Sequence record: NC_004928.1 | Origin: Escherichia phage RB69 | Strand: one strand, 5' to 3' | DNA length: 64,000 bases | Shown: positions 1 through 64,000 of the stretch, one piece after another | Layout of the letters: each line of letters starts with the position of its first letter | How positions within the stretch are numbered: position 1 is the stretch's first letter | The notes under the pieces: model-generated | Told to the model about the DNA's origin: nothing | The model's database searches: none | Seen by the model: the letters and a program-made list of their open reading frames with translations, nothing else | Program-made: the position numbers and the translations under genes

Positions 1-280
1 CGGTATTAAAGGACAAGTGACTAGTTTAAATAAACTTATAAGCGGCACTAACCCAAACGGTCAAACCATAGAAGAACGTGGTATATTGCCAACAGTTAAA
101 AACCATGACACATCAATTATGGCTTTAACTACGCGTGTTACCACTTTAGAAACCGACCTTGCTGCAGCAGAAGCAGAAATTCAGGCCCTTAAAGAGGCTG
201 GATATATCGAAGATGCTCCTTCAGACGGTAAATTCTATGTTCGTAAAGATGGTGCTTGGGTTGAACTTCCTACAGCTTAA
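1..280 (+). CDS. wac: Fibritin (whisker), C-terminal end; 5' part lies outside the window
   Basis: ORF 17..280 ends with a foldon-like sequence (GYIEDAPSDGKFYVRKDGAWVELPTA); position immediately upstream of gene 13 as in T4. Confidence 0.85.
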   Translation, partial: GIKGQVTSLNKLISGTNPNGQTIEERGILPTVKNHDTSIMALTTRVTTLETDLAAAEAEIQALKEAGYIEDAPSDGKFYVRKDGAWVELPTA

Positions 281-286
281 TGAAAA

Positions 287-300
287 GGGCCTTCGGGCCC
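287..300 (+). promoter_or_regulatory. Intercistronic UUCG-tetraloop hairpin (GGGCC-UUCG-GGCCC) after wac
   Basis: Perfect inverted repeat around a ttcg loop read directly; no T-run follows, so more likely an RNA stability or processing element than a terminator. Confidence 0.5.
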
Positions 301-312
301 TAAAGGATTTAT

Positions 313-1239
313 ATGTCAGGTTATAATGCACAAAACCCTAAAGAATTAAAGGATGTAATATTACGTCGTTTAGGCGCTCCTATTGTAAATGTTGAATTAA
401 CTACAGACCAAATTTATGATTGTATTTCCAGAGCATTAGAACTTTATGGCGAATACCATTTTGACGGGTTGAATAAAGGTTTCCATGTATTTTTTGTTGA
501 TGACGAAGAAAAATACCGTCACGGCGTATTTGATATGCGTGGTTCTAATGTATTTGCTGTAACAAGAATTATAAGAACAAACGTTGGCTCTATTACTTCA
601 ATGGACGGTAATGCAACTTATCCTTGGTTCACTGATTTCCTTTTAGGAATGGCCGGTGTTTCTGGTGGTATGGGTAGTAATTGTGGTAAATTCTACGGTC
701 CGAACGCTTTTGGTGCCGACCTCGGGTATTATTCTCAATTAGTATCTTATATGGGTATGCTTCAAGATATGATTGCTCCTCTTCCGGATTTTTGGTTTAA
801 CTCTGCAAACGAGCAATTAAAAGTAATGGGTAACTTTAGACAGAAAGATGTCATTATTGTTGAATCATACGTTCGTTCTTATATTGAGACCCATAAGATG
901 GTAGGAAATACAGTAGGTTATGGGCAGGTCGGTCCTCGTGATTCATGGTCTATTTCTGAGCGGTACGACAACCCGGACCATAATTTGGTCGGACGACGAG
1001 TTGGTGAAGATCCTGCAACTAAACAAGGCGCATATAACAACCGCTGGGTTAAAGATTATGCGTCTGCATTAGCTAAAGAGCTTAATGGACAAATTCTTGC
1101 TAAACATCAAGGTATGATGTTACCAGGCGGTGTCACTGTTGATGGTGTTCGATTAATCGAAGAAGCTCGATTAGAGAAAGAAGCTTTACGAGAAGAGTTA
1201 TATTTACTAGACCCTCCTGCAGGTATTTTGGTAGGTTAA
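313..1239 (+). CDS. 13: Neck protein gp13
   Basis: 308 aa ORF; N-terminus [24 protein letters not shown] matches recalled T4 gp13; synteny. Confidence 0.9.
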
Positions 1240-1240
1240 T

Positions 1241-2005
1241 ATGGCGACTTATGATAAAAATCTTTTCGCCAAACTAGAAAATCGTGGCGGGTATTCTCAG
1301 ACAAATGAGACCGAAATCCTCAATCCATTTGTCAATTTTAATAACTATGAGAATAGTCAGACATTAGCTGATGTTCTAGTGGCAGAAAGCATACAAATGC
1401 GTGGTATTGAATGTTTTTATGTTCCACGTGAATATGTTGCTGTGGATCTTATCTTTGGTGAGGACCTTAAAAATAAATTTACTAAAGCATGGAAATTTGC
1501 TGCGTATCTGAACTCTTTTGAAGGTTATGAAGGAGCGAAATCGTTCTTCAGCAACTTCGGAATGCAAGTTCAAGATGAAGTTACATTATCTATTAACCCA
1601 GGTCTTTTCAAACACCAGGTCAACAATCAAGAGCCTAAGGAAGGTGATTTAATATACTTCCCAATGGACAACAGTTTGTTTGAGATTAACTGGGTTGAAC
1701 CATACGACCCATTCTATCAAGTAGGTAAAAATGCGATTCGTAAAATTACTGCAGGCAAGTTTATTTACTCTGGCGAAGAAATCAATCCGGTGCTTCAGAA
1801 AAATGAAGGTATCAATATACCTGAATTTAGTGACTTGGAACTTAACCCTGTTAGAAATCTTGACGGTATCCATGACATTAATATCGATGAATATTCTGAA
1901 GTTGAGCAAATCAATTCAGAGGCAAGTGAATACGTTGAACCATATGTAGTAGTTAACAACCGCGGTAGACAAAATTCACCATTTGACGATGGGTTTATGA
2001 ATTAA
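1241..2005 (+). CDS. 14: Neck protein gp14
   Basis: 254 aa ORF, size and position as T4 gp14. Confidence 0.88.
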
Positions 2006-2057
2006 TAAATAAATAAGATAAAGCAAACACCGGTCGAAAGGCCGGTTAGGAGAAATG

Positions 2058-2879
2058 ATGTTTGGTTATTTTTACAACTCGTCGTTCAGGCGATATATCA
2101 CAATGATGGGCGATTTGTTTTCAAATATCCAAGTTAACCGTCAATTGTCTACAGGCAATAAATTAATTAGAGTTCCTATTACGTATGCATCTAAAGAGCA
2201 CTTTATGATGAAACTTAATAAATGGACCTCTATAAACTCGCAAGAAGATGTGGCTAAAGTCGAAACTATTCTACCACGTATAAATCTCCAAATGGTAGAT
2301 TTCGTTTATAACCCAACGTTTAAAACGAATATATTGAATAACTCTCTTTTGAGTAAATCGACTAAGGATATTGTAGACCAATACAACCCATCACCAATTA
2401 AAATGATTTTTGAACTGAGCATCTTTACTCGTTATGAAGATGATATGTTCCAAATCGTTGAGCAAATTATTCCATATTTTCAGCCGCATTTTAATACGAC
2501 TATGATTGAGCAATATGGACAGGATATTCCATTTGAAAGGGATATTAAAGTCGTATGGATGGCAGCAGCAATGGATGAACAAATAGACGGTGATAATTTA
2601 TCTCGTCGACGTTTAGAGTGGTCATTAACATTTGAAGTAAATGGATGGATGTATCCTCCGGTAGGCGCAGCTGAAGGCCTTATTAAAACGACTTATCTTG
2701 ATTTTCATGCTAATGAACGAGACCTTCAAACAGCCGCCAGTGTTTTTGAATCAGTTGATACAGAAATTAAACCGAGAGACGTTGAAGCACAAGATTGGAA
2801 TGGTGAAGTTGAACAAACCTATACTCATGATATTCCAATCCCGACTCCACCAACCCCTCCTGGTCCTAGAAAACAATAA
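2058..2879 (+). CDS. 15: Tail sheath stabiliser / tail completion protein gp15
   Basis: ORF 2055..2879; MFGYFYNSSFRRY start matches recalled T4 gp15, so the second ATG is taken. Confidence 0.9.
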   Translation: MFGYFYNSSFRRYITMMGDLFSNIQVNRQLSTGNKLIRVPITYASKEHFMMKLNKWTSINSQEDVAKVETILPRINLQMVDFVYNPTFKTNILNNSLLSKSTKDIVDQYNPSPIKMIFELSIFTRYEDDMFQIVEQIIPYFQPHFNTTMIEQYGQDIPFERDIKVVWMAAAMDEQIDGDNLSRRRLEWSLTFEVNGWMYPPVGAAEGLIKTTYLDFHANERDLQTAASVFESVDTEIKPRDVEAQDWNGEVEQTYTHDIPIPTPPTPPGPRKQ

Positions 2880-5205
<2,326 letters not shown>

Positions 5206-5232
5206 AAATAAAGCAAATTAAGAGGAATTAAA

Positions 5233-7215
5233 ATGGCACTTCTCTCTCCGGGCGTTGAGCTCAAAGAAACTACCGTACAGAGTACGGTAGTTAATAACTC
5301 CACTGGTACTGCTGCCCTGGCTGGAAAATTCCAATGGGGACCTGCATTCCAGATTAAACAAATCACCGATGAAGTTGCGTTGGTTGATATGTTTGGTACT
5401 CCTAACACAGACACCGCAGATTATTTCATGTCTGCTATGAACTTCCTTCAATATGGTAATGACCTTCGTGTTGTACGCGCTGTTGATCGTGATACTGCTA
5501 AGAACTCATCTCCTGTGGCAGGAAACATTAATTTTACTATTTCTTCGGCTGGCACCAACTACAGAGTTGGTGATAAAGTTGTAGTTAAATATTCTACAGA
5601 TATTATCGAACCAGACGGTGAAGTTACTTCAGTTGATTCTGACGGTAAAATTTTGAATATCTTTATTCCTTCAGGTAAAATTATCGCTAAAGCTAAAGAA
5701 ATCGGCGAATATCCTGAATTAGGTTCAAACTGGACTGCCGAAATGTCTGGGTCTTCTTCTGGTCTGTCTGCAGTAATTACTATTGATTCCGTTGTAATGG
5801 ATTCTGGTATTCTGTTGACTGAAGTTGAAACTTCAGAAGAAGCTATTACTTCTCTAACTTTCCAAGAATCTATTAAAAAATATGGTGTCCCGGGTGTAGT
5901 TGCTCTTTATCCAGGTGAACTTGGAGACCAGCTCGAAATTGAAATCGTATCTAAAGCAGACTATGACAAAGGTGCTTCAGCCCAGTTAAAAATTTATCCT
6001 GATGGTGGCACTCGTTATTCTACTGCTAAAGCAATCTTTGGGTACGGTCCGCAGACTGATGACCAATATGCAATTATCGTTCGTCGCAACGACTCGGTAG
6101 TCCAGAGCGTAGTTCTTTCTACTAAACGTGGTGAACGAGATATTTATGGTAGCAATATCTTCATTGATGATTTCTTTGCTAAAGGCGCAAGCAATTATAT
6201 TTTCGCTACGGCACAAGGTTGGCCAAAAGGTTTCTCTGGCGTAATCAAACTGAATGGTGGCTTATCATCTAATGAAACGGTTGAAGCCGGTGATTTAATG
6301 GAAGCTTGGGATTTGTTTGCTGACCGTGAATCGGTTAATGCACAGTTGTTTATTGCTGGTTCTTGTGCTGGTGAATCTTTAGAAGTTGCTTCTACAGTTC
6401 AGAAACATGTTGTAGCAATTGGTGATTCTCGTCAAGATTGCTTGGTTCTTTGCTCGCCTCCACGTGCAGCTGTAGTTGGTATTCCTGTTAATCGTGCAGT
6501 TGATAATCTGGTTGATTGGCGTACAGCGTCAGGAACTTACACTGATAATAACTTTAATATAAGTTCTACTTATGCTGCTATTGATGGTAACTATAAATAT
6601 CAATATGACAAATATAACGATGTGAATCGTTGGGTTCCATTAGCTGCTGATATCGCCGGTCTTTGTGCTCGAACAGACAATATTTCTCAGCCTTGGATGT
6701 CTCCAGCCGGTTATAACCGTGGTCAAATTCTTAACGTTATTAAGCTTGCAATTGAAACTCGTCAAGCACAAAGAGATCGTTTGTATCAGGAAGCTATTAA
6801 CCCTGTTACTGGTACCGGTGGTGATGGATATGTTCTGTATGGTGATAAAACTGCCACTTCTGTTCCTTCGCCATTTGACCGTATTAACGTACGTCGTTTG
6901 TTTAACATGGTTAAAACGAACATTGGTTCGGCATCCAAATATCGCCTATTTGAATTGAACAACGCATTTACCCGTTCTTCTTTCCGTACAGAGACTTCTC
7001 AATATCTACAGGGTATTAAAGCTCTTGGTGGTGTATATAACTTTAAAGTTGTTTGTGATACTACCAATAACACCCCAGCAGTTATCGACCGTAATGAATT
7101 TGTAGCTACTTTCTACTTACAACCTGCCCGCTCGATAAATTATATTACGTTGAACTTTGTAGCAACAGCAACTGGCGCTGATTTCGACGAACTGATTGGT
7201 GCTGTAGGTGGCTAA
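5233..7215 (+). CDS. 18: Tail sheath protein gp18
   Basis: 660 aa; long identical stretches to recalled T4 gp18. Confidence 0.95.
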   Translation: MALLSPGVELKETTVQSTVVNNSTGTAALAGKFQWGPAFQIKQITDEVALVDMFGTPNTDTADYFMSAMNFLQYGNDLRVVRAVDRDTAKNSSPVAGNINFTISSAGTNYRVGDKVVVKYSTDIIEPDGEVTSVDSDGKILNIFIPSGKIIAKAKEIGEYPELGSNWTAEMSGSSSGLSAVITIDSVVMDSGILLTEVETSEEAITSLTFQESIKKYGVPGVVALYPGELGDQLEIEIVSKADYDKGASAQLKIYPDGGTRYSTAKAIFGYGPQTDDQYAIIVRRNDSVVQSVVLSTKRGERDIYGSNIFIDDFFAKGASNYIFATAQGWPKGFSGVIKLNGGLSSNETVEAGDLMEAWDLFADRESVNAQLFIAGSCAGESLEVASTVQKHVVAIGDSRQDCLVLCSPPRAAVVGIPVNRAVDNLVDWRTASGTYTDNNFNISSTYAAIDGNYKYQYDKYNDVNRWVPLAADIAGLCARTDNISQPWMSPAGYNRGQILNVIKLAIETRQAQRDRLYQEAINPVTGTGGDGYVLYGDKTATSVPSPFDRINVRRLFNMVKTNIGSASKYRLFELNNAFTRSSFRTETSQYLQGIKALGGVYNFKVVCDTTNNTPAVIDRNEFVATFYLQPARSINYITLNFVATATGADFDELIGAVGG

Positions 7216-7226
7216 TAAGACGCCTG

Positions 7227-7255
7227 ATGGGCTATTTCGGTAGCCCATATAAATA
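7227..7255 (+). promoter_or_regulatory. Hairpin (ATGGGCTA-tttcgg-TAGCCCAT) followed by late promoter TATAAATA (7248-7255) upstream of gene 19
   Basis: Inverted repeat and exact TATAAATA read directly. Confidence 0.55.
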
Positions 7256-7327
7256 TACTATATCGTTTAAAAATTAATTCTATGGGCATCCGGTTAATCC
7301 TAAGCCCATATTACTACAGAGGCTAAT

Positions 7328-7819
7328 ATGTTTGTAGATGACGTAACTCGTGCCTTCGAATCTGGTGATTTCGCTCGCCCTAACCTGTTCGAAGTAGAAA
7401 TCTCTTATCTTGGGCAAAACTTTAGCTTCCAGTGTCGTGCTACTGCTCTTCCTGCTGCGATCGTTGAAAAGGTTCCTGTTTCTTATATGAACCGTAAAAT
7501 TAACGTGGCCGGTGACCGTACATTCGATGATTGGACTATTACAGTAATGAACGACGATGCTCATAGTATTCGTCAGAAATTCGTTGATTGGCAAGGTATT
7601 GCAGCAGGACAAGGTAATGAAATTACCGGTGGTAAACCTGCTGAATATAAAAAGTCTGCTATCGTTCGTCAATTTGCTCGTGATGCTAAAACTGTCACTA
7701 AAGAAGTTGAAATTGTTGGCTTGTGGCCTACTAACGTTGGCGAAGTATCTCTTGACTGGGACAGCAATAACGAGATTGAAACGTTCGAAGTAACTCTTGC
7801 TCTTGATTGGTGGGAATAA
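7328..7819 (+). CDS. 19: Tail tube protein gp19
   Basis: 163 aa, same length as T4 gp19; synteny after gene 18. Confidence 0.93.
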   Translation: MFVDDVTRAFESGDFARPNLFEVEISYLGQNFSFQCRATALPAAIVEKVPVSYMNRKINVAGDRTFDDWTITVMNDDAHSIRQKFVDWQGIAAGQGNEITGGKPAEYKKSAIVRQFARDAKTVTKEVEIVGLWPTNVGEVSLDWDSNNEIETFEVTLALDWWE

Positions 7820-7826
7820 TCTGGTT

Positions 7827-7875
7827 GGGGAGAAATCCCCAGCTTCCCGTGATGACGGAGAAGTCCATATAAATA
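7827..7875 (+). promoter_or_regulatory. Hairpin GGGGA-gaaa-TCCCC (7827-7840) and late promoter TATAAATA (7868-7875) upstream of gene 20
   Basis: Read directly; TATAAATA lies about 28 nt upstream of the gene 20 ATG. Confidence 0.6.
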
Positions 7876-7903
7876 TAACTATAATTCCCATTTGGAGAAT
7901 ACA

Positions 7904-9475
7904 ATGAAATTTAATATCTTAAGTTTGTTTGCTCCATGGGCAAAAATGGACGAACGTGATTACAAAGACCAAGAAAAAGAAAATTTAGAATCGATCACCT
8001 CACCAAAATTAGACGACGGCGCTAAAGAATACGAAGTATCTGAAAATGAAGCACAGCAAACATATAATGCTATGTTTCAGAGAATGTTCGGTAGCCAAGA
8101 ACCAGGGCTCAAATCAACGCGTGAATTAATCGATACGTATCGAAATTTGATGACGAACTATGAAGTGGATAATGCAGTCTCTGAAATAGTTTCCGATGCT
8201 ATCGTATATGAAGATGATACAGAAGTCGTTTCTATAAATTTAGACAACACAAAATTTAGTCCAAATATCAAATCAATGATGTTGGATGAATTTAACGAAG
8301 TGTTAAATCATTTATCTTTCCAACGTAAAGGTTCAGATCATTTTAGACGTTGGTATGTGGATTCTCGAATTTTCTTCCATAAAATTATTGACCCTAAACG
8401 CCCTAAAGAAGGTATTAAAGAGCTTCGTCGTTTAGACCCACGTCAAGTTCAATATGTCCGTGAAGTTATTACAACCACTGAAGCCGGTGTTAAAATAGTC
8501 AAGGGTTATAAAGAATATTTCATTTATGACACATCACACGAATCTTATGCTTGTGATGGTCGCATATATGAAGCTGGCACAAAAATAAAAATCCCTAAAG
8601 CCGCGATTGTTTATGCCCATTCTGGTTTAGTTGATTGTTGTGGTAAAAATATCATTGGTTATTTGCATCGGGCTATTAAGCCGGCGAACCAATTAAAACT
8701 TCTTGAAGATGCCGTCGTAATTTATCGTATTACTCGTGCTCCTGATCGTCGTGTATGGTATGTTGATACAGGTAATATGCCTTCAAGAAAAGCAGCAGAA
8801 CATATGCAACATGTTATGAATACGATGAAAAACCGTATTGCATATGATGCTACCACAGGCAAGATTAAAAACCAACAGCATATTATGTCGATGACCGAAG
8901 ATTATTGGTTACAACGACGTGATGGTAAAGCAGTAACAGAAGTTGATACATTACCAGGTGCAGATAATACTGGAAATATGGAAGATGTACGTTGGTTCCG
9001 TAATGCGCTTTATATGGCTTTACGTATTCCTATTACCCGTATTCCAAGTGACCAAGGTGGTATACAGTTTGATGCTGGTACTTCTATTACACGAGATGAA
9101 TTGTCATTTGGTAAATTTATTCGTGAGCTGCAACATAAATTTGAAGAGATATTCCTAGACCCGCTTAAAACTAATTTAATTCTTAAAGGAATTATTACAG
9201 AAGATGAGTGGAACGATGAAATAAATAATATTAAGATAAAATTTCATCGGGATAGTTATTTCTCGGAATTAAAGGATGCTGAGATTCTGGAGCGTCGAAT
9301 TAATATGCTTCAGATGGCCGAACCATTTATTGGTAAATATATTTCTCACAGAACAGCTATGAAAGATATTCTTCAGATGTCTGACGAGGAAATTGAACAA
9401 GAGGCTAAGCAAATTGAAGAAGAGTCGAAAGAGGCTCGTTTCCAAGACCCCGACCAAGAACAAGAGGATTTTTAA
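7904..9475 (+). CDS. 20: Portal vertex protein gp20
   Basis: ORF 7892..9475; T4 gp20 begins MKFN, and the first ATG sits inside the GGAGAA Shine-Dalgarno, so start set to 7904; C-terminus identical to recalled T4. Confidence 0.93.
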
Positions 9476-9711
9476 TGGACGATTTAATTCAAGCTATTAA
9501 ATCAAACGACCTCGTTGCTACTCGAAAGTTTTTTGAAAGTGCAATGGCAGAAAAAACGGTTCGTTTGATTGAAGCACGCAAAGCAGAAATCGCTTCTCAA
9601 TTTTTGATTGAAGGCGAAGAACCTGAAGAAGAAAAGAAAGCTAAAGCTTCGGAAGACGACGCTGATGAAGGCGATGACGACGAAGACGAAGATGATGAGG
9701 ACGATGAATAA
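9475..9711 (+). CDS. 67: Prohead core protein gp67 (acidic C-terminus)
   Basis: 78 aa with a DE-rich tail; position between 20 and 68. Confidence 0.85.
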
Positions 9712-10136
9712 TGTATCTTATCCCTGAATCTTATGAATTGGTACTCGAAAATGTCGAAGCACTTATTCCTGAAGCACAGGGCCGAATCGATGCATTGTCT
9801 TCTGCTCTCGATATTGACGATATAAATACTATTATCGAGAACATGCTTGAAACTGAAACGGATTTAGCTGTTGCAATGGCTTCCATTATTAATGAAGAAC
9901 AGTTAAATGAGTTTATCGTTAAACATGTTTCTTCTCGTGGTGAAGTCACCCGCACTAAAGACCGTAAAACTCGTGAACGTAACGCGTTCCAAACAACCGG
10001 TCTTTCTAAAGCAAAACGTAGACAAATCGCTCGTAAGGTCGTTAAAGCTAAAAAAGCTAACCCTTCAGGCCAAGTTAAAGGCTTGCGTAAGCGTAAAAAG
10101 GCTCTTAAACGTCGTAAAGCATTAGGATTAAGCTAA
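9711..10136 (+). CDS. 68: Prohead core protein gp68
   Basis: 141 aa, same length and position as T4 gp68. Confidence 0.85.
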
Positions 10137-10777
10137 TGAATAAACCCGAGTTACTTATTGAAACTTGGGGTCAACCCGGTGAGATTATTGATGGCGTTCC
10201 AATGTTGGAATCTCATGATGGAAAAGATTCTGGCTTAAAACCAGGGCTTTATATAGAAGGTATTTTTCTTCAGGCAGAGGTTGTTAACCGAAATAAACGT
10301 TTATATCCTAAACGCGTTTTGGAAAAAGCAGTAAGTGACTATATTAAAGAACAAGTCGCAACCAAACAAGCCCTTGGAGAATTAAACCATCCACCTCGCG
10401 CAAATGTTGACCCTATGCAAGCCGCTATCATTATTGAAGATATGTGGTGGAAAGGAAACGATGTATATGGACGCGCTAGAATTATTGAAGGCGACCATGG
10501 TCCCGGCGATAAATTAGCTGCTAATATACGAGCTGGTTGGATTCCAGGTGTTTCCTCTCGTGGTCTTGGTTCTTTAACCGACACCAATAAAGGGTACCGT
10601 ATCGTGAACGAAGGATTTAAATTAACCGTCGGCGTAGATGCCGTATGGGGACCTTCTGCTCCAGATGCTTGGGTTACTCCTAAACAAATATCAGAATCAG
10701 AAAATTCGGTGGAAATCACCAAAAACAGTGCTGACGAAGCATTTAAAGCTCTCGCAGAGAGTTTAAAAGCATTATAA
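10136..10777 (+). CDS. 21: Prohead core protease gp21
   Basis: 213 aa; near-identical to recalled T4 gp21 (LLIETWGQPGEIIDGVPMLESHDGKD...). Confidence 0.95.
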   Translation: MNKPELLIETWGQPGEIIDGVPMLESHDGKDSGLKPGLYIEGIFLQAEVVNRNKRLYPKRVLEKAVSDYIKEQVATKQALGELNHPPRANVDPMQAAIIIEDMWWKGNDVYGRARIIEGDHGPGDKLAANIRAGWIPGVSSRGLGSLTDTNKGYRIVNEGFKLTVGVDAVWGPSAPDAWVTPKQISESENSVEITKNSADEAFKALAESLKAL

Positions 10778-10780
10778 ATA
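10773..10780 (+). promoter_or_regulatory. Late promoter TATAAATA upstream of gene 22
   Basis: Exact TATAAATA overlapping the gene 21 stop, about 30 nt upstream of the gene 22 ATG. Confidence 0.6.
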
Positions 10781-10810
10781 ATAATGTAATCTAAACCACA
10801 GGACACTAAA

Positions 10811-11623
10811 ATGATCAAAAGAACAATTTTGAAAGAAGCTCAGAATATCGAGACTTCAGTTGCTCTTAATAGTGTTTTCGAATCAGTAGAACTGTCTCCG
10901 GACGTTAAAGCTAATTTCAGCACTGTATTCGAAGCCACCGTTAAGCAGGAAGCAGTCAAACTGGCTGAATCTCATATCAAAGCCATCGCCGAAAAAGCCG
11001 AAGAAGAAGTTGAAAAGGCTAAAGAAGATGCTGAAGAGAAAGCTGATAAAAAATTGGCTGAACAAGCTTCTAAATTCCTGGACCATCTTGCAAAAGAATG
11101 GCTCGCAGAAAACCAAATCGCAGTTGATAAAGGCATTAAAGCTGATTTGTTCGAATCCATGCTTGGTGGTCTGAAAGAACTGTTTGTTGAACATAACGTT
11201 GTTGTTCCAGAAGAATCTGTAGATGTTGTAGCAGAAATGGAAGAAGAGCTGGCCGAACATAAAGAAGAAACCGCTCGTTTGTTCGAAGAAGTTACCAAAC
11301 GTGATGCATATATCAATTACGTTCAGCGTGAAACCGCTATTAATGAAAGCGTGAAAGACCTGACTGAATCTCAGAAAGAAAAAGTTATTGGCCTGGTTGA
11401 AGGTATGGATTATTCTGACGCATTTGGTACTAAGTTAACTGCTATTGTAGAAATGGTTAAAGGTTCTACTAAAGAAGAAGCCGCTATTACCGAAAGTATA
11501 AATACAGTTGACAATGACGCTGCCGGTCTTAATTTTGTTGCCGAAGCAGTTGACACTACCACAACTCAGGTAGAACAGAATTCTAATGTAAGTTTATATG
11601 CGAAAGTCGCATCTCGTTTCTAA
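10811..11623 (+). CDS. 22: Prohead core scaffold protein gp22
   Basis: 270 aa, acidic and coiled-coil rich; synteny. Confidence 0.9.
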   Translation: MIKRTILKEAQNIETSVALNSVFESVELSPDVKANFSTVFEATVKQEAVKLAESHIKAIAEKAEEEVEKAKEDAEEKADKKLAEQASKFLDHLAKEWLAENQIAVDKGIKADLFESMLGGLKELFVEHNVVVPEESVDVVAEMEEELAEHKEETARLFEEVTKRDAYINYVQRETAINESVKDLTESQKEKVIGLVEGMDYSDAFGTKLTAIVEMVKGSTKEEAAITESINTVDNDAAGLNFVAEAVDTTTTQVEQNSNVSLYAKVASRF

Positions 11624-11640
11624 TTTAAAGGTTAACACAA

Positions 11641-13209
11641 ATGACTACTATCAAAACTAAAGCTCAGCTCGTAGACAAATGGAAAGAACTGCTGGAAGGT
11701 GAAGGCCTGCCGGAAATCGCTAATAGCAAGCAGGCTATTATCGCTAAAATCTTCGAAAACCAGGAAAAAGATTTCGAAGTATCCCCTGAATATAAAGACG
11801 AGAAAATCGCTCAGGCATTTGGTTCTTTCTTGACCGAAGCTGAAATTGGTGGTGACCACGGTTATAATGCTCAGAACATCGCAGCAGGTCAAACCTCTGG
11901 TGCAGTAACCCAGATTGGGCCGGCAGTTATGGGTATGGTTCGTCGTGCTATTCCTAATCTGATCGCTTTTGATATTTGTGGTGTTCAGCCTATGAACAGC
12001 CCTACCGGTCAGGTATTTGCTCTCCGTGCAGTATATGGTAAAGACCCTATCGCTGCTGGCGCTAAAGAAGCTTTCCATCCGATGTATGCTCCGGATGCAA
12101 TGTTCTCTGGTCAGGGCGCTGCTAAGAAATTCCCAGCGCTGGCTGCTAGCACACAAACTAAAGTAGGTGATATCTATACTCACTTCTTCCAGGAAACTGG
12201 TACTGTATATCTGCAAGCTTCTGCTCAAGTAACAATTAGTTCAAGTGCTGATGATGCAGCTAAATTAGATGCAGAAATTATCAAACAAATGGAAGCTGGC
12301 GCACTGGTAGAAATCGCTGAAGGTATGGCTACTTCTATCGCTGAACTTCAGGAAGGCTTCAATGGTTCTACCGACAACCCGTGGAACGAAATGGGCTTCC
12401 GTATCGACAAACAAGTTATTGAAGCTAAATCTCGTCAGCTGAAAGCAGCTTACTCCATCGAATTGGCACAAGACCTCCGTGCAGTACACGGTATGGATGC
12501 TGATGCTGAACTGAGCGGTATTCTTGCTACTGAAATTATGCTGGAAATCAACCGTGAAGTTGTTGACTGGATTAACTACTCCGCTCAGGTTGGTAAATCT
12601 GGTATGACTAATATCGTTGGTTCTAAAGCTGGTGTATTTGACTTCCAAGACCCGATTGATATTCGTGGTGCTCGTTGGGCCGGTGAAAGCTTTAAAGCTC
12701 TGTTGTTCCAGATTGATAAAGAAGCAGTTGAAATTGCTCGTCAAACCGGTCGTGGTGAAGGCAACTTTATTATCGCTTCCCGTAACGTAGTTAACGTACT
12801 GGCATCAGTCGATACTGGTATTTCTTACGCTGCACAGGGTCTGGCTTCTGGTTTTAATACCGACACTACTAAGTCTGTATTTGCCGGTGTACTTGGTGGT
12901 AAATACCGCGTATACATCGACCAGTATGCTAAACAGGATTACTTCACTGTTGGTTATAAAGGCGCTAACGAAATGGATGCAGGTATTTACTACGCTCCTT
13001 ACGTTGCACTTACCCCACTGCGTGGTTCCGATCCTAAGAACTTCCAGCCGGTAATGGGCTTTAAAACTCGTTATGGTATCGGTGTTAACCCGTTTGCTGA
13101 AAGTTCCCTGCAGGCTCCAGGTGCTCGCATCCAGTCCGGTATGCCGTCTATCCTGAACAGCCTTGGTAAGAACGCTTACTTCCGCCGTGTATATGTAAAA
13201 GGCATCTAA
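11641..13209 (+). CDS. 23: Major capsid protein gp23
   Basis: 522 aa; synteny and size as T4 gp23. Confidence 0.97.
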   Translation: MTTIKTKAQLVDKWKELLEGEGLPEIANSKQAIIAKIFENQEKDFEVSPEYKDEKIAQAFGSFLTEAEIGGDHGYNAQNIAAGQTSGAVTQIGPAVMGMVRRAIPNLIAFDICGVQPMNSPTGQVFALRAVYGKDPIAAGAKEAFHPMYAPDAMFSGQGAAKKFPALAASTQTKVGDIYTHFFQETGTVYLQASAQVTISSSADDAAKLDAEIIKQMEAGALVEIAEGMATSIAELQEGFNGSTDNPWNEMGFRIDKQVIEAKSRQLKAAYSIELAQDLRAVHGMDADAELSGILATEIMLEINREVVDWINYSAQVGKSGMTNIVGSKAGVFDFQDPIDIRGARWAGESFKALLFQIDKEAVEIARQTGRGEGNFIIASRNVVNVLASVDTGISYAAQGLASGFNTDTTKSVFAGVLGGKYRVYIDQYAKQDYFTVGYKGANEMDAGIYYAPYVALTPLRGSDPKNFQPVMGFKTRYGIGVNPFAESSLQAPGARIQSGMPSILNSLGKNAYFRRVYVKGI

Positions 13210-13233
13210 TCTTAATTGATTAAATCTTATTTT

Positions 13234-13258
13234 GGGAGACTTCGGTCTCCCATTTTTG
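13234..13258 (+). terminator. Rho-independent terminator after gene 23 (GGGAGAC-UUCG-GUCUCCC plus U-run)
   Basis: Perfect 7-bp stem, ttcg loop, then atttttgg. Confidence 0.8.
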
Positions 13259-13290
13259 GTTTTATTTCTGCGCAATTTCGATGTAAGTTT

Positions 13291-13531
13291 TCAAAATATT
13301 TTGCCAATTAGGCATACCTTCTGAACATATGCCGGAGAACCGTCTTTATTTTTGAATGATGCAAGTTTATCAGTGGCCCAATAACCTTTAGTTCGAGCTT
13401 CAGAATCAACTTTCATCCATACTTTGTTGAAGGCATTACCATTAACTTTTGCACCATATTTTTGTACTTTCGGTTACAGATCCAGCTTCCAGAACTTTTA
13501 CAGTATCTCGTAAGAAACGTGCTTTAGTCAT
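13291..13531 (-). pseudogene. Small early gene between 23 and 24, apparently disrupted by a +1 frameshift (about 79 aa if repaired)
   Basis: SD GGAG plus ATG at 13531; frame 1 MTKARFLRDTVKVLEAGSVTESTKIWCKS-stop; the adjacent frame continues with T4-like codons (VQKYGAKVNGNAFNKVWMKVDSEARTKGYWATDKLASFKNKDGSPAYVQKVCLIGKIF) to a stop at 13291. Confidence 0.45.
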
Positions 13532-13559
13532 TTTGTTTACTCCTCTGCAGCTGATAAGT

Positions 13560-13591
13560 CGATAGTATCACATACCAAATACGTTGTAAAC
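13560..13591 (-). promoter_or_regulatory. Putative sigma70-type early promoter (GTTTAC -35, about 17-nt spacer, TACTAT-like -10) for the small minus-strand gene
   Basis: Read directly on the reverse complement. Confidence 0.4.
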
Positions 13592-13597
13592 AATCTT

Positions 13598-13605
13598 TAT
13601 AAATA
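13598..13605 (+). promoter_or_regulatory. Late promoter TATAAATA upstream of gene 24
   Basis: Exact TATAAATA about 28 nt upstream of the gene 24 ATG. Confidence 0.6.
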
Positions 13606-13632
13606 ATCTATATCACATAAGGGAAAAATGCA

Positions 13633-14916
13633 ATGAGTAAAATCCAAAAATTATCGCGTGAATCTACAACGTCTACCAGCAACTCAATTGGTCGCCCAAA
13701 TCTCGTTGCTTTGACTCGCGCTACGACTAAATTAATATATTCTGACATCGTAGCAACACAAAGAACTAATCAACCTGTTGCTGCTTTTTATGGTATCAAA
13801 TATCTTAACCCAGATAACGAATTCACATTTAAAACTGGTGCTACTTATGCTGGCGAAGCTGGATATGTAGACCGAGAAAAAATTACTGAGCTCACAGAAG
13901 AATCAAAAGCCACACTAAATAAAGGCGATTTTTTCAAATATAATAATATCGTCTATAAAGTGTTAGAAGATACACCATTTGCAGATATTCAAGAAAGTGA
14001 TCTAGAATTAGCTCTTCAGATTGCAGTCGTTCATTTAAAGGTACGGTTGTTTTCAGATGCAGCGGTAACAAGCAAATTTGAAAGCTCTGGTAGCGAAATT
14101 TCTGATGCAAGATTCCAGATTAATAAATGGCAAACTTCAGTCAAATCTCGTAAACTTAAAACCGGCCTCACGGTTGAATTAGCGCAAGATTTGGAAGCGA
14201 ATGGATTTGATGCCCCTAACTTCTTAGAAGATTTGCTTGCAACTGAAATGGCTGATGAAATTAATAAAGATATTCTTCAGTCTTTAATTACTGTATCGAA
14301 ACGTTATAAAGTTACTGGAATTACTGACACCGGATTTATTGACTTGAGCTATGCATCCGCTCCAGAAGCAGGTCGTTCGTTATATCGAATGGTGTGTGAA
14401 ATGGTATCACACATTCAAAAAGAGTCAACTTATACTGCGACGTTTTGTGTAGCTTCAGCTCGTGCAGCTGCTATTCTTGCTGCTTCCGGTTGGTTAAAAC
14501 ATAAACCAGAAGATGATAAGTATCTTTCACAAAATGCTTACGGGTTCTTAGCTAATGGTTTACCGCTTTATTGCGATACTAACAGTCCATTAGATTATGT
14601 GATCGTTGGCGTAGTAGAAAATATCGGTGAAAAAGAAATTGTTGGATCAATTTTCTATGCTCCGTATACAGAAGGTCTCGACTTAGATGACCCGGAACAT
14701 GTTGGTGCATTTAAAGTTGTAGTTGATCCAGAAAGCTTGCAACCGTCTATTGGTTTATTGGTTAGATACGCTTTATCAGCAAATCCTTACACAGTAGCAA
14801 AAGACGAAAAAGAAGCGAGAATAATTGATGGCGGGGACATGGATAAAATGGCAGGACGTTCAGACTTGTCTGTTTTACTCGGTGTTAAATTGCCTAAAAT
14901 TATTATAGATGAATAA
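13633..14916 (+). CDS. 24: Capsid vertex protein gp24
   Basis: 427 aa; near-identical to recalled T4 gp24. Confidence 0.95.
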   Translation: MSKIQKLSRESTTSTSNSIGRPNLVALTRATTKLIYSDIVATQRTNQPVAAFYGIKYLNPDNEFTFKTGATYAGEAGYVDREKITELTEESKATLNKGDFFKYNNIVYKVLEDTPFADIQESDLELALQIAVVHLKVRLFSDAAVTSKFESSGSEISDARFQINKWQTSVKSRKLKTGLTVELAQDLEANGFDAPNFLEDLLATEMADEINKDILQSLITVSKRYKVTGITDTGFIDLSYASAPEAGRSLYRMVCEMVSHIQKESTYTATFCVASARAAAILAASGWLKHKPEDDKYLSQNAYGFLANGLPLYCDTNSPLDYVIVGVVENIGEKEIVGSIFYAPYTEGLDLDDPEHVGAFKVVVDPESLQPSIGLLVRYALSANPYTVAKDEKEARIIDGGDMDKMAGRSDLSVLLGVKLPKIIIDE

Positions 14917-14917
14917 A

Positions 14918-14947
14918 CAAAAAAAGGGACCTTACGGTCCCTTTTTT
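14918..14947. terminator. Bidirectional rho-independent terminator between gene 24 (+) and rnlB (-)
   Basis: aaaaaaa-GGGACC-ttac-GGTCCC-tttttt. Confidence 0.8.
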
Positions 14948-14949
14948 CG

Positions 14950-15948
14950 TTATGATACTAATTCAATCCATGCAGGACGCAGAACATCTTGCACCATTCG
15001 GACTAATTCTTTCTTAACAAGATTCGGATTATCAGATGTTGTTAATACAATACCTTCACGAGAAGTTTCTTCCAGAATATCTTGAACAGTCAATCCCATC
15101 ACTTTGCCAAAATCTTTTGGCGTTACAGTCCCAATCTTAGAAATAACATTATTAACACGATTTAATGTAACATAACAAGCTAGAACATCAAGCAAGTTTT
15201 TGTCAATTTCGGTTAATGGAACCTGAGTTTTAATAGGCTTATCAGACTTTTTCTTTTCACTGAATTTAGAGTTCTTGCACTTAATCGCTACACGAGTACC
15301 GTTTGGCAGCCATTTAGGGAAACAAGGCTTCAGAACATAACCTTCTGCAGTATTATCACCAATAACATTAGCATCAAATACACAATTATTTGCTTCTACA
15401 AGGTCTTCTGACGCAGTAGCATTATAAGCGGCTAAAACGGAATCAAGGTCATTTGGAATCATGATAAGAGAATCAAATGTTCCACGACCAAGCATTGGTG
15501 CCATTTTAAAACCGAATTCATTACAGAAATCTTGCATTTCGTAATCGGTCAAATACGTATTATCACCACTTTCTGTATTGATAAGGATATCGAACACATA
15601 AAAATCTTTTTCACCGTAGTCAACACCTTTCTGGATTCCACCACCAGCGAATTCACCGAATACTTGATATGATACGGCTCGAGCTGTGTACATGAATTTC
15701 TGAACGGTTTTAATAGCTTTATCATACTTCTTGAGTACGATTTCATAACCATAAAAATCTTCTGCTGGAAGAATAGGGCCTGTGCGCTTGGCGCATGTGA
15801 CGTTGTCACGTTCAATTATTAACGAGAAGTTGGTCCCATGGATTTTCTCACGTGCTACCCAAACACCAGTAGTCAAACCATTAGTGTAGAGTTTTTCAAT
15901 AAACTTAGAGTTGTAGTGGTTTTCAAGACTGCTGTATTTCTTAAACAT
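14950..15948 (-). CDS. rnlB: RNA ligase 2 (Rnl2)
   Basis: 332 aa; N-terminus [20 protein letters not shown] and active-site region EKIHGTNFS match recalled T4 Rnl2. Confidence 0.93.
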
Positions 15949-15958
15949 AAATCACCAT

Positions 15959-15966
15959 TATAAATA
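15959..15966 (+). promoter_or_regulatory. Plus-strand TATAAATA late-promoter motif facing minus-strand genes (would give antisense late RNA)
   Basis: Exact motif; orientation is opposite to the neighbouring genes. Confidence 0.3.
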
Positions 15967-16067
15967 ATAATATCAAAATAATTAGCAGAGACTCTATCTC
16001 CGACCCGATGTTTAATTTGAATGGATAGAACCTAGATTCATTATACCATCAAAAAATGTAAAGCATA

Positions 16068-16319
16068 TTAGAACTTGATTTCTATCCAATGACCATCACG
16101 TTGGTCGTGATTAATTTTGTACTGAAAGCCGTTATCACGAAGCCATTGACCGACTTGTTCAGTTATAGTTAAATCGTTCTTTGACGGGTAGTACGTGAAT
16201 TGTGTCTGACCTTTGTCAGCGGCTTTCTCTGCCATCGCAGAGAAGTTAGTAATAAAATCACTCAACAAATTAGCTTTAGTGGCCAGAGCCCTTTCTCTTA
16301 ATTCCTGTGCAAAACTCAT
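16068..16319 (-). CDS. Hypothetical protein (24.2-like position)
   Basis: 83 aa ORF, compact operon arrangement. Confidence 0.55.
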   Translation of the reverse strand: MSFAQELRERALATKANLLSDFITNFSAMAEKAADKGQTQFTYYPSKNDLTITEQVGQWLRDNGFQYKINHDQRDGHWIEIKF

Positions 16320-16516
16320 TTCTTCACCTTTTTGTTAATCAAACGTTTACGGTATACAACTTTTTCTTTTGCTTTAAACTTTGACCGAGCTGTCTCGGCT
16401 TTAGTCCATAGTAATCCAACTTCTTTAGGTTGTAAACCGATTTTTTGAGCAATTTCTACGAATGAAAATCCCGCCTCATGTAATGTATAAACTTCAACTT
16501 CAGCTCTCATAATCAA
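16316..16516 (-). CDS. Hypothetical small basic protein, possible helix-turn-helix (24.3-like position)
   Basis: 66 aa ORF; FSFVEIAQKIGLQPKEV resembles an HTH. Confidence 0.5.
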   Translation of the reverse strand: MIMRAEVEVYTLHEAGFSFVEIAQKIGLQPKEVGLLWTKAETARSKFKAKEKVVYRKRLINKKVKK

Positions 16517-16577
16517 TCCCGTATTATTTGGTTTGTGCCATTATATACATCAATCTCACGTTGTGTTTTGTATGCTT

Positions 16578-16606
16578 TAAAAACGAAGAAAGGGGCCGAA
16601 GCCCCT
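16578..16606 (-). terminator. Rho-independent terminator downstream of hoc (GGGGC-UUCG-GCCCC plus U-run on minus strand)
   Basis: Read on reverse complement. Confidence 0.7.
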
Positions 16607-16611
16607 TACGA

Positions 16612-18027
16612 TTATGGATATGTATAGATGATACCAGTTTCCAAAGCAGTTTTATGGATGATGTATCCATTACGTGATTCTTGAACATCAACTTCTGGAT
16701 AGTCTTTCATCATCTTCTGAAGAGTGTAACGATGCAGGTAGTATTTACTATCTGGATCTTCAGTTTTCCAATCTTTACCTTCTTCAGTCATTTTTTGGAT
16801 TTCATCCATAACCCACCAACCGCACCAGATGTAAGCTGAAGTACGATGTGGAAGAGGATGAACATAAGGTAGTTCACCTTCTGGCTCAATTGGAGTCTGT
16901 TCAGTAATAACAACTTCAGCGGTTGAACTAATTGTCTTTGAAGTATAGTTATCTTTAGTTAATACTGCTTCAACTTTAATTGTATGAGTACCAGCTGAGG
17001 AGGTATCAATACTGTAAGTATTAGTAGAATTACTTTCTGCTACATTGTCTTTCTTCCAAGAATACACAATATTAGTATCACCTGGAGCACCAGTAACAGA
17101 TGCTGTTAAAGTTGCAGTTCCGCCAACAGTAGTATTAACTGATGGCGGAGATAAAGAAATGGTGGCACTATTAAATGTAGCATTATTAGTTACTACTGTT
17201 GCTTCTGCTGAAATTTCTTTTGTAACATAATTTGTTGCAGAAACAGATACGGTGCATTTAAGAGTTTTACTTCCGACCTCGGTTGGAGTGAATTTATACG
17301 TAGCAGAAGTTGCATCCAGAATATTACTGTCATCCATTGACCATTGGAATGATGTAGTAGCACCTGAAGGTGCACCAGAGACATTTGCAGTTAAAGTAAT
17401 AGGAACACCAAAGACCGTAGTCGGAGACTCAGGCGTAATTTTTAGTGTTGAAGAATTAGCCTTTTTATTTACAGTCAAAGAAACCGCTGATGATTCTACT
17501 GTTTTATCAACGTAATCAGTTGCAGTCACTGTGACAGAACAAGTTATAGACTTAGTTCCTTCAGATGTTGGTGTATATTCAAAGGTTGATTGCTTTTGAC
17601 CATCAACAGCGACCCCGTCAACTTTCCATGTATAAGCAATAGCAGCACCACTAGGTTGATTGCTTACATTAGCAGTGAATGTTGTTGCTGTTCCAATTTC
17701 TACTGCCGCCGGAGAAGCCGGAGTAACAGCGACGGTAGAATTATTTTCTTTCTTATTAACAGTGATAGTTGTTGACGCTTCAGCTATTTCCGGATCTCCT
17801 GCGGAAAGTGTATTGGTTGCAACCACTTTAATTTTTTTTGTTCCTGCCGGAGAAGCAAGAGTATAATCCATTGTAGCAGCCGTAGACTCCTGTGCTATAT
17901 CATCTACAGTCCAGACGTATGTAATAGTACCATCTGGAGTTTCACCTGCAGGTGTAGCAGTGAATGTTTGTGAACCTCCAATAACCCCTGTAGGAGTTAA
18001 AGGAGATAACGTGACAGTGAATGCCAT
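16612..18027 (-). CDS. hoc: Highly immunogenic outer capsid protein Hoc, with four Ig-like repeats
   Basis: 471 aa; C-terminal capsid-binding domain (EPEGELPYVHPLPHR...GIIYTYP) matches recalled T4 Hoc; four tandem Ig-like repeat signatures precede it. Confidence 0.9.
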   Translation of the reverse strand: MAFTVTLSPLTPTGVIGGSQTFTATPAGETPDGTITYVWTVDDIAQESTAATMDYTLASPAGTKKIKVVATNTLSAGDPEIAEASTTITVNKKENNSTVAVTPASPAAVEIGTATTFTANVSNQPSGAAIAYTWKVDGVAVDGQKQSTFEYTPTSEGTKSITCSVTVTATDYVDKTVESSAVSLTVNKKANSSTLKITPESPTTVFGVPITLTANVSGAPSGATTSFQWSMDDSNILDATSATYKFTPTEVGSKTLKCTVSVSATNYVTKEISAEATVVTNNATFNSATISLSPPSVNTTVGGTATLTASVTGAPGDTNIVYSWKKDNVAESNSTNTYSIDTSSAGTHTIKVEAVLTKDNYTSKTISSTAEVVITEQTPIEPEGELPYVHPLPHRTSAYIWCGWWVMDEIQKMTEEGKDWKTEDPDSKYYLHRYTLQKMMKDYPEVDVQESRNGYIIHKTALETGIIYTYP

Positions 18028-18036
18028 AAGTTATCC

Positions 18037-18705
18037 TTATTTTAATGTTACGAAAGAAGAATTACGAGTTTCACGAATTAGAACTGATCCATCGCGATTA
18101 ATATAATAAATTAAGCTAAATAATGTTTGGTGAGCAGAAGCATGCACAAAACTCGTTGGGTGAGATTTCCAATCTGGGGTTTCGGCTATCCATTGATAAA
18201 TCCACCAAGGAACAGTAACATATCCTGGGCCTTTGCCTAATTTAATGAGTGTAGGACTAAAATTTTCAGGCAGAACAAAATTTACTTCTTTATTTACTTC
18301 TGGCTCAGGCTCTTTTTCAGATTCAACAACCTGAGTAATTGCTTCTTCGAATTTATCATGGTCGAATTCTTTTTCTTGTTCGACAACTTCTAATACTTCA
18401 ACTTGTTCTGTTGGAGAATCAAACAACAGAATAGCTTCTTCTTTAACTTCTTCGTTGGTGAAATTAACACCGTCCACATCATCTGCGGCAGTAATTAAAT
18501 CAGTAATAGATAATCCATCAGTTTCAGGTAATGGTTCATCAGCCAGTGCGTTAAGAGCTTCTTCGATATCAATAACAATATTATCGAACGATTTTGTTTT
18601 CTTAACACTAATGCCAAATTGTTCTGCATATTCAAACAGTTTAGCTTTAGCTTCCTTTTTATCAGAAAGAGCACGTAACTCTTCAATATAGTCTTTATCG
18701 ATCAT
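18037..18705 (-). CDS. inh: Inh-like protein (inhibitor of prohead protease)
   Basis: 222 aa acidic protein in the T4 inh position between hoc and uvsW. Confidence 0.7.
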   Translation of the reverse strand: MIDKDYIEELRALSDKKEAKAKLFEYAEQFGISVKKTKSFDNIVIDIEEALNALADEPLPETDGLSITDLITAADDVDGVNFTNEEVKEEAILLFDSPTEQVEVLEVVEQEKEFDHDKFEEAITQVVESEKEPEPEVNKEVNFVLPENFSPTLIKLGKGPGYVTVPWWIYQWIAETPDWKSHPTSFVHASAHQTLFSLIYYINRDGSVLIRETRNSSFVTLK

Positions 18706-18718
18706 GGTATTTCCTCAT

Positions 18719-18726
18719 TATAAATA
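18719..18726 (+). promoter_or_regulatory. Late promoter TATAAATA upstream of uvsW
   Basis: Exact motif about 30 nt upstream of the uvsW ATG. Confidence 0.55.
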
Positions 18727-18755
18727 TAACTATATTTATTACATGGTAATTTGAC

Positions 18756-20270
18756 ATGACTGACATTAAAGTACATTTTTATGATTTTAGTCACGTGCGC
18801 ATTGAATGCGACGAAAGTACGTTTTACGAACTTCGTGACTTTTTTAGCTTTGAAGCTGACGGGTATAAATTTAACCCAAAATATCGCTATGGGCAATGGG
18901 ATGGTAGAATTCGACTTTTAGATTACAATCGTTTGTTACCATATGGACTTGTAGGACAAATAAAAAAGTTCTGTAACAATATGAGTTATTCTGTATGGAT
19001 TGACCCTAAAATCTTTGAGACCGAAGACCTTACCAGGGAAGATTTTGACGCGTGGCTTTCTAAACAAGAAATTTATTCAGGCAACGCCAAAATCGAACCA
19101 CATTGGTATCAAAAAGATGCCGTATATGAAGGTCTGGTTAATCGTCGTCGAATTTTAAACCTTCCGACATCAGCAGGTAAATCACTAATCCAAGCACTTT
19201 TAGCTCGATATTATCTAGAGAACTATGAAGGTAAAATTCTCATTATCGTCCCTACAACAGCATTGACAACCCAAATGGCTAATGATTTTGTTGATTATCG
19301 CTTGTTTAGTCATTCGATGATTAAGAAAATTGGCGGTGGTGCTGATAAAGCGGACAAATCTAAAAACGACGCTCCAATTATTGTTGGCACATGGCAAACG
19401 GTAGTTAAGCAGCCTAAAGAATGGTTCTCTCAGTTCGGTATGATGATGAACGATGAATGCCACTTAGCAACAGGCAAAAGTATTTCTTCAATCATCTCAG
19501 GATTAAATAATTGCATGTTTAAATTCGGTTTATCTGGCTCATTAAGAGACGGAAAAGCCAATGTAATGCAGTACGTAGGTATGTTCGGCGAAATCTTCCG
19601 TCCTGTTAGCACGTCTAAATTAATGGAAGACGGACAGGTAACTGAGCTTAAGATTAATAGTATTTTCCTTCGTTATCCAGACGAATTCGCCACCAAATTA
19701 AAAGGTAAAACATACCAAGAAGAAGTTAAAATTATTACCGGACTAAAACGTCGTACAAAGTGGATTGCTCAACTTTCGGTAAAATTGGCTAAGAAAGACG
19801 AGAACGCCTTTGTAATGTTTAAACACGTTACACACGGTAAAGAAATATTTGAAGCTATTAAAGAGCTTGGATACGAAAAAGTTTATTACGTATCAGGTGA
19901 AGTTGATACTGAAACACGTAACGCTCTTAAAGTCATGGCAGAAAATGGTAAAGGCATTATTATTGTCGCATCATATGGAGTATTCTCTACCGGTATTTCA
20001 GTCAAGAATCTTCATCATGTTATTTTTGCTCATGGTGTTAAATCAAAAATTATCGTACTTCAAACCGTAGGTCGTGTGCTTCGTAAGCACGGTTCTAAAG
20101 CTGTTGCTACAGTTTGGGATCTCATCGATGACGCAGGTGTAAAACCTAAATCATTAAATACTAAAAAGAAGTATACTCATCTTAATTACTTGTTAAAACA
20201 CGGTATTGATCGTATCCAACGTTACGCTGATGAGAAATTTAACTATGTAATGAAAACAATTAATTTATAA
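18756..20270 (+). CDS. uvsW: UvsW helicase (SF2)
   Basis: 504 aa; helicase motifs and extensive identity to recalled T4 UvsW. Confidence 0.95.
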   Translation: MTDIKVHFYDFSHVRIECDESTFYELRDFFSFEADGYKFNPKYRYGQWDGRIRLLDYNRLLPYGLVGQIKKFCNNMSYSVWIDPKIFETEDLTREDFDAWLSKQEIYSGNAKIEPHWYQKDAVYEGLVNRRRILNLPTSAGKSLIQALLARYYLENYEGKILIIVPTTALTTQMANDFVDYRLFSHSMIKKIGGGADKADKSKNDAPIIVGTWQTVVKQPKEWFSQFGMMMNDECHLATGKSISSIISGLNNCMFKFGLSGSLRDGKANVMQYVGMFGEIFRPVSTSKLMEDGQVTELKINSIFLRYPDEFATKLKGKTYQEEVKIITGLKRRTKWIAQLSVKLAKKDENAFVMFKHVTHGKEIFEAIKELGYEKVYYVSGEVDTETRNALKVMAENGKGIIIVASYGVFSTGISVKNLHHVIFAHGVKSKIIVLQTVGRVLRKHGSKAVATVWDLIDDAGVKPKSLNTKKKYTHLNYLLKHGIDRIQRYADEKFNYVMKTINL

Positions 20271-20282
20271 GGGCTTCGGCCC
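20271..20282 (+). promoter_or_regulatory. UUCG hairpin (GGGC-UUCG-GCCC) between uvsW and uvsW.1
   Basis: Read directly; followed by the AGGAG Shine-Dalgarno of the next gene. Confidence 0.5.
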
Positions 20283-20295
20283 TTAGGAGATAAAA

Positions 20296-20526
20296 ATGGT
20301 ACTTGAATTTAAACAATTTTTATACGAAGCATCTATTGACGAATTCATGGGTAAAATTGCTAGTTGTCATACCTTAGAAGGGCTTGAAGAATTGGAAGCT
20401 TATTATAAGAAACGTATAAAAGAAACGGAATTAAAAGATACAGATGATATTTCTGTCAGGGATGCCTTAGCAGGTAAGCGTGCCGAACTTGAAGGCGACG
20501 ATGAGGATGCGGAAGAAGATTTCTAA
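20296..20526 (+). CDS. uvsW.1: UvsW.1 small acidic protein
   Basis: 76 aa ORF immediately after uvsW, as in T4. Confidence 0.8.
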   Translation: MVLEFKQFLYEASIDEFMGKIASCHTLEGLEELEAYYKKRIKETELKDTDDISVRDALAGKRAELEGDDEDAEEDF

Positions 20527-20528
20527 TT

Positions 20529-20564
20529 AAAAAAAGGCCCGACCTTTTTGGAAGGGCCAAAAAC
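20529..20564. terminator. Bidirectional terminator-like hairpin (GGCCC...GGGCC flanked by A- and T-runs)
   Basis: Convergent gene ends on both sides. Confidence 0.6.
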
Positions 20565-20583
20565 CATAGGCAAAAAGGTAACA

Positions 20584-20751
20584 CTATAGTAAAAGTTGGG
20601 TTTCGTTCAATTGCTCTTCTGAACTTTCTGAAACCGGCAATTGTTGTACATAATTATAACAAGGACCAGGATGTGCTGGACCTTTGTCTGTTTCAACAAC
20701 CAATGCAGAATCGATTGGAGTTTTACAGACAACACAAATCTTATCTGACAT
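20584..20751 (-). CDS. Small Cys-containing protein (55 aa; uvsY.-2-like position), missed by the ORF track
   Basis: Strong SD GAGGAG 6 nt upstream of ATG; MSDKICVVCKTPIDSALVVETDKGPAHPGPCYNYVQQLPVSESSEEQLNETQLLL; T4-like codon usage. Confidence 0.55.
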   Translation of the reverse strand: MSDKICVVCKTPIDSALVVETDKGPAHPGPCYNYVQQLPVSESSEEQLNETQLLL

Positions 20752-20876
20752 GATTGTCTCCTCTGAATTATATATATCTATTTATAACCCCATCTTAAAG
20801 CGCATTTCTTGTACACGCTTTAAACATGCTTCCATTTCTGCTAAAAGTCTAAATACTTCTTTATAATTTGTCATAT

Positions 20877-21104
20877 TTACCCCATATCTCTCATATGCAT
20901 ATCAATGCCCATATCTTTAGAATAAAAATATTCATCAAGATATCCGGCAAATTTTCCTTTAATATAAAGGACATCTTCACCACACGGGTGGTTCGTCAGA
21001 ATACGAATATCCTGACGTCGTAGACGATACTTTTCCATTAAGAATTTAATTTCTGTTTCAAATTCTTCATCATTATTAAAGGCATCTTCAATTGAATAAC
21101 GCAT
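20877..21104 (-). CDS. Hypothetical protein (uvsY.-1-like position)
   Basis: 75 aa ORF; its stop overlaps the uvsY start region. Confidence 0.6.
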   Translation of the reverse strand: MRYSIEDAFNNDEEFETEIKFLMEKYRLRRQDIRILTNHPCGEDVLYIKGKFAGYLDEYFYSKDMGIDMHMRDMG

Positions 21105-21517
21105 TATTGCCCCGCTTCAAATTCTCGCATATCTTGAATATGTTTAAGTGCAAAACTACGAGACTTAACCGCATCAAGTGCACCACTACAGAACTCAAGT
21201 AAAATTCCCCAGTATTGTAAAGTAGTCTCTATTTTAAGCACATCTTTATCTGCGGCCAGGACAGTTTTCATTTCAGATTTCTCGTATCGGTCCATACTGA
21301 ATTCATCACCATCACCTCGTCCCGAGTAGTAGTCTAATCTTGCTTTTAGAGCAGTTTTCTTCTGAGTCTCTATACGCAACATTTCTTTACGAATAAATGA
21401 GTGCTTACGTAGCCATTTGCTGTATAACTTAACATTATTCGCCGTCTCATATTGCAACTTTGTCGTATCAATAGCTAAGTCTGCGTCTAACTCTTCCTGT
21501 AAATCTTCCAGCTTCAT
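21104..21517 (-). CDS. uvsY: Recombination mediator UvsY
   Basis: ORF 21104..21598; internal start MKLEDLQEEL matches recalled T4 UvsY, and the remainder aligns closely. Confidence 0.9.
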   Translation of the reverse strand: MKLEDLQEELDADLAIDTTKLQYETANNVKLYSKWLRKHSFIRKEMLRIETQKKTALKARLDYYSGRGDGDEFSMDRYEKSEMKTVLAADKDVLKIETTLQYWGILLEFCSGALDAVKSRSFALKHIQDMREFEAGQ

Positions 21518-21572
21518 AATATTCTCTCTTTTAACTAATAATCTCCCGGCTGTATCGGAAGGACCTAAAACC

Positions 21573-21597
21573 ATTATACATAGGTTGCCTTGAAGCA
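21573..21597 (-). promoter_or_regulatory. MotA-dependent middle promoter upstream of uvsY (MotA box aaTGCTTCA, 12 nt, TATAAT)
   Basis: Minus-strand reading taaTGCTTCAaggcaacctatgTATAATgg; matches the T4 middle-promoter consensus. Confidence 0.65.
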
Positions 21598-21996
21598 TTA
21601 CACTCTATTGCTTGACGCTAACTGAAGTTTAATTTGTTCAATATCGTCAGGGTTGTCTACGACCGAAAATCTAATCTCTACTATAACCGTATAGTCGTCA
21701 TATACCGGCGTTACACTTACAGAAAGTTTGTCGATGCGTGGCTCATAGTTACGAACAGCTGCCTGGATATTACGCTCAATCGTATCGGCTGTAAGTGGTG
21801 TCATATTCTCGAAAAGTTCATCAACCAAATCGCATCCAAATTCAGGGTCGAAGGGGCGTGAGCCTTTTCTAGTTGTCACTATGCCAAGAAGACTATTTTT
21901 AATAGAACGAAGTCCTACAGAACGAGCAACGTCCTTGTTCCAATCCATACGCATTTCTGGGTCGATATCTGAATAAAGTTTATTGATATTAGACAT
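21598..21996 (-). CDS. 25: Baseplate wedge protein gp25
   Basis: 132 aa, same length and position as T4 gp25. Confidence 0.93.
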   Translation of the reverse strand: MSNINKLYSDIDPEMRMDWNKDVARSVGLRSIKNSLLGIVTTRKGSRPFDPEFGCDLVDELFENMTPLTADTIERNIQAAVRNYEPRIDKLSVSVTPVYDDYTVIVEIRFSVVDNPDDIEQIKLQLASSNRV

Positions 21997-22622
21997 TATA
22001 GTAACTCAAAGAATTCTTTGAGGCCTCGTATTGTGTGAACGTGTGACGCCCCACATTTGGGACATTTAATAGGGGTTGCCAGATAAATTGATGGCGACAC
22101 CAAAAGATTTTTAATATTGATCATGTCATCTTCTGTTATAAGGCCGTAAAGGTCGTTTATTTCTGCTTCAGTTAAATCTTCAACAGGGATGGACTCTCCA
22201 TTGACAAAAACAGCCTCAATACATGAAGCAATCATTAATGCGATATTTTTATCATCAAATAATTTAGGTTGACGGAACTTAATTTTAATACCGCTGAACG
22301 AATACCAGGGATCGGCCTGTTCATCTAATTGAGTGTGCAATAAATTCATATAGACTTGAAATGAATGCCCACAGGAACAATTCCAGGTGTGTTCTTGATT
22401 CACTTCACCTAATGAATGTGCCCACAGATTTACCAACAATAACTCGGCTTCTTGTTTAGTCAAGTTTTTAGCGTTAGAGCAATTAGTGATAATATTGTTC
22501 ACTGCTGATTCAATAGTACCGGTAGCCCGCGCACCTATGAGTCCTAAATATTCTTTTAAAGTAAAGGCTCTACAATTCACTTCTTTATCGCCTAAACGTA
22601 CGGTAAACGTATATTTGTACAT
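21996..22622 (-). CDS. 26: Baseplate hub protein gp26
   Basis: 208 aa; synteny and length as T4 gp26. Confidence 0.88.
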   Translation of the reverse strand: MYKYTFTVRLGDKEVNCRAFTLKEYLGLIGARATGTIESAVNNIITNCSNAKNLTKQEAELLLVNLWAHSLGEVNQEHTWNCSCGHSFQVYMNLLHTQLDEQADPWYSFSGIKIKFRQPKLFDDKNIALMIASCIEAVFVNGESIPVEDLTEAEINDLYGLITEDDMINIKNLLVSPSIYLATPIKCPKCGASHVHTIRGLKEFFELL

Positions 22623-22640
22623 GTTAACTCCTTTATTGTG

Positions 22641-22652
22641 TATTTATAAATA
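22641..22652. promoter_or_regulatory. Divergent overlapping late promoters (TATAAATA on both strands) for gene 26 (-) and gene 51 (+)
   Basis: Plus tatTTATAAATAat contains TATAAATA at 22645-22652 and its complement at 22641-22648. Confidence 0.6.
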
Positions 22653-22669
22653 ATAGAAAAGGAGTAATT

Positions 22670-23425
22670 ATGGCTAATATAATTCGTTGTAAATTACCGG
22701 ATGGTGTTCATCGTTTTAAGCCGTTCACTGTGGCGGATTATAGAGACTTTTTACTAGTTAGAAATGATATCGAACATCGTTCGCCGCAAGAACAAAAAGA
22801 AATAATTGCCGATCTGATTGATGATGATTATTTTGGCGAGTACCCTAAAACATGGCAACCATTTATATTCCTGCAAGTTTTTGCAGGCTCTATAGGCAAA
22901 ACAAAAGTTCCCGTTATTTTCACTTGCCCTAAATGCTCTAAAGAAAAAACTGCACCATTTGAGATATATCAAAAAGAACTAGTCGAACCTGAACTTGATG
23001 TTGCTGGTATAAAAATACGTTTTTCTTTCCCTGAAAAGTTTTATGACAATAAAGCATTAATGATAAGTGAAAACATAAAAGAAATATATTATAATGATGA
23101 ATGGTACCCATGGAATGATTTGACTGAAGAGAACCAAATCCAAGTAATAGAAGCAATAGACATTGACTCGCTCGAGAAGGTTATTGCTTCTATGAATCCT
23201 ATTAATTTGACCCTTAGATTAGGTTGTTGTGAACGTCATGTTAAAACATATACTGATATCTTAGAGGTTTTTAAATTGTTAGTTAACCCTGATGAGATTT
23301 TTACATTTTATCAGATAAACCATTCACTAGTAAAGAGTCAATACACATTGGATTCTATTATGCAAATGATTCCTGTTGAACGTGGTATTGCTTTAACATT
23401 AGTAGAAAAGGACCATAAAAAATGA
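22670..23425 (+). CDS. 51: Baseplate hub assembly catalyst gp51
   Basis: 251 aa; position and size as T4 gp51. Confidence 0.88.
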
Positions 23426-24594
23426 CAGTATTCCAACGTCCAGGATATCCTAACTTAAGCGTTAAATTATATCAAGATTATTCGGCTTGGCAAGAAAATA
23501 GATACGTTGAACTCGCGGCAACAATAACAACTTTAACCATGCGAGATTCGCTATATGGAAGAAATGAAGGGATTCTTCAATTTTATGACACTAAAAACAT
23601 CCACACTAAAATGGATGGTAGACAGATAGTCCAAATCTCTGTTTCAAATTCAAACACACCTCTCCAAGTTAGAACTCGAATTTATGGATGTAGACATTAT
23701 TCTGTGTCTGTAGACTCAAAAGGTGACAATATTATTGCAATTGAGCTTGGAACAATACATTCTATAGAGAACCTTAAATTTGGACGGCCATTCTTCCCAG
23801 ACGCAGGAGAATCTATACGTGAAATGTTAGGTGTCATATACAAAGACCGTACGTTAATTACTCCGCCAATAAACACTATTAATGCTTATGTTCCTGATAT
23901 TCCTTGGACAAGCACATTTGATGATTATTTGGCATATGTCAGAGAATTAGGACTTGCTACAGCGAGTGATAAGTTCGTATTCGTATGGCAAGATATTTTA
24001 GGCGTAAACATGATTGACTACGATACTCTTATTGGCCAGGAAGGCATTAAGATGGTTGTAGGCGAGCCAAATACCGTAGGTCAGTATATTCAAGAGCTTG
24101 AGTATCCATTAGTATGGGATTTTACCTGGATGACTAAAGCTAACCAATTTACAAGAGACCCTATTAAAAACGCCACGGTATTCGCCCATTCATTTTTAGA
24201 TACATCTATTCCGGTTATTGTTACAGGTGATGGTGATAACGCTATTGTTGTGTCAAGATCCGGTGGATATTCCGAAATGACCTATCGTAATGGATTTGAA
24301 GAAGCAAGTCGTCTTCAGACAATGGCTCAATATGACGGATATGCTAAATGCACTACTACAGGTAATTTTAACATAACGCCTGCTACTAAAATTATATTTG
24401 TTGACCAAAAGAACCAATTCAAATCTGAATTTTACGTAGATGAAGTTATTCATGAGTTATCAAATAACAACTCACAAACTCATCTGTACATGTTTACCAA
24501 CTCAATGGTGTTAGAACCTGTTAACCCAGTTAAGGTTAAAAATGAACTTAAATCTGATTCTACCTCTAAAGAAAATAATTCTACCACAGTCTAA
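23422..24594 (+). CDS. 27: Baseplate hub protein gp27
   Basis: 390 aa; long identity to recalled T4 gp27. Confidence 0.95.
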
Positions 24595-25075
24595 TAAAAA
24601 GGTAATGATTCCCAAATTAGGGCTCAAACATTATAATCTTTTAAAGGACGTTAAAGGTCCTGACGAAAACATGAAAATCTTAGCTGATTCTATTTGTAAA
24701 AATATGAGTCCCGCAGATTTTGATTTTGCATGTCTACACATATTGGAATTTAATAACAAACTTAAGTCTGAAGTTGAAAAAGACGGATTCACATATAAAC
24801 TAGATGACGTCTATGTATGCCAACGAACAGAATTCCAATTCCAAGGCAATACTTTTTATTTTAGACCCCCAGGCAAATTTGAACAATTCGCTACAATCAG
24901 TGAAATGCTATCAAATTGCTTAATAAAAGTTAATGACGAAGAGAAAGAAATTTCTTTCCTTGAGATGCCTGCTTTTGTAATCAAATGGGCAGAAGACCTT
25001 TCGACAACTATTGCTATTCCAGGCCCTAATGGCCCTATTAAGGGTATAGCAGAAATTATTGGATTGCTTGAATGA
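24542..25075 (+). CDS. 28: Baseplate hub distal subunit gp28 (an alternative start at 24605 would avoid overlap with gene 27)
   Basis: 177 aa ORF, same length as T4 gp28; synteny. Confidence 0.8.
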
Positions 25076-26844
25076 AACCTGAAGAAATGAAATCCATGCG
25101 TAGAAATAAGGTCATTGCCGATAATAAACCACAAAAAGTAGCTGCAACAGCAGCTACCGATTCATTAGAAGCATTGAATAACATTTCATCAAAACTAGAC
25201 GATGTCCAAGCTGCGTCTGAACTCACATCACAAAGTGTAGAAGATAAAGGCAATGGAATTATTGAATCAATTGGAGACTTAAAGAATTCGACAGATAATA
25301 CTGCTGAAGGCACAGAGCTTATCGCAGAAGTTATTGAAAAACAAACTGAAGTCACTAAAAGTATAAACGAAGTTTCTAGTGCAATAAGCTCTAAGTTAGA
25401 CCGATTAGCTACATTATTAGAGCAAAAATTACAAACATCTACCGCTATTCAAAATACAGGAGGCACCTCTCTTGAAGTAATTGAGAATGCAATACCTGTT
25501 AAAGTGGTTGAGAATGAAACTTCTGATGAGTTGTTTAAAGCATTCCCTACACCTGAAAAGATCGATAATAAGCCAGACGAAGATTTCTTCCCAACGCCGG
25601 TTCAAGAAAGTGCTAATTCTACTTCCGATTCTAAAGGCGGGATTAGCTTTAAATTGAGCGATAAAATTGCAATGCTCACCAAAACAGTTCAAACCGGGTT
25701 TAATAAATCAATATCAATTTCAGACAGAATTGCTGGAATGCTTTTCAAATACACTATAACGGCTGCTATTGAAGCAGCAAAAATGGCCGCACTTATTCTT
25801 GGTATTGTTATCGGTATTGATTTATTGATAGTCCATTTCAAATATTGGACAGACAAGTTCACTTCTGCCTGGGATTTATTTGATGAAAACTTTACTAAAT
25901 TCTCCGATGAAGCTAAAGAGTGGGGTAAATTCTTAAGTGATATATTCACTTCTATTGACTCGATAAAACAATTGTGGGAAGCTGGAGACTGGGGTGGTTT
26001 AACCGTTGCTATTGTCAAAGGTGTAGGAACAGCATTAATGAACTTAGGTGAACTAATTCAATTAGGAATGGCTAAACTCTCCGCATCTATATTGCGTGCT
26101 ATAGGTTTTGGTGATACCGCGGACGAAATAGAAGGACGTGCTTTAGAAGGATTCCAAGAAACTACTGGGAACAAATTAAAGAAAGAAGACCAAGAGAAAG
26201 TCGCCAAATATCAAATGAAGCGTGACGACGGGGAATTAGGAACCGTTTCTAAAGGTCTTGATATGTTACAACGCGGCAAAACATTCGTTACTAACTGGGT
26301 TCGTGGTAATGATAATAAAGAAGAGTTTAGTACAAGCGATGAGCGTGCTGCGGAATCGGCAAAATTAAAAGAGTTACCTGAAGAGGAACGTAAAGAGGCA
26401 TATATAAAAGCTAATGAAACTCGGGCAGCCTTAGTTAGATTTGAGGATTATATCGATAAAATCGATATGACTAATCCGGAAAATGCTAAAAACGTTGAGA
26501 AGTCTTATGCCGATTTAAGTAAACTTATTAAAGACCCTGAACTTAATAAAACTCCTGTTGTTAAAAAGGAATTAGATGCTAGATTTGAAAAGCTAAATAA
26601 TAAAATGGCTGAAGCCAAAAAGGCTCAGACAACAGTTAAGCCTGAATCTTCGTCTAAATCTCCGGAAGCAAAACAAGTTCAGTCAATAGAGAAAGGACGT
26701 GCTTCTGAATCTAAACAACAGCAACCGGTAGCGACGATTAGTAATACAAATAATGTCGTCAAAAAGAATACCGTAGTCCAGAATATGACCCCTGTAACAA
26801 GTACAACGGCTCCTGGAATTTTCCATGCCACCGGTGTTAATTAA
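25072..26844 (+). CDS. 29: Baseplate hub / tail length determinator gp29
   Basis: 590 aa; alignable throughout with recalled T4 gp29. Confidence 0.92.
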   Translation: MKPEEMKSMRRNKVIADNKPQKVAATAATDSLEALNNISSKLDDVQAASELTSQSVEDKGNGIIESIGDLKNSTDNTAEGTELIAEVIEKQTEVTKSINEVSSAISSKLDRLATLLEQKLQTSTAIQNTGGTSLEVIENAIPVKVVENETSDELFKAFPTPEKIDNKPDEDFFPTPVQESANSTSDSKGGISFKLSDKIAMLTKTVQTGFNKSISISDRIAGMLFKYTITAAIEAAKMAALILGIVIGIDLLIVHFKYWTDKFTSAWDLFDENFTKFSDEAKEWGKFLSDIFTSIDSIKQLWEAGDWGGLTVAIVKGVGTALMNLGELIQLGMAKLSASILRAIGFGDTADEIEGRALEGFQETTGNKLKKEDQEKVAKYQMKRDDGELGTVSKGLDMLQRGKTFVTNWVRGNDNKEEFSTSDERAAESAKLKELPEEERKEAYIKANETRAALVRFEDYIDKIDMTNPENAKNVEKSYADLSKLIKDPELNKTPVVKKELDARFEKLNNKMAEAKKAQTTVKPESSSKSPEAKQVQSIEKGRASESKQQQPVATISNTNNVVKKNTVVQNMTPVTSTTAPGIFHATGVN

Positions 26845-26852
26845 GGATTATT

Positions 26853-27962
26853 ATGATTAGTGTAAAAGAAATAGTAGTAGATGCAAAGGATTTAAATAAA
26901 GCAATCCCAGTCTCAGAAAGTGCTGGGCAAAGCACTAAAACCGAAACAACTACTAAAACTTATGTTGCTCAATTTCCTACAGGAAGAGCAGCCGGAAATG
27001 ACTCCACAGGAGACTTCCAGGTAACAGACCTTTATAAGAATGGATTATTATTTACCGCGTACAATATGTCTGCACGCGATTCAGGATCCCTAAGAAATTT
27101 ACGTCCGGCATACGCCGGGACTTCATCTAATGGTATCATATCAGATTTAACTGATAATGTGAAAGATGCAGTGACTAAATTCTCAAATGGATTGCTTCCT
27201 GCCGGAGCTAATAAATCTACTATAAATAAAACTCCTGTTGCTAATATACTTTTGCCACGTTCCAAATCTGACGTTGATACAACTTCACATCGTTTTAATG
27301 ATATCGGTGATAGCCTTATTACTAAAGGTGGAGGTACTGCTACGGGCGTTTTAAGTAACATTGCTTCTACTGCAGTTTTTGGTGCATTAGATTCTATTAC
27401 TCAAGGGCTTATGGCTGATAATAACGAACAGATTTATACGACTTCTCGTAGTATGTATGGCGGTGCTGAGAACCGTACTAAAGTCTTTACATGGGATTTA
27501 ACTCCACGTTCAACTGAAGACCTTATGGCTATTATAAACATTTACCAGTATTTTAACTATTTCTCATATGGTGAGACCGGTAAATCACAATACGCCCAAG
27601 AGATTAAAAGTTATTTAGACGAATGGTACCGTTCAACGTTTATTGAGCCTATGACACCAGACGATGCTGTAAAAAATAAGACATTGTTTGAAAAGATTAC
27701 TGCGTCATTAACAAACGTATTAGTTGTAAGCAACCCTACGATTTGGATGGTTAAAAACTTTGGACACACATCTAAATTTGACGGGTTAACTGATGTATTT
27801 GGCCCATGTCAAATTCAAAGCGTACGTTTTGATAAAACTCCAAATGGACAATTTAATGGTCTTGCTGTTGCTCCTAACTTACCGTCAACATTTACGTTAG
27901 AGATAACAATGCGAGAAATTATTACATTAAACCGTTCTTCACTTTATGCGGGGACTTTCTAA
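26853..27962 (+). CDS. 48: Baseplate tail tube cap gp48
   Basis: 369 aa; synteny. Confidence 0.88.
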   Translation: MISVKEIVVDAKDLNKAIPVSESAGQSTKTETTTKTYVAQFPTGRAAGNDSTGDFQVTDLYKNGLLFTAYNMSARDSGSLRNLRPAYAGTSSNGIISDLTDNVKDAVTKFSNGLLPAGANKSTINKTPVANILLPRSKSDVDTTSHRFNDIGDSLITKGGGTATGVLSNIASTAVFGALDSITQGLMADNNEQIYTTSRSMYGGAENRTKVFTWDLTPRSTEDLMAIINIYQYFNYFSYGETGKSQYAQEIKSYLDEWYRSTFIEPMTPDDAVKNKTLFEKITASLTNVLVVSNPTIWMVKNFGHTSKFDGLTDVFGPCQIQSVRFDKTPNGQFNGLAVAPNLPSTFTLEITMREIITLNRSSLYAGTF

Positions 27963-28924
27963 TGTACTCTTTAGAAGAATTTAATAACCAAGCTATAAAT
28001 GCAGATTTCCAACGAAACAATATGTTTAGTTGTGTATTTGCTACTACACCGTCGACCAAATCGTCTTCACTAATTTCGTCAATTGGTAGTTTTGCTTATA
28101 ATAACTTAGGGTTGGATTCAGATTGGCTAGGATTGACTCAAGGTGATATCAATCAGGGCGTAACAACCCTGATTACAGCAGGAACACAGAAATTAATTCG
28201 AAAATCAGGTGTAAGTAAATATCTGATTGGAGCAATGAGCCAACGTACGGTACAAAGCTTGTTAGGTGAGTTCACAGTAGGAGCTTATCTGATAGACTTC
28301 TTCAATATGGCATATAATAATACAGGTTTAATGATTTATTCTGTAAAAATGCCTGAGAACCGATTATCTTATGAAACGGATTTCAACTATAACTCCCCGA
28401 ACATCCGAATTACCGGTCGAGAAATGGACCCGTTAGTAATAAGCTTTAGAATGGATTCCGAAGCATCTAACTTTAGAGCAATGCAGGACTGGGTAAACTC
28501 AGTCCAAGACCCTGTAACAGGTCTTCGCGCTTTACCACAAGACGTCGAAGCAGATATTCAGGTTAATTTACATGCGCGAAATGGTTTACCACATACCGCT
28601 GTCATGTTCACTGGATGTATTCCTGTTAGCGTCTCTTCTCCTGAGTTAACGTATGATGGTGATAACCAAATAACAGTTTTTGACGTAACATTTGCTTATC
28701 GCGTTATGCAATCAGGTGCTGTAAATAGACAGGCTGCTTTAGAATGGCTGGAATCAGGACTTATTAGTAGTGTTTCAGGAATGTTTGGAAATAATCAGAA
28801 TGATTCTGGACTAGGAAGTGCAGTATCAAGACTTTCTAGATTAGGTGGGACTGCTGGTGGTGTGTCTAATATAAACACATTGACAGGTGTGGTGAATTCT
28901 GCGTCAAGAGTTTTAGGACTATAA
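27962..28924 (+). CDS. 54: Baseplate tail tube initiator gp54
   Basis: 320 aa, same length as T4 gp54; synteny. Confidence 0.9.
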   Translation: MYSLEEFNNQAINADFQRNNMFSCVFATTPSTKSSSLISSIGSFAYNNLGLDSDWLGLTQGDINQGVTTLITAGTQKLIRKSGVSKYLIGAMSQRTVQSLLGEFTVGAYLIDFFNMAYNNTGLMIYSVKMPENRLSYETDFNYNSPNIRITGREMDPLVISFRMDSEASNFRAMQDWVNSVQDPVTGLRALPQDVEADIQVNLHARNGLPHTAVMFTGCIPVSVSSPELTYDGDNQITVFDVTFAYRVMQSGAVNRQAALEWLESGLISSVSGMFGNNQNDSGLGSAVSRLSRLGGTAGGVSNINTLTGVVNSASRVLGL

Positions 28925-28925
28925 G

Positions 28926-28950
28926 AAAAAGGGAGACAACGTCTCCCTTT
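28926..28950. terminator. Bidirectional rho-independent terminator (aaaaa-GGGAGAC-aac-GUCUCCC-ttt) between gene 54 and the alt-side genes
   Basis: Read directly. Confidence 0.75.
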
Positions 28951-28956
28951 AGGGGT

Positions 28957-29250
28957 TTATTTACGGAATGAAAGGAATGCTGGTGCTCGGAATGGAGTAT
29001 CATCTTTAGAGTATTTAACTAATACGACCATTGGTACCTCTGTTTCTAAATGACCTGTCACTACACCTATAAAAATTTGGTCGGTGTGCTCAGGGTCACG
29101 AAAGTTTTTAAGAGGTTCCATAGCAATATGGAATGCACCTGGGAATACTCGATTCAATTCGTCAATCACAGCTTCGTTAAAAACATCATCTGCTGGAATA
29201 ACATTTTCAACTACTAGTTCTTGACCATTAAAGCGAAGCATAGATTTCAT
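28957..29250 (-). CDS. Hypothetical protein downstream of alt (alt.-1-like)
   Basis: ORF 28957..29322; SD GAGGAAA before the internal ATG (MKSMLRFNGQ...) gives a 97 aa product without overlapping alt. Confidence 0.5.
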   Translation of the reverse strand: MKSMLRFNGQELVVENVIPADDVFNEAVIDELNRVFPGAFHIAMEPLKNFRDPEHTDQIFIGVVTGHLETEVPMVVLVKYSKDDTPFRAPAFLSFRK

Positions 29251-29308
29251 AACGGTTTCCTCATGTTGTTGATGGGATGATAGTATAACACATCCATGTG
29301 CTTGTAAA

Positions 29309-31396
29309 CTATCCTTGGACAAATTTAAACGGAACTGATTCTAAATCCATTAAAGATGCTAACAATTTCAAACCTTTAGGTGCGCTAGTTTTTTCTACAA
29401 ATGAAGAGAACGATACCGGCTCATCTGATTCGATTTCACCTGTCATAGCAACCACCTCACCTGTTTCCATGAGAACATCACCATCATAAATGACAGCTTC
29501 ATCTAACTGGTCTGAGGACATGACTTCAGCTTGAATAAATTTAAGGTTGGATTCTAAACCTGCACCAGTGTCAGATGACGCATCTGTAATTTTATTTATC
29601 TGCAAGAGAATGCCTCTAGGCAAAATAATTTCTTGCTCATTAGGGTGATTACTCAACTGTCCTGGATAAATCACGTTAACTTTATGAGCACCATCAATAG
29701 CCCATCCAACGTTAACACGGATTTGTTCTGGTGCATGCATAGCTGTTCTTACTTGACTAGGAGAAATAGTAACACCTTCGTCATTATTGTCAATGTTAAG
29801 CTCTTTGCGAACGTTCTTCAGGAGCAAGTCCAAGGGCAACGTTCTCTTTAAACCCACCGAAAATAATAGGAGCTTGTGAAGTGGAAACATAGTTTCTGAA
29901 GTAGAATACCTTATTTTTAACCATTGCTTCGTAAATAGGCATTCTGATAGACTGAGCTCTATATAACGTTTGTCCTTCAGGTAACGGTCTCCATTTAAAA
30001 ACGCCGAATCAAGACCATCAATAGCGCGTTTAACTTCATCTTCATCTGCAACATCGTAAAAATCTGGTTTATAACGACCTAACAACATATTATTGATATC
30101 GGTATACGCAGAAGAGGCATATTCACGAATAGCTCGTTTTTCAGCAACAGAGTATTGTTTAGGGTCCCGATTCATTGTTATATTAAAGGTGCCTCTAGCC
30201 GATTCTCGTGCATAAGTATACATCACATTAGACAAGAACGCTGATTTACGTTGTTTCCAAGTTTTTTCAGATACTTCAGCTAAAACGTCGTCGGCCAGTT
30301 GGAAATTATCACGTCTAAAATCTTCAAACCATTCGTCTTTAATAGAGTCTGCAATCTCATTTGCAGCTTCAACAAAAGCAGCTAATGCTTTAACAGATGT
30401 TGTTTTTTCAGTTTTAATTTTCTTAGCAAACTTTTCTAAAGTTGGCTTAATAACACCACCATAAGAAACTTCATCAGCAAATTTAAAGGATTCATCAATA
30501 CGATTATAAATCTTATTTTCGATATCAGCAACTAAAGTGCCTTTTGCTGTGGACGATGCTTGGGCTAGTACTATTTCATATGCTTCAGGAAGTAATTCGG
30601 CTGTAGCCGGGCCACTAACTTCTTTAGCAGAATTTTCGTATTTCTGGAATAACTCACCTTCTTGGCGGTCCGCTTCTAAAGATTGACTTGCTGCAATAGC
30701 ACGACGAGAAATTTTAGTACGAGCAATAACAGGCTTATCTTTACGTTTTTCTTCTACAGCAGCAATAGAACCAGCGATAGCCGTTTCTTTGGTGACCTTT
30801 TCGCCAGTCTTTTTACTCACATAAACTTCGCCAACATCAGAATCTACTTTCGTGTACAACTCTGTGTTAATGTTAGGGATGCCTTTAATATCTTCAATGT
30901 TGGCATTTTTACGAACCATCATCACATAGGTGTGTTTACCTGTGAATTGATACATTGCCGACAATACTTTAAAACGACCACCGGTTTTAGTAGAAACTAA
31001 ACGAGCAAGAAGAGTTTGAAGCTGCTGTCCACGTCCTTTCAATTTCTTGGTAGGGAATCGGAACAGAACTGCATCCATACGAAGAGCTTTAACCTGTTCA
31101 TATACTGTATTGAAAATGGTGTTGATTGCATCAATAGGAGCAGGACCAAGGCCATTTTTCAATTCAGCGAGATTACCCTTTTCAGATAGACTCATAATAA
31201 CAACATGAGCGTATTTGTCGCCAAGTTTAACTTGTTTTACAGCATCACCTTCGGAAAGGTAAGAGAATAAGCGAACTACGATGTTTGTATCGATATCACC
31301 AATTTTCCAGACTTGTGGAACTTTAGCTTTAGGGTTCAAATTGACGACAGGAAGACTGCCTTCAGATTCAAACACTTCATTTAATTGTTCAGACAT
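29309..31396 (-). CDS. alt: Alt ADP-ribosyltransferase; the ORF is open (695 codons) but the catalytic R/STS region appears out of frame
   Basis: Position next to gene 30 as in T4; ExE-like NEQEIILPRG in frame; LYR and YVSTS motifs present only in an alternative frame across about 29800-30008. Confidence 0.8.
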   Translation of the reverse strand: MSEQLNEVFESEGSLPVVNLNPKAKVPQVWKIGDIDTNIVVRLFSYLSEGDAVKQVKLGDKYAHVVIMSLSEKGNLAELKNGLGPAPIDAINTIFNTVYEQVKALRMDAVLFRFPTKKLKGRGQQLQTLLARLVSTKTGGRFKVLSAMYQFTGKHTYVMMVRKNANIEDIKGIPNINTELYTKVDSDVGEVYVSKKTGEKVTKETAIAGSIAAVEEKRKDKPVIARTKISRRAIAASQSLEADRQEGELFQKYENSAKEVSGPATAELLPEAYEIVLAQASSTAKGTLVADIENKIYNRIDESFKFADEVSYGGVIKPTLEKFAKKIKTEKTTSVKALAAFVEAANEIADSIKDEWFEDFRRDNFQLADDVLAEVSEKTWKQRKSAFLSNVMYTYARESARGTFNITMNRDPKQYSVAEKRAIREYASSAYTDINNMLLGRYKPDFYDVADEDEVKRAIDGLDSAFLNGDRYLKDKRYIELSLSECLFTKQWLKIRYSTSETMFPLHKLLLFSVGLKRTLPLDLLLKNVRKELNIDNNDEGVTISPSQVRTAMHAPEQIRVNVGWAIDGAHKVNVIYPGQLSNHPNEQEIILPRGILLQINKITDASSDTGAGLESNLKFIQAEVMSSDQLDEAVIYDGDVLMETGEVVAMTGEIESDEPVSFSSFVEKTSAPKGLKLLASLMDLESVPFKFVQG

Positions 31397-31416
31397 AGTG
31401 TTTTCCTTTTAGTAAT

Positions 31417-31424
31417 AATTTATA
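31417..31424 (-). promoter_or_regulatory. Late-promoter-like TATAAATT (7 of 8) upstream of alt
   Basis: Minus-strand aaaTATAAATTatta about 25 nt upstream of the alt ATG. Confidence 0.4.
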
Positions 31425-31431
31425 TTTATGC

Positions 31432-31453
31432 CAAAAAGAGCCCGAAGGCTCTT
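31432..31453 (-). terminator. Rho-independent terminator (AGAGCC-UUCG-GGCUCU plus U-run) upstream of alt
   Basis: Read on reverse complement. Confidence 0.65.
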
Positions 31454-31640
31454 AATCCACAATCTGGAGCAAAGTACGATAAACTTCAAAATTAGGGCCT
31501 TTTTCGTACTTATCAAAATTGTCCATAAAAATATGATAGGAATCGTTATTAGGAAAATCTAATACAATTTGGGAACAAGAGGTGGAAACATCACCACCAT
31601 CTTTATTAGCGACAACTACTGTTTCTAAATAAGCTTTCAT
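31452..31640 (-). CDS. Hypothetical protein (62 aa) between gene 30 and alt
   Basis: ORF with start overlapping the gene 30 stop. Confidence 0.5.
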   Translation of the reverse strand: MKAYLETVVVANKDGGDVSTSCSQIVLDFPNNDSYHIFMDNFDKYEKGPNFEVYRTLLQIVD

Positions 31641-33133
31641 TATACACCCGTCTGGTCCCAGGACCCAAATACGTCTTCAAACGAATCCGCTTCTGTTTTA
31701 TCAAAACGGAACCCTTTAATAATTGGAAGGAAAATACCTACAGTACCTTCACGGCCTTTAGAATGAACCCAACCATTACATTCACAATCAGCGATACGTC
31801 CAATCAATTTACCTTCACGAGCTTCGGACATTAATCGTTCACGGTCCAAATCATGACGCTCGTCTAAAGGAATAAGAACCTTTACACCGTCAACTGTTTT
31901 ATGAGTTGTATCTTTAAAACCTGAACCACAATCGGTTGTAATACGACGACAACGTGATACGAGTTCGACACCACCCAATTTGTTAGGGTCTTTAGAGTGT
32001 TCATAGTATCCTACAACTTCTAAAGCTATATCAATAACTTCTTTAAATTTAATTAGGTTCTTAGAGCGTTTGTTTTCCCAATATGAATCACGGTTTTTAA
32101 GGATAATACCTTCAAGACCTTGGTCAACATATTTTTTATAAACCACTTTAGCTTCGTCAAGATTACGAACTAACTGATTTTCAATTGGCTCAATTCGTTT
32201 AAAGCCTTCAGCCATATTTTCAAGAGCAGCAAAACGAACATCGTATTTCTGACCTTTAATTTTGCCATCAGAATAGACTTCATCTAAAGGAACATAGTCC
32301 CAGGCTTGAAGAACCATACCTTCAGCTTCTTTAGGAGAAATAGTCCCTTGAAGAGATTTATTTGCTAAACCGTTTGAAGTGCTACGGTCTGCAACTTGTA
32401 CTTCTTCGGATTCTTCATTATCACCAAATAAGAACGACAGGTCATTTCCTGAGCTCACAGCCTTTTTAATATCAAATGAATGATAAACTAATTCGCCGTC
32501 GATTAAAACCCCATTAGGGTGTCTTTCACGAGCTTCTTTAGTCATTTCCATTAGTTCATCTGCTAATAGGGTAAGACCATGGTATTCATTACCAGCACGA
32601 GAAAAGAATTGAACACCATCATCGCGAACTTCAGCGAAACAACGAGCACCATCTGCTTTTAATTGAGCAAATGCAGGCCATTTAATATTTTTAGTAATCA
32701 ATTTCTCATCATATGCAGATGCTAACATCTGTGGTTGCAATTGAATAAGTCCTGGCCACACCTTATTCGCGATAGACACTGAAGCACCTACTTCAAGGTC
32801 GCGCATCATTACACGACGAAGGACTTCTACATCATCAGGTTTACCGTCAGCGATATAACCCATGAGCTCTTTAATTGCAGCATTACCAGTGAGTTTACGA
32901 GTGGCTAATGTGAACTCAATAAAATCCAACATGTCATCTAATTCAAGAAGACCATATGCCTGAGACCTTTCACCTGGCCCAGGCCATTTCTTAATATAAT
33001 ACTGAATGCCACGTGCATATGTTAAACGATACACGCGTTCAAGTAATTTGTTGTCCTTATTTTTCTTAAGGATTTCCTGTTTTGTTTTAGTAGAACCGAT
33101 CGCAGCTATTTGGTTTAAAATATCTAAAATCAT
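31640..33133 (-). CDS. 30: ATP-dependent DNA ligase gp30
   Basis: 497 aa; N-terminus MILDILNQIAAIGSTK and adenylation motif KADGAR match recalled T4 DNA ligase. Confidence 0.95.
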   Translation of the reverse strand: MILDILNQIAAIGSTKTKQEILKKNKDNKLLERVYRLTYARGIQYYIKKWPGPGERSQAYGLLELDDMLDFIEFTLATRKLTGNAAIKELMGYIADGKPDDVEVLRRVMMRDLEVGASVSIANKVWPGLIQLQPQMLASAYDEKLITKNIKWPAFAQLKADGARCFAEVRDDGVQFFSRAGNEYHGLTLLADELMEMTKEARERHPNGVLIDGELVYHSFDIKKAVSSGNDLSFLFGDNEESEEVQVADRSTSNGLANKSLQGTISPKEAEGMVLQAWDYVPLDEVYSDGKIKGQKYDVRFAALENMAEGFKRIEPIENQLVRNLDEAKVVYKKYVDQGLEGIILKNRDSYWENKRSKNLIKFKEVIDIALEVVGYYEHSKDPNKLGGVELVSRCRRITTDCGSGFKDTTHKTVDGVKVLIPLDERHDLDRERLMSEAREGKLIGRIADCECNGWVHSKGREGTVGIFLPIIKGFRFDKTEADSFEDVFGSWDQTGV

Positions 33134-33399
33134 TTGATATCCTCGATTTTGGTTACGGTTCTATTATAAGCCACTTCATCTAGAAGCGATTTCAGCGTTT
33201 TCTGATAAGTGGTAATCCGTTTACCGAGTCCTTCAACATAATATTCTGAAATGTAGATGAACCCTTGTTCAACACACTCTTTAAATATTTCTGCGTCTTT
33301 TACTGAACGAAACAATGGCCGGTCTCGAAAGAACATGTTAACGTGACCGTAGTCACGCGTTGTGTTTTTGCCATCTGTAATATCATGAACTACAAACAT
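33130..33399 (-). CDS. Hypothetical protein (30.1-like)
   Basis: 89 aa ORF; 4-nt overlap with gene 30. Confidence 0.55.
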   Translation of the reverse strand: MFVVHDITDGKNTTRDYGHVNMFFRDRPLFRSVKDAEIFKECVEQGFIYISEYYVEGLGKRITTYQKTLKSLLDEVAYNRTVTKIEDIK

Positions 33400-33408
33400 A
33401 ATTAACCC

Positions 33409-34224
33409 TTAACAATTTATAGACCAAGTCCATTTAGACGAATCTAAAGGAAAGTTTTGAATCGTCCACCACGGCTGCATATCGGTTGGTCCTGGAGTTC
33501 GCCAGGTGTACGGATTTGACGGAGCGCCAATTTGATTAGGCCATGCGCCTGGACTTGTTGCACCAGATTCTTTAAGCAAATCCGCCAATCGTTTTAAAAG
33601 GTCTTCACGATCTGAATCTGAATTATGCTCGGGCGGAACCAAACGAGATTCAATATCATCCCACGTGTGTACACGTTGTGCAGTGCGAGGAATATCATCA
33701 CGTTCACCACGAGCCAACCAATAAATCGGTACATTAAGAATTTCTGCCGCATGGTCACAGTGATGAGCTAAATCGTCAACGTAACAAATCACGTTATATT
33801 TTGTTTTAGCTAGTTCGAATAATTGTTCCTTTGAAGAATCATGACCACACATCATTACTTCAGAGAAAGCGCCTGGGAACAAAGCATTCAAATTAAATTG
33901 TCTATTCAATCGAGCATCAATTGAATCACCTAGCGCCGTCACGGCTACAAAATTATAGTCTTCTTTTAGTTTATTGATAACTCGAAGAGCATCCGAATAA
34001 GGCGCTAAGTAACGAATAAAATCAGAGCGATTATATTTTTCTATTAATTGTTTACCAAGGTTATCGTCGGTATTGAACAGTTTACCAGGAGAAATAAATT
34101 TTTCGTCCTGAATCATTTTTAAAATATGTTCTAATGGAAGATTATATTTTTGGGCAAAATAAGGAAGACCAGATTGCCAGCTTAAACATACACCATCAAT
34201 ATCAGTCAAAATAGTAGGCTTCAT
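33409..34224 (-). CDS. HAD-superfamily hydrolase-like protein (30.2-like)
   Basis: 271 aa; N-terminal HAD motif I (ILTDIDGV). Confidence 0.6.
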   Translation of the reverse strand: MKPTILTDIDGVCLSWQSGLPYFAQKYNLPLEHILKMIQDEKFISPGKLFNTDDNLGKQLIEKYNRSDFIRYLAPYSDALRVINKLKEDYNFVAVTALGDSIDARLNRQFNLNALFPGAFSEVMMCGHDSSKEQLFELAKTKYNVICYVDDLAHHCDHAAEILNVPIYWLARGERDDIPRTAQRVHTWDDIESRLVPPEHNSDSDREDLLKRLADLLKESGATSPGAWPNQIGAPSNPYTWRTPGPTDMQPWWTIQNFPLDSSKWTWSINC

Positions 34225-34266
34225 AAAGAGTCTCTTAATAGGTTTAACACATCAATAAATTCAGCT

Positions 34267-34680
34267 TCAAGTTAGTATTGTATCATCTTTTGTTAGACCA
34301 CTAGCCATGCTGTGCTTCAAAATTTTTCCTTTAGAGGCTTGTAAGGCATCACGAAACCCCTTGTTTTGGATCGCGGCTTCAAAATATGCATTTGTGTATA
34401 ATTCTTTCCACGCTTCGGAGTATCTTGAAAATGGAACTCCTAACCAGAAGAGAGTCCCACGGTCCTGAGCTCTTGCATAAGACCTTCCTGCTTGCTGTGC
34501 AGCCAATCCAGACAACCCAAATATACTATGTTGTTGTTCAACATTTTTCACCTTACATCCTTGGAGAAATCCTTCAAGACCTCCGAATTGAATACCATCC
34601 ATAACAAAAGGCCATTGAGCAAAGTTACTTAATGCACATGACGGCCACTTGAAATTACTTCTAATCTCTAACTCAGGCAT
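34267..34680 (-). CDS. NADAR/YbiA-family (DUF1768) protein (30.3-like)
   Basis: SNFAQWP...DGIQF...E.F.Q pattern matches recalled E. coli YbiA (SNFAAWPIKVDGKTWPTSEHYFQ); start taken at MPELEIR. Confidence 0.65.
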   Translation of the reverse strand: MPELEIRSNFKWPSCALSNFAQWPFVMDGIQFGGLEGFLQGCKVKNVEQQHSIFGLSGLAAQQAGRSYARAQDRGTLFWLGVPFSRYSEAWKELYTNAYFEAAIQNKGFRDALQASKGKILKHSMASGLTKDDTILT

Positions 34681-34888
34681 CTTTAACACTTATAATTTCA
34701 ACATCAGCCCAATGACCATAACCAGGTATACGGTCTTCGATAGATAAATTTCCGTCATTTTTAGGCATTTTAATTGACGTAACGTATGGTTCTAAACGAT
34801 TTTCTGCGTGTGGAGAAACATCTGTCACACGATAAGTAACTTCAATCGTTTCCATACCAAACAATTTCTGGATTAATTTTTTAAGCAT
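34673..34888 (-). CDS. Hypothetical protein (71 aa)
   Basis: ORF in compact operon arrangement. Confidence 0.5.
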   Translation of the reverse strand: MLKKLIQKLFGMETIEVTYRVTDVSPHAENRLEPYVTSIKMPKNDGNLSIEDRIPGYGHWADVEIISVKDA

Positions 34889-34892
34889 TTTA

Positions 34893-35180
34893 TTAGAACC
34901 TCATCTGAAAGCCATGTGATTTAACATTACCGCCGCCAATATCAGAAATGTTAATTTCACTTGCAATCGAAGGATCGATGTCAATTTCACGATTAAGTTT
35001 AGTGATAGCCAAAGTATCATGCCCATTTACTGTACGAAACTCCAAAGGACATACTACGTTGACATAGTGTTTAATTGACTCGCTAGTAGGTTGCAAATGG
35101 ACCGGAAGGTTTTTAGGTGCTTTAGAGAAAACAACTTCACAAAAGTTTTTGCGGGTATCAAAATAAGTGGTCATAAACAT
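34893..35180 (-). CDS. Hypothetical protein (95 aa; start MFMTTYF)
   Basis: ORF 34893..35237; SD GAGGAAA precedes the ATG at 35180; upstream ORF sequence is a UUCG-type hairpin (35198-35213). Confidence 0.5.
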   Translation of the reverse strand: MFMTTYFDTRKNFCEVVFSKAPKNLPVHLQPTSESIKHYVNVVCPLEFRTVNGHDTLAITKLNREIDIDPSIASEINISDIGGGNVKSHGFQMRF

Positions 35181-35220
35181 AATATTTTCCTCAATTGGGA
35201 AGCCGAAGCTCCCAGTTAAA

Positions 35221-35586
35221 TTAGATATCGAATTCATTAAGAACTACATCAAAGATTGCTTCGAGATGTTCAGGTTTAGCTCGGTTACTCAGGATATGAC
35301 GAATCCAAGTTTTAACCAAAAGTTTACGATTAACACCGTTCCAGCAAGGATGAGTACCTAAATCACGCTGACGGAAATCATCATCTAATGCAATTTTGAA
35401 GTTGGAACCTTCCATCGTGATTGAAACCGTGATGCCATTTTCAAATCGCATATAAACGTAATTAGGAGTCATGCACTGTTCGATTTCACAAACTGTACCG
35501 TTTTTGTGTTTCCATAAGCAAATAACTTCAGAAGAACCAGCGATACCGTTAGAAACATATTTACGTTCGAAGTTGATGTAGTTCAT
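35221..35586 (-). CDS. Hypothetical protein (121 aa)
   Basis: ORF with GGAG SD; preceded by a PeSL-like promoter cassette. Confidence 0.55.
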   Translation of the reverse strand: MNYINFERKYVSNGIAGSSEVICLWKHKNGTVCEIEQCMTPNYVYMRFENGITVSITMEGSNFKIALDDDFRQRDLGTHPCWNGVNRKLLVKTWIRHILSNRAKPEHLEAIFDVVLNEFDI

Positions 35587-35614
35587 TTTATTCTCCAGAT
35601 GTTTAAGTTGTTTG

Positions 35615-35656
35615 TTGGTACAGGTCTATAATAACATATCCTGTACCAAAGTAAAC
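35615..35656 (-). promoter_or_regulatory. Early promoter (GTTTAC, 17 nt, TATTAT) with the -10 inside a perfect 10-bp inverted repeat (TTGGTACAGG/CCTGTACCAA); PeSL-like
   Basis: Read on reverse complement. Confidence 0.6.
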
Positions 35657-35661
35657 ATTTT

Positions 35662-36033
35662 TTATTTGATTTTTGTCCACTTAGCTGAATCAATAACACC
35701 TTTTGCTTTAATCTTCTCGATTAATGACTCTGCGCGATTTCTGGCATTTTCGTACCATACAACGTCTTCAGAGTAACCAGTTTCTTCATCTTCGTAAGTT
35801 TTAGAACGAATACAGCCATAAACTGTAGAATTCAGACGGTAAATTTCACCAGTGAAAAAGTTTTCGATTTCGATATGATAACAAAAATCGTCTGAAGGGC
35901 CATCAGGAGTTGTACAATAAACCACATCACCTTGAACTGAACGAACCATCCACTGTAACTCGTTAACAACTTGAGATTTATATCCATCATGGTCACGGCA
36001 TTTAATTGTAGCATTTAAATTGATAGTGTTCAT
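35662..36033 (-). CDS. Hypothetical protein (123 aa)
   Basis: ORF; same translation-initiation context as the neighbouring 121 aa gene. Confidence 0.55.
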   Translation of the reverse strand: MNTINLNATIKCRDHDGYKSQVVNELQWMVRSVQGDVVYCTTPDGPSDDFCYHIEIENFFTGEIYRLNSTVYGCIRSKTYEDEETGYSEDVVWYENARNRAESLIEKIKAKGVIDSAKWTKIK

Positions 36034-36074
36034 TTTATTCTCCGGTTGTTTTATTGATTAGGTGGTACAAGTCT

Positions 36075-36103
36075 ATAGAAACACATCCTACAGGAGAGTA
36101 AAC
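36075..36103 (-). promoter_or_regulatory. Putative early promoter (GTTTAC, 17 nt, TTCTAT), a diverged copy of the 35615-35656 cassette
   Basis: About 75 percent nucleotide similarity to 35581-35661 by eye. Confidence 0.4.
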
Positions 36104-36134
36104 ATCTTTTTAAACTTTTTCTGCCCTAAACGCA

Positions 36135-36157
36135 CAAAAGGGAGACCGAAGTCTCCC
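36135..36157 (-). terminator. Rho-independent terminator (GGGAGAC-UUCG-GUCUCCC plus U-run) after the small basic-protein gene
   Basis: Same 18-nt hairpin as at 13234 and 50032. Confidence 0.75.
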
Positions 36158-36162
36158 TAAAA

Positions 36163-36342
36163 TTATGCAACAACCTTTCCAAAACGAGAAGCATCATCTC
36201 GAAGAACTGCACGTGCTCTGCGCATGATCTTCTCAACGGTTTGATTAATACGAGAGTTCGACCCACGCTTGTATCCAGCGCGTTTAGAGGTACCATCAAC
36301 TTTCTTTTCAACTGCTTTCTTTGCTTTAGCTTGTTTTGCCAT
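36163..36342 (-). CDS. Small lysine/arginine-rich protein (59 aa), missed by the ORF track
   Basis: MAKQAKAKKAVEKKVDGTSKRAGYKRGSNSRINQTVEKIMRRARAVLRDDASRFGKVVA; T4-typical codons; terminator immediately downstream. Confidence 0.55.
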   Translation of the reverse strand: MAKQAKAKKAVEKKVDGTSKRAGYKRGSNSRINQTVEKIMRRARAVLRDDASRFGKVVA

Positions 36343-36605
36343 TATAAATTCTCTTTAAATGAAAATGCAGGACTTATTGGCGTTGCCTGCGCAAGCCCTC
36401 AACGGGAACATAGGTTTTGGATATTTAACGACAGGATAACCATAAACCTCGTCATCATACCAACCACGACTTAGACAGATAACCTTTTTCTGACGCGTGA
36501 TAGTACAAAATACATTCAAGAGGTACACCGTAAAACTGCCGGGGTCTTAAAACTATAATGATTCGCAAATCATTAATCAGACAGTTCGACGGCTCCTCGA
36601 TTTAC
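36343..36605 (-). pseudogene. Probable decayed small gene (30.9-like position) between rIII and the basic-protein gene
   Basis: No intact ORF, but protein-like segments in two frames (…RIIIVLRPRQFYGVPLECILYYHASEKGYLSKS… then …GWYDDEVYGYPVVKYPKPMFPLRACAGNANKSCIFI-stop). Confidence 0.3.
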
Positions 36606-36854
36606 TTACTTCAGGGTAATAACAAAATGACGTACTGCTTTACGAGCCGCAGAAGCCAGAGGCTTAGCAAATTTCAGTTCATCTTTAGCTTCCAGTTCAG
36701 CAGCCAGAGTAGCCTGAGCAGGATTCAGATGTTTGAAATAACGCAGGATTTCCAGTGCTTCGGCTTCAACATCAATAGATGCGCCGTAATTGTCATGGCC
36801 GTTATTCCATGCATGGCGTTGCAGTTCAAGAGCGTGTTGTAATTGTTTAATCAT
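36606..36854 (-). CDS. rIII: rIII lysis-inhibition accessory protein
   Basis: 82 aa, same length and position as T4 rIII. Confidence 0.85.
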   Translation of the reverse strand: MIKQLQHALELQRHAWNNGHDNYGASIDVEAEALEILRYFKHLNPAQATLAAELEAKDELKFAKPLASAARKAVRHFVITLK

Positions 36855-36978
36855 TTTAAATTCTCAATTCGAGATAATATTTAGTAGCCACGTTCTTCTG
36901 AATTTCACCTTCTTTCGACAAGTCTCTCAGTTGTAGGCTACCGCTTAGAAGAGTGTTCTCTTCATATAGTTATTTATA

Positions 36979-37311
36979 TCACTTATAAAGACACGGAATA
37001 GCTTTATAGTGGCATGTTACGAATTTCTGTTTAATTTCTTTAGGTTGTTTAAGTCCCAAAGCCACAAATGGATGTGGAACATTTCGAATTTGTCCAACCG
37101 GTAGTGGAGTCAAATCACCGACTTCAACAAAACCTTCAGGAACATCAGGACCTACAGAATGAACTACACATAGTTCAGGAACTTCACCTTGAACACGTTT
37201 ACCAATCACAAGTCCTGATTCAGTAACTTCTTCATCACCTGCTTGAGCGGGTTCAGAAACCAGAATGACATATTCACCAACAGCACGAATTGGGAGTTGT
37301 ACTTCAGACAT
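36979..37311 (-). CDS. 31: Co-chaperonin gp31 (GroES analogue)
   Basis: 110 aa; mobile-loop-like region; synteny. Confidence 0.88.
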
Positions 37312-37368
37312 CTTATTTCCTTGTTGTTTGACGATAGATTAATAATACCATACTATTCGTAAAGCATA

Positions 37369-37665
37369 TTACATAAGAAGCAAACGTTCGACCGGAGTAC
37401 CATCAACCGAAATTACTTTATCAAGGCGGAAAGAACGCCACTGACCTAACTTGGTATCGAATGCTCGAACTGATTCACGAGGTTCAGAACGAACTTCTGT
37501 TGCCGGATTGTTATTTTCATATTTGACTTCAAGTTCATCGCGCGAGGCAAACATCGTACGAATATCACCGTTAGCCTTTTCAAATACAACACAATGAACG
37601 CCTACAGACAGAATAGTTTTAATACGTTCACGAAGAACCATAGTTTCTTGTTCAGTTAAAATCAT
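37369..37665 (-). CDS. Hypothetical protein (98 aa) downstream of cd
   Basis: ORF 37369..37677; ATG at 37665 (MILTEQET...) sits directly after the inferred ancestral cd stop. Confidence 0.55.
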   Translation of the reverse strand: MILTEQETMVLRERIKTILSVGVHCVVFEKANGDIRTMFASRDELEVKYENNNPATEVRSEPRESVRAFDTKLGQWRSFRLDKVISVDGTPVERLLLM

Positions 37666-37741
37666 ATTATTCACCACAAAAGTTTCGGATTTGTTCCCAA
37701 TTCAGAGAACGAAGATTATTACCGAGAAGTACTGAATTACT

Positions 37742-38251
37742 TCAATACCAGCTTGGTTTTAGAATGTCTGCCCAATTTTCAGGAGATCGGTTGTATAATT
37801 CTGCGTATACAACCTTTTTAATACCTGACTGCGTAATAGCTTTAGTGCAATCAGGACACGGAGAAAGCGTAGTATATAACGTAGCGCCTTCAATAGAATT
37901 ACCTTTACGAGCTGCAAACAAAATTGCATTCAATTCCGCATGGATTTCGTTATTAGCAGACCATGCACTATGAGCGGCCCGATGTTCTTTAGCCAAAACA
38001 AAATTATCTGCCCGTCCAAATGCTGTAGTGCCTTCTTTATGTCCAGCAACGATGGCCGGGCTTGATTTATTCTTCAACCAACCATTTTCGGATGCATGTT
38101 CGCAACAGTTAACGCCACCTGCGGGTGAACCATTATATCCAGTAGAGATAATGCGTCCATCTTTTTCAATGACCGCACCAACTTTCCATGAACAACATTT
38201 TGATTCTTGAGAAATCAAATAAGCAATTTGAAGATATGTGCTAGCTTTCAT
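37742..38251 (-). CDS. cd: dCMP deaminase, apparently truncated at the C-terminus by 3' frameshifts
   Basis: Zinc-binding motifs HAELNAI and PCPDC; N-terminus matches recalled T4 Cd; ORF is 169 aa versus about 193; remaining C-terminus readable in shifted frames to 37667. Confidence 0.85.
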   Translation of the reverse strand: MKASTYLQIAYLISQESKCCSWKVGAVIEKDGRIISTGYNGSPAGGVNCCEHASENGWLKNKSSPAIVAGHKEGTTAFGRADNFVLAKEHRAAHSAWSANNEIHAELNAILFAARKGNSIEGATLYTTLSPCPDCTKAITQSGIKKVVYAELYNRSPENWADILKPSWY

Positions 38252-38502
38252 TATAGTGTTCCGTATACGCGAGTTGCTTCAACTAAACCGTCACTGCCTA
38301 ATTTAAGGCTAGTAATCTGGTCACCATCTTTAGGATTAACGATTATGAGAAAAGAACGTGGAGATTCTTGAATAACTCGTAATGTTGCATCTTGGAAACG
38401 TTCAGACACCTTATTGATGAGTGCTTGAGCAAATTCTTGTACTTTAATCTGAAATTCGTGTACTGTAATTGGGGTTTCACTTAGCCTTTCGATTTCCCTC
38501 AT
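38251..38502 (-). CDS. Hypothetical protein (83 aa; cd.x)
   Basis: ORF. Confidence 0.5.
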   Translation of the reverse strand: MREIERLSETPITVHEFQIKVQEFAQALINKVSERFQDATLRVIQESPRSFLIIVNPKDGDQITSLKLGSDGLVEATRVYGTL

Positions 38503-38516
38503 TGTGTTGGTAGAGT

Positions 38517-38547
38517 TATAGTATCACAACTCCACCATGTTGTAAAC
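38517..38547 (-). promoter_or_regulatory. Putative early promoter (GTTTAC, about 19 nt, TACTAT) with a short inverted repeat flanking the -10
   Basis: Read on reverse complement. Confidence 0.35.
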
Positions 38548-38549
38548 CA

Positions 38550-38825
38550 TTAAATTGCTTTGCATTCAATTTTTTGTGTACCGAAATTGATATCACATTG
38601 GATAACTAAATCACCGTCAAGATCAAATACCACTATGACGTGTGCAGACCCAGGGAGAAGAGTAATAGCAATAGAATCTACTTGGTCTGGGAGCAAAGCA
38701 TTGAGTACATGAGTTAGTTGAGCATGAACTCTGAGTTCGGCTGCATTATCAAGCACTTCAAACATATTATTAGCAATAATCTGACTGAAGACTACCTTTA
38801 CAATTTCAGAATAAGTTGGGAACAT
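38550..38825 (-). CDS. Hypothetical protein (91 aa; cd.x)
   Basis: ORF. Confidence 0.5.
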   Translation of the reverse strand: MFPTYSEIVKVVFSQIIANNMFEVLDNAAELRVHAQLTHVLNALLPDQVDSIAITLLPGSAHVIVVFDLDGDLVIQCDINFGTQKIECKAI

Positions 38826-38832
38826 AATTACC

Positions 38833-39057
38833 TCAGTGTACAGTATTTACTTTAACTCGAACAACAAATCGCTCGGTCGGTTCACCTACAGGAACAAACT
38901 CTACATGATATTCGCCTTTGTAACGAGTATTCAGATCATTACGAATTCCTGCGAGTTTGTTGATTAATGTAGGACTCATATTAAGTCCCACTAGTTTACG
39001 AAGCATTTTGTATGCTTCATCTTCGATTTCATGATGTTTATCGTACATAGTTTTCAT
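38833..39057 (-). CDS. Hypothetical protein (74 aa; cd.x)
   Basis: ORF. Confidence 0.5.
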   Translation of the reverse strand: MKTMYDKHHEIEDEAYKMLRKLVGLNMSPTLINKLAGIRNDLNTRYKGEYHVEFVPVGEPTERFVVRVKVNTVH

Positions 39058-39228
39058 TTAACCATTCAATTGCCTGGTCGACGTTATCAAATATACCGCC
39101 GTCCAAACGTTCTTCATGCTCATAGTCCAGCACATCAATACCGAACTGTCCATTTACTAAAGGCCAGGCTACAAACAAATATTCTTTATGCTGTTCGATG
39201 GCCTCAATCACTTCATATAATCGTTTCA

Positions 39229-39229
<1 letters not shown>
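39038..39229 (-). CDS. Hypothetical protein (63 aa; cd.x)
   Basis: ORF. Confidence 0.5.
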
Positions 39230-40315
<1,086 letters not shown>

Positions 40316-40316
<1 letters not shown>

Positions 40317-40615
40317 TATTTTATTCCTAAGAAAGTTTCAAGAATACGAATGTTATGCTCGCGTCGGTCTTTATTAATTTCAGCAACGTTTTTATTAATT
40401 GACGTACTTCTAACGTTTGAAGAAATAAATTTAATCATATGACTTTTGAGTTGTTGCAAATCCAAACCTTTTTCTTTAGCAGCTTTACGAAGAGCTTTAC
40501 CTGCTTCATCTAGGGCCTTTGCTGCATCTTTATCATAATTGACAAGTGACATTCCACGGCAGATATCAATATACTCATCCGACCATTTGATGTAATTTTC
40601 TAGTAATATTTTCAT
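40316..40615 (-). CDS. Hypothetical protein (99 aa)
   Basis: ORF preceded by a strong early promoter. Confidence 0.5.
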
Positions 40616-40643
40616 TTAGATTTCCTCAATTATCCATAGGAGC

Positions 40644-40673
40644 ATTATACTCTGCTCCCGAGAGTTTGTAAAC
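40644..40673 (-). promoter_or_regulatory. Early promoter (GTTTAC, 17 nt, GTATAAT) with a 6-bp inverted repeat (GGAGCA/TGCTCC) flanking the -10
   Basis: Read on reverse complement. Confidence 0.6.
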
Positions 40674-40897
40674 TATTTTACTAAAGATTCGATATACTCA
40701 TGAAGAGCTTTAGTCGCTACTGCCCACTTGTTCTGATATTCATTTTTCAGATTAGCACGAGACTGAACTAACAAGCGGTCATTAGTCGGAGGCAAAGATT
40801 CTAATCGTTGAATCTGACGGCCATAAATCATAGCCGCCATTTCAGATTCATAGATAAGCCCTTTAATGTATTCATGCTGTTCTTTAGTCATTGGCAT
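40673..40897 (-). CDS. Hypothetical protein (74 aa)
   Basis: ORF. Confidence 0.5.
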   Translation of the reverse strand: MPMTKEQHEYIKGLIYESEMAAMIYGRQIQRLESLPPTNDRLLVQSRANLKNEYQNKWAVATKALHEYIESLVK

Positions 40898-41178
40898 TTT
40901 TCCTCTTTTAAACCACTACGATAATAACATAACATAGTCTTCTGGTCATGTACATATCTTTTTACGTCGTTTAACCAGATACGAAATTCTTGAGAGTCTT
41001 CAAATGGCATTCCAACCCATGGATTACCATCAATAACCTTTACTTGCCATTTCTGGTTATATTCAACAATAGATTCAGGCCATTGCGGATGTAAAGTTTC
41101 TTTAGGGCTTAAGGGCACATCCTGGGCACATCCAGCCAAAATGCCAATAGATAATACAACTGCGGTTAATTTAATCAT
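40888..41178 (-). CDS. Outer-membrane spanin (o-spanin lipoprotein)
   Basis: Signal peptide with lipobox LAGC (ILAGCAQ); 4-nt overlap with the upstream i-spanin-like gene. Confidence 0.65.
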   Translation of the reverse strand: MIKLTAVVLSIGILAGCAQDVPLSPKETLHPQWPESIVEYNQKWQVKVIDGNPWVGMPFEDSQEFRIWLNDVKRYVHDQKTMLCYYRSGLKEEKCQ

Positions 41179-41531
41179 TCTGAGAGCTTCCTGAGGTCTT
41201 CTGCAAAGGAATCGAAGGACCTGTTGATTTGTTTTTCGACCAATCCTGGTTTACTTGCCACCACGTTCTTCTTCTTCGAATCCTTACGGAGCTTTTCATT
41301 TTCGGCCTTAAGTTGGTCAACTAAAACACGGTTCTTATAAGTCATTTCTTCGATTGACTGATATTGAACCTTGAAGTCGTCTAATACTTTAGCATTGTTT
41401 TTAGCGGTCTCTTTGACAGAAGCTAATTCAGTATTCAACGAATCAACTTTGTTGTTTAAGACAACTATTGTTACCGTAGAAACTAGAGCAAAAGCTGCTA
41501 CTATAGCATAAATCGGATTTACTTTAAGCAT
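41175..41531 (-). CDS. Inner-membrane spanin (i-spanin)
   Basis: N-terminal TM segment (IYAIVAAFALVSTVTIVVL) then coiled-coil-like region; adjacent to the o-spanin. Confidence 0.65.
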   Translation of the reverse strand: MLKVNPIYAIVAAFALVSTVTIVVLNNKVDSLNTELASVKETAKNNAKVLDDFKVQYQSIEEMTYKNRVLVDQLKAENEKLRKDSKKKNVVASKPGLVEKQINRSFDSFAEDLRKLSE

Positions 41532-42019
41532 GTTTTAATAATCTCAATGATTTCATCTCGGGATAATCCATTGATAAGAACGGTTTTCAAACCATCACAC
41601 TGGATTTTGTACGATTCAAACAATACACACAACTCTTCTGCTGTATGATACGGGCTTGAAATTCCGAGGCGGTTGAATTTGTCGGTAAGAGGGTCGCAAA
41701 TGATGTAGAATTTTATACCTGCGATATGTACGTTTGGTTGACTAATATTAATGAACACATTAGCGTCGTATTTAGTCAAATTATTTTGAAGAAATTCTAC
41801 CATGGCATTAACTGCTTCCGGCATCGCTTCGCGTTTCTCTTCAGCGTATCGGGTGGAATACTCTTTTTGTTTTACTTTCTTTTTAAGATTTTTGGCCAGT
41901 GTAACACGGAGGTCAGTAAGATAACCAACTGGACGTCCTTTCTTAAAGACTCGGATTCCGTCAGTTGTGTCTCCAAAAGCGGTTACGACCATATCGTTAG
42001 TAATCAATTGCATATTCAT
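41519..42019 (-). CDS. alc: Alc-like protein (host transcription shutoff); identity by position only
   Basis: ORF 41519..42082; SD GAGGAG precedes the ATG at 42019 (MNMQLITNDM...), giving 166 aa; lies between the spanins and rnlA as in T4. Confidence 0.55.
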   Translation of the reverse strand: MNMQLITNDMVVTAFGDTTDGIRVFKKGRPVGYLTDLRVTLAKNLKKKVKQKEYSTRYAEEKREAMPEAVNAMVEFLQNNLTKYDANVFINISQPNVHIAGIKFYIICDPLTDKFNRLGISSPYHTAEELCVLFESYKIQCDGLKTVLINGLSRDEIIEIIKTCLK

Positions 42020-42049
42020 AATTTTCTCCTCGTGTTGTTGATAAAAGCC

Positions 42050-42079
42050 ATAGTAACACCTTCCTTGGTGTTTGTAAAC
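42050..42079 (-). promoter_or_regulatory. Putative early promoter (GTTTAC, 18 nt, TACTAT) upstream of alc
   Basis: Read on reverse complement. Confidence 0.4.
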
Positions 42080-42081
42080 CA

Positions 42082-43215
<1,134 letters not shown>

Positions 43216-43233
43216 TCAGTTAGTTTTTTTTAA

Positions 43234-43263
43234 ATTGTACCACAATCCTTGTGGTATGTAAAC
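43234..43263 (-). promoter_or_regulatory. Early promoter (GTTTAC, 18 nt, TACAAT) upstream of rnlA, with a CCACAA/TTGTGG inverted repeat in the spacer
   Basis: Read on reverse complement. Confidence 0.55.
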
Positions 43264-43673
43264 TACTTTTTCTTATGTTGGATATTCCAAGGCGGGTTGA
43301 ACTTTTTGATAAAAAGTGGTTCTTCAAGGTCCATTGTTGCGATGGTCATTGAACCAAGTTCGTTGGTGACTGAAAGGTCAAAACATTGGCGGGCCCAGAA
43401 TTCAACCTTTTTGCCTTGCATTAAGGCATCCAAAATCATAAGTGATTTTCTTGAATCTGAAGTCTGGTCTTTTCGATTTATGGCTGTTCGATAATAGTTA
43501 ATGCGTTTCTTTAAATTCTTGGTTTTACCAATATACACAAGTTCGTCATCTATAGCAATAGCATATATAACATTTTTCTTATTAGGGGCATCAATGGTTT
43601 TAATTGTTGCATCTTCTAATAGCTCCAATTCTATATATTTAATAAAGGAATATTCGGCGGCAATATCTTTCAT
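43263..43673 (-). CDS. denA: Endonuclease II (GIY-YIG)
   Basis: 136 aa, same length as T4 endo II; GIY-YIG-like VIYAI...YIGKT. Confidence 0.9.
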   Translation of the reverse strand: MKDIAAEYSFIKYIELELLEDATIKTIDAPNKKNVIYAIAIDDELVYIGKTKNLKKRINYYRTAINRKDQTSDSRKSLMILDALMQGKKVEFWARQCFDLSVTNELGSMTIATMDLEEPLFIKKFNPPWNIQHKKK

Positions 43674-43681
43674 AATAAAGT

Positions 43682-43695
43682 GGGACCGAAGTCCC
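43682..43695 (-). promoter_or_regulatory. Intercistronic UUCG hairpin (GGGAC-UUCG-GUCCC) between nrdB and denA
   Basis: Read directly. Confidence 0.5.
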
Positions 43696-43699
43696 GTCC

Positions 43700-44872
43700 T
43701 TAGAAATATTTTTTGTATGAATTGATTACATTTTGGTCTACATCATTATCAATTTGTGCGACAAGATAAGAACTGATTTCAACTTCCTGAGGAGCTGCTT
43801 GAACTAAATCAGAGTTCAGATATTCACGAATCCAAGGATACGGATGCTTGGTCGGAGCATCAGTAATTGGACATGGCAAACCGCACTGTTTCATACGAGA
43901 CACAGTCAAGTAATCAACAAAAGCACACATACTCTGTGTATTGATACCTGGACATGTACCGTCTTTAAAGAGGTGTGCAGCCCATTCCTTGTACTTGACT
44001 ATTAACTTCCATAAAAATGTCAACTGCTTCTTGTTCACATTCTTTAGCAATTTGAACCCACTCATCGCCATCAGTACCAGATTGAAGTTGACGGATAATG
44101 TACTGAGTACCCTGAGATGGAGTTGTTCGTCACGAGCAATGAACTTCATAATCTTTGCATTACCTTCCATAATTTCCATATTTTTATGGAAGTTGAAAGT
44201 ACATGCAAATGATACGTAAAAACGAATAGCTTCTAAGGCGTTGATAACATGCAAACAGAGATAAAGAGACTTCATTAAATCGCGCTTGGCGTTAAACATT
44301 ATTTCTTCGTACATCTCAATATCATTCTGCTGGCATGAGCCTATTGAACACTCATAAACTTCCTTAGCATTTTCCCAATTACGAGTCTTGACTAGAACAT
44401 CGTCATAATATTTACCTATTGATTCAGCTCGTTTCATGATTGCTTCGTCTAATACAATCTCATCAAATACTTTGGATGGATCGGTATAAAGATTTCGCAT
44501 AATATGAGTATATGAACGAGAGTGAATAGTTTCACTGAATGTCCATGTTGCAACCCACGTATCTAATGAAGGGTCGGAAATCAGTGCCATAAGTACCGCA
44601 GATGGGGCCCTGCCTTGGATAGAATCCAATAATGATTGATACTTAAGATTGTTTGTACAGATGTCCTGTTGGAACTGAGGAAGCTTATTGAACTGTGCAG
44701 AGTCCAACATCAAGTTTACCTCTTCGGGGCGCCAGAAAAATGACAGGATTTCTATAAGTTCTTCAAAAACTTTATGACGCTGAATATCATACCGTGCAAG
44801 ACCAAGACCAGAACCAAAGAACATCGGTTCGTTCAAAACATCGACTTGTTGTGTATTAAAAACTGTACTCAT
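43700..44872 (-). CDS. nrdB: Ribonucleotide reductase small subunit NrdB; intron-less, ORF open but about 43 codons after the RDE.LHL iron-ligand motif appear out of frame
   Basis: 390 aa ORF; in-frame IARDEQLHL then atypical codons; shifted frame gives GTQYIIRQLQSGTDGDEWVQIAKECEQEAVDIFMEVNSQVQ, resembling recalled E. coli NrdB [39 protein letters not shown]. Confidence 0.85.
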   Translation of the reverse strand: MSTVFNTQQVDVLNEPMFFGSGLGLARYDIQRHKVFEELIEILSFFWRPEEVNLMLDSAQFNKLPQFQQDICTNNLKYQSLLDSIQGRAPSAVLMALISDPSLDTWVATWTFSETIHSRSYTHIMRNLYTDPSKVFDEIVLDEAIMKRAESIGKYYDDVLVKTRNWENAKEVYECSIGSCQQNDIEMYEEIMFNAKRDLMKSLYLCLHVINALEAIRFYVSFACTFNFHKNMEIMEGNAKIMKFIARDEQLHLRVLSTLSVNFNLVLMAMSGFKLLKNVNKKQLTFLWKLIVKYKEWAAHLFKDGTCPGINTQSMCAFVDYLTVSRMKQCGLPCPITDAPTKHPYPWIREYLNSDLVQAAPQEVEISSYLVAQIDNDVDQNVINSYKKYF

Positions 44873-44927
44873 TATATTTTCTCACTTAGTTATTAACTCA
44901 TCCATGAGTAAATTATAATCAAAAGTC

Positions 44928-47183
44928 TTAAAGCTTACAAGCAGAGCAATCTTCAGCTTTAGGTGTTTCTAATTCATAGTCATCTGTACCTGACCCATCA
45001 CGAGTGTTATGATAGTAGAGATTTTTTCCGCCAAAGTACCAGAAGTAAAGCAGATCGTCAAGCATTACCGACATTGGCACTTTACCTTTCTCAAATACAG
45101 CAGGGTCATAATAAGTATTAGCAGAAGCAGATTGGCACACCCATTTCAACATGATAGCAACTTGGGTCAAATAAGGTTTATTACCTTTCTTAGCAAGTTT
45201 CCACGCGTAGTCGTAAAGACTCATGTTATGTTCGATATTAGGAACAACCTGTCGGAAGTTGCCTTCTTTAGATTCTTTAATACTTACAGGTCCACGAGGT
45301 GGTTCTATACCATTTGTGCTATTTGAGACTTGACTGCTTGATTCACATGGCATGAGAGCACTAAGTGTACTGTTACGAATTCCATGTTCTTTTGAGTTCA
45401 GCTCGAAGTTCTTCCAGTCACAGACGTAGTTCGGGGCTGCGATTTGGTCAATCTTTTTATTGTACCAGTCGATAGGTAATTCGCCTCTAGACCATTTAGT
45501 GTCTGAATAATACTCACAAGGTCCTTTTTCTTTGGCGAGTTTGATTGAAGCTTTGATAAGGCCATATTGCAATCTCTCGAACAATTCATGAGTCAAATAG
45601 TTAGCGTCTTCATATGAAGCAAAGTTAGAAGCTAACCATGCAGCATAGTTCGTCACACCGACACCGAGATTTCGACGCTTTTTAGCTTTTAAAGCTTCTG
45701 GAACCGGATAATCTTGATAGTCTAACAGGTTATCAAGTGCACGTACTTGTACTTCAGCAAGTTCATTAATTTTATCTTGGTCTTGCCAATCAAATTTATC
45801 TAATACAAAAGCAGATAACGTGCATAAACCAATTTCAGCATCAGGACCATTCACATCATTAGTTGGAATAGCGATTTCACAACATAAGTTACTCTGACGA
45901 ATTGGAGCTTTTTCACGAATAAACGGAGTGTAGTTATTCGTGTTATCAACAAACTGTGGATAAATTCGAGCAGTACCAGAACGTTCAGTCATGAACAATT
46001 CAAAGAGTTCTAGTGCTTTGATTCTTTTCTTTCTGATTGTTGGGTCTTTTTCAGCTTTCTCATAAAGCTCACGGAATTTATCTTGATCTTCAAAGAATGA
46101 GTAATATAGTTCGCCTGACATTTCGTGAGGGCTAAATAAAGTAATATAATCATTTTTACCAAGGCGTTCCATCATGAGGTCATTAATCTGAATTCCGTAG
46201 TCCATATGTCGAATACGGTTTTCATCCACGCCTTTGTTATTTTTCAGAACTAATAGGTTCTCTACTTCTAAGTGCCACATTGGATAATACGCTGTAGCAG
46301 CACCACCACGAATACCACCTTGAGAACAAGATTTTACTGCAGTTTGGAAATGTTTCCAGAATGGAATAACACCCGTATGTCGAACTTCACCCATACCGAT
46401 CTTAGAACCTTCTGCACGAAGCATACCAACGTTGATACCGATACCAGCTCGTTTAGAAATATATTCAATAATTGATGCTGAAGTTTTGTTAATAGATTTT
46501 AACGAATCACCGGCTTCAATAACTACACAACTAGAGAACTGGCGAGTTGGAGTACGAGCACCTGCCATAATTGGGGTTGGCAATGAAACTTGATGAGTAG
46601 AAACGGCATCATAAAAACGAATAATATGTTTCAAACGGTCATGAGTTTCGTCTTGGTGTAAGGCCATGCCAATAGCCATGATAGCAAACTGGGGAGTTTC
46701 ATAAATCTTACCAGTTGTTTTATCTTTAACCAGGTATTTTTCTTTAAGCTGCATAGCACCAGCATAAGTCAGATCAAAATCTCGCTCATGTTTAATCCGA
46801 GAATCAAGATAAATGATTTCTTCTGCAGAATATCTAGACAACAACTCAGGATCATATTTGCCTTCATTAACACAATAAGAAATATGGTCGATAAAAGCAG
46901 GCGGTTCAAACTGCCCATATACATCTTTACGAAGTGCAAACATTAGCCCTTTGGCGGCGACATACTGATAATCAGGTTCTTCGACAGAAATCGAGTTAGC
47001 TGCAACTTTAATACAAATCTTCTGGATATCTTTGGTGCTCATCCCGTCGACAAGATGGGTCTTAATTTCTTCGTACAATTCATATGGGTCGATTTGTGTT
47101 CCTTCACATTGCCAAGTTAAGACTTGAATAATTTTCTGTGCATCAAAATTTTGGGATACACCACTGCTCTTAGTTACTTGCAT
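44928..47183 (-). CDS. nrdA: Ribonucleotide reductase large subunit NrdA
   Basis: 751 aa; active-site region SNLCCEIA, C-terminal redox cysteines (CSACKL); alignable with recalled E. coli NrdA. Confidence 0.95.
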   Translation of the reverse strand: MQVTKSSGVSQNFDAQKIIQVLTWQCEGTQIDPYELYEEIKTHLVDGMSTKDIQKICIKVAANSISVEEPDYQYVAAKGLMFALRKDVYGQFEPPAFIDHISYCVNEGKYDPELLSRYSAEEIIYLDSRIKHERDFDLTYAGAMQLKEKYLVKDKTTGKIYETPQFAIMAIGMALHQDETHDRLKHIIRFYDAVSTHQVSLPTPIMAGARTPTRQFSSCVVIEAGDSLKSINKTSASIIEYISKRAGIGINVGMLRAEGSKIGMGEVRHTGVIPFWKHFQTAVKSCSQGGIRGGAATAYYPMWHLEVENLLVLKNNKGVDENRIRHMDYGIQINDLMMERLGKNDYITLFSPHEMSGELYYSFFEDQDKFRELYEKAEKDPTIRKKRIKALELFELFMTERSGTARIYPQFVDNTNNYTPFIREKAPIRQSNLCCEIAIPTNDVNGPDAEIGLCTLSAFVLDKFDWQDQDKINELAEVQVRALDNLLDYQDYPVPEALKAKKRRNLGVGVTNYAAWLASNFASYEDANYLTHELFERLQYGLIKASIKLAKEKGPCEYYSDTKWSRGELPIDWYNKKIDQIAAPNYVCDWKNFELNSKEHGIRNSTLSALMPCESSSQVSNSTNGIEPPRGPVSIKESKEGNFRQVVPNIEHNMSLYDYAWKLAKKGNKPYLTQVAIMLKWVCQSASANTYYDPAVFEKGKVPMSVMLDDLLYFWYFGGKNLYYHNTRDGSGTDDYELETPKAEDCSACKL

Positions 47184-47218
47184 ATATTCCTCAGTATAGG
47201 TTGATAGACATTACTCCA

Positions 47219-47270
47219 AACGGGATAGTATTTATCCCGTTAATTTATTATACACTTTTAAACTGAAGCG
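47219..47270 (-). promoter_or_regulatory. nrdA leader: possible MotA-type middle promoter (CGCTTCA box, 12 nt, GTATAAT) followed by a 9-bp-stem hairpin (AACGGGATA/TATCCCGTT)
   Basis: Read on reverse complement; the MotA box is a 6 of 7 match. Confidence 0.4.
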
Positions 47271-47525
47271 TTAATTATTCTTAGCAATAATTTCTTTGTA
47301 TTCTTTAGGTGTCAAGACTGTGATATCGAAATAAACCAATGGTTCTTTTTCCATACCGTAACCACCACAAAATTCACGATATTCATAAATTCGTTCATGT
47401 GAATAACAAATGAATCGTTCACCTTTAACTGTGATTTCACTATTCGGTGAAGGGATATCTAGTTCGGTAGGATTTTTCATTTCAAAAATTGTGGTGCCAT
47501 ATGAATTAATAAAACGTAAAATCAT
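47271..47525 (-). CDS. Hypothetical protein (84 aa) between td and nrdA
   Basis: ORF. Confidence 0.55.
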   Translation of the reverse strand: MILRFINSYGTTIFEMKNPTELDIPSPNSEITVKGERFICYSHERIYEYREFCGGYGMEKEPLVYFDITVLTPKEYKEIIAKNN

Positions 47526-48386
47526 TTATACCGCCATTTTAGCTTTGATAGTTGGATGAGATTCGTAATTTTTAAGAACGAAATCAGAATGTGTCATCGT
47601 TCCAGTAACCCAGTCCATTTGGATTTTTGTAGGCCAATTCTCAAAATTACTAGGCCAATTAATTTCAAGAGAACACAACTCTTTAGGTTCACGACGAAGA
47701 ACTTCTTTGCATTGTTCTACATGATTGCTGTAGATATGCGTGTTGCCGCCTGAGAACACTAAATCACCCGGGATAAGGTTACACATCTTCGCTACAATAT
47801 GCGTCAAGGCAGCGTACGAGGCGATGTTGAACGGCAGGCCCAAGAAAACATCTACACTGCGTTGATACCATTGTAAATCAAGATGTCCATTACGCACATT
47901 AAATTGATAGAACATATGACAAGGAGGAAGAGCCATTTGGTCAATTTCGGCAGGGTTCCATGCAGAAACTATTTGTCGACGATCATTAGGAAGAGCTTTA
48001 ATACGGTCGATAGTTTTGACCAATTGGTCTACACCACCAAAATCACGCCATTGCTTACCATAAATAGGACCAAGTTCGCCGCTATGATATCCAAGGTCTT
48101 TTGCCTGATTTTCATAGTTGTCGTCCCAAATAGTTTTACCTTCAATTAGACTACCATGAGTACGAATACGCAAATCATTAACATTGGTAGAACCAGACAT
48201 GAACCACAGTAGTTCGGCAATACAAGCTTTCCATGCAAGCTTCTTGGTTGTTACTGCAGGGAATCCTTTAGTCAGGTCCCATCGCAATTTAGTTCCGAAC
48301 AGGGCAATAGTGCCTGTGCCTGTACGGTCGTCTGTTTCGTAGCCATTTTCTAGGATATCATTAATCAGGTATTGGTATTGTTTCAT
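47526..48386 (-). CDS. td: Thymidylate synthase (uninterrupted, no intron)
   Basis: 286 aa continuous ORF, same length as spliced T4 TS; active-site region PPCH present. Confidence 0.95.
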   Translation of the reverse strand: MKQYQYLINDILENGYETDDRTGTGTIALFGTKLRWDLTKGFPAVTTKKLAWKACIAELLWFMSGSTNVNDLRIRTHGSLIEGKTIWDDNYENQAKDLGYHSGELGPIYGKQWRDFGGVDQLVKTIDRIKALPNDRRQIVSAWNPAEIDQMALPPCHMFYQFNVRNGHLDLQWYQRSVDVFLGLPFNIASYAALTHIVAKMCNLIPGDLVFSGGNTHIYSNHVEQCKEVLRREPKELCSLEINWPSNFENWPTKIQMDWVTGTMTHSDFVLKNYESHPTIKAKMAV

Positions 48387-48970
48387 TTATACACGCTCTC
48401 AGTAATTTCGGTGAGTTCATCGATTCTGTAGTAATGAGATTCTACCATAGAACGTTGAAGCATAATATCTTGGACGAAATCTTTATCAAGTTGAACATCG
48501 GAATTAACACGACATTTCTTAATGATTTTAGTCATCACGATTTCATCGGCATAAGGCAGTGCTTGTTTTAATAATGCAGGACCACCAATAACCGAGACAT
48601 CAACATGTTCAGTAGAAAGTTTAAACGGTACGTCGGTTGAAGGGCTAAACAGGTTAATTTCACCACCCATTACCAAGGTAATAAATTCTGCTTGGGTGAT
48701 ATAGAACCGTGCAAGTTCATCAGTTTTAGTCCTAGGCAGTTTTCTGGCCATATCAGTGACAACCATATGAGTACGATCTGGTAGTAGACGAGGTAATGAT
48801 GCAAAAGTCTTAGCACCCATAACCATTACAGTGTTTTTAGTGCGAGCAACAAAGTTACTCATATCTTGTTTGATATGCTTCCATGGAAGTCCATCACCTA
48901 ATCCAAAAGCATATTCCAGTTTATCATCAACTGTTTTAGACGGTGCGCATGCGAATACTAATTTAAGCAT
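48383..48970 (-). CDS. frd: Dihydrofolate reductase
   Basis: 195 aa; alignable with recalled T4 DHFR; 4-nt overlap with td. Confidence 0.9.
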   Translation of the reverse strand: MLKLVFACAPSKTVDDKLEYAFGLGDGLPWKHIKQDMSNFVARTKNTVMVMGAKTFASLPRLLPDRTHMVVTDMARKLPRTKTDELARFYITQAEFITLVMGGEINLFSPSTDVPFKLSTEHVDVSVIGGPALLKQALPYADEIVMTKIIKKCRVNSDVQLDKDFVQDIMLQRSMVESHYYRIDELTEITESVYK

Positions 48971-48973
48971 TTT

Positions 48974-49222
48974 TTATTTCCTCAGATTTTTCTTAATAAC
49001 TTTCCAATCAGCTTTGAACATTTCAACGTCGGAGTGGTGAATCCAGAATCCTGCGCTTTCACCGTCTTCGTAGAGTGGACATCCATCACATTCTTCGTTC
49101 CAACCCATTTCACGTAAAGCTTCTTCAGCTTGTTCAAGGAGTTCAGCGTCTTTACCGACGATGTTGAAGTACCATTTACCTCTAACTTCTGAATCTTTGA
49201 TGCTCTGGCGTTGCAATCTCAT
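48974..49222 (-). CDS. Hypothetical protein (82 aa; frd.1-like)
   Basis: ORF. Confidence 0.5.
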   Translation of the reverse strand: MRLQRQSIKDSEVRGKWYFNIVGKDAELLEQAEEALREMGWNEECDGCPLYEDGESAGFWIHHSDVEMFKADWKVIKKNLRK

Positions 49223-49247
49223 TTTATTCTCCTCTTCACTTTTATTT

Positions 49248-49286
49248 GATAGGGCTACTATAAAATAGCCCTATCTTGTTATAAAC
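49248..49286 (-). promoter_or_regulatory. Putative early promoter (GTTTAT, 17-18 nt, TATAGT) with the -10 inside a perfect 10-bp inverted repeat (GATAGGGCTA/TAGCCCTATC); PeSL-like
   Basis: Read on reverse complement. Confidence 0.45.
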
Positions 49287-49678
49287 TACTTTTTAAAAGT
49301 TTTTTGCAAAAGTTTGATGATTTCGTCGACGTTGGTTTCATCTACGATACAATGGATTTTTGTTACACCTAAAGTTATACCTTCGTTAGTAGGTTGAGGC
49401 TTTACTAAATCTACCTCAGTAAAGTATTTGAACTCATCATAATAAATCTCAAAATAAGTTTCAATTTCACCACCGGCAGAACATACAGTACCATCTTCCA
49501 TAGTTACACTTACTACGTTTGACGTATCGCTATCATAATCAGGTTCCATTCCGTTTACAACAAAACTAGGCCCGTGGAGTTCAATCAATTTTAACATCTT
49601 AGCGTTACTGTGTGGTGCTTCTTGAACAAAGTCGTCTTTAAATAAAGGGTTAATGATATAAGATTTTCCAATTTCCAT
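49286..49678 (-). CDS. Hypothetical protein (130 aa; frd.2-like)
   Basis: ORF 49286..49777; SD GAGGAAA before the ATG at 49678 (MEIGKSY...), avoiding overlap with the upstream gene. Confidence 0.5.
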   Translation of the reverse strand: MEIGKSYIINPLFKDDFVQEAPHSNAKMLKLIELHGPSFVVNGMEPDYDSDTSNVVSVTMEDGTVCSAGGEIETYFEIYYDEFKYFTEVDLVKPQPTNEGITLGVTKIHCIVDETNVDEIIKLLQKTFKK

Positions 49679-49688
49679 TTTGATTTCC

Positions 49689-49940
49689 TCATTTGTTGAT
49701 GTGTTGTAATAAAGATTCTGCAAACGTCTCATATGATTCCAGGTGTTCTTCTTTAATGCGAACTGCATGATTATCACCCGAAGAATAGAACATCTGTACG
49801 ATAAGAGCTTCGTAATCAGACGAAATACATGCTACGTTTTCCGGCTTCAGGCATTCATTGTATGTCGCAACTGGGTCAGTGAAAGCTGCAACGTTTTTGC
49901 TACCGCAGTAATCCATACTTCTTTGAATAATAAAAATCAT
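49689..49940 (-). CDS. Hypothetical protein (83 aa; frd.3-like)
   Basis: ORF. Confidence 0.5.
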   Translation of the reverse strand: MIFIIQRSMDYCGSKNVAAFTDPVATYNECLKPENVACISSDYEALIVQMFYSSGDNHAVRIKEEHLESYETFAESLLQHINK

Positions 49941-49970
49941 TTTATTTTCCTCTCATTTGTTGATAAGTCT

Positions 49971-49999
49971 ATAGTATCATGTTTAAAGGAAAAGTAAAC
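49971..49999 (-). promoter_or_regulatory. Early promoter (GTTTAC, 17 nt, TACTAT) upstream of the frd.3-like gene
   Basis: Read on reverse complement. Confidence 0.5.
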
Positions 50000-50025
50000 A
50001 ACTTTTTTTGGCAATTTACAGATAC

Positions 50026-50049
50026 TCAAAAGGGAGACCGAAGTCTCCC
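50026..50049 (-). terminator. Rho-independent terminator downstream of gene 32 (GGGAGAC-UUCG-GUCUCCC plus U-run)
   Basis: Third identical copy of the 18-nt hairpin. Confidence 0.75.
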
Positions 50050-50056
50050 TAATTTA

Positions 50057-50956
50057 TTATAGACCAGCTAACAGGTCATCGAGGTCGCCATCGTCAGAAG
50101 ACGAGGAACTCATGAAGTCATCTTCAGTTTTTGCAGAACTAAAGGCTTCCATGTCTTTATCAAAATCGTCGAGGTCAGAAGCAACTTTATCTGCAACAGA
50201 AGCTGCTGCGGCTGCTGCACCACCCAGAGCGGCAGTACCAAGAACTTGATTAAATTTAGTATTCAATTCTTCAAACGATTTGAACTTATCTTTAGAAGTC
50301 ATTTCAGAAAGGTCAACCATTTGTTCGAACAATTCTTTCTGGAAAGATTCATCATCAATGTTTGGAATCGCAGATTGATTCAGGAATTTAGATTCGTCAT
50401 AGTTACTGAAACCAGAAACCTGTTTAACTTTCAGCACAAAGTTAGCACCTTCCCATGGACAAGTTACATCAACAGGAGTTTCACCCATTTCAGTATCAAC
50501 TGCAATCATTGCATTGATTTTGTCCCAAATCTTTTTACCAAAACGGTATTTGAATACCTTACCTTCATTATCTGGAGCTTGTGGGTCTTTAACAACCAGA
50601 ATATTAGCCCAATAAGAAGTTTTACGTTTCAGTTGAGAATATTCAGTTTTGTTGGTATTGTACAGGTCATTTTTACTAATGTACTGACATACAGGACAAG
50701 AGTCATAATCGCCGTGTGTAGATGAACAGGTTTCAATATACCATTTGCCATTTTTCTTGAACCCGTGGTTAACAAGAATTGCAAACGGAAGTGCGTCATC
50801 TGTTTTTGCCGGCAGGAAACGAATTACCGCTTGACCATTACCGGATGCATCGAGTTTCAGCTTCCATTCACCTTTATCTTCTGAAGAGAAACCTTTGTTA
50901 CCATTCAGTTTAGCCATCTGAGCTGCGAGGTCTGCGGTACTTTTACGTTTAAACAT
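50057..50956 (-). CDS. 32: Single-stranded DNA-binding protein gp32
   Basis: 299 aa; N-terminal [23 protein letters not shown] and acidic C-terminus match recalled T4 gp32. Confidence 0.95.
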
Positions 50957-51043
50957 TATATTTACCTTTATTTAGATTATTTAATTTATTTACAGTTGGT
51001 TGCTACGACACTTATACCTCGTAGCTGGTATGATTTATTTATA
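50957..51043 (-). promoter_or_regulatory. Gene 32 leader: late promoter TATAAATA (51036-51043), stem-loop, and A/U-rich unstructured region before the SD (autoregulatory operator-like)
   Basis: Minus-strand tttTATAAATAaatc, inverted repeat GCTACGAGG...GTCGTAGC, then a long AU-rich tract. Confidence 0.55.
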
Positions 51044-51072
51044 AAGTAATTTTAACACAGATAAAATAAAGC

Positions 51073-51726
51073 TTAATACTTACATGATTTTATTGTTTCT
51101 ATGAACAATTTCTTAGCAGCATTTACATCGATTTGAAGTATTTTTCGATATGCCTTTAATTTGGTAGAATAATTTTGCCAGACTAAATTGTCAGTAAGTT
51201 CGTCATGCTTATCTATAATATTCAAGAATGAATCCAACAACAAGAAGGTTTCAAACGAAATTATATTGCTTTGTAGCAATTTAAATATGTAGCTCGACTG
51301 AACTTTATTATTATAATCAAATATCTCTTGAAGCGCACTAACTTCCACTTTCTTACTGAAATAGTAGATGTTACGTACATCTTCAGCAAACGTCTCCTTG
51401 GCTTGTTTGAGACGTCCAATATATTCCCTATAGAAAACTAATGCATCAGCGTCTGATATCTCACCAATCCATGCATCTTGGTTAGCAACTAAGTTACTGA
51501 TGAATATCAAAGTGAGTTCCTTTAACTTATATTTCTCTGCTAGTTTCTCAAAGAAATATTTATCTCGGCGTTTTTGATATGCATTATCCGAAACACGCAT
51601 GCACCAGTTATATTTGATTACGTCATACCGACCATTAAAATGTTGTTTGCACATCAAGTATAGTTTGTATACCGATTTTCCATTAATATAACGTTCTCCG
51701 TCGGGAGGCATGCGTATTTTAATCAT
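51073..51726 (-). CDS. 59: Helicase loader gp59
   Basis: 217 aa, same length and position as T4 gp59. Confidence 0.9.
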   Translation of the reverse strand: MIKIRMPPDGERYINGKSVYKLYLMCKQHFNGRYDVIKYNWCMRVSDNAYQKRRDKYFFEKLAEKYKLKELTLIFISNLVANQDAWIGEISDADALVFYREYIGRLKQAKETFAEDVRNIYYFSKKVEVSALQEIFDYNNKVQSSYIFKLLQSNIISFETFLLLDSFLNIIDKHDELTDNLVWQNYSTKLKAYRKILQIDVNAAKKLFIETIKSCKY

Positions 51727-52061
51727 AATAAGAAATCTAACGTATTAGTTTTTTCACCACGAGCAACTGATGGGCGAAGCATGTTTTCGTCAATTGCTTC
51801 GCTTGTAATTTTTTCAACAATTCCTGTAGGAATAAATTTAGCAAATTGTGTTTCTGGAATAGAATTTTCTTCCAAGAAAGCAGTTGTTGCTTCTAAATAA
51901 GACATACCAAATTGTTCAACCATGGATTCGATAATGAATCCGTTTTCTTGACGGTCAAGCAATTTAGCGATATCATCTTTATCATGTTTTACTGCTAATT
52001 CTTGTTCAGATAAACCGGTCTCATCAACCGGTTTAATATCACTTAGTGAAAACTGTGTCAT
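51723..52061 (-). CDS. 33: Late transcription co-activator gp33
   Basis: 112 aa, same length as T4 gp33; synteny. Confidence 0.9.
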   Translation of the reverse strand: MTQFSLSDIKPVDETGLSEQELAVKHDKDDIAKLLDRQENGFIIESMVEQFGMSYLEATTAFLEENSIPETQFAKFIPTGIVEKITSEAIDENMLRPSVARGEKTNTLDFLL

Positions 52062-52308
52062 AAAGCTCGACTACCTCTTCGTTTTCAGCTTCAAATTGGT
52101 CACGAGCATCTTTATGATAAAGAGCTAACAAACGATTAAACATTTTTCCATCAACGCCAAGCTCTTCTTTAGCACGAGTACGAATGTCTTTAATCAGTTC
52201 ATTATAACCAGAAATTTTAAGTTTGTTATCGGAAGCTTCCTTGACTAGTTTAGCCAGTTCTTCACCATGCACATCTTGATTAAATTCAACTGCTTCTTTC
52301 TTAGCCAT
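52039..52308 (-). CDS. dsbA: dsDNA-binding protein DsbA
   Basis: ORF 52039..52326; SD GAGGTAA precedes the internal ATG (MAKKEAVEF...), giving 89 aa as in T4. Confidence 0.85.
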   Translation of the reverse strand: MAKKEAVEFNQDVHGEELAKLVKEASDNKLKISGYNELIKDIRTRAKEELGVDGKMFNRLLALYHKDARDQFEAENEEVVELYDTVFTK

Positions 52309-52359
52309 GTTTACCTCAGAATTCATTAATTACACTTGTTAATTTAGAAAGACCGGATT

Positions 52360-53232
52360 TTACAAGTATGAATAAATCTTGCCTTTAGGTTGTGGTTGAT
52401 ATGAGTTATAATACTCTATAATGGTTGAAGCAATATTATCAGGGATATAATCAAAATCAATGAGAACCAAATTTTCTTGGTACCGTTTATATTCTTCTGC
52501 ACTTAATAATACTTCAGCTTGAGAACGATCATTGGCAAGTGCTTCAATGATCGTTGTTTTCATGCTTGGAGTTCGTTCGCCTTCGACTCGAGTAAACCAG
52601 AAATCACCACGAACTCGAACAGACGCAACACCATCTTTACGGTCGCCTTTAAGAATTTTAGTCATGCAATCAATTTCGGCAGAACCATTCTTAATTTTAA
52701 CCCATTTTTTCTGCGGTGGCGACCACTGTTTAACGTTAGGGTATTTGTGTAATTGTGTAAAGTCACCATCTGATGCAACAATACACACCTTATGACCAGC
52801 TAATGACAAATATTTAGTTAATACGCCGATATGGTCATCCGCTTCGTATTTGTCAATATCCATTACAACGTATGGCATATATTTCTTAATCTCATCAACG
52901 ACTTGATGAAGTGCAGTAAAATATCCTTCCCAATCCCACTTTGAAGCTTCACGATCAGTTTTACGATTTTTCTTGTAGTAGTAAGCAAAGTCGCGTCGCC
53001 AATACCCAGAAGTAGCGTTATCCATGCACAATACAAATTTTGTATAACCTTGCTTACGGAACATCACTACGTTTTTACGAATTGAATTCAAGACTACATG
53101 ACGAACCATCGGAACGGTAATTTTATCACCATCTTCAAAGTTGTTTAATGCAGCTGCCAATGCAATGTTACTAAAGTCTGCAAGCGCAATACCTTCTTTG
53201 TAATCTTCATCCAACATCATTTCTAAATCCAT
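52360..53232 (-). CDS. rnh: RNase H (5'-3' exonuclease), C-terminus apparently truncated by a 3' frameshift
   Basis: 290 aa; N-terminus MDLEMMLDEDYKEGI matches recalled T4 RNase H; ends KIYSYL-stop while a shifted frame continues VKSGLSKLTSVINEF-stop. Confidence 0.9.
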   Translation of the reverse strand: MDLEMMLDEDYKEGIALADFSNIALAAALNNFEDGDKITVPMVRHVVLNSIRKNVVMFRKQGYTKFVLCMDNATSGYWRRDFAYYYKKNRKTDREASKWDWEGYFTALHQVVDEIKKYMPYVVMDIDKYEADDHIGVLTKYLSLAGHKVCIVASDGDFTQLHKYPNVKQWSPPQKKWVKIKNGSAEIDCMTKILKGDRKDGVASVRVRGDFWFTRVEGERTPSMKTTIIEALANDRSQAEVLLSAEEYKRYQENLVLIDFDYIPDNIASTIIEYYNSYQPQPKGKIYSYL

Positions 53233-53310
53233 ATGAACCTCTTGTTCAGTTAGTCAACTTAGACCATAGTAACATACTAGTTCGAAAGCGTAAATAGTCT
53301 TTTACTCATT

Positions 53311-53318
53311 TATAAATA
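53311..53318 (+). promoter_or_regulatory. Late promoter TATAAATA upstream of gene 34
   Basis: Exact motif about 35 nt upstream of the gene 34 ATG. Confidence 0.6.
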
Positions 53319-53352
53319 GTAAAATAGAACACATAATGATAAGAGGACTACC

Positions 53353-56300
53353 ATGGTTGACATCAAACGTAAGTTCAGGGCCGAAGATGGTCTTGACGCA
53401 GGCGGTGATAAGATAGTTAACGTTGCGCTTGCTGACCGCACAGTTGGCACCGATGGCGTGAACGTTGACTTTTTGGTGCAAGAAAACACCGTACAGAATT
53501 ATGACGAGACGCGCGCGTATACAAAAGATTTTATTGTTCTTTATGATAATCGTTTTTATCAAGCTTTAAGCGATATTCCAGCTCCGGCAGGCCCTTTCTC
53601 TTTGGCTAAATGGAAGGCAACTCGTACAGATGCAGAATGGATTACAGTTCAAGGCGGAGATTTCCAATTATCAGTAGGTAACTCTATTGCGGTTGATACT
53701 TCAGCTGGCATTGATATTAATTTCACTTTGCCTCAAAATCCTTTAGATGGCGATACAGTTATTTTGTCTGATATTGGCGGTAGAGTAGGCTATGTAAAAG
53801 TTCAAATTACTGCAGAGGCTCAAAGTATTGTAAACTTTAGAGGACAACAGGTTCGTTCAGTTTTAATGACGCACCCAAAATCTAAAATAGTATTCATTTT
53901 TAGCAACCGCCTATGGCAAATGTATGTTTCTGATTATGAACGTAATGCAGTCACAGTAACTCCTGCTAAGCCATATCAGGCGCAACCTAACGATTTTATC
54001 ATTCGACGTTTTACATCAGCCGCTCCTATTAATATTACATTGCCTCGCAATGCTAATAATGGCGATATTATTAATTTAGTTGATTTAGACAAATTAAACC
54101 CGTTATATCACACAATTGTCAAAACTTACGATGATACAACTTCTATACGAGAAGCCGGTGTTCATGTAGCAGAAGGACGTAATACTGCAGAAGCGTTCTT
54201 TGTTTATGATTCTGCTAATAGCTTATGGCGTGTTTGGGAAGGTGACCAGAAATCTCGTTTACGTATAGTTCGTAATGATACTGATTTACGCCCTAATGAA
54301 GAAGTTCTTGTTTTTGGAACTAATAATGATACAATCTCGACGGTAAATCTTACTTTGCCTACAGATATTTTGTCTGGTGATACTGTTAAAATATCGTTGA
54401 ATTATATGCGTAAAGGGCAAACTGTAAAAATTAAAGCTGCTGAAGGCGATACAATTGCTAGCAGTATTTCTTTATTACAGTTCCCAAAACGTTCAGAGTA
54501 TCCACCTGATGCACAATGGGTTTCTGTTAGTGAGCTGGAATTTAATGGCGATACTTCGTATGTCCCTGTACTTGAGTTGGCTTATATAGAAGATTATTCA
54601 TCTGAAACAAAATATTGGGTAGTTCAACAAAACACTGTAACCGTCGAACGAGTCGATGCATCGAGCAATACAACTCGAGCTCGTTTAGGTGTTATTGCTC
54701 TTGCTTCTCAAGCACAAGCAAATGTTGATTTAGAAAATGCTCCTGGTAAAGAACTGGCTATTACTCCGGAAACATTAGCAAATCGTACAGCAACTGAAAC
54801 TCGTCGCGGTATTGCTCGTATTGCAACAACTGCACAAGTTAACCAGAATACCGATTTTGCATTCCAGGACGATTTGATTATTTCTCCTAAGAAATTGAAC
54901 GAACGTACAGCAACTGAAACCCGTAGAGGTGTTGCTGAAGTTGCAACTCAGGCTGAAACTAATGCTGGAACAGATGATACCACTATTATTACTCCTAAGA
55001 AATTGGATGCCCGTCAAGGTTCTGAAGTTTTATCTGGTATTGTAAAATACACATCTACGACTGGTACTACAGCTGCTACTGTTCGTGGTAATGCTGGGAC
55101 TAACGTTTATAACAAAGCCGTAGATAATTTAACTATTTCTCCAAAGGCTCTTGACCAGTATAAAGCTACCCATACTCAACAGGGCGCAGTAATTCTTGCT
55201 ATTGAAAGTGAAGTTATCGCTGGCGAATCACAAGCCGGTTGGGCTAATGCTGTAGTGACCCCTGAAACTCTGCATAAGAAAACTTCTACTGATGGACGTA
55301 TTGGTTTAATTGAAATTGCTACGCAAGCAGAAACTAACACTGGAACTGATTATACTAGAGCAGTAACGCCTAAGACGTTAAATGATAGGAAAGCTACGGA
55401 AGGATTATCCGGCATAGCCGAAATTGCTACGCAAGTTGAATTTGATACTGGAACTGACGATACTCGTATCTCGTCTCCACTGAAAATTAAAACTCATTTT
55501 GATTCTTCTGACCGTACCAGTGTTAATTCTGATTCCGGACTTATTGAAGAAGGAACCTTGTGGAACCATTATACTCTTGATATTTCTAAAGCAAATGAAA
55601 CACAACGCGGTACACTTCGCGTAGCGACCCAGGCAGAATCTAATGCAGGAACTTTAGATGATGTTCTTATTACTCCTAAAAAGCTTTTAGGGACTAAGTC
55701 CACTGAAACGTCTGAAGGCGTGATTAAGGTTGCTACTCAGGCTGAAACTGTAACAGGAACTTCTGCTAATACTGCTGTATCACCTAAGAATTTAAAATGG
55801 ATTGTTCAATCAGAACCATCATGGACTGCTACTACGGCAATTCGTGGATTCGTTAAAACTTCATCTGGTTCTATTACATTTGTCGGTGACGATACTCAAG
55901 GTAATACCCAGGATTTGAATCTTTATGAGAAAAATAGTTATGCTATTTCTCCATATGAATTAAACCGTGTACTTGCTAACTACTTACCGTTGAAAGCTAA
56001 AGCAGCTGATAGTAATTTGTTAGATGGTCTAGATTCTCTTCAGTTCATCCGTAGAGACATCGACCAGACGGTTAATGGTTCTTTAAGTCTTACTAAACAG
56101 ACCAACCTGAGTGCTCCTTTAGTATCTACAAGCACCGCTTCTTTTGGTTCCGAAGCATCTGTTACTCGTAGATTAACTCTTAATGACTCTAGCGGTTCCG
56201 AAATAGTTTTCACTAAAGGAACCCAATCTCTTAGTAATAAAGAGAATTTCGTTGTTAGAGCATGGGGTAATAGCGCTACAGCTGGTGACCGTGATACAGT

Positions 56301-57186
56301 ATTTGAAGCGGGTGACGAAACCGGATACCATTTCTATTCTCAGCGCGCTGCTGATAATAAAGTATCATTTAATATTAATGGAACACTTTATTCAACAGGT
56401 ATTGTTTCTACAAATGGATTAAATGTTACAGGTGTTTCTACCTTTACCGGGCCTATTAGTGCTACAGGCGAAATTGTTTCTAGTTCTCCTATTGCATTCA
56501 GAGCTATTAACGGTAACTATGGTGTTATGCTTTATAACGCTGGTAACAGTTCTTATATTGCATTAACTAACTCAGGTGACCAGACCGGGACGTTTAATAA
56601 CTTACGCCCGATCACGATTAACAATGCCACAGGATTAGTTCGTCTTGACAACGGTGTTCAAATCACAAGTGGTGCAACAATAACTACCGGTGGGTTAACT
56701 GTAAATAACAGGATTATTTCTAACGGCGTTAAAACTGCCACGGTTTATACCGATAAACCAACAGCTTCTACTGTAGGTTTTTGGTCTATTGACATTAACG
56801 ATTCTGCTGTATATAGCCAATTCCCTGGATACTGGACGCGTGATAACAAAGGTAACCGTGACCAAGAAATTAAATATCCTGGTACTTTGACTCAATTCGG
56901 CAATAGCTTAGATTCGCTTTATCAGGATTGGATTTGTTATCCTACAGGTGCAAATGGTGGTAGTATTCGATATACTCGTACCTGGCAGAAAAATAAAGAC
57001 GCTTGGACCTCATTTGCAATGGTATTTGATAGTGGCAACCCACCTTCACCTAGCGATGTCGGTGCTATCCCATCCGATAATGCTGTGATTGGAAACCTTA
57101 CTGTTCGAGACTTCTTACAATTAGGAAATGTGAGAATTGTTCCAGACCCGGTTAACAAAACCGTTAAATTTATATGGGTTGAATAA
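53353..57186 (+). CDS. 34: Long tail fibre proximal subunit gp34
   Basis: 1277 aa; internal fibre repeats; position as T4 gene 34. Confidence 0.9.
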   Translation: MVDIKRKFRAEDGLDAGGDKIVNVALADRTVGTDGVNVDFLVQENTVQNYDETRAYTKDFIVLYDNRFYQALSDIPAPAGPFSLAKWKATRTDAEWITVQGGDFQLSVGNSIAVDTSAGIDINFTLPQNPLDGDTVILSDIGGRVGYVKVQITAEAQSIVNFRGQQVRSVLMTHPKSKIVFIFSNRLWQMYVSDYERNAVTVTPAKPYQAQPNDFIIRRFTSAAPINITLPRNANNGDIINLVDLDKLNPLYHTIVKTYDDTTSIREAGVHVAEGRNTAEAFFVYDSANSLWRVWEGDQKSRLRIVRNDTDLRPNEEVLVFGTNNDTISTVNLTLPTDILSGDTVKISLNYMRKGQTVKIKAAEGDTIASSISLLQFPKRSEYPPDAQWVSVSELEFNGDTSYVPVLELAYIEDYSSETKYWVVQQNTVTVERVDASSNTTRARLGVIALASQAQANVDLENAPGKELAITPETLANRTATETRRGIARIATTAQVNQNTDFAFQDDLIISPKKLNERTATETRRGVAEVATQAETNAGTDDTTIITPKKLDARQGSEVLSGIVKYTSTTGTTAATVRGNAGTNVYNKAVDNLTISPKALDQYKATHTQQGAVILAIESEVIAGESQAGWANAVVTPETLHKKTSTDGRIGLIEIATQAETNTGTDYTRAVTPKTLNDRKATEGLSGIAEIATQVEFDTGTDDTRISSPLKIKTHFDSSDRTSVNSDSGLIEEGTLWNHYTLDISKANETQRGTLRVATQAESNAGTLDDVLITPKKLLGTKSTETSEGVIKVATQAETVTGTSANTAVSPKNLKWIVQSEPSWTATTAIRGFVKTSSGSITFVGDDTQGNTQDLNLYEKNSYAISPYELNRVLANYLPLKAKAADSNLLDGLDSLQFIRRDIDQTVNGSLSLTKQTNLSAPLVSTSTASFGSEASVTRRLTLNDSSGSEIVFTKGTQSLSNKENFVVRAWGNSATAGDRDTVFEAGDETGYHFYSQRAADNKVSFNINGTLYSTGIVSTNGLNVTGVSTFTGPISATGEIVSSSPIAFRAINGNYGVMLYNAGNSSYIALTNSGDQTGTFNNLRPITINNATGLVRLDNGVQITSGATITTGGLTVNNRIISNGVKTATVYTDKPTASTVGFWSIDINDSAVYSQFPGYWTRDNKGNRDQEIKYPGTLTQFGNSLDSLYQDWICYPTGANGGSIRYTRTWQKNKDAWTSFAMVFDSGNPPSPSDVGAIPSDNAVIGNLTVRDFLQLGNVRIVPDPVNKTVKFIWVE

Positions 57187-57194
57187 GAGGTTAT

Positions 57195-58319
57195 ATGGAA
57201 AAATTTATGGCAAGGTTTGGACAGGGATACGTCCAAACGCCGTTTTTATCGGAAAGCAATTCAGTTAGATTTAAGCTAAGTATAGCGGGTTCATGCCCGC
57301 TTTCAACAACTAATCCGTATATTTTGTTCCAAAACGAGCCTTTAGGGTTGCAGTCTTTTGGTATTGGACTAAATGTTAGGGTGATAAATCCGGAAAATGG
57401 AACTATAGTTGATAGTAAATTATACAATTTTGCGCCTACAAATAATGCAACTTCAGCTGCATTTATTTCGTTTGTTAATACATACGCAGATAATTTCATT
57501 TTCGCATTTATTTCTAATAACAAATTTAATTTGCCGCCAGAAATAATTGAATGGTTTAAAGCTGCTGGGAGTTCAGTTATACCGTCAATTGAAGTTGCTA
57601 GTCTTGTTGATATTTCATATTCAGCGTTTTATGTTTCAGGTAAAAATACTATTGCATTAGAACACATAAAATACAGTAATAAGAAAACAATTTCTGATTA
57701 CGCAACTCCATTAGATATTGTATATGACTCTATTGCTGATATAGGTGCTACCGGCTATCCTAGACGTACATATGAAGCTCTAGAAACGTTTTTATCTCCT
57801 GTTGGAGGAACTAACAATGAAATAAAAAGGGTGCCTACATCATCCCTTGTTACTCCTATCGCAAACTATGGATTAAAGCCTACAGATTTTCTTTATTTGA
57901 AATTTCAATTAATGGCTGATGAAGAATTATTAGAGGAAGGAACCACAAGACTTTCAATTCGTTTCTTTAAGTCTCCATCTAGCTCTCCTATATCATCTAA
58001 AGATATAAACTTTGATGGAACTGCCGGGGAGTGGAAGCTATATGAAGAATACGTTGAAATACCAGCTGAAGCTGATGGCTTTACAGTATATTGTTACCGT
58101 ACGGCCTCAGTCGGTCAAGGTGGACTAAGAAATGTTATTTTCACTGAAGTATCATGTAACGGAAGTATAGCAAAACCCGCCGAGTTTGGTATAAACGGTA
58201 TTCGTGTTAATTACATTGATGAATCATTAACCGGTAATGATATAATGGACTTGCCTACTCAGTTATCTAACGACACAGGTAAGGTATTTGGGCAGGAATT
58301 TAAAGAGTACACAGAATAA
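57195..58319 (+). CDS. 35: Long tail fibre hinge protein gp35
   Basis: 374 aa; synteny. Confidence 0.85.
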   Translation: MEKFMARFGQGYVQTPFLSESNSVRFKLSIAGSCPLSTTNPYILFQNEPLGLQSFGIGLNVRVINPENGTIVDSKLYNFAPTNNATSAAFISFVNTYADNFIFAFISNNKFNLPPEIIEWFKAAGSSVIPSIEVASLVDISYSAFYVSGKNTIALEHIKYSNKKTISDYATPLDIVYDSIADIGATGYPRRTYEALETFLSPVGGTNNEIKRVPTSSLVTPIANYGLKPTDFLYLKFQLMADEELLEEGTTRLSIRFFKSPSSSPISSKDINFDGTAGEWKLYEEYVEIPAEADGFTVYCYRTASVGQGGLRNVIFTEVSCNGSIAKPAEFGINGIRVNYIDESLTGNDIMDLPTQLSNDTGKVFGQEFKEYTE

Positions 58320-58341
58320 AGGAGACTTCGGTCTCCTTTTC
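58320..58341 (+). terminator. Rho-independent terminator after gene 35 (GGAGAC-UUCG-GUCUCC plus U-run)
   Basis: Read directly. Confidence 0.7.
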
Positions 58342-58344
58342 GCG

Positions 58345-58352
58345 TATAAATA
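58345..58352 (+). promoter_or_regulatory. Late promoter TATAAATA upstream of gene 36
   Basis: Exact motif about 27 nt upstream of the gene 36 ATG. Confidence 0.6.
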
Positions 58353-58378
58353 CTTTAATATTAATAAGGAGACACGAA

Positions 58379-59035
58379 ATGGCCGATTTAAAAGCCGGAA
58401 GTACAGTTGGTGGTTCCGTCATATGGCATCAAGGCAATTTTCCTTTAATGCCAGCTGGCGACGACATCCTATATAAAACATTTAAATTATACACTGAATA
58501 TAACAAGCCAAAAGCGGCTGATAACGATTTCGTATCTAAAGCAAATGGTGGGACATATCTCAAAAAGGTAATCTTTAACGAAGGTGTTGCAGTCAAAACA
58601 GCAGATGACCAAACGAATGGTATTTTTTCTGGTGGTGGTGACGCCGCGACATTCGACCAAACAAACATGGATATTGTTTCGTGGTATGGTATTGGGTTTA
58701 AATCATCTCAAGGTACAGGTGAAAGAACTGTTGTAATTGATACTCGCACCGGTAATATAAGTTCTAAAGGCGTTATTGAAGCATCTCAATTCAGAGCCAC
58801 AACGTTAGCACCTTTAAATAATTACGACCTTACTCGCAAAGATTATGTTGATAGTCAAATAAATACAGTTAATGCTAATGCAAACAGTCGTGTACTCCGT
58901 TCAGGAGATACGATGACCGGCGCGCTAACCGCCCCAAACTTTTTCTCACAGAATCCTGCATCTCAACCCTCGCATGTTCCACGATTTGATCAAATTGTTA
59001 TTAAGGATTCTGTTCAAGATTTCGGCTATTATTAA
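58379..59035 (+). CDS. 36: Long tail fibre distal connector gp36
   Basis: 218 aa; synteny. Confidence 0.85.
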   Translation: MADLKAGSTVGGSVIWHQGNFPLMPAGDDILYKTFKLYTEYNKPKAADNDFVSKANGGTYLKKVIFNEGVAVKTADDQTNGIFSGGGDAATFDQTNMDIVSWYGIGFKSSQGTGERTVVIDTRTGNISSKGVIEASQFRATTLAPLNNYDLTRKDYVDSQINTVNANANSRVLRSGDTMTGALTAPNFFSQNPASQPSHVPRFDQIVIKDSVQDFGYY

Positions 59036-59043
59036 GAGGACTT

Positions 59044-62000
59044 ATGGCTACTTTAAAACAAATACAATTTAAAAGAAGCAAAACTGCAGGAGCACGTCCT
59101 GCCGCTTCAGTATTAGCCGAAGGTGAATTGGCTATAAACTTAAAAGACCGTGTACTTTTTACTAAAGATGACCAAGGAAATATTATTGATCTGGGTTTTG
59201 CTAAAGGTGGTAGTATTGACGGGAATGTTATTCATACTGGCAATTATAACCAAACTGGCGATTATACTTTAAATGGCACCTTCACTCAGACAGGTAATTT
59301 TAATTTAACCGGTATTGCTCGAGTAACTCGTGATATTATTGCCGCTGGGCAGATTATGACTGAAGGCGGTGAACTTATTACAAAAAGTTCAGGTACAGCA
59401 CATGTTCGTTTTCATGATTCGGCTGATCGTGAACGTGGCATTATTTATGCACCGGCTAATGATGGATTAACTACGCAAGTAGTTAATATCCGCGTTAAAG
59501 ACTACGCCGCTGGTGATGAAAGCACCTATGCATTTTCGGGCAGTGGACTATTTACTTCACCTGAAGTGTCAGCATGGAAATCTATGTCAACTCCTCAGAT
59601 TTTGACAAATAGAGTTATTACTAATAATAAATCTACGAGCGATTATGACATTTATTCTATGGCAGACAACGTTCCATTGTCTGAAAGCACTACTGCTATT
59701 AATCATCTCCGTGTTATGCGCAATGCTGTAGGCGCTGGTGTATTCCATGAAGTTAAAGATAATGATGGAATAACTTGGTATACTGGAGATGGCTTAGACA
59801 CTTATCTTTGGTCGTTTACCTGGTCCGGTGGATTGAAAGCAGGCCATTCTATTTCTGTTGGTACTCCTGGTGGCAATAAAGGATACTCTGAATTAGGGAC
59901 TGCTTCAATTTCTCTTGGCGATAATGATACAGGCTTAAAATGGCATCAAGATGGATATTATTTCAGCGTTAATAATGGAATAAAAACGTTTTTATTTAGT
60001 CCCAACGAAACAACTAGCCTAAGAAAATTTGTAGCTGGATATTCTACCACCGGAACCGATTTAACTACTCCTCCAACTGAAAACTATGCTTTGGCCACTG
60101 TTGTTACTTACCATGATAATAACGCGTTTGGAGACGGTCAGACTCTTTTAGGATATTATCAAGGCGGTAACTATCATCATTATTTTCGCGGTAAGGGTAC
60201 TACAAACATTAATACTCACGGCGGTTTGTTAGTTACTCCAGGTAATATTGATGTTATTGGCGGTTCTGTTAATATCGATGGTAGAAATAATTCTTCTACA
60301 CTGATGTTTAGAGGTAACACGACCGGAGCTAGTTCAGTTGATAATATGACAATTTCCGTTTGGGGCAATACGTTTACTAATCCTAATGTAGGTAATCGTA
60401 AAAACGTCATGGAAATTTCTGATGCAACTAGCTGGATGAGCTATATTCAAAGACTTACTACTGGTGAAGTAGAAATGAACGTTAATGGTTCATTTGAATC
60501 ATCTGGTGTTACTGCTGGAGATAGGGGAGTTCACACAACAGGCGAAATTTCATCTGGGGCTGTGAATGCGCTTCGTATTTGGAATAATGATTATGGAGCC
60601 ATTTTTAGACGTTCAGAAGGCAGTCTTCATATTATTCCAACTGCTTATGGTGAAGGTAAACATGGTGATATCGGTCCACTTCGCCCGTTTAGTATGGCTT
60701 TAGATACCGGTAAAGTTACTATTCCAGATTTACAATCAAGTTACAATACGTTCGCTGCGAACGGCTATATTAAATTTGTTGGTCATGGCGCTGGCGCTGG
60801 TGGTTATGATATTCAATATGTTCAAGCGGCTCCTATTTTCCAGGAAATCGATGATGATGCTGTAAGTAAATATTATCCTATTGTTAAGCAGAAGTTTTTA
60901 AACGGTAAAGCAGTTTGGTCTTTAGGTACTGAAATTAATTCGGGTACATTTGTTTTACACCATATCAAAGAAGATGGATCACAAGGCCATACATCTCGTT
61001 TTAATCAAGACGGCACAGTTAATTTCCCTGATAATGTTCAGGTTGGTGGTGGTGAAGCTACTATTGCTCGCAACGGTAACATCTGGTCTGATATCTGGAA
61101 AACGTTTACTTCTGCCGGTGATGTAACTAATATCCATGACGCTATTGCTACTCGTGTTGCCAAAGAAGGTGATACGATGACAGGCCGCTTAACTCTTAAT
61201 GCAAACTCGGATGTTATTGTTATTAACAGTGCTGCAACCGAATCTGGCTATTTGAAAGGACAAAAAGCCGGCGTTGATAACTGGTATGTAGGTAATGGTG
61301 GGGCTGATAATGCCATATCGTTTTATAGTTTCCGAAATAATTCAGGCATAAATGTTAATAATGGTGGCGATATTGCTTTAAACCCAGAAGGGTCCGCCAC
61401 TTTTAATTTTAATAAGGACCGACTTTATATAAATGGTTCGGTTTGGACCTCACACCAGGCCGGCGATTGGGGAAATCAATGGCGCCAGGAAGCTCCTGTA
61501 TTTGTGGATTTTGGCTACGTCGGTAATGATAGTTATTATCCAATTATCAAAGGAAAATCTGGTATTACTAACGAAGGATATTTTTCAGGCGTTGATTTTG
61601 GTATGCGACGCATTCCTAATAACTGGGCACAAGGTATTATTCGTGTTGGTAACCAGGAAAATGCTAGCGATCCGCAAGCTATCTTCGAATTCCACCATAA
61701 TGGAAACATGTACGTTCCTGACATGGTTAAAGCTGGAGTAAGATTATCAGCTGGTGGAGGTGACCCTGCATGGACAGGCGCATGTGTTGTTATTGGTGAT
61801 AATGACACTGGGTTAGTTCATGGCGGTGACGGTCGTATTAACATGGTTGCAAATGGAGTGCATATTGCTTCGTGGTCAGCTGCTTATCAGATCCATGAAG
61901 GTCTTTGGGATTCAACTGGTGCTTTATGGACTGAAACAGGAAGAGCTATTATTTCTTATGGGCATTTAGTCCAACAAAGTGATGCCTATTCCACATATGT

Positions 62001-62355
62001 CCGCGATGTTTATGTCCGCTCTGATATTCGTGTTAAAAAGAACCTCGTTAAATTTGAAAATGCTTCTGAGAAGCTTTCTAAAATTAACGGTTACACTTAT
62101 ATGCAGAAGCGAGGCCTAGATGAAGAAGGCAATCAGAAATGGGAACCTAACGCCGGTTTAATTGCTCAAGAAGTTCAAGCTATTTTACCAGAATTAGTTG
62201 AAGGCGACCCGGATGGTGAAGCTTTACTTCGTTTGAACTATAACGGTGTAATTGGTTTAAATACAGCTGCAATCAATGAGCATACTGCAGAAATTGCAGA
62301 ACTTAAGTCAGAGATTGAAGAGCTTAAAAAATTAGTTAAATCATTGTTAAAATAA
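59044..62355 (+). CDS. 37: Long tail fibre distal subunit gp37, with a C-terminal intramolecular-chaperone (S74-like) domain
   Basis: 1103 aa; C-terminal SDIRVKKNL...coiled-coil tail typical of self-cleaving chaperone domains (T2-type). Confidence 0.88.
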
Positions 62356-62360
62356 TAAGA

Positions 62361-62374
62361 GGGGCTTCGGCCCC
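62361..62374 (+). promoter_or_regulatory. UUCG hairpin (GGGGC-UUCG-GCCCC) between genes 37 and 38
   Basis: Read directly; followed by the GGAGG Shine-Dalgarno. Confidence 0.5.
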
Positions 62375-62386
62375 TTGGAGGTGTAT

Positions 62387-63160
62387 ATGGCAGTTGAAGG
62401 ACCGTGGGTAGGATGGTCTGCAAGGGTACAGACTGGAGATCCTTGGATGGGTGGTGCCGCACAGAGATTGAGAATGGGAATTCCGTTTTGGATGAGTAAT
62501 ATGATAGGTCGATCTGTTGAAGTAATTCACACGCTTGGAGCAGACCATAACTTCAATGGTCAATGGTTCCGAGATAGATGTTTTGAGGCAGGTAGTGCAC
62601 CTATAGTGTTTAATATCACCGGAAATTTGGTATCATATAGTAAAGATGTTCCATTATTCTTTATGTATGGCGATACACCAAATGAATATGTTACTTTGAA
62701 TATTCATGGTGGAGTTCATATGTGGGGACGAGGTGGTAACGGTACTGTAAACGGAAACCCAGGCACAAATGGCGGCGATGTAATCCAAAATGATATCGGC
62801 GGAAGACTTCGTATTTGGAACTATGGCGTTATTGCATCAGGCGGCGGTGGTGGTGGTGCAGTGTCATTACAGAATAGCTGGGCGCCAAATGCTACAGCAG
62901 GCGGCGGTGGTGGTAGACCATTTGGCATCGGCGGAGGCGGCGTTAATTGGCCGGGTGGTAATGCTAGTTATGACGCCCCGGGCGGTGCCGGTTACACTTC
63001 CCAATTCGGCGGAGGCAATGGCGGTGATGCTGGAGGTCGGGGCGGAGATGGATGGGGTAATCACTTATCTAGATCTGGCGGTGGTGCTCCTGGCAGAGCA
63101 GTATTCGGAAGTTCACCGTCATGGGGTGCTACAGGCACAATCTACGGCTCCTGGATTTAA
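62387..63160 (+). CDS. 38: Tail fibre adhesin gp38 (T2-type, glycine-rich motifs)
   Basis: ORF 62375..63160; start taken at MAVEGPW after the GGAGG SD; five poly-Gly motifs between variable segments. Confidence 0.85.
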
Positions 63161-63178
63161 ACGATAATACCTCTCAAT

Positions 63179-63186
63179 TATAAATA
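63179..63186 (+). promoter_or_regulatory. Late promoter TATAAATA upstream of holin t
   Basis: Exact motif about 20 nt upstream of the t ATG. Confidence 0.6.
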
Positions 63187-63205
63187 TTGATAAATGGGAG
63201 GTAAT

Positions 63206-63865
63206 ATGGCAGCACCAAAAGTATCATTTTCGCCTAGTGATATTTTATTTGGGTTGCTAGACCGCATTTTCAAAGATAACGCCTCTGGAAATATTCTTAT
63301 TTCAAGAGTTGCTGTTGTAGTTCTTTTGTTCCTAATGGCACTAATATGGTACAAAGGGAATATTTTTATGGATTATTACGTGAGGTCGAAATATGATACT
63401 TACACAGAAGTAATTCAAAAAGAAAGAAATACACGATTTGAATCTGCGGCTTTAGAACAACTACAAATAGTCCACGTCACATCAAGGGCGGATTTTAGTT
63501 CGGTGTATTCTTTCAGACCTAAAAATCTAAATTATTTCGTCGACCTTATTGCGTATGAAGGTAAGTTACCTAGCACAGTAACTGAAAAATCTATGGGAGG
63601 ATTTCCTGTCGATAAAACGACAGCAGAATATTCGGTCCATTTAAGTGGACTTCACTTTACTTCTAAAACAGATTTTGCTTTCTTACCTACCAAATCAAAA
63701 ACTCCGGAACTGGCATATATGTATAGTTGTCCTTACTTCAATTTGGATAACATATATGCGGGAACTGTTTCTATGTATTGGTATAAGGGGTCGGATGTGT
63801 TAAATGAAGAACGCTTGGCTGCAATATGCAACCAAGCAGCAAGGATATTAGGGCGGGCTAAATAA
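63206..63865 (+). CDS. t: Holin T
   Basis: ORF 63194..63865; start MAAPKVSFSPSDILFG matches recalled T4 holin T; single N-terminal TM domain. Confidence 0.9.
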   Translation: MAAPKVSFSPSDILFGLLDRIFKDNASGNILISRVAVVVLLFLMALIWYKGNIFMDYYVRSKYDTYTEVIQKERNTRFESAALEQLQIVHVTSRADFSSVYSFRPKNLNYFVDLIAYEGKLPSTVTEKSMGGFPVDKTTAEYSVHLSGLHFTSKTDFAFLPTKSKTPELAYMYSCPYFNLDNIYAGTVSMYWYKGSDVLNEERLAAICNQAARILGRAK

Positions 63866-64000
63866 TTAGTTGTTAGAATACATCGTCAAATGGCGATAAA
63901 TATTTTCAAAACCTTCATTGAATTCACTAATCAGTGTTTTCTTTTCTTCGGCAGTTAAATTTGTAATTAGTTTTCTGAACGAATTCTGATTTAGCTGCCG
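63866..64000 (-). CDS. asiA: Anti-sigma70 protein AsiA, C-terminal part (5' end beyond the window)
   Basis: Minus-strand translation ...KLITNLTAEEKKTLISEFNEGFENIYRHLTMYSNN-stop resembles recalled T4 AsiA C-terminus. Confidence 0.8.
   Translation of the reverse strand, partial: RQLNQNSFRKLITNLTAEEKKTLISEFNEGFENIYRHLTMYSNN

Follow-up and report, generated by a model that had tools for sequence, protein, structure and literature searches.

The leader of gene 32 in bacteriophage RB69 is, with very little doubt, an autogenous translational operator composed of an H-type RNA pseudoknot and an A/U-rich tract. It lies on the minus strand of the 64,000-nucleotide stretch of DNA analysed here (the window), in which the span 50957..51043 corresponds exactly to positions -1 to -87 from the gene 32 AUG. 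The binding of gp32 to this leader and the repression exerted through it are established in the literature (PMC535899). The existence of the RB69 operator has been known since 2004 and is not a new finding, because the same RNA was probed and footprinted and was shown to mediate repression (PMC535899). A first-pass annotation of this DNA had proposed, from the letters of the sequence, that the leader resembles a site at which gp32 represses its own mRNA. The published repression, structure and footprints (PMC535899), homology to the T4 operator and the covariation of both stems bear this proposal out. Here, we place the operator on the coordinates of the window, describe the comparative evidence for each of its stems, and weigh other explanations for the sequence features that define it.

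The record AY301284.1 (3363 bp; gp59, gp32, Frd.3 and others, spanning genes 59-32-frd) is an exact reverse-complement match to positions 48364..51726, and the window is therefore RB69. The gene 32 coding sequence (50956..50057, minus strand; AUG at 50956..50954), present in the list of open reading frames and annotated as gp32 in AY301284.1, codes for a protein of 299 amino acids that binds single-stranded DNA. Its identity is supported by a match to the Pfam family PF08804 (gp32, E 2.3e-64) and by matches to the RB69 and T4 gp32 chains 8gme, 2a1k, 2atq and 1gpc in the PDB, with E values down to 3.5e-170; the protein is near-identical to the solved RB69 gp32 core, 2a1k. The translation starts MFKRKST, so that the basic N-terminal motif KRKST is kept at residues 3-7, contains the zinc ligands H64/C77/C87/C90, and reads into an acidic C-terminal tail rich in D, E and S. 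The roles of these motifs are part of the established biochemistry of T4 gp32. The upstream neighbour is gene 59 (51726..51073, minus strand), which encodes the helicase loader (Pfam T4_Gp59_N and T4_Gp59_C; annotated in AY301284.1), and the 116-nt intercistronic region between genes 59 and 32, at 51072..50957, contains the entire operator. Read on the minus strand, the order of elements is ...UUAAGCUUUAUUUUAUCUGUGUUAAAAUUACUU-UAUAAAUA-AAUC-AUACC-A-GCUACGA-GGUAU-AAGUG-UCGUAGC-AACCAACUGUAAAUAAAUUAAAUAAUCUAAAUAAAGGUAAAUAUA-AUG. No open reading frame of at least 40 amino acids spans the leader on the plus strand, as judged from the list of open reading frames. At the other end of the gene, 6 nt past the gene 32 stop codon, a hairpin AGGGAGAC-UUCG-GUCUCCCU followed by UUUU (50031..50050, minus strand) is a candidate for terminating the gene 32 mRNA and/or stabilising its 3' end.

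The experimental foundation for the operator was laid by Borjac-Natour, Petrov and Karam (2004, Virol J 1:4; PMC535899), who cloned RB69 gene 32 together with its leader. Deletion of pseudoknot elements, or missense changes in gp32, increased gp32 synthesis about 4-fold in vivo, and purified RB69 gp32 repressed translation of its own mRNA in vitro (PMC535899). In structure probing, the segment from A(-1) to A(-45) was hypersensitive to DMS and DEPC and insensitive to RNase V1, and hence unstructured, and the pseudoknot segment was V1-sensitive (PMC535899). The RB69 gp32 footprint extended strongly from U(-14) to G(-61) and weakly from U(-2) to G(-9), and T4 gp32 at low concentration protected only C(-42) to G(-61) of the RB69 RNA; the T4 and RB69 proteins cross-repress, either protein acting on either mRNA (PMC535899). 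All ten nucleotides named in that study (A-1, U-2, U-8, G-9, G-10, U-14, U-20, A-21, C-42 and G-61) match the window when counted back from the AUG; G(-61), for example, is g51017, C(-42) is c50998 and U(-20) is t50976. The RB69, T4 and T2 leaders were later set side by side in the review of Uzan and Miller (2010; PMC3014915).

The first-pass annotation had described the structured part of the leader as a stem-loop. The hairpin itself holds: on the minus strand, GCUACGA (51025..51019) and UCGUAGC (51008..51002) form a perfect 7-bp stem closed by a 10-nt loop. This stem dominates both the minimum free energy (MFE) and the centroid folds of the leader, has a folding energy of -9.9 kcal/mol on its own, and has arms with an unpaired probability of 0.002. 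What does not hold is its description as a plain hairpin, as it constitutes stem 2 of an H-type pseudoknot homologous to those of T4 and T2. One base separates the hairpin from an upstream pentamer, AUACC (51031..51027), whose complement, GGUAU (51018..51014), makes up the first five bases of the hairpin loop and directly abuts the hairpin's 5' arm. These two pentamers are the arms of stem 1 (-4.2 kcal/mol alone), both having been identified by a geometry scan as well as by comparative pairing; both arms of stem 2 are supported by folding and by comparison. Loop 1 is a single A (51026), invariant in all eight distinct leaders that we compared, and loop 2, delimited by the geometry scan, is AAGUG (51013..51009), the identical five bases found in T4. 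The complete H-type layout, at -75 to -46, thus consists of a 5-bp stem 1, a one-base loop 1, a 7-bp stem 2, a 0-nt junction and a 5-nt loop 2; since no base separates the stems, they can stack coaxially.

The single sequence is suggestive rather than decisive, because pseudoknot-like layouts are frequent under permissive rules: a scan of both strands allowing one G-U pair per stem and variable loops found layouts of at least 12 pairs about once per 8 kb per strand. The RB69 leader contains the only arrangement of at least 12 pairs in the window that lacks a G-U pair. Perfect 7-bp hairpins with at least four G-C pairs gave 36 overlapping matches (about 20 loci) in the 64-kb window against 5.5 in shuffled sequence; many of these are terminators, and a 7-bp hairpin alone is only modestly unusual. 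The MFE of the 133-nt leader showed no extra stability relative to shuffles (z = -0.40), a value that is uninformative because most of the leader is expected to be unstructured and a pseudoknot cannot be scored. Searches against Rfam returned no relevant family at E <= 10 for 49500..52500 and no match at the gathering score for the whole window; the gene 32 operator element appears to have no model in Rfam 15.

Comparison among relatives provides the stronger evidence. Gene 32 leaders were drawn from IMG/VR, which holds only about 30 Tevenvirinae-like gp32 loci (the other 50 are distant relatives with gp32 37-45% identical), and from annotated phage genomes, and were searched for the layout with a geometry-restricted scan; blastn links the RB69 leader to those of its relatives, including roughly 750 gene 32 leaders in INPHARED. 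The same succession of stem 1, A, stem 2, stem 1', loop 2 and stem 2', built from differing stem sequences, is common to the leaders of T4 (UGCC-A-GCUAUGA-GGUA-AAGUG-UCAUAGC), T2-type phages such as HY03 (UGACC-A-GCUAUGA-GGUCA-UACAUCG-UCAUAGC), Klebsiella phage Marfa and F48/MY02 (GUCC-A-GGUGCAA-GGAC-...-UUGCAUC or UUGCACC), Serratia phage CHI14 and its relatives (AUGCC-A-GGUGUGA-GGCAU-UAUG-UCACAUC), the IMG/VR locus L018 (stem 2 GAUGUGA/UCACAUC) and Erwinia phage Cronus (UACC-A-GAUGCAA-GGUA-AUG-UUGCAUC). Among the eight distinct leaders, which represent five phage genera, 95.8% of pair cells are standard pairs, compared with 25-46% when the 3' partners are slid by 1-3 columns, and 7 of the 12 pairs have compensatory changes on both sides. 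The covariation score was 0.622 against 0.240 in shuffles, none of 500 shuffles reaching the observed value, in an alignment of eight distinct rows from related phages whose register was set by hand and leans towards the structure; loop 2 was padded with N to give segments of equal length, because a raw MAFFT alignment placed gaps inside stem 1. Stem 2 is paired in every leader (100%), with covariation at four of its positions. In stem 1, the four inner pairs form in all eight leaders (25-38% when slid) with two compensatory positions (UA<->GC and AU<->GC/UA/GU), and its outermost pair forms in only four of the eight lineages.

The first-pass annotation had also named similarity to the T4 operator as a test of its proposal. 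Aligned with the 67-nt operator of T4, the 75-nt operator of RB69 is identical at 60 of 77 columns (78%), and 56 of 78 aligned columns are identical between RB69 and the T2 type. Across the aligned leaders, CCAG, AGG and the A/C-rich 3' flank are invariant, and within Mosigvirus the pseudoknot is invariant while the length of the neighbouring tract varies. By this comparison the pseudoknot is present in Mosig-, Tequatro-, Marfa-, Winkler- and Roskildevirus; many lineages without it keep an A-rich leader. A metagenome scan with the pattern CCAGN5AGGN{10,20}ACCAACTGT returned at least 120 stretches, and none of the matches listed was a gene 32 leader. Only two of the matches listed had a stem-2-like complement, and we attribute the matches as a whole to chance.

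Downstream of the pseudoknot, the tract that had been described as long, A/U-rich and unstructured occupies 50957..51001 on the minus strand (-1 to -45). It is 45 nt long, 84% A+T and 58% A, and contains six UAAA and one UUAAA; only 0.08% of the 45-nt windows in the whole stretch are as A+T-rich. Its mean predicted unpaired probability is 0.69. The tract reaches the AUG and covers the Shine-Dalgarno sequence AAGG (50965..50968; -12 to -9), located 8 nt from the AUG and including the G(-10) and G(-9) named by Borjac-Natour et al. (PMC535899). A hairpin over the Shine-Dalgarno sequence was proposed in that study on the grounds that U(-20) and G(-10) were insensitive to probes (PMC535899); the corresponding pairing, AUCU/AGGU from A-21 to U-8 (50964..50977, minus strand), is weak and optional, with a marginal predicted energy of -0.6 kcal/mol. 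Among pseudoknot-bearing relatives the tract varies from 33 to 55 nt, the number of TTAA copies in Tequatrovirus tracts ranges from 3 to 6, such that the number of UUAAA-type repeats varies, and the tract of the Mosigvirus LNA2 carries a 10-nt duplication. The tract behaves like a length-tolerant lattice.

The late promoter that the first-pass annotation placed upstream of the hairpin is represented by a T4-type box, TATAAATA, at 51043..51036 on the minus strand. This octamer is enriched in the window (19 copies against 6.7 expected; none of 100 shuffles reached 19). Most of its other copies lie 17-34 nt upstream of large open reading frames and the gene 32 copy lies 79 nt upstream, the extra length being explained by the operator that lies between. 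In T4 late promoters, the 8-bp TATA box is situated about one helical turn upstream of the transcription start (PMC2988020). As TATAAATA ends 4 nt before stem 1, late transcripts should start at approximately 51031-51029, at the 5' edge of the pseudoknot; with such a start, the pseudoknot would form the extreme 5' end of the stable message. A start at U51030 or A51029 would leave stem 1 with four or three pairs, respectively. The late box likewise lies 5 nt from the pseudoknot in CHI14 and 4 nt in Cronus, and 17-22 nt from it in T2-type phages and Marfa. Farther upstream, UUAAGCUUUA (51076..51067), a 12-nt spacer and the -10 element TAAAAT (51054..51049) together form a candidate MotA-dependent middle promoter (51049..51076, minus strand), with one mismatch to the MotA consensus (a/t)3TGCTTtA, 12 +/- 1 bp, TAtaaT (PMC2988021). 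Mosigvirus relatives preserve the two elements but not the spacer sequence between them, and T2-type leaders have TGCTTA, 12 nt and TATAAT.

Several other explanations for these features were weighed against the operator. We consider it extremely improbable that the hairpin is a functionless inverted repeat arisen by chance in an A/T-rich spacer: such hairpins and pseudoknot-like layouts do arise by chance in RB69, and the z value of -0.40 gives no sign of unusual stability, yet the compensatory conservation of the structure across five genera marks the hairpin as more than chance, and its invariance in Mosigvirus beside a tract of varying length and the published functional data (PMC535899) argue in the same direction. 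An intrinsic terminator of gene 59 has an equally negligible probability. The gene 59 stop codon lies 48 nt upstream of the hairpin, which at 47% G+C is richer in these bases than its surroundings. However, 51002 is followed by AACCAACUGUAAAU and not by a U run, genes 59 and 32 share one orientation, promoter boxes separate the hairpin from the end of gene 59, and a terminator scan of the minus strand over 49900..51900 made no call. Lacking a U run, the hairpin is ruled out as a terminator. It is also very unlikely that gp32 recognises a plain stem-loop, stem 2 only, next to the A/U tract and that stem 1 does not exist. Nearest-neighbour folding does yield the hairpin alone, as a method that cannot predict pseudoknots, and stem 1 is short, with five pairs worth -4.2 kcal/mol alone and an outermost pair confined to half of the lineages. 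Against this reading stand the pairing of the inner stem 1 positions in every leader with compensatory change at two of them, the geometry fixed across genera by the single-A loop 1 and the 0-nt junction, the NMR structure of the T2 homologue as a pseudoknot with coaxially stacked stems (PMC3014915), and the V1 sensitivity of the RB69 segment together with the derepression caused by deleting pseudoknot elements (PMC535899).

A different proposal is that the structure serves mainly as a boundary for mRNA stability and processing, its folded 5' end shielding an unusually long-lived message from decay that depends on the 5' end, and that repression operates mainly through the A/U tract. The short distances between the late box and stem 1 in RB69, CHI14 and Cronus, by which transcripts would start at the edge of the pseudoknot, favour this proposal, as does the retention of an A-rich leader in many lineages that lack the pseudoknot. 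The gene 32 leader of T4 is cut by RNase E at -71, and no other T4 message is as stable as gene 32 mRNA (PMC3014915); by our own count on the sequence, the cut falls 4 nt before the pseudoknot (-67 to -40). However, deletion of pseudoknot elements raises rather than lowers gp32 synthesis, gp32 footprints cover the 3' half of the pseudoknot (PMC535899), and the RB69 transcript starts are deduced from sequence. Stability as the main function is therefore improbable, if less so than the preceding explanations; it is compatible with an operator and does not compete exclusively with it. The folded 5' end likely also serves stability, as an additional role beside repression. We retain the pseudoknot-containing operator as the preferred reading.

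The operator can be compared with several known systems. It does not differ from the RB69 operator studied previously (PMC535899), as its sequence is identical (AY301284.1, 100% over 3363 bp). With the T4 operator (pseudoknot at -67 to -40 and a UUAAA/UAAA tract) it shares its position, the H-type layout, the single-A loop 1, the AAGUG loop 2, an invariant CCAG...AGG junction, a ACCAACUGU box after stem 2 and a ribosome-binding site overlain by an A/U tract. RB69 and T4 differ in stem 1, which has five Watson-Crick pairs in RB69 (AUACC/GGUAU) and four pairs including one G-U in T4 (UGCC/GGUA); in one pair of stem 2, C-G in RB69 and U-A in T4; in the tract, 45 nt of UAAAU-type units against 39 nt of the UUAAA type; and in their gp32 footprints. 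Upstream of the operator, RB69 has gene 59 and promoter boxes, whereas in T4 segG overlaps the gene 32 pseudoknot. The homing-endonuclease-like open reading frames upstream of gene 32 in Potts1 and T4 gave no Pfam match. The T2/T6 pseudoknot has the same coaxially stackable layout as that of RB69 and a 7-bp stem 2 identical to that of T4, and the T2-type leader has gene 59 directly upstream, as in RB69; it differs from RB69 in stem 1 (UGACC/GGUCA), in a loop 2 of 7 nt (UACAUCG) rather than 5 nt, and in the TATAAATA box, which precedes the pseudoknot by 17 nt instead of 4 nt. The NMR structure of the T2/T6 gene 32 pseudoknot is PDB entry 2TPK, and Holland and co-workers reportedly described a single-base loop 1 in the T2 pseudoknot, which agrees with our reading of the T2-type sequence. 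That structure contains two coaxially stacked A-form stems (PMC3014915, citing Holland et al. 1999).

Related strategies are found at other operators. At the gene 43 operator of T4 and RB69, another replication protein of the same phages, DNA polymerase, acts as the repressor of its own mRNA, to which it binds at a structured element close to the ribosome-binding site (PMC3014915); that element is a simple hairpin with a specific loop and, unlike the gene 32 operator, involves neither a pseudoknot nor cooperative spreading. The Escherichia coli rpsO mRNA has a pseudoknot translational operator bound by its own gene product, S15 (PMC3014915), which traps the ribosome instead of excluding it and is unrelated in sequence to the gene 32 operator. 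M13 gp5 is likewise an ssDNA-binding protein that serves as a translational repressor, its target being gene 2 mRNA (PMC535899); unlike gp32, it acts on the mRNA of another gene and needs no pseudoknot.

Two further features were observed in the leaders. One is a larger pseudoknot that Tegunavirus and Lazarusvirus may carry. Yersinia phage fHe-Yen9-01 (Tegunavirus) has a stem 2 of GGUGUAG/CUACAUC ending at -43, and Acinetobacter phage DLP2 (Lazarusvirus) one of GGUGUAC/GUACAUC ending at -40, both of the same family as that of RB69. Each has an 8-bp stem 1 of unrelated sequence (ACAAUGAA/UUCAUUGU and CUCUUAUA/UAUAAGAG, respectively), a 5-nt loop 1 and a 4-nt junction. Because the relaxed scan that found these structures has a background of about one match per 4 kb, the tentative case for the larger variant rests on position, shared geometry and stem 2 homology.

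The other feature is a short motif, AACUGU, which in RB69 occurs as one leader copy directly 3' of the pseudoknot (-41 to -36; 50992..50997, minus strand). Taken over the 80 nt before gene 32, the leaders of 24 representative loci (1920 nt in total) contain 37 copies of ACTGT, or 0.019 per nt; the background frequency, both in the RB69 window and in the remainder of these loci, is about 0.001 per nt, which makes the enrichment in leaders approximately 18-fold. One or more copies are present between -64 and -22 in 20 of the 24 loci, the base before ACTGT is A in 33 of 33 cases, and the consensus is (A/U)nAAAACUGU(U/A)AA. RB69, T4, the T2 type and Acinetobacter phage DLP2 have one AACUGU just 3' of the pseudoknot, and Cronus has two. 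Leaders without a pseudoknot carry three to four copies in L007, L011, L012, STML-198, L021/KLB31 and Kosakonia 305. The multi-copy loci, which include Gelderlandvirus- and Kanagawavirus-assigned phages as well as L007, L011 and L012 from IMG/VR, space the copies 10-19 nt apart. In pseudoknot-less lineages, three copies fall within the last 16 codons of gene 59 and are read in three frames (QL-F, TV and NC), which argues for selection on the nucleotides. The leaders of distant gp32 genes (proteins 37-45% identical; marine and other environmental contigs) show no enrichment, with one ACTGT in 3740 nt, and AACUGUWAA is not generally enriched in RB69 (3 in the window against 2.6 expected). Repeats in the gene 32 leader mentioned in PMC535899 and PMC3014915 are of the UUAAA/UAAA type only. 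A full-text literature search, with older subscription literature outside its scope, found nothing on ACUGU in the context of gene 32, and the AACUGU box is the only lead here that might be new. AACUGU(U/A)AA, and not the pseudoknot, could be the most conserved primary-sequence feature of the leaders and could take the place of the pseudoknot in determining specificity or nucleation for gp32 (or another factor), a possibility that we advance tentatively and consider the less probable outcome.

The operator reading implies a simple regulatory circuit. The preference of gp32 is for ssDNA over its own mRNA and for its own mRNA over other RNA, and translation stops only once ssDNA is covered. Under such a hierarchy, gp32 would first occupy single-stranded DNA, and free gp32 would bind at the pseudoknot once the ssDNA is saturated. 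By extension from work on T4, the pseudoknot would serve as the nucleation site, from which gp32 would spread cooperatively in the 5' to 3' direction along the A/U tract through its N-terminal KRKST motif, and the bound protein would cover the ribosome-binding site and block the binding of the 30S subunit. Because ssDNA outcompetes the mRNA, repression would set in only at ssDNA saturation, and gp32 synthesis would consequently follow how much ssDNA the infected cell contains. The gene 32 operator is a textbook case of a replication protein that measures its own free concentration. Its confirmation in the RB69 window brings no new biology; what is added here is a map in window coordinates, comparative support for both stems, the distribution of the pseudoknot and the candidate AACUGU element. 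If the proposed function of this element is true, it would explain how gp32 picks out its own mRNA in phages thought to be operator-less.

The A/U tract that separates the pseudoknot from gene 32 is polymorphic, ranging from 33 to 55 nt in length beside a fixed pseudoknot in the listed leaders (HY03, T4, LNA2, ST0, and gene 32 loci L004 and L005). Tequatrovirus tracts contain three to six copies of TTAA, and the copy number of the UUAAA-type repeat therefore varies; the LNA2 tract also carries a 10-nt duplication, AAUCUAAAUA. Within the RB69 tract, a weak 4-bp hairpin, AUCU/AGGU (50964..50977, minus strand; -0.6 kcal/mol), could sequester the Shine-Dalgarno sequence. This hairpin was put forward because U(-20) and G(-10) were insensitive to probes (PMC535899), and it has no counterpart in the T4 leader.

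A second element of these leaders is an AACUGU box, present in RB69 at 50992..50997 (minus strand). The extended form AACUGU(U/A)AA is enriched approximately 18-fold within the 80-nt stretch that precedes gene 32 in 24 representative T4-like phage loci, and the loci listed for the box, besides RB69, are L007, L011, L012, L015, L021, L085, L088, L099, and L103. Leaders possessing the pseudoknot mostly have a single box just 3' of it; several leaders lacking the pseudoknot carry three to four copies, three of which overlap the end of gene 59, each in a different reading frame. The box is absent from the searched leaders of distant gp32 genes, whose products are 37-45% identical.

Two loci may harbor a larger variant of the pseudoknot at the position of the canonical one, Yersinia phage fHe-Yen9-01 (L028, about 1385..1457) and Acinetobacter phage DLP2 (L098, about 106..160). 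Both candidates have an 8-bp stem 1, a 5-nt loop 1, and a 4-nt junction; their stem 1 sequences are unrelated, and their stem 2 sequences (GGUGUAG/CUACAUC and GGUGUAC/GUACAUC, respectively) are homologous to the canonical stem 2. We regard this variant as tentative because the background of the relaxed scan is high. Klebsiella phage Potts1 (Marfavirus) bears, between genes 59 and 32, an inserted ORF of 214 aa (L226, 941..1585) whose annotation is homing endonuclease; this ORF ends just before the pseudoknot and is missing from the Potts1 relatives F48, MY02, and Marfa. T4 segG (L082, 1..417) occupies the same insertion site; the similarity of the Potts1 ORF to SegG is weak (20% identity, pairwise E 3e-5), and a Pfam search of the ORF returned no match.

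No family reached the Rfam gathering score and no tRNA gene was found in the window (1..64000); Rfam appears to have no model for the gene 32 pseudoknot operator. A hairpin, AGGGAGAC-UUCG-GUCUCCCU (50031..50050), lies downstream of gene 32; read on the minus strand, its loop is a C(UUCG)G tetraloop, and UUUU comes after the hairpin. Its GGGAGAC...GUCUCCC stem recurs at three further sites in the window (about 13233..13252, 28929..28949, and 36139..36158), and this hairpin looks like a reused terminator or stabilizer.

Upstream of the pseudoknot, a candidate MotA-type middle promoter (51049..51076, minus strand) overlaps the gene 59 stop codon and consists of UUAAGCUUUA, a 12-nt spacer, and TAAAAT. 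Mosigvirus relatives retain both elements with a variable spacer, and T2-type leaders have TGCTTA, 12 nt, and TATAAT. Closer to the operator, only 4-5 nt lie between the end of a late-promoter box, TATAAATA, and stem 1; this holds for RB69 (box to stem 1, 51027..51043, minus strand), CHI14, and Cronus. Given this spacing, the predicted late transcript of these three phages should start at the 5' edge of the pseudoknot, paralleling the RNase E cut of T4 at -71, 4 nt before the pseudoknot.

What the first reader, a model, noticed from the sequence alone, without database searches (positions are those of the whole stretch)
52313..52375. rnh (RNase H): single-base deletion near the 3' end replaces the last ~15 residues with a premature stop
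The ORF ends ...GKIYSYL-stop. The shifted frame continues VKSGLSKLTSVINEF-stop, matching the recalled T4 RNase H C-terminus (...GKIYSYFVKAGLSKLTNSINEF), with its stop overlapping the dsbA SD. A TTT to TT change in TACTT(T)GTAAAA explains it.
Basis: partly seen in the sequence, partly recalled or inferred. Interest (0 to 1): 0.5.

Follow-up and report, generated by a model that had tools for sequence, protein, structure and literature searches.

The report
Sequencing error truncates RB69 RNase H
The apparent frameshift that shortens the RNase H gene is real in this text, which is the 2003 reference genome of phage RB69, but it is almost certainly a base dropped during sequencing, because fresh assemblies of RB69 and all relatives have the intact 305-residue gene.

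Summary
On the minus strand rnh (52360-53232) reads ...GKIYSYL-TAA. The -1 frame continues VKSGLSKLTSVINEF-TGA, which matches the C-terminus of T4 RNase H. All relatives have TACTTTGTA where the window has TACTTGTA.

The window is the RB69 reference genome: the 290-aa product is exactly AAP76149.1/NP_861940.1. The repaired 305-aa protein exists by exact sequence in de novo assemblies of eight public read sets. Those contigs are otherwise RB69; one matches 17.6 kb of the window with 0 mismatches and 2 single-base indels. All of them carry TTT.

Over the ~60 kb of the window that such contigs cover, the window differs at 19 indel clusters. Many are compensating +1/-1 pairs inside genes (22, alt, cd, nrdA, nrdB). 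In 72 informative comparisons with ten other Mosigvirus sequences, the relatives sided with the re-sequenced allele 72 times and with the window 0 times.

The rnh "frameshift" is therefore one of many small errors in an old record. True RB69 rnh is an ordinary 305-aa T4-type RNase H. A private mutation of the originally sequenced stock stays formally possible (~5-8%). Interest is low, apart from the warning about the reference record.

The parts
52360..53232 (-). rnh ORF as written in the window. It is 290 aa and ends ...GKIYSYL-TAA. It equals the RB69 GenBank/RefSeq protein AAP76149.1/NP_861940.1.
   Evidence: ORF list. Exact-sequence look-up. Pfam 5_3_exonuc_N plus RNaseH_C, the latter truncated at profile position 109 of 124.
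52364..52365 (-). Site of the missing base. The run is TT on the coding strand (AA on the + strand), whereas re-sequenced RB69 and all relatives have TTT.
   Evidence: Alignment with four relatives. Base-by-base differences against eight RB69 contigs. Allele check against relatives.
52316..52363 (-). True 3' end of rnh, displaced into the -1 frame. It holds 15 codons (VKSGLSKLTSVINEF) plus TGA at 52318-52316.
   Evidence: Translation. Full-length alignment of the repaired protein to T4 RNase H 1tfr, residues 1-305, E = 4e-159. Pfam RNaseH_C complete at 124/124 after repair.
52039..52317 (-). dsbA. The 89-codon ORF runs from ATG 52308-52306 to the stop at 52041-52039. Its GAGG ribosome-binding site at 52317-52314 overlaps the true rnh stop codon.
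   Evidence: Direct reading. Gene calls and annotation in relatives and in re-sequenced contigs.

Best explanation
The window is the 2003 reference sequence of Escherichia phage RB69. The missing T at 52364-52365 is a base-calling, assembly or editing error in that record, not a property of the phage.

Real RB69 encodes an ordinary 305-residue T4-type RNase H. This is a FEN-1-like 5' nuclease that removes Okazaki primers. Its N-terminal peptide binds the gp45 clamp and its C-terminal domain binds gp32. Its TGA stop overlaps the ribosome-binding site of the downstream dsbA gene.

The error probably survived finishing because it lies 15 codons from the end, so a plausible 290-codon ORF remains. 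Most other indel errors inside genes of this window occur as compensating +1/-1 pairs that also leave the ORFs open.

Shown here:
- the identity of the window;
- the TTT allele in independent assemblies;
- the genome-wide pattern in which the window is always the outlier.

Inferred: that the cause is technical rather than a private mutation of the stock that was sequenced.
For: 1. The 290-aa product is, by exact sequence, AAP76149.1/NP_861940.1 of RB69. It is seen on a single 167,560-bp contig and in no read-set assembly.

2. The repaired 305-aa protein is in the collection by exact sequence, on 9 de novo Logan contigs. Eight were fetched, from SRR16629523/24/26/27, SRR16634598 and SRR29299745/46/47.

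3. Those contigs are RB69. L009 matches window 45621-63232 with 0 mismatches and only 2 one-base indels. L010, L012 and L013 behave the same way. All eight have TCATACTTTGTAAAATC.

4. The second indel shared by those contigs (window 50050) is an extra base in the window, placed in the hairpin just 3' of gene 32. It is absent from all relatives.

5. Across the ~60 kb covered (1641-13554 and 15069-63232) the window has 19 indel clusters against re-sequenced RB69. These include compensating pairs or in-frame nets in gene 22 (10820/10826), alt (29813/29982), the 30.3 homologue (34270/34273 and 34526/34530), cd (37723-37755), nrdB (43993/44113 and 44746-44749) and nrdA (45390/45414). Substitutions are often clustered beside them.

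6. Ten independent Mosigvirus sequences favour the re-sequenced allele in 72 of 72 informative comparisons, with 8 ties, and never the window allele (shown for eight sites).

7. Exact-protein look-ups of the window's alt and gp22 products found nothing on record. This fits with those reference proteins carrying frame-shifted stretches that no real assembly encodes.

8. All 14 listed cluster relatives other than one 128-aa fragment are 305 aa.
Against: I examined assemblies, not raw-read pileups.

The run accessions fall into only two or three deposit series, which may all descend from one laboratory's RB69 stock. They do not sample the stock sequenced in 2003.

A homopolymer of three is not a classic Sanger trouble spot.

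rnh is dispensable in T4 (PMC3012046), so a stock could tolerate such a mutation.

I found no published erratum or note about the RB69 record.
Confidence: 0.9

Rival explanations
1. A genuine private mutation. The RB69 stock sequenced in 2003 had really lost one T, and made an RNase H that ends at residue 290 with F290L and lacks the last 15 residues. This would weaken the gp32-dependent processivity of primer removal. The phage would tolerate it because host Pol I 5'-3' exonuclease can substitute.
For: [quoted passage not shown] 2005). The truncated product keeps the whole nuclease domain and 109 of 124 positions of RNaseH_C. The re-sequenced stocks may not descend from the stock that was sequenced.
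Against: The same record is the lone outlier at 18 other indel clusters. Many of these are compensated frameshift pairs in genes such as 22, nrdA and nrdB, which are very unlikely as real mutations. In the best-matching stretch there are no substitutions at all in 17.6 kb, only indels. That is the signature of reading errors, not of divergence between stocks. The truncated protein appears in no read-set assembly.
Confidence: 0.07
2. Programmed recoding. The gene is meant to be read with a -1 ribosomal frameshift (or transcriptional slippage) at TAC-TTG-TAA, giving both a 290-aa and a ~305-aa product.
For: The full conserved C-terminus lies intact in the -1 frame immediately at the stop codon.
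Against: There is no X XXY YYZ slippery heptamer; the sequence is TCA TAC TTG TAA. A TT run is far too short for transcriptional slippage. Every relative and re-sequenced RB69 encodes the protein in a single frame. The intact downstream frame is what a recent or artefactual single-base loss would leave.
Confidence: 0.005
3. The re-sequenced contigs are not RB69 but a near-identical relative or a T4 x RB69 recombinant that brought in an intact rnh. The reference would then be right for RB69 proper.
For: One run (L008, SRR29299745) carries a T4-type td intron with I-TevI and a co-conversion tract at window 47856-48216. Some of the material is therefore from crosses. A paper describes such T4 x RB69 and T2 x RB69 chimeras (PMC11825919).
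Against: Around rnh the contigs match the window with 0 mismatches over up to 17.6 kb. T4 rnh is only about three-quarters identical in protein, so a T4-derived patch would be obvious. The repaired protein is identical to the RB69 protein at all of residues 1-289.
Confidence: 0.02

Closest known systems
Bacteriophage T4 RNase H (rnh product; PDB 1tfr, 2ihn), a FEN-1/5'-3' exonuclease family nuclease
   Same: The repaired RB69 protein aligns with T4 RNase H over residues 1-305 of both, without gaps, at E = 4e-159. It has the same two Pfam domains and an N-terminal MDLEMMLDEDYKEGI identical to T4. It also has the same gene neighbourhood: gene 34 divergent upstream, then dsbA, 33, 59 and 32 downstream.
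   Different: As written in the window, the ORF stops 15 codons early with F290L. This difference vanishes in re-sequenced RB69.
rnh of other Mosigvirus phages (Shf125875, PHB12, PhAPEC2, JS09, PTE-Eco05, FL31, LF82-9)
   Same: These are 95-98% identical in DNA over the 1051-nt query that spans rnh, and share the same 3' end and the same overlap with the dsbA ribosome-binding site.
   Different: All have TTT (or TTTT) at the site and encode 305 aa.
Small indel errors in early Sanger-era phage reference genomes
   Same: There are isolated one-base indels, compensating +1/-1 pairs a few to ~170 nt apart inside genes, and substitutions clustered beside indels. The reference is the only outlier against both re-sequencing and relatives.
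   Different: None. This is the class to which I assign the finding. That the 2003 record was made by Sanger sequencing rests on my own knowledge, not on a tool result.

Membership tests
T4-type RNase H (FEN-1-like 5' nuclease) | N-terminal 5'-3' exonuclease (resolvase-like) domain, PF02739 | tested here: met
   Residues 52-175, 50.2 bits against a cutoff of 34.3, in both the truncated and the repaired protein.
T4-type RNase H (FEN-1-like 5' nuclease) | Complete T4 RNase H C-terminal domain, PF09293 (the gp32-binding domain) | tested here: met
   The window ORF covers profile positions 1-109 of 124 (175.0 bits). With the T restored, as in re-sequenced RB69, it covers 1-124 of 124 (198.6 bits).
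T4-type RNase H (FEN-1-like 5' nuclease) | Full-length collinearity with the solved T4 enzyme, including the N-terminal clamp-binding peptide | tested here: met
   Residues 1-305 align with 1-305 of 1tfr at E = 4e-159. The first 15 residues are identical.
T4-type RNase H (FEN-1-like 5' nuclease) | Conserved position between gene 34 and dsbA-33-59-32 | tested here: met
   Annotations of relatives and gene calls on RB69 contigs.
T4-type RNase H (FEN-1-like 5' nuclease) | 5'-nuclease / RNase H activity stimulated by gp32 and gp45 | not testable with these tools
   This is a biochemical property. It is known for T4 only (PMC3012046).
Genuine frameshift mutation or pseudogenisation of rnh in RB69 | The deleted allele is present in phage DNA when sequenced independently | tested here: not met
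   Eight de novo assemblies of RB69 read sets all carry TTT. The 290-aa product occurs only in the reference record. The TT allele had 0 matches in IMG/VR. The 51 matches in genome and metagenome collections are chance matches, none of them rnh.
Programmed -1 ribosomal frameshift | Slippery heptamer X XXY YYZ at the shift site | tested here: not met
   The sequence at the site is TCA TAC TTG TAA.
Programmed -1 ribosomal frameshift | Conservation of the two-frame arrangement in relatives | tested here: not met
   All relatives and re-sequenced RB69 use a single frame.
Sequence-record error | The record is the only outlier against both re-sequencing of the same phage and independent relatives, at this and many other small-indel sites | tested here: met
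   There are 19 indel clusters. Relatives favour the re-sequenced allele 72 times, the window allele 0 times, with 8 ties.
Sequence-record error | Raw reads or traces of the original project show the missing base or an ambiguous call | not testable with these tools
   The original traces are not available here.

The most novel reading that the evidence does not exclude
The RB69 stock sequenced in 2003 really carried the one-base deletion. It would then be a natural C-terminal truncation mutant of RNase H that lacks the last 15 residues of the gp32-binding domain. Such a mutant could be used to ask how much primer removal in vivo depends on the RNase H-gp32 contact.
Probability: 0.06. Interest if true: 0.2.

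Novelty: not a real feature. Interest (0 to 1): 0.07.

Why it matters
There is little biological consequence: RB69 has a normal rnh gene.

The practical value is a warning about a much-used reference. RB69 is a model for DNA polymerase, clamp and gp32 work. In this 64-kb window alone, the record (AY303349/NC_004928) differs from re-sequenced RB69 at about 19 small indel clusters.

These give a truncated RNase H (290 instead of 305 aa). They also give short stretches of wrong amino acids in gp22, Alt, the 30.3 homologue, dCMP deaminase, NrdA and NrdB. gp51 and NrdB additionally differ in length by one residue.

Protein sequences taken from this record for alignments, structure prediction, cloning or mass-spectrometry databases would inherit these errors. 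Scans for frameshifts or pseudogenes in it will raise false alarms.

Tried and rejected
- **IMG/VR scan for the TT allele.** It gave 0 matches. The matching wild-type pattern gave only 2, so this collection has little power here.

- **Degenerate 20-mer scans of genome and metagenome collections.** They gave 12 and 39 matches. blastn and tblastn against rnh found none of them homologous. They are chance matches of an AT-rich pattern and add little as a negative result.

- **Exact-protein look-ups of the window's alt and gp22 products.** They returned nothing. I first suspected wrong start codons. The later comparison showed that both reference proteins contain compensated frameshift stretches, which explains the failure.

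- **Literature searches for a published correction or comment on the RB69 record or its rnh.** They found nothing relevant.

- **Link between the SRA runs and particular papers.** I could not verify it. PMC11825919 (chimeric T4 x RB69 phages, PRJNA1120483) is a plausible source for the SRR292997xx series, but this is only inference.

- **Programmed frameshifting.** I considered and rejected it on sequence grounds (no slippery site) and on comparative grounds.

- **Structure prediction of the truncated protein.** I did not run it, because the outcome would not bear on whether the deletion is real.

Full report
**1. What is in the sequence**

rnh lies on the minus strand. The longest ORF is 52360..53232 (290 aa) and ends ...QPQPKGKIYSYL followed by TAA. 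Read one base back, the sequence continues GTA AAA TCC GGT ... GAA TTC TGA. This encodes VKSGLSKLTSVINEF and stops at 52318-52316. That TGA overlaps the GAGG ribosome-binding site of dsbA, whose ATG is at 52308-52306.

**2. Comparison with relatives**

A megablast of the 1051-nt region against the phage collection found 228 records, with a best identity of 97.7%. The closest ones examined are Mosigvirus (RB69-like) phages. In the listed rows that cover the whole query, 1051 query bases align to 1052 record bases.

An alignment with Shf125875, PHB12, PhAPEC2 and JS09 places the single gap in the run TACTTTGTA, where the window has TACTTGTA. All four annotate rnh as 918 nt, or 305 aa.

The repaired protein aligns with T4 RNase H (PDB 1tfr) over residues 1-305 of both at E = 4e-159.

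Pfam RNaseH_C is matched at positions 1-109 of 124 by the window ORF, and at 1-124 of 124 after repair, a gain of 23.6 bits.

The displaced frame is thus beyond doubt the true 3' end of the gene.

**3. What the window is**

An exact-sequence look-up of the 290-aa product returned AAP76149.1/NP_861940.1, 'RNaseH ribonuclease [Escherichia phage RB69]'. It is seen on one contig of 167,560 bp and from no read-set assembly. The window is therefore the RB69 reference record. That record seems to be absent from the 'phages' collection, which explains why the best hit there was only 97.7%.

**4. The decisive test**

I built the protein that RB69 would encode with TTT restored and looked it up by exact sequence. 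It is present, on nine Logan contigs; Logan contigs are de novo assemblies of public read sets. Eight of these places were fetched, from SRR16629523, 24, 26 and 27, SRR16634598, and SRR29299745, 46 and 47.

They are RB69. L009 matches window 45621-63232 with no mismatch and two one-base indels. L010, L012 and L013 also show only those two indels, and L014 only the one.

- One indel is the T at 52364, which is present in all eight contigs.
- The other is an extra base in the window at 50050. It sits in the hairpin just 3' of gene 32 and is absent from all relatives as well.

De novo contigs from eight read sets are that result, short of an actual pileup.

**5. Is the rnh site special?**

It is not. 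I fetched further RB69 contigs through gp23, gp29 and RNA ligase 1. I then compared about 60 kb of the window (1641-13554 and 15069-63232) with them. The window differs at 19 indel clusters, about 24 single indel events. It also differs at a few dozen substitutions, several of which lie right beside indels.

Many of the indels are compensating pairs or in-frame nets inside genes:

| Gene | Window positions | Change in the window |
|---|---|---|
| gene 22 | 10820 / 10826 | +1 / -1 |
| 89-codon ORF between genes 23 and 24 | 13321 / 13472 | -1 / +1 |
| alt | 29813 / 29982 | +1 / -1 |
| 30.3 homologue | 34270 / 34273 and 34526 / 34530 | two pairs |
| cd | 37723-37755 | net +3 |
| nrdB | 43993 / 44113 and 44746-44749 | pair, and net -3 |
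| nrdA | 45390 / 45414 | +1 / -1 |

For each cluster I asked which allele ten independent Mosigvirus sequences favour. The result was 72 comparisons for the re-sequenced allele, 0 for the window allele and 8 ties. Eight of the sites are shown base by base.

A record that is the lone outlier everywhere, mostly by indels and often in compensated pairs, is showing reading or editing errors, not divergence. This also explains why exact look-ups of the window's Alt and gp22 proteins found nothing on record.

**6. Explanation**

The most likely account (about 0.9) is that the T was dropped when the 2003 record was made. That the record was made by Sanger sequencing is my own knowledge, not a tool result. 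Errors that broke well-known ORFs early would have been noticed during finishing. This one leaves a 290-codon ORF with good homology, so it passed, as did the compensated pairs.

Real RB69 rnh is an ordinary member of the T4 RNase H family.

**7. What a real truncation would mean**

[quoted passage not shown] Mutations in that domain abolish the gp32 stimulation of processivity. rnh-minus phage are viable because host Pol I can substitute (PMC3012046, citing Gangisetty et al. 2005 and Hobbs and Nossal).

A private mutation in the sequenced stock is therefore biologically tolerable and cannot be excluded without that stock. The pattern in section 5 makes it unlikely (about 0.07).

Programmed frameshifting is excluded for practical purposes. 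There is no slippery heptamer (TCA TAC TTG TAA), a TT run is too short for transcriptional slippage, and all relatives use a single frame.

The idea that the contigs carry a T4-derived rnh is excluded by their mismatch-free identity to the window around the gene.

**8. Limits**

- I saw assemblies, not read pileups.
- The runs fall into two or three deposit series that may share one laboratory stock.
- I could not tie the run accessions to papers. PMC11825919 describes Illumina-sequenced T4 x RB69 chimeras, which would fit the T4 td intron seen in L008.
- Scans for the TT allele in IMG/VR, genome and metagenome collections gave nothing homologous, but these have little power.

**9. Verdict**

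The molecular interpretation is correct, but the feature is an artefact of the reference record. Interest is low. The only useful by-product is the list of errors in the RB69 reference within this window.

Noticed in passing
window 10820 and 10826 (gene 22, ORF 10811-11623 +): A compensating pair: an extra A and a missing C six bases apart. It changes the start of the scaffold protein from MIKEQLLK (re-sequenced RB69 and three relatives) to MIKRTILK in the window. This is probably a record error, and it explains why the exact gp22 look-up failed.
   Followed up: yes
window 13321 and 13464-13551 (89-codon minus-strand ORF between genes 23 and 24): There is a missing T at 13321 and an extra G at 13472, inside a dense cluster of substitutions at 13464-13482, with four more up to 13551. 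Two relatives favour the re-sequenced allele. Six RB69 contigs (L017, L018, L020, L021, L023 and the metagenome contig aside) stop at window 13554, which suggests an assembly-graph branch there. The cause was not examined.
   Followed up: partly
window 22819-22821 (gene 51 homologue, ORF 22670-23425 +): The window has one extra TGA unit in GATTGATGATGA, giving 251 aa against 250 aa in re-sequenced RB69. The one informative relative favours the shorter form. This could be an error or a true repeat-number difference.
   Followed up: partly
window 29813-29982 (alt, ORF 29309-31396 -): A +1/-1 pair 169 nt apart, with two substitutions between them (29875, 29971). It would put about 56 codons of the ADP-ribosyltransferase Alt out of frame in the record. 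No relative in hand covers the site. The exact look-up of the window's Alt protein found nothing.
   Followed up: partly
window 34270-34273 and 34526-34530 (30.3 homologue, about 34264-34677 -): Two tight compensating indel pairs against re-sequenced RB69. At 34526-34530 four relatives favour the re-sequenced allele; at 34270-34273 the four comparisons are ties.
   Followed up: partly
window 36603, 38496 and 50050: Three uncompensated single-base indels at or outside gene ends. They lie at the 3' boundary of the Linr3-family gene, between two small ORFs, and in the hairpin GGGAGAC-TTCG-GTCTCCC just 3' of gene 32. Relatives favour the re-sequenced allele at all three.
   Followed up: partly
window 37723-37755 (cd, dCMP deaminase, about 37668-38249 -): The window has three extra single bases within 33 nt (net +3). 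This gives a short frame-shifted stretch and one extra residue. Four relatives favour the re-sequenced allele.
   Followed up: partly
window 39709-39949 (pseT, ORF 39229-40128 -): Six substitutions and no indel between the window and contig L033 (SRR16634598). I did not check whether these are record errors, real stock differences or a recombinant patch.
   Followed up: no
window 43991-44113 and 44746-44749 (nrdB, ORF 43700-44872 -); 45390 and 45414 (nrdA, ORF 44928-47183 -): There are compensated frameshift pairs in both ribonucleotide reductase subunits, plus a 3-base deficit in nrdB (390 aa in the window against 391 in re-sequenced RB69). At the four single-base sites all seven informative relatives favour the re-sequenced allele; at 44746-44749 three favour it and four are ties.
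   Followed up: yes
L008 15398-16723 (SRR29299745), corresponding to window 47856-48216: This RB69-background contig has td split by an intron that encodes a GIY-YIG/I-TevI endonuclease. It also has 82 substitutions against the window, all between 47856 and 48216. This looks like homing of the T4 td intron with co-conversion of flanking exon sequence in a T4 x RB69 cross. Such chimeras are described in PMC11825919.
   Followed up: partly
L015 3700-9184 (phage PTE-Eco05), corresponding to window nrdB/nrdA: In this relative, nrdA, nrdB and td are each annotated in two pieces separated by a homing endonuclease gene. RB69 has uninterrupted genes at these places.
   Followed up: no

Follow-up and report, generated by a model that had tools for sequence, protein, structure and literature searches.

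The window analyzed here is the whole stretch of 64,000 nucleotides from Escherichia phage RB69 (sequence record NC_004928.1), and the locus under study comprises the adjacent genes 37 and 38 (g37 and g38) together with the signals and protein domains listed in Table 1. Exact look-ups identified both products as the RB69 proteins over their full length, i.e., all 1103 residues of gp37 (NP_861944.1) and all 257 residues of gp38 (NP_861945.1, UniProt Q7Y4Q7). The order g37, g38, holin gene t, with g38 directly 3' of g37, was the same in nine of nine comparison loci, and the true start of t in RB69 is the ATG at 63206. A TTG at 62375, proposed in the list of open reading frames as the gp38 start, was rejected, as it lies 5' of the ATG used by all homologues, and an out-of-frame reading frame (62790-63167) as well as the antisense frames within g38 were dismissed as by-products of a G-rich coding sequence.

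Table 1. Features of the g37-g38 locus of RB69 (positions refer to the window; aa, amino acid residues; GRM, glycine-rich motif; HVS, hypervariable segment)
Feature	Position	Strand	Basis
T4-type late promoter box TATAAATA, 5' of g36	58345-58352	+	exact match
g37, distal subunit of the long tail fibre, 1103 aa + stop	59044-62355	+	phrog_1699, 1346 bits; identical to NP_861944.1
Conserved 5' end of g37, N-terminus joining gp36; left edge of the exchanged module	59044-59250	+	100-bp identity bins
gp34-like trimerisation domain within gp37 shaft, aa 449-550	60388-60693	+	PF21446, 2.1e-07
Mature gp37 tip, aa 911-992	61774-62019	+	homologous to S16 gp37 beta-helix tip, seat of gp38
Peptidase_S74 intramolecular chaperone with C-terminal helical tail, gp37 aa 993-1103	62020-62352	+	PF13884, 8.2e-13
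Hairpin GGGGC-UUCG-GCCCC between g37 and g38	62361-62374	+	MFE fold
Ribosome-binding site GGAGG, after the hairpin	62377-62381	+	
g38, tail-fibre tip adhesin, 257 aa + stop, ATG start	62387-63160	+	PF05268, PF21721, phrog_2056
gp38 N-terminal attachment domain, aa 1-40 (W7, W20, W35)	62387-62506	+	Gp38_N
Central gp38 segment (aa 41-112), beta-helix by homology	62507-62722	+	T6-like
gp38 specificity domain, GRM1-5 with HVS1-4 between them	62723-63109	+	alignment with T2, T6
GRM1	62723-62743	+	
GRM2	62840-62857	+	
GRM3	62900-62926	+	
Q206 codon CAA, in HVS3	63002-63004	+	reported OmpF-allele residue
GRM4	63008-63037	+	
GRM5	63077-63109	+	
Late promoter box of t (holin gene); right edge of the exchanged module at about 63100-63200	63179-63186	+	

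The late promoter box occurs 19 times as an exact match in the 64-kb window (6.7 expected), and the exact-match scan returned none between the box 5' of g36 and that of the holin gene; the former probably drives the late transcript of g36, g37 and g38. The stem of the hairpin between g37 and g38 reaches 7 bp in its extended MFE form, and T2, T6, phiC120, and Bas46 have a hairpin at the same position with different stem and loop sequences.

Within the gp37 shaft, the gp34-like trimerisation domain also matches the gp34 structures 4UXE and 5NXF (about 1e-11). Self-BLAST of gp37 returned no internal repeats at E ≤ 0.01; the weak resemblance of aa ~590-640 to aa ~810-855 ('APxF...YYPIxK') shows up only indirectly, in the comparison with T4 gp37. 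The NCBIfam search returned no match for either gp37 or gp38. The C-terminus of S16 gp37 (6F45_A) matches RB69 gp37 over aa 911-1103 (1e-43), which covers both the mature tip and the segment behind it. The tip is nearest to that of phages FL08 and VEc74 (96.7% amino acid identity, aa 901-992 searched), and over aa 911-992, the 82 residues at the end of the mature chain, PTE-Eco05, FL31, ECP52, and RB51 reach just 80-84% identity.

The final 111 residues of gp37 constitute a Peptidase_S74 domain, a family named after the phage endosialidase chaperone. The Pfam match (aa 993-1052, 48.9 bits, cut-off 22 bits) opens with the motif SDIRVK, in which S993 (codon 62020-62022) is the predicted nucleophile and K998 (codon 62035-62037) the predicted base, while the remaining tail aligns with the helix at the end of the chaperone domain in S16 gp37. 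An earlier note on this DNA, which had read an S74-type chaperone signature at the end of gp37, is thus borne out by the Pfam match, the Ser/Lys motif and the 6F45_A alignment. RB69 gp37 shares the PF13884 match, the S-D-x-R-x-K motif and the helical tail with other Peptidase_S74 domains, and differs in that its copy sits on a T-even distal half-fibre and its catalysis is a prediction. Many PHROG tail-fibre families match gp37 only in this part (aa ~985-1100). The motif S[DE]xRxK is common to the gp37 of T2, T6, RB51, Bas46, and phiC120, and lies 99-117 residues before the C-terminus in T2, T6 and five others, i.e., in all gp37s compared except that of T4, which has no S[DE]xRxK and carries eight HxH boxes in its place. 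By family resemblance, the domain would be released by autoproteolysis once the trimer has folded. During morphogenesis, ~100-120 residues are removed from the C-terminus of T2 gp37.

Two Pfam families cover nearly all of gp38, namely Gp38_N (PF21721, aa 1-40, 6.4e-20, 71.3 bits) and GP38 (PF05268, aa 45-257, 6e-83, 278.4 bits), with scores that, at a cut-off of 25 bits for each, place the family match far beyond chance; phrog_2056 ('host specificity') matches all 257 residues with 357 bits. Among solved structures, gp38 matches the S16 adhesin over its full length (6F45_D, 1.6e-47) and, as the best hit, the PP01 protein over aa 37-256 (9V85_A, 4.7e-74). W7, W20, and W35 of the attachment domain are invariant in a six-sequence gp38 alignment and align with the tryptophans of S16, where three conserved gp38 Trp residues plug pockets on the gp37 base (PMC6851490). 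Glycine makes up 25% of gp38 and 35% of aa 112-257, and there are five runs of at least three glycines (152-157, 172-176, 182-185, 208-210, and 231-233). The earlier note had described a 257-residue protein with five poly-glycine motifs around variable segments, and we located five motifs (GRMs in the nomenclature of Trojet et al.), coinciding with columns invariant in T2 and T6, and four variable segments between them; 'five' is here a count of sequence motifs and not of structural elements, because ten polyglycine-II helices can be seen in the crystal structure from S16 (PMC6851490). GRM1-3 are 86-100% conserved relative to T2 and T6 (100% for GRM2 and GRM3), whereas the HVSs are 7-63% identical. 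By homology to 6F45_D and 9V85_A, the domain probably folds as a polyglycine-II sandwich.

T2 and T6 share with RB69 the gene order, the S[DE]xRxK motif near the gp37 C-terminus and an adhesin with five GRMs and four HVSs, but their gp38 is just 48% (T2) and 62% (T6) identical to that of RB69 in the six-sequence alignment and their gp37 27-29% overall. Relative to these two phages, RB69 gp38 is an intragenic chimera, in which the beta-helix segment (aa 41-112) is T6-like (86% amino acid identity vs. 36% to T2), while HVS2 and HVS3 are nearer to T2 (43% and 41%, vs. 7% and 22% to T6). The S16 complex gp37(3)-gp38 (PDB 6F45), whose gp37 could be compared through a 204-residue C-terminal chain only, has the three Trp residues, the glycine-rich motifs and the Ser-x4-Lys cleavage motif in common with RB69, but differs in every hypervariable segment. 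PP01 gp38 has a near-identical beta-helix segment and GRM scaffold, but its HVS2-4 loops differ and its receptor is OmpC of E. coli O157, not OmpF (PMC12892980).

These comparisons also bear on what kind of protein gp38 is. In T4, genes 37 and 38 occupy the same positions, the first ~640 residues of gp37 are homologous to RB69 (34% identity over aa 1-640, to which the homology is limited), and the C-terminal part of gp37 (aa ~650-1026) is a receptor-binding needle rich in HxH, without an S74 domain, with gp38 acting as an unrelated assembly chaperone. The same division of labour in RB69, with receptor binding in the gp37 C-terminus, is suggested by database labels alone, as the gp38 of RB69, ECP52, JS10, and others is named 'distal long tail fiber assembly catalyst'. 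Similarity between the two gp38 proteins did not exceed E = 1.4 in BLASTP, and T4 gp38 belongs to another PHROG (phrog_105, 'tail fiber assembly') with none shared, so that the alignment with T4 gp38 named in the earlier note as the finding that would overturn its T2/T6 reading did not appear. Moreover, the homology of RB69 gp38 to a crystallised adhesin (S16) extends over its full length and is joined by homology to the receptor-binding domain of PP01, gp37 ends in a removable S74 chaperone with no HxH box (eight in T4), and gene swaps as well as a point mutation in this type of gp38 alter receptor use (bioRxiv 10.64898/2026.04.02.716166). We give the T4-type assignment practically no credence and regard it as already refuted by sequence, while the T2/T6 architecture with gp38 as tip adhesin, as first proposed, agrees with PF05268, PF21721, phrog_2056, 6F45_D, and 9V85_A. 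The GenBank name 'assembly catalyst' was transferred from T4 to RB69 gp38 in error; UniProt lists the protein (Q7Y4Q7) as 'Receptor-recognizing protein gp38'.

The history of the module was followed gene by gene and in 100-bp identity profiles against nine genomes. The RB69 backbone is 95-96% identical at the nucleotide level to the Mosigvirus phages phiC120, PhAPEC2, and Bas46 over 25 kb, and g34-g36 and t reach 98-99% with other Mosigviruses vs. 64-77% with Tequatroviruses. The previously assumed T4-like backbone therefore holds at the level of the subfamily but not of the genus, which is Mosigvirus. Phylogenetic discordance is confined to about 59000-63160, in line with the recombinational mosaic suggested before: identity to phiC120 is 98/98/99/99% for g34/g35/g36/t, 72% for g37 and 88% for g38, while for RB51 the corresponding values are 70/64/76/72%, 84%, and 95%. 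The edges of the exchange lie at about 58950-59000 and 63100-63200. Directly upstream of g37, Tequatrovirus identity is 73-85% in 100-bp bins, and the bins at 59000 and 59100 are 95-100% identical to both genera (T4 97% and 87%); within g37, identity swings between 55 and 100% among bins. The g37 shaft, the g37 tip with the chaperone, the gp38 attachment domain and the gp38 specificity domain have different closest relatives, spread across the two genera, and the nearest DNA match in the phage collection without RB69 is PTE-Eco05 (93.7%).

Fast diversifying point mutation in place, without horizontal exchange, has in its favour that hypervariable segments do evolve in this way (Q206L changes the receptor) and that several bins lack a close counterpart in the nine genomes (76-82% at 61800-62000). 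Faster evolution, however, only lowers identity, and therefore the climb of RB51 and ECP52 from 64-77% in the flanks to 84-87% in g37 and 95-96% in g38 speaks against it, as do the fall of phiC120 and Bas46, of the same genus, from 98-99% to 70-72% in g37 and the shift of the best relative from bin to bin, with the tip nearest to a third phage, FL08. We thus judge in-place divergence very improbable, and are highly confident that the locus encodes the receptor-recognising end of the long tail fibre in RB69, a Mosigvirus, built on the T2/T6/S16 plan and carried by a horizontally exchanged cassette.

RB51 provides a lead to the receptor. Its gp38 has the same length and GRM/HVS layout as that of RB69 and differs by six attachment-domain substitutions (aa 4-19) and N80D, so that aa 81-257 are 100% identical, Q206 included, although RB51 has the backbone of another genus (Tequatrovirus) with flanking genes 64-77% identical at the nucleotide level. 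The receptor that RB-TnSeq assigned to RB51 is OmpF, and the single change Q206L retargets the phage to OmpW (bioRxiv 10.64898/2026.04.02.716166). Both RB69 and RB51 were reported to need OmpF, in addition to FhuA and the full LPS core, with the caution that LPS composition may affect surface proteins indirectly (Trojet et al. 2011, PMC3157838). Bas47, with a gp38 98.4% identical to RB69 over aa 131-257, shows an OmpF dependence that was complemented, and FL33, 96.1% identical in the specificity domain, is OmpF-dependent as well; for Bas46 gp38, no account was found in the literature search. Considering the family and these reports, RB69 gp38 very probably binds OmpF. The gp38 of FL31 shares 96.5% of its residues with that of RB69, and 99.2% within aa 131-257, where I181L is the sole difference, yet deletions of ompF and tolC cost this phage only about 1 log of plating; there may therefore be entry routes other than OmpF. 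A main receptor other than OmpF (OmpW, OmpC, FhuA, or another), or OmpF as one of two redundant receptors, would fit the FL31 phenotype, the additional requirement for FhuA and the LPS core, and the ease with which one residue moves the domain to OmpW. RB69, however, carries Q206 and not L206, has itself been reported to require OmpF, and is matched by the OmpF assignment of an identical domain in RB51 and the OmpF dependence of Bas47 and FL33, which leaves these alternatives unlikely next to OmpF binding.

The way in which the tip is assembled can be proposed from the family and the published structures. After late transcription of g36, g37 and g38 from the promoter 5' of g36, three gp37 chains would form the distal half-fibre, with the 111-residue S74 domain setting the register of the trimeric beta-helix and then cutting itself off at S993 through the Ser993/Lys998 dyad, which would leave a mature gp37 of 992 residues. 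A single gp38 monomer would cap the trimer (3:1 stoichiometry), its three-helix N-terminus with W7, W20, and W35 plugging the three equivalent pockets of the gp37 base, while the C-terminal glycine-rich motifs would pack as a polyglycine-II sandwich and expose distal hypervariable loops to the extracellular loops of OmpF. The whole module would travel between phages as a horizontally exchanged cassette.

Such exchange may be subject to constraints. The chaperone domain is 96-98% identical within a type formed by RB69, ECP52, RB51, PTE-Eco05, and FL31, vs. 32-33% between this type and that of T6, phiC120, and Bas46, and the gp38 N-terminus splits into the same two types, while phiC120 has a specificity domain identical to that of RB69 despite its other N-terminus/chaperone type. 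The N-terminal variant of RB69 gp38 (E4, W10, R13, Q15, D18, and P19) is rare and was found otherwise only in ECP52 among the phages compared by residue. It is conceivable, if rather a long shot, that the two groups (A and B) represent matched compatibility types of gp38 attachment domain and gp37 tip/chaperone, that the rare N-terminus and the FL08-like tip of RB69 could define a distinct sub-type, and that there is room for a second receptor contact (cf. the mild effect of ompF deletion on FL31 and the reported FhuA/LPS requirement of RB69).

The module corresponds to RB69 as deposited, and the architecture, modular evolution and OmpF dependence of the RB69 tip have already been published; what the analysis corrects is the genus of the backbone, which is Mosigvirus and not T4 proper, and the 'assembly catalyst' label, which is wrong for this gp38. 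The locus offers a clean worked example of cassette exchange across genera. Most T-even phages owe their host range mainly to the gp37-gp38 tip, which is also a target for specificity engineering, and the compatibility types, if true, would restrict adhesin swaps between phages.

The genes g37 and g38, which code for the distal long tail fibre subunit and the tip adhesin, form a module of a well-studied kind whose sequence is already fully known as a reference. Their products match RB69 gp37 (NP_861944.1) and gp38 (NP_861945.1) exactly, the latter being named 'Receptor-recognizing protein gp38' in UniProt, and both ORFs lie precisely where the earlier note had placed them. Stretches of at least three glycines occur five times in the 257-aa gp38, in agreement with the five poly-glycine motifs and the length of about 257 aa first read from the sequence alone, and the protein matched both adhesin models in Pfam (GP38, 6e-83; Gp38_N, 6.4e-20). 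Glycine accounts for 35% of its C-terminal 146 residues, and its five glycine-rich motifs line up with invariant columns in the alignment with T2 and T6 gp38. The adhesin of Salmonella phage S16, known from its crystal structure (6F45_D), aligned with gp38 from end to end (1.6e-47), and residues 37-256 of gp38 aligned with 9V85_A (4.7e-74), the receptor-binding domain of PP01 gp38 (PMC12892980). The alternative of a T4-type gp38 was checked directly by BLASTP, where T4 gp38 had no similarity to the window protein (E = 1.4), and the two fall into different PHROGs (2056, 'host specificity', vs. 105, 'tail fiber assembly').

Features of the tail fibre region (window positions)
Feature	Position	Strand	Remarks
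g34	53353-57186		canonical T-even fibre operon
g35	57195-58319		canonical T-even fibre operon
g36	58379-59035		canonical T-even fibre operon
g37	59044-62355	+	1103 aa
g38	62387-63160	+	257 aa, adjoins g37
t (holin)			3' of g38
Late-promoter boxes TATAAATA	53311, 58345, 63179		just 5' of g34, g36 and t
Hairpin GGGGC-UUCG-GCCCC	62361-62374		after g37 stop, before g38 ribosome-binding site
Codon CAA (gp38 Q206)	63002-63004
gp37 shaft aa 449-550	60388-60693

The C-terminus of gp37 holds a Peptidase_S74 'chaperone of endosialidase' domain (Pfam, aa 993-1052, 8.2e-13) beginning with S993-D-I-R-V-K998, the peptide that had been quoted as an S74-type signature. The 111-residue C-terminal tail closes with an amphipathic helix, and aa 911-1103 aligned with the S16 gp37 tip and chaperone (6F45_A, 1e-43). 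Among ten phages, S[DE]xRxK was found 99-117 residues from the end in every gp37 preceding an adhesin-type gp38, whereas T4 gp37 has eight HxH boxes instead and is homologous only over the first ~640 residues (34% identity). The S16 and PP01 alignments, the PHROG split and S[DE]xRxK vs. HxH therefore confirm a T2/T6/S16 architecture of the fibre tip, in line with the T2/T6 assignment in the earlier note. The label 'distal long tail fiber assembly catalyst' or 'assembly chaperone' was rejected for this adhesin, as it is inherited from the unrelated T4 gp38; assembly-factor labels stand in many records (RB69's own GenBank entry, ECP52, JS10, IME281, UPEC01, and phiC120, KY703222). Elsewhere in the fibre, the gp37 shaft (aa 449-550) matches PF21446, the C-terminal trimerisation domain of gp34, as well as two crystal structures of gp34, 4UXE and 5NXF (about 1e-11), and is thus a module common to proximal and distal half-fibres. 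Residues 58-131 of gp35 matched ILEI ('Interleukin-like EMT inducer', PF15711; 30.2 bits, cut-off 27 bits, E 6.3e-07), a family whose name is surprising for the hinge protein of a tail fibre.

Residues 81-257 of gp38 are 100% identical to RB51, with all differences in the attachment domain, plus N80D. The segment aa 131-257 is identical in 13 database records and at least 99% identical in 27, which span Tequatrovirus (RB51, RB68) and Mosigvirus (phiC120). A 2026 preprint assigned RB51 to OmpF by RB-TnSeq and reported that Q206L in its third hypervariable segment (HVS3) was necessary and sufficient for a switch from OmpF to OmpW (bioRxiv 10.64898/2026.04.02.716166); the window gp38 carries Q206. 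Its specificity domain is 98.4% identical to that of Bas47, for which OmpF dependence was shown with complementation, and 96.1% to that of the OmpF/TolC-dependent FL33. Both RB69 and RB51 are reported to need OmpF, FhuA and the full LPS core, with the caution that LPS composition may affect surface proteins indirectly (Trojet et al., PMC3157838). A caveat to the OmpF reading is FL31, which differs by I181L over aa 131-257 and drops only about 1 log on ompF deletion. The OmpW specificity of RB68 was ascribed to L206 (bioRxiv 10.64898/2026.04.02.716166); the deposited gp38 proteins of RB68 (KM607004, locus L009, 201-974) and RB51 (locus L004, 10344-11117) are identical and both have Q206, and therefore the GenBank record of RB68 lacks the switching allele that the preprint describes for its own laboratory stock.

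The surrounding 25 kb is 95-96% identical to the Mosigvirus genomes phiC120, PhAPEC2 and Bas46, so what had been termed a 'T4-like backbone' is that of RB69's own genus, Mosigvirus, and not Tequatrovirus; this genus was the sole point to be amended in an otherwise correct observation and interpretation. The best DNA match in the phage collection searched by BLAST was 93.7% (RB69 itself was not among the matches).

Per-gene nucleotide identity (%) with the window
Phage	g34	g35	g36	g37	g38	t
phiC120 (Mosigvirus)	98	98	99	72	88	99
Bas46 (Mosigvirus)	98	99	98	70	90	99
RB51 (Tequatrovirus)	70	64	76	84	95	72
ECP52 (taxonomy not given; flanks match Tequatrovirus)	70	64	77	87	96	72

In g37 and g38 the other genus is nearer than RB69's own, which a faster clock could not produce; judged from these comparisons, the g37-g38 cassette is one exchanged between genera, and the proposed recombinational mosaic is borne out by the discordant identities. 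In 100-bp bins, cross-genus similarity begins at about 58950-59000, in the universally conserved g37 5' end (T4 97% there), and ends where g38 does, at about 63100-63200. Across g37 itself, identity to any single relative varies from 55% to 100% and the nearest relative changes repeatedly. For the mature gp37 tip (search with aa 901-992), FL08 and VEc74 are the nearest relatives (96.7% aa), and the last 82 residues of the tip (aa 911-992) reach only 80-84% in the otherwise closest phages. The beta-helix segment of gp38 is T6-like (86% vs. 36% to T2), while HVS2-3 are nearer T2 (43%, 41%) than T6 (7%, 22%). Among the phages compared, the gp38 N-terminal type goes with the gp37 tip/chaperone type (type A: RB69, ECP52, RB51, PTE-Eco05, FL31; type B: T6, phiC120, Bas46), with 32-33% chaperone-domain identity between types. 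As phiC120 combines a type B N-terminus with a specificity domain identical to that of RB69, a junction is placed near gp38 residues 45-50; Trojet et al. (2011; PMC3157838) describe modular shuffling of this kind.

The T4 late-promoter box occurs 19 times in the window (6.7 expected; 0/100 shuffles reach 19). There is no box just upstream of g37 or g38, the next after 58345 being at 63179, which implies a g36-g37-g38 transcription unit. The g37-g38 hairpin is not a terminator, since no T-run follows it; its role may be to stabilise the mRNA or to adjust g38 translation. The fold z-score of its 46-nt context is only -1.4. T2, T6, phiC120 and Bas46 have a hairpin in the equivalent place, though its stem and loop differ in sequence (e.g., GGGGG-AAAT-GCCCCC). 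Mechanically called starts (TTG 62375 for g38, ATG 63194 for t) were rejected and lie upstream of the true ones; ATG 62387 and ATG 63206 each follow a GGAGG ribosome-binding site and match all homologues. A start at 63194 would fall ~7 nt past the late-promoter box. At 62500-63250, GC rises to 0.47-0.51 (about 0.35-0.41 in adjacent genes) with strong positive GC skew because of the GGN glycine codons of g38, and long ORFs at 62790-63167 (+) and 62867-63064 (-) were dismissed as spurious products of g38 composition.

In the best-supported mechanism, late transcription would start from the box at 58345. As the S16 and PP01 homologies and the cited papers suggest, the S74 domain would then guide gp37 trimerisation and gp37 would cleave itself at S993 with assistance from K998. 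The exposed trimer base would receive one gp38 via W7, W20 and W35, and OmpF would be bound by hypervariable loops on a polyglycine-II scaffold.
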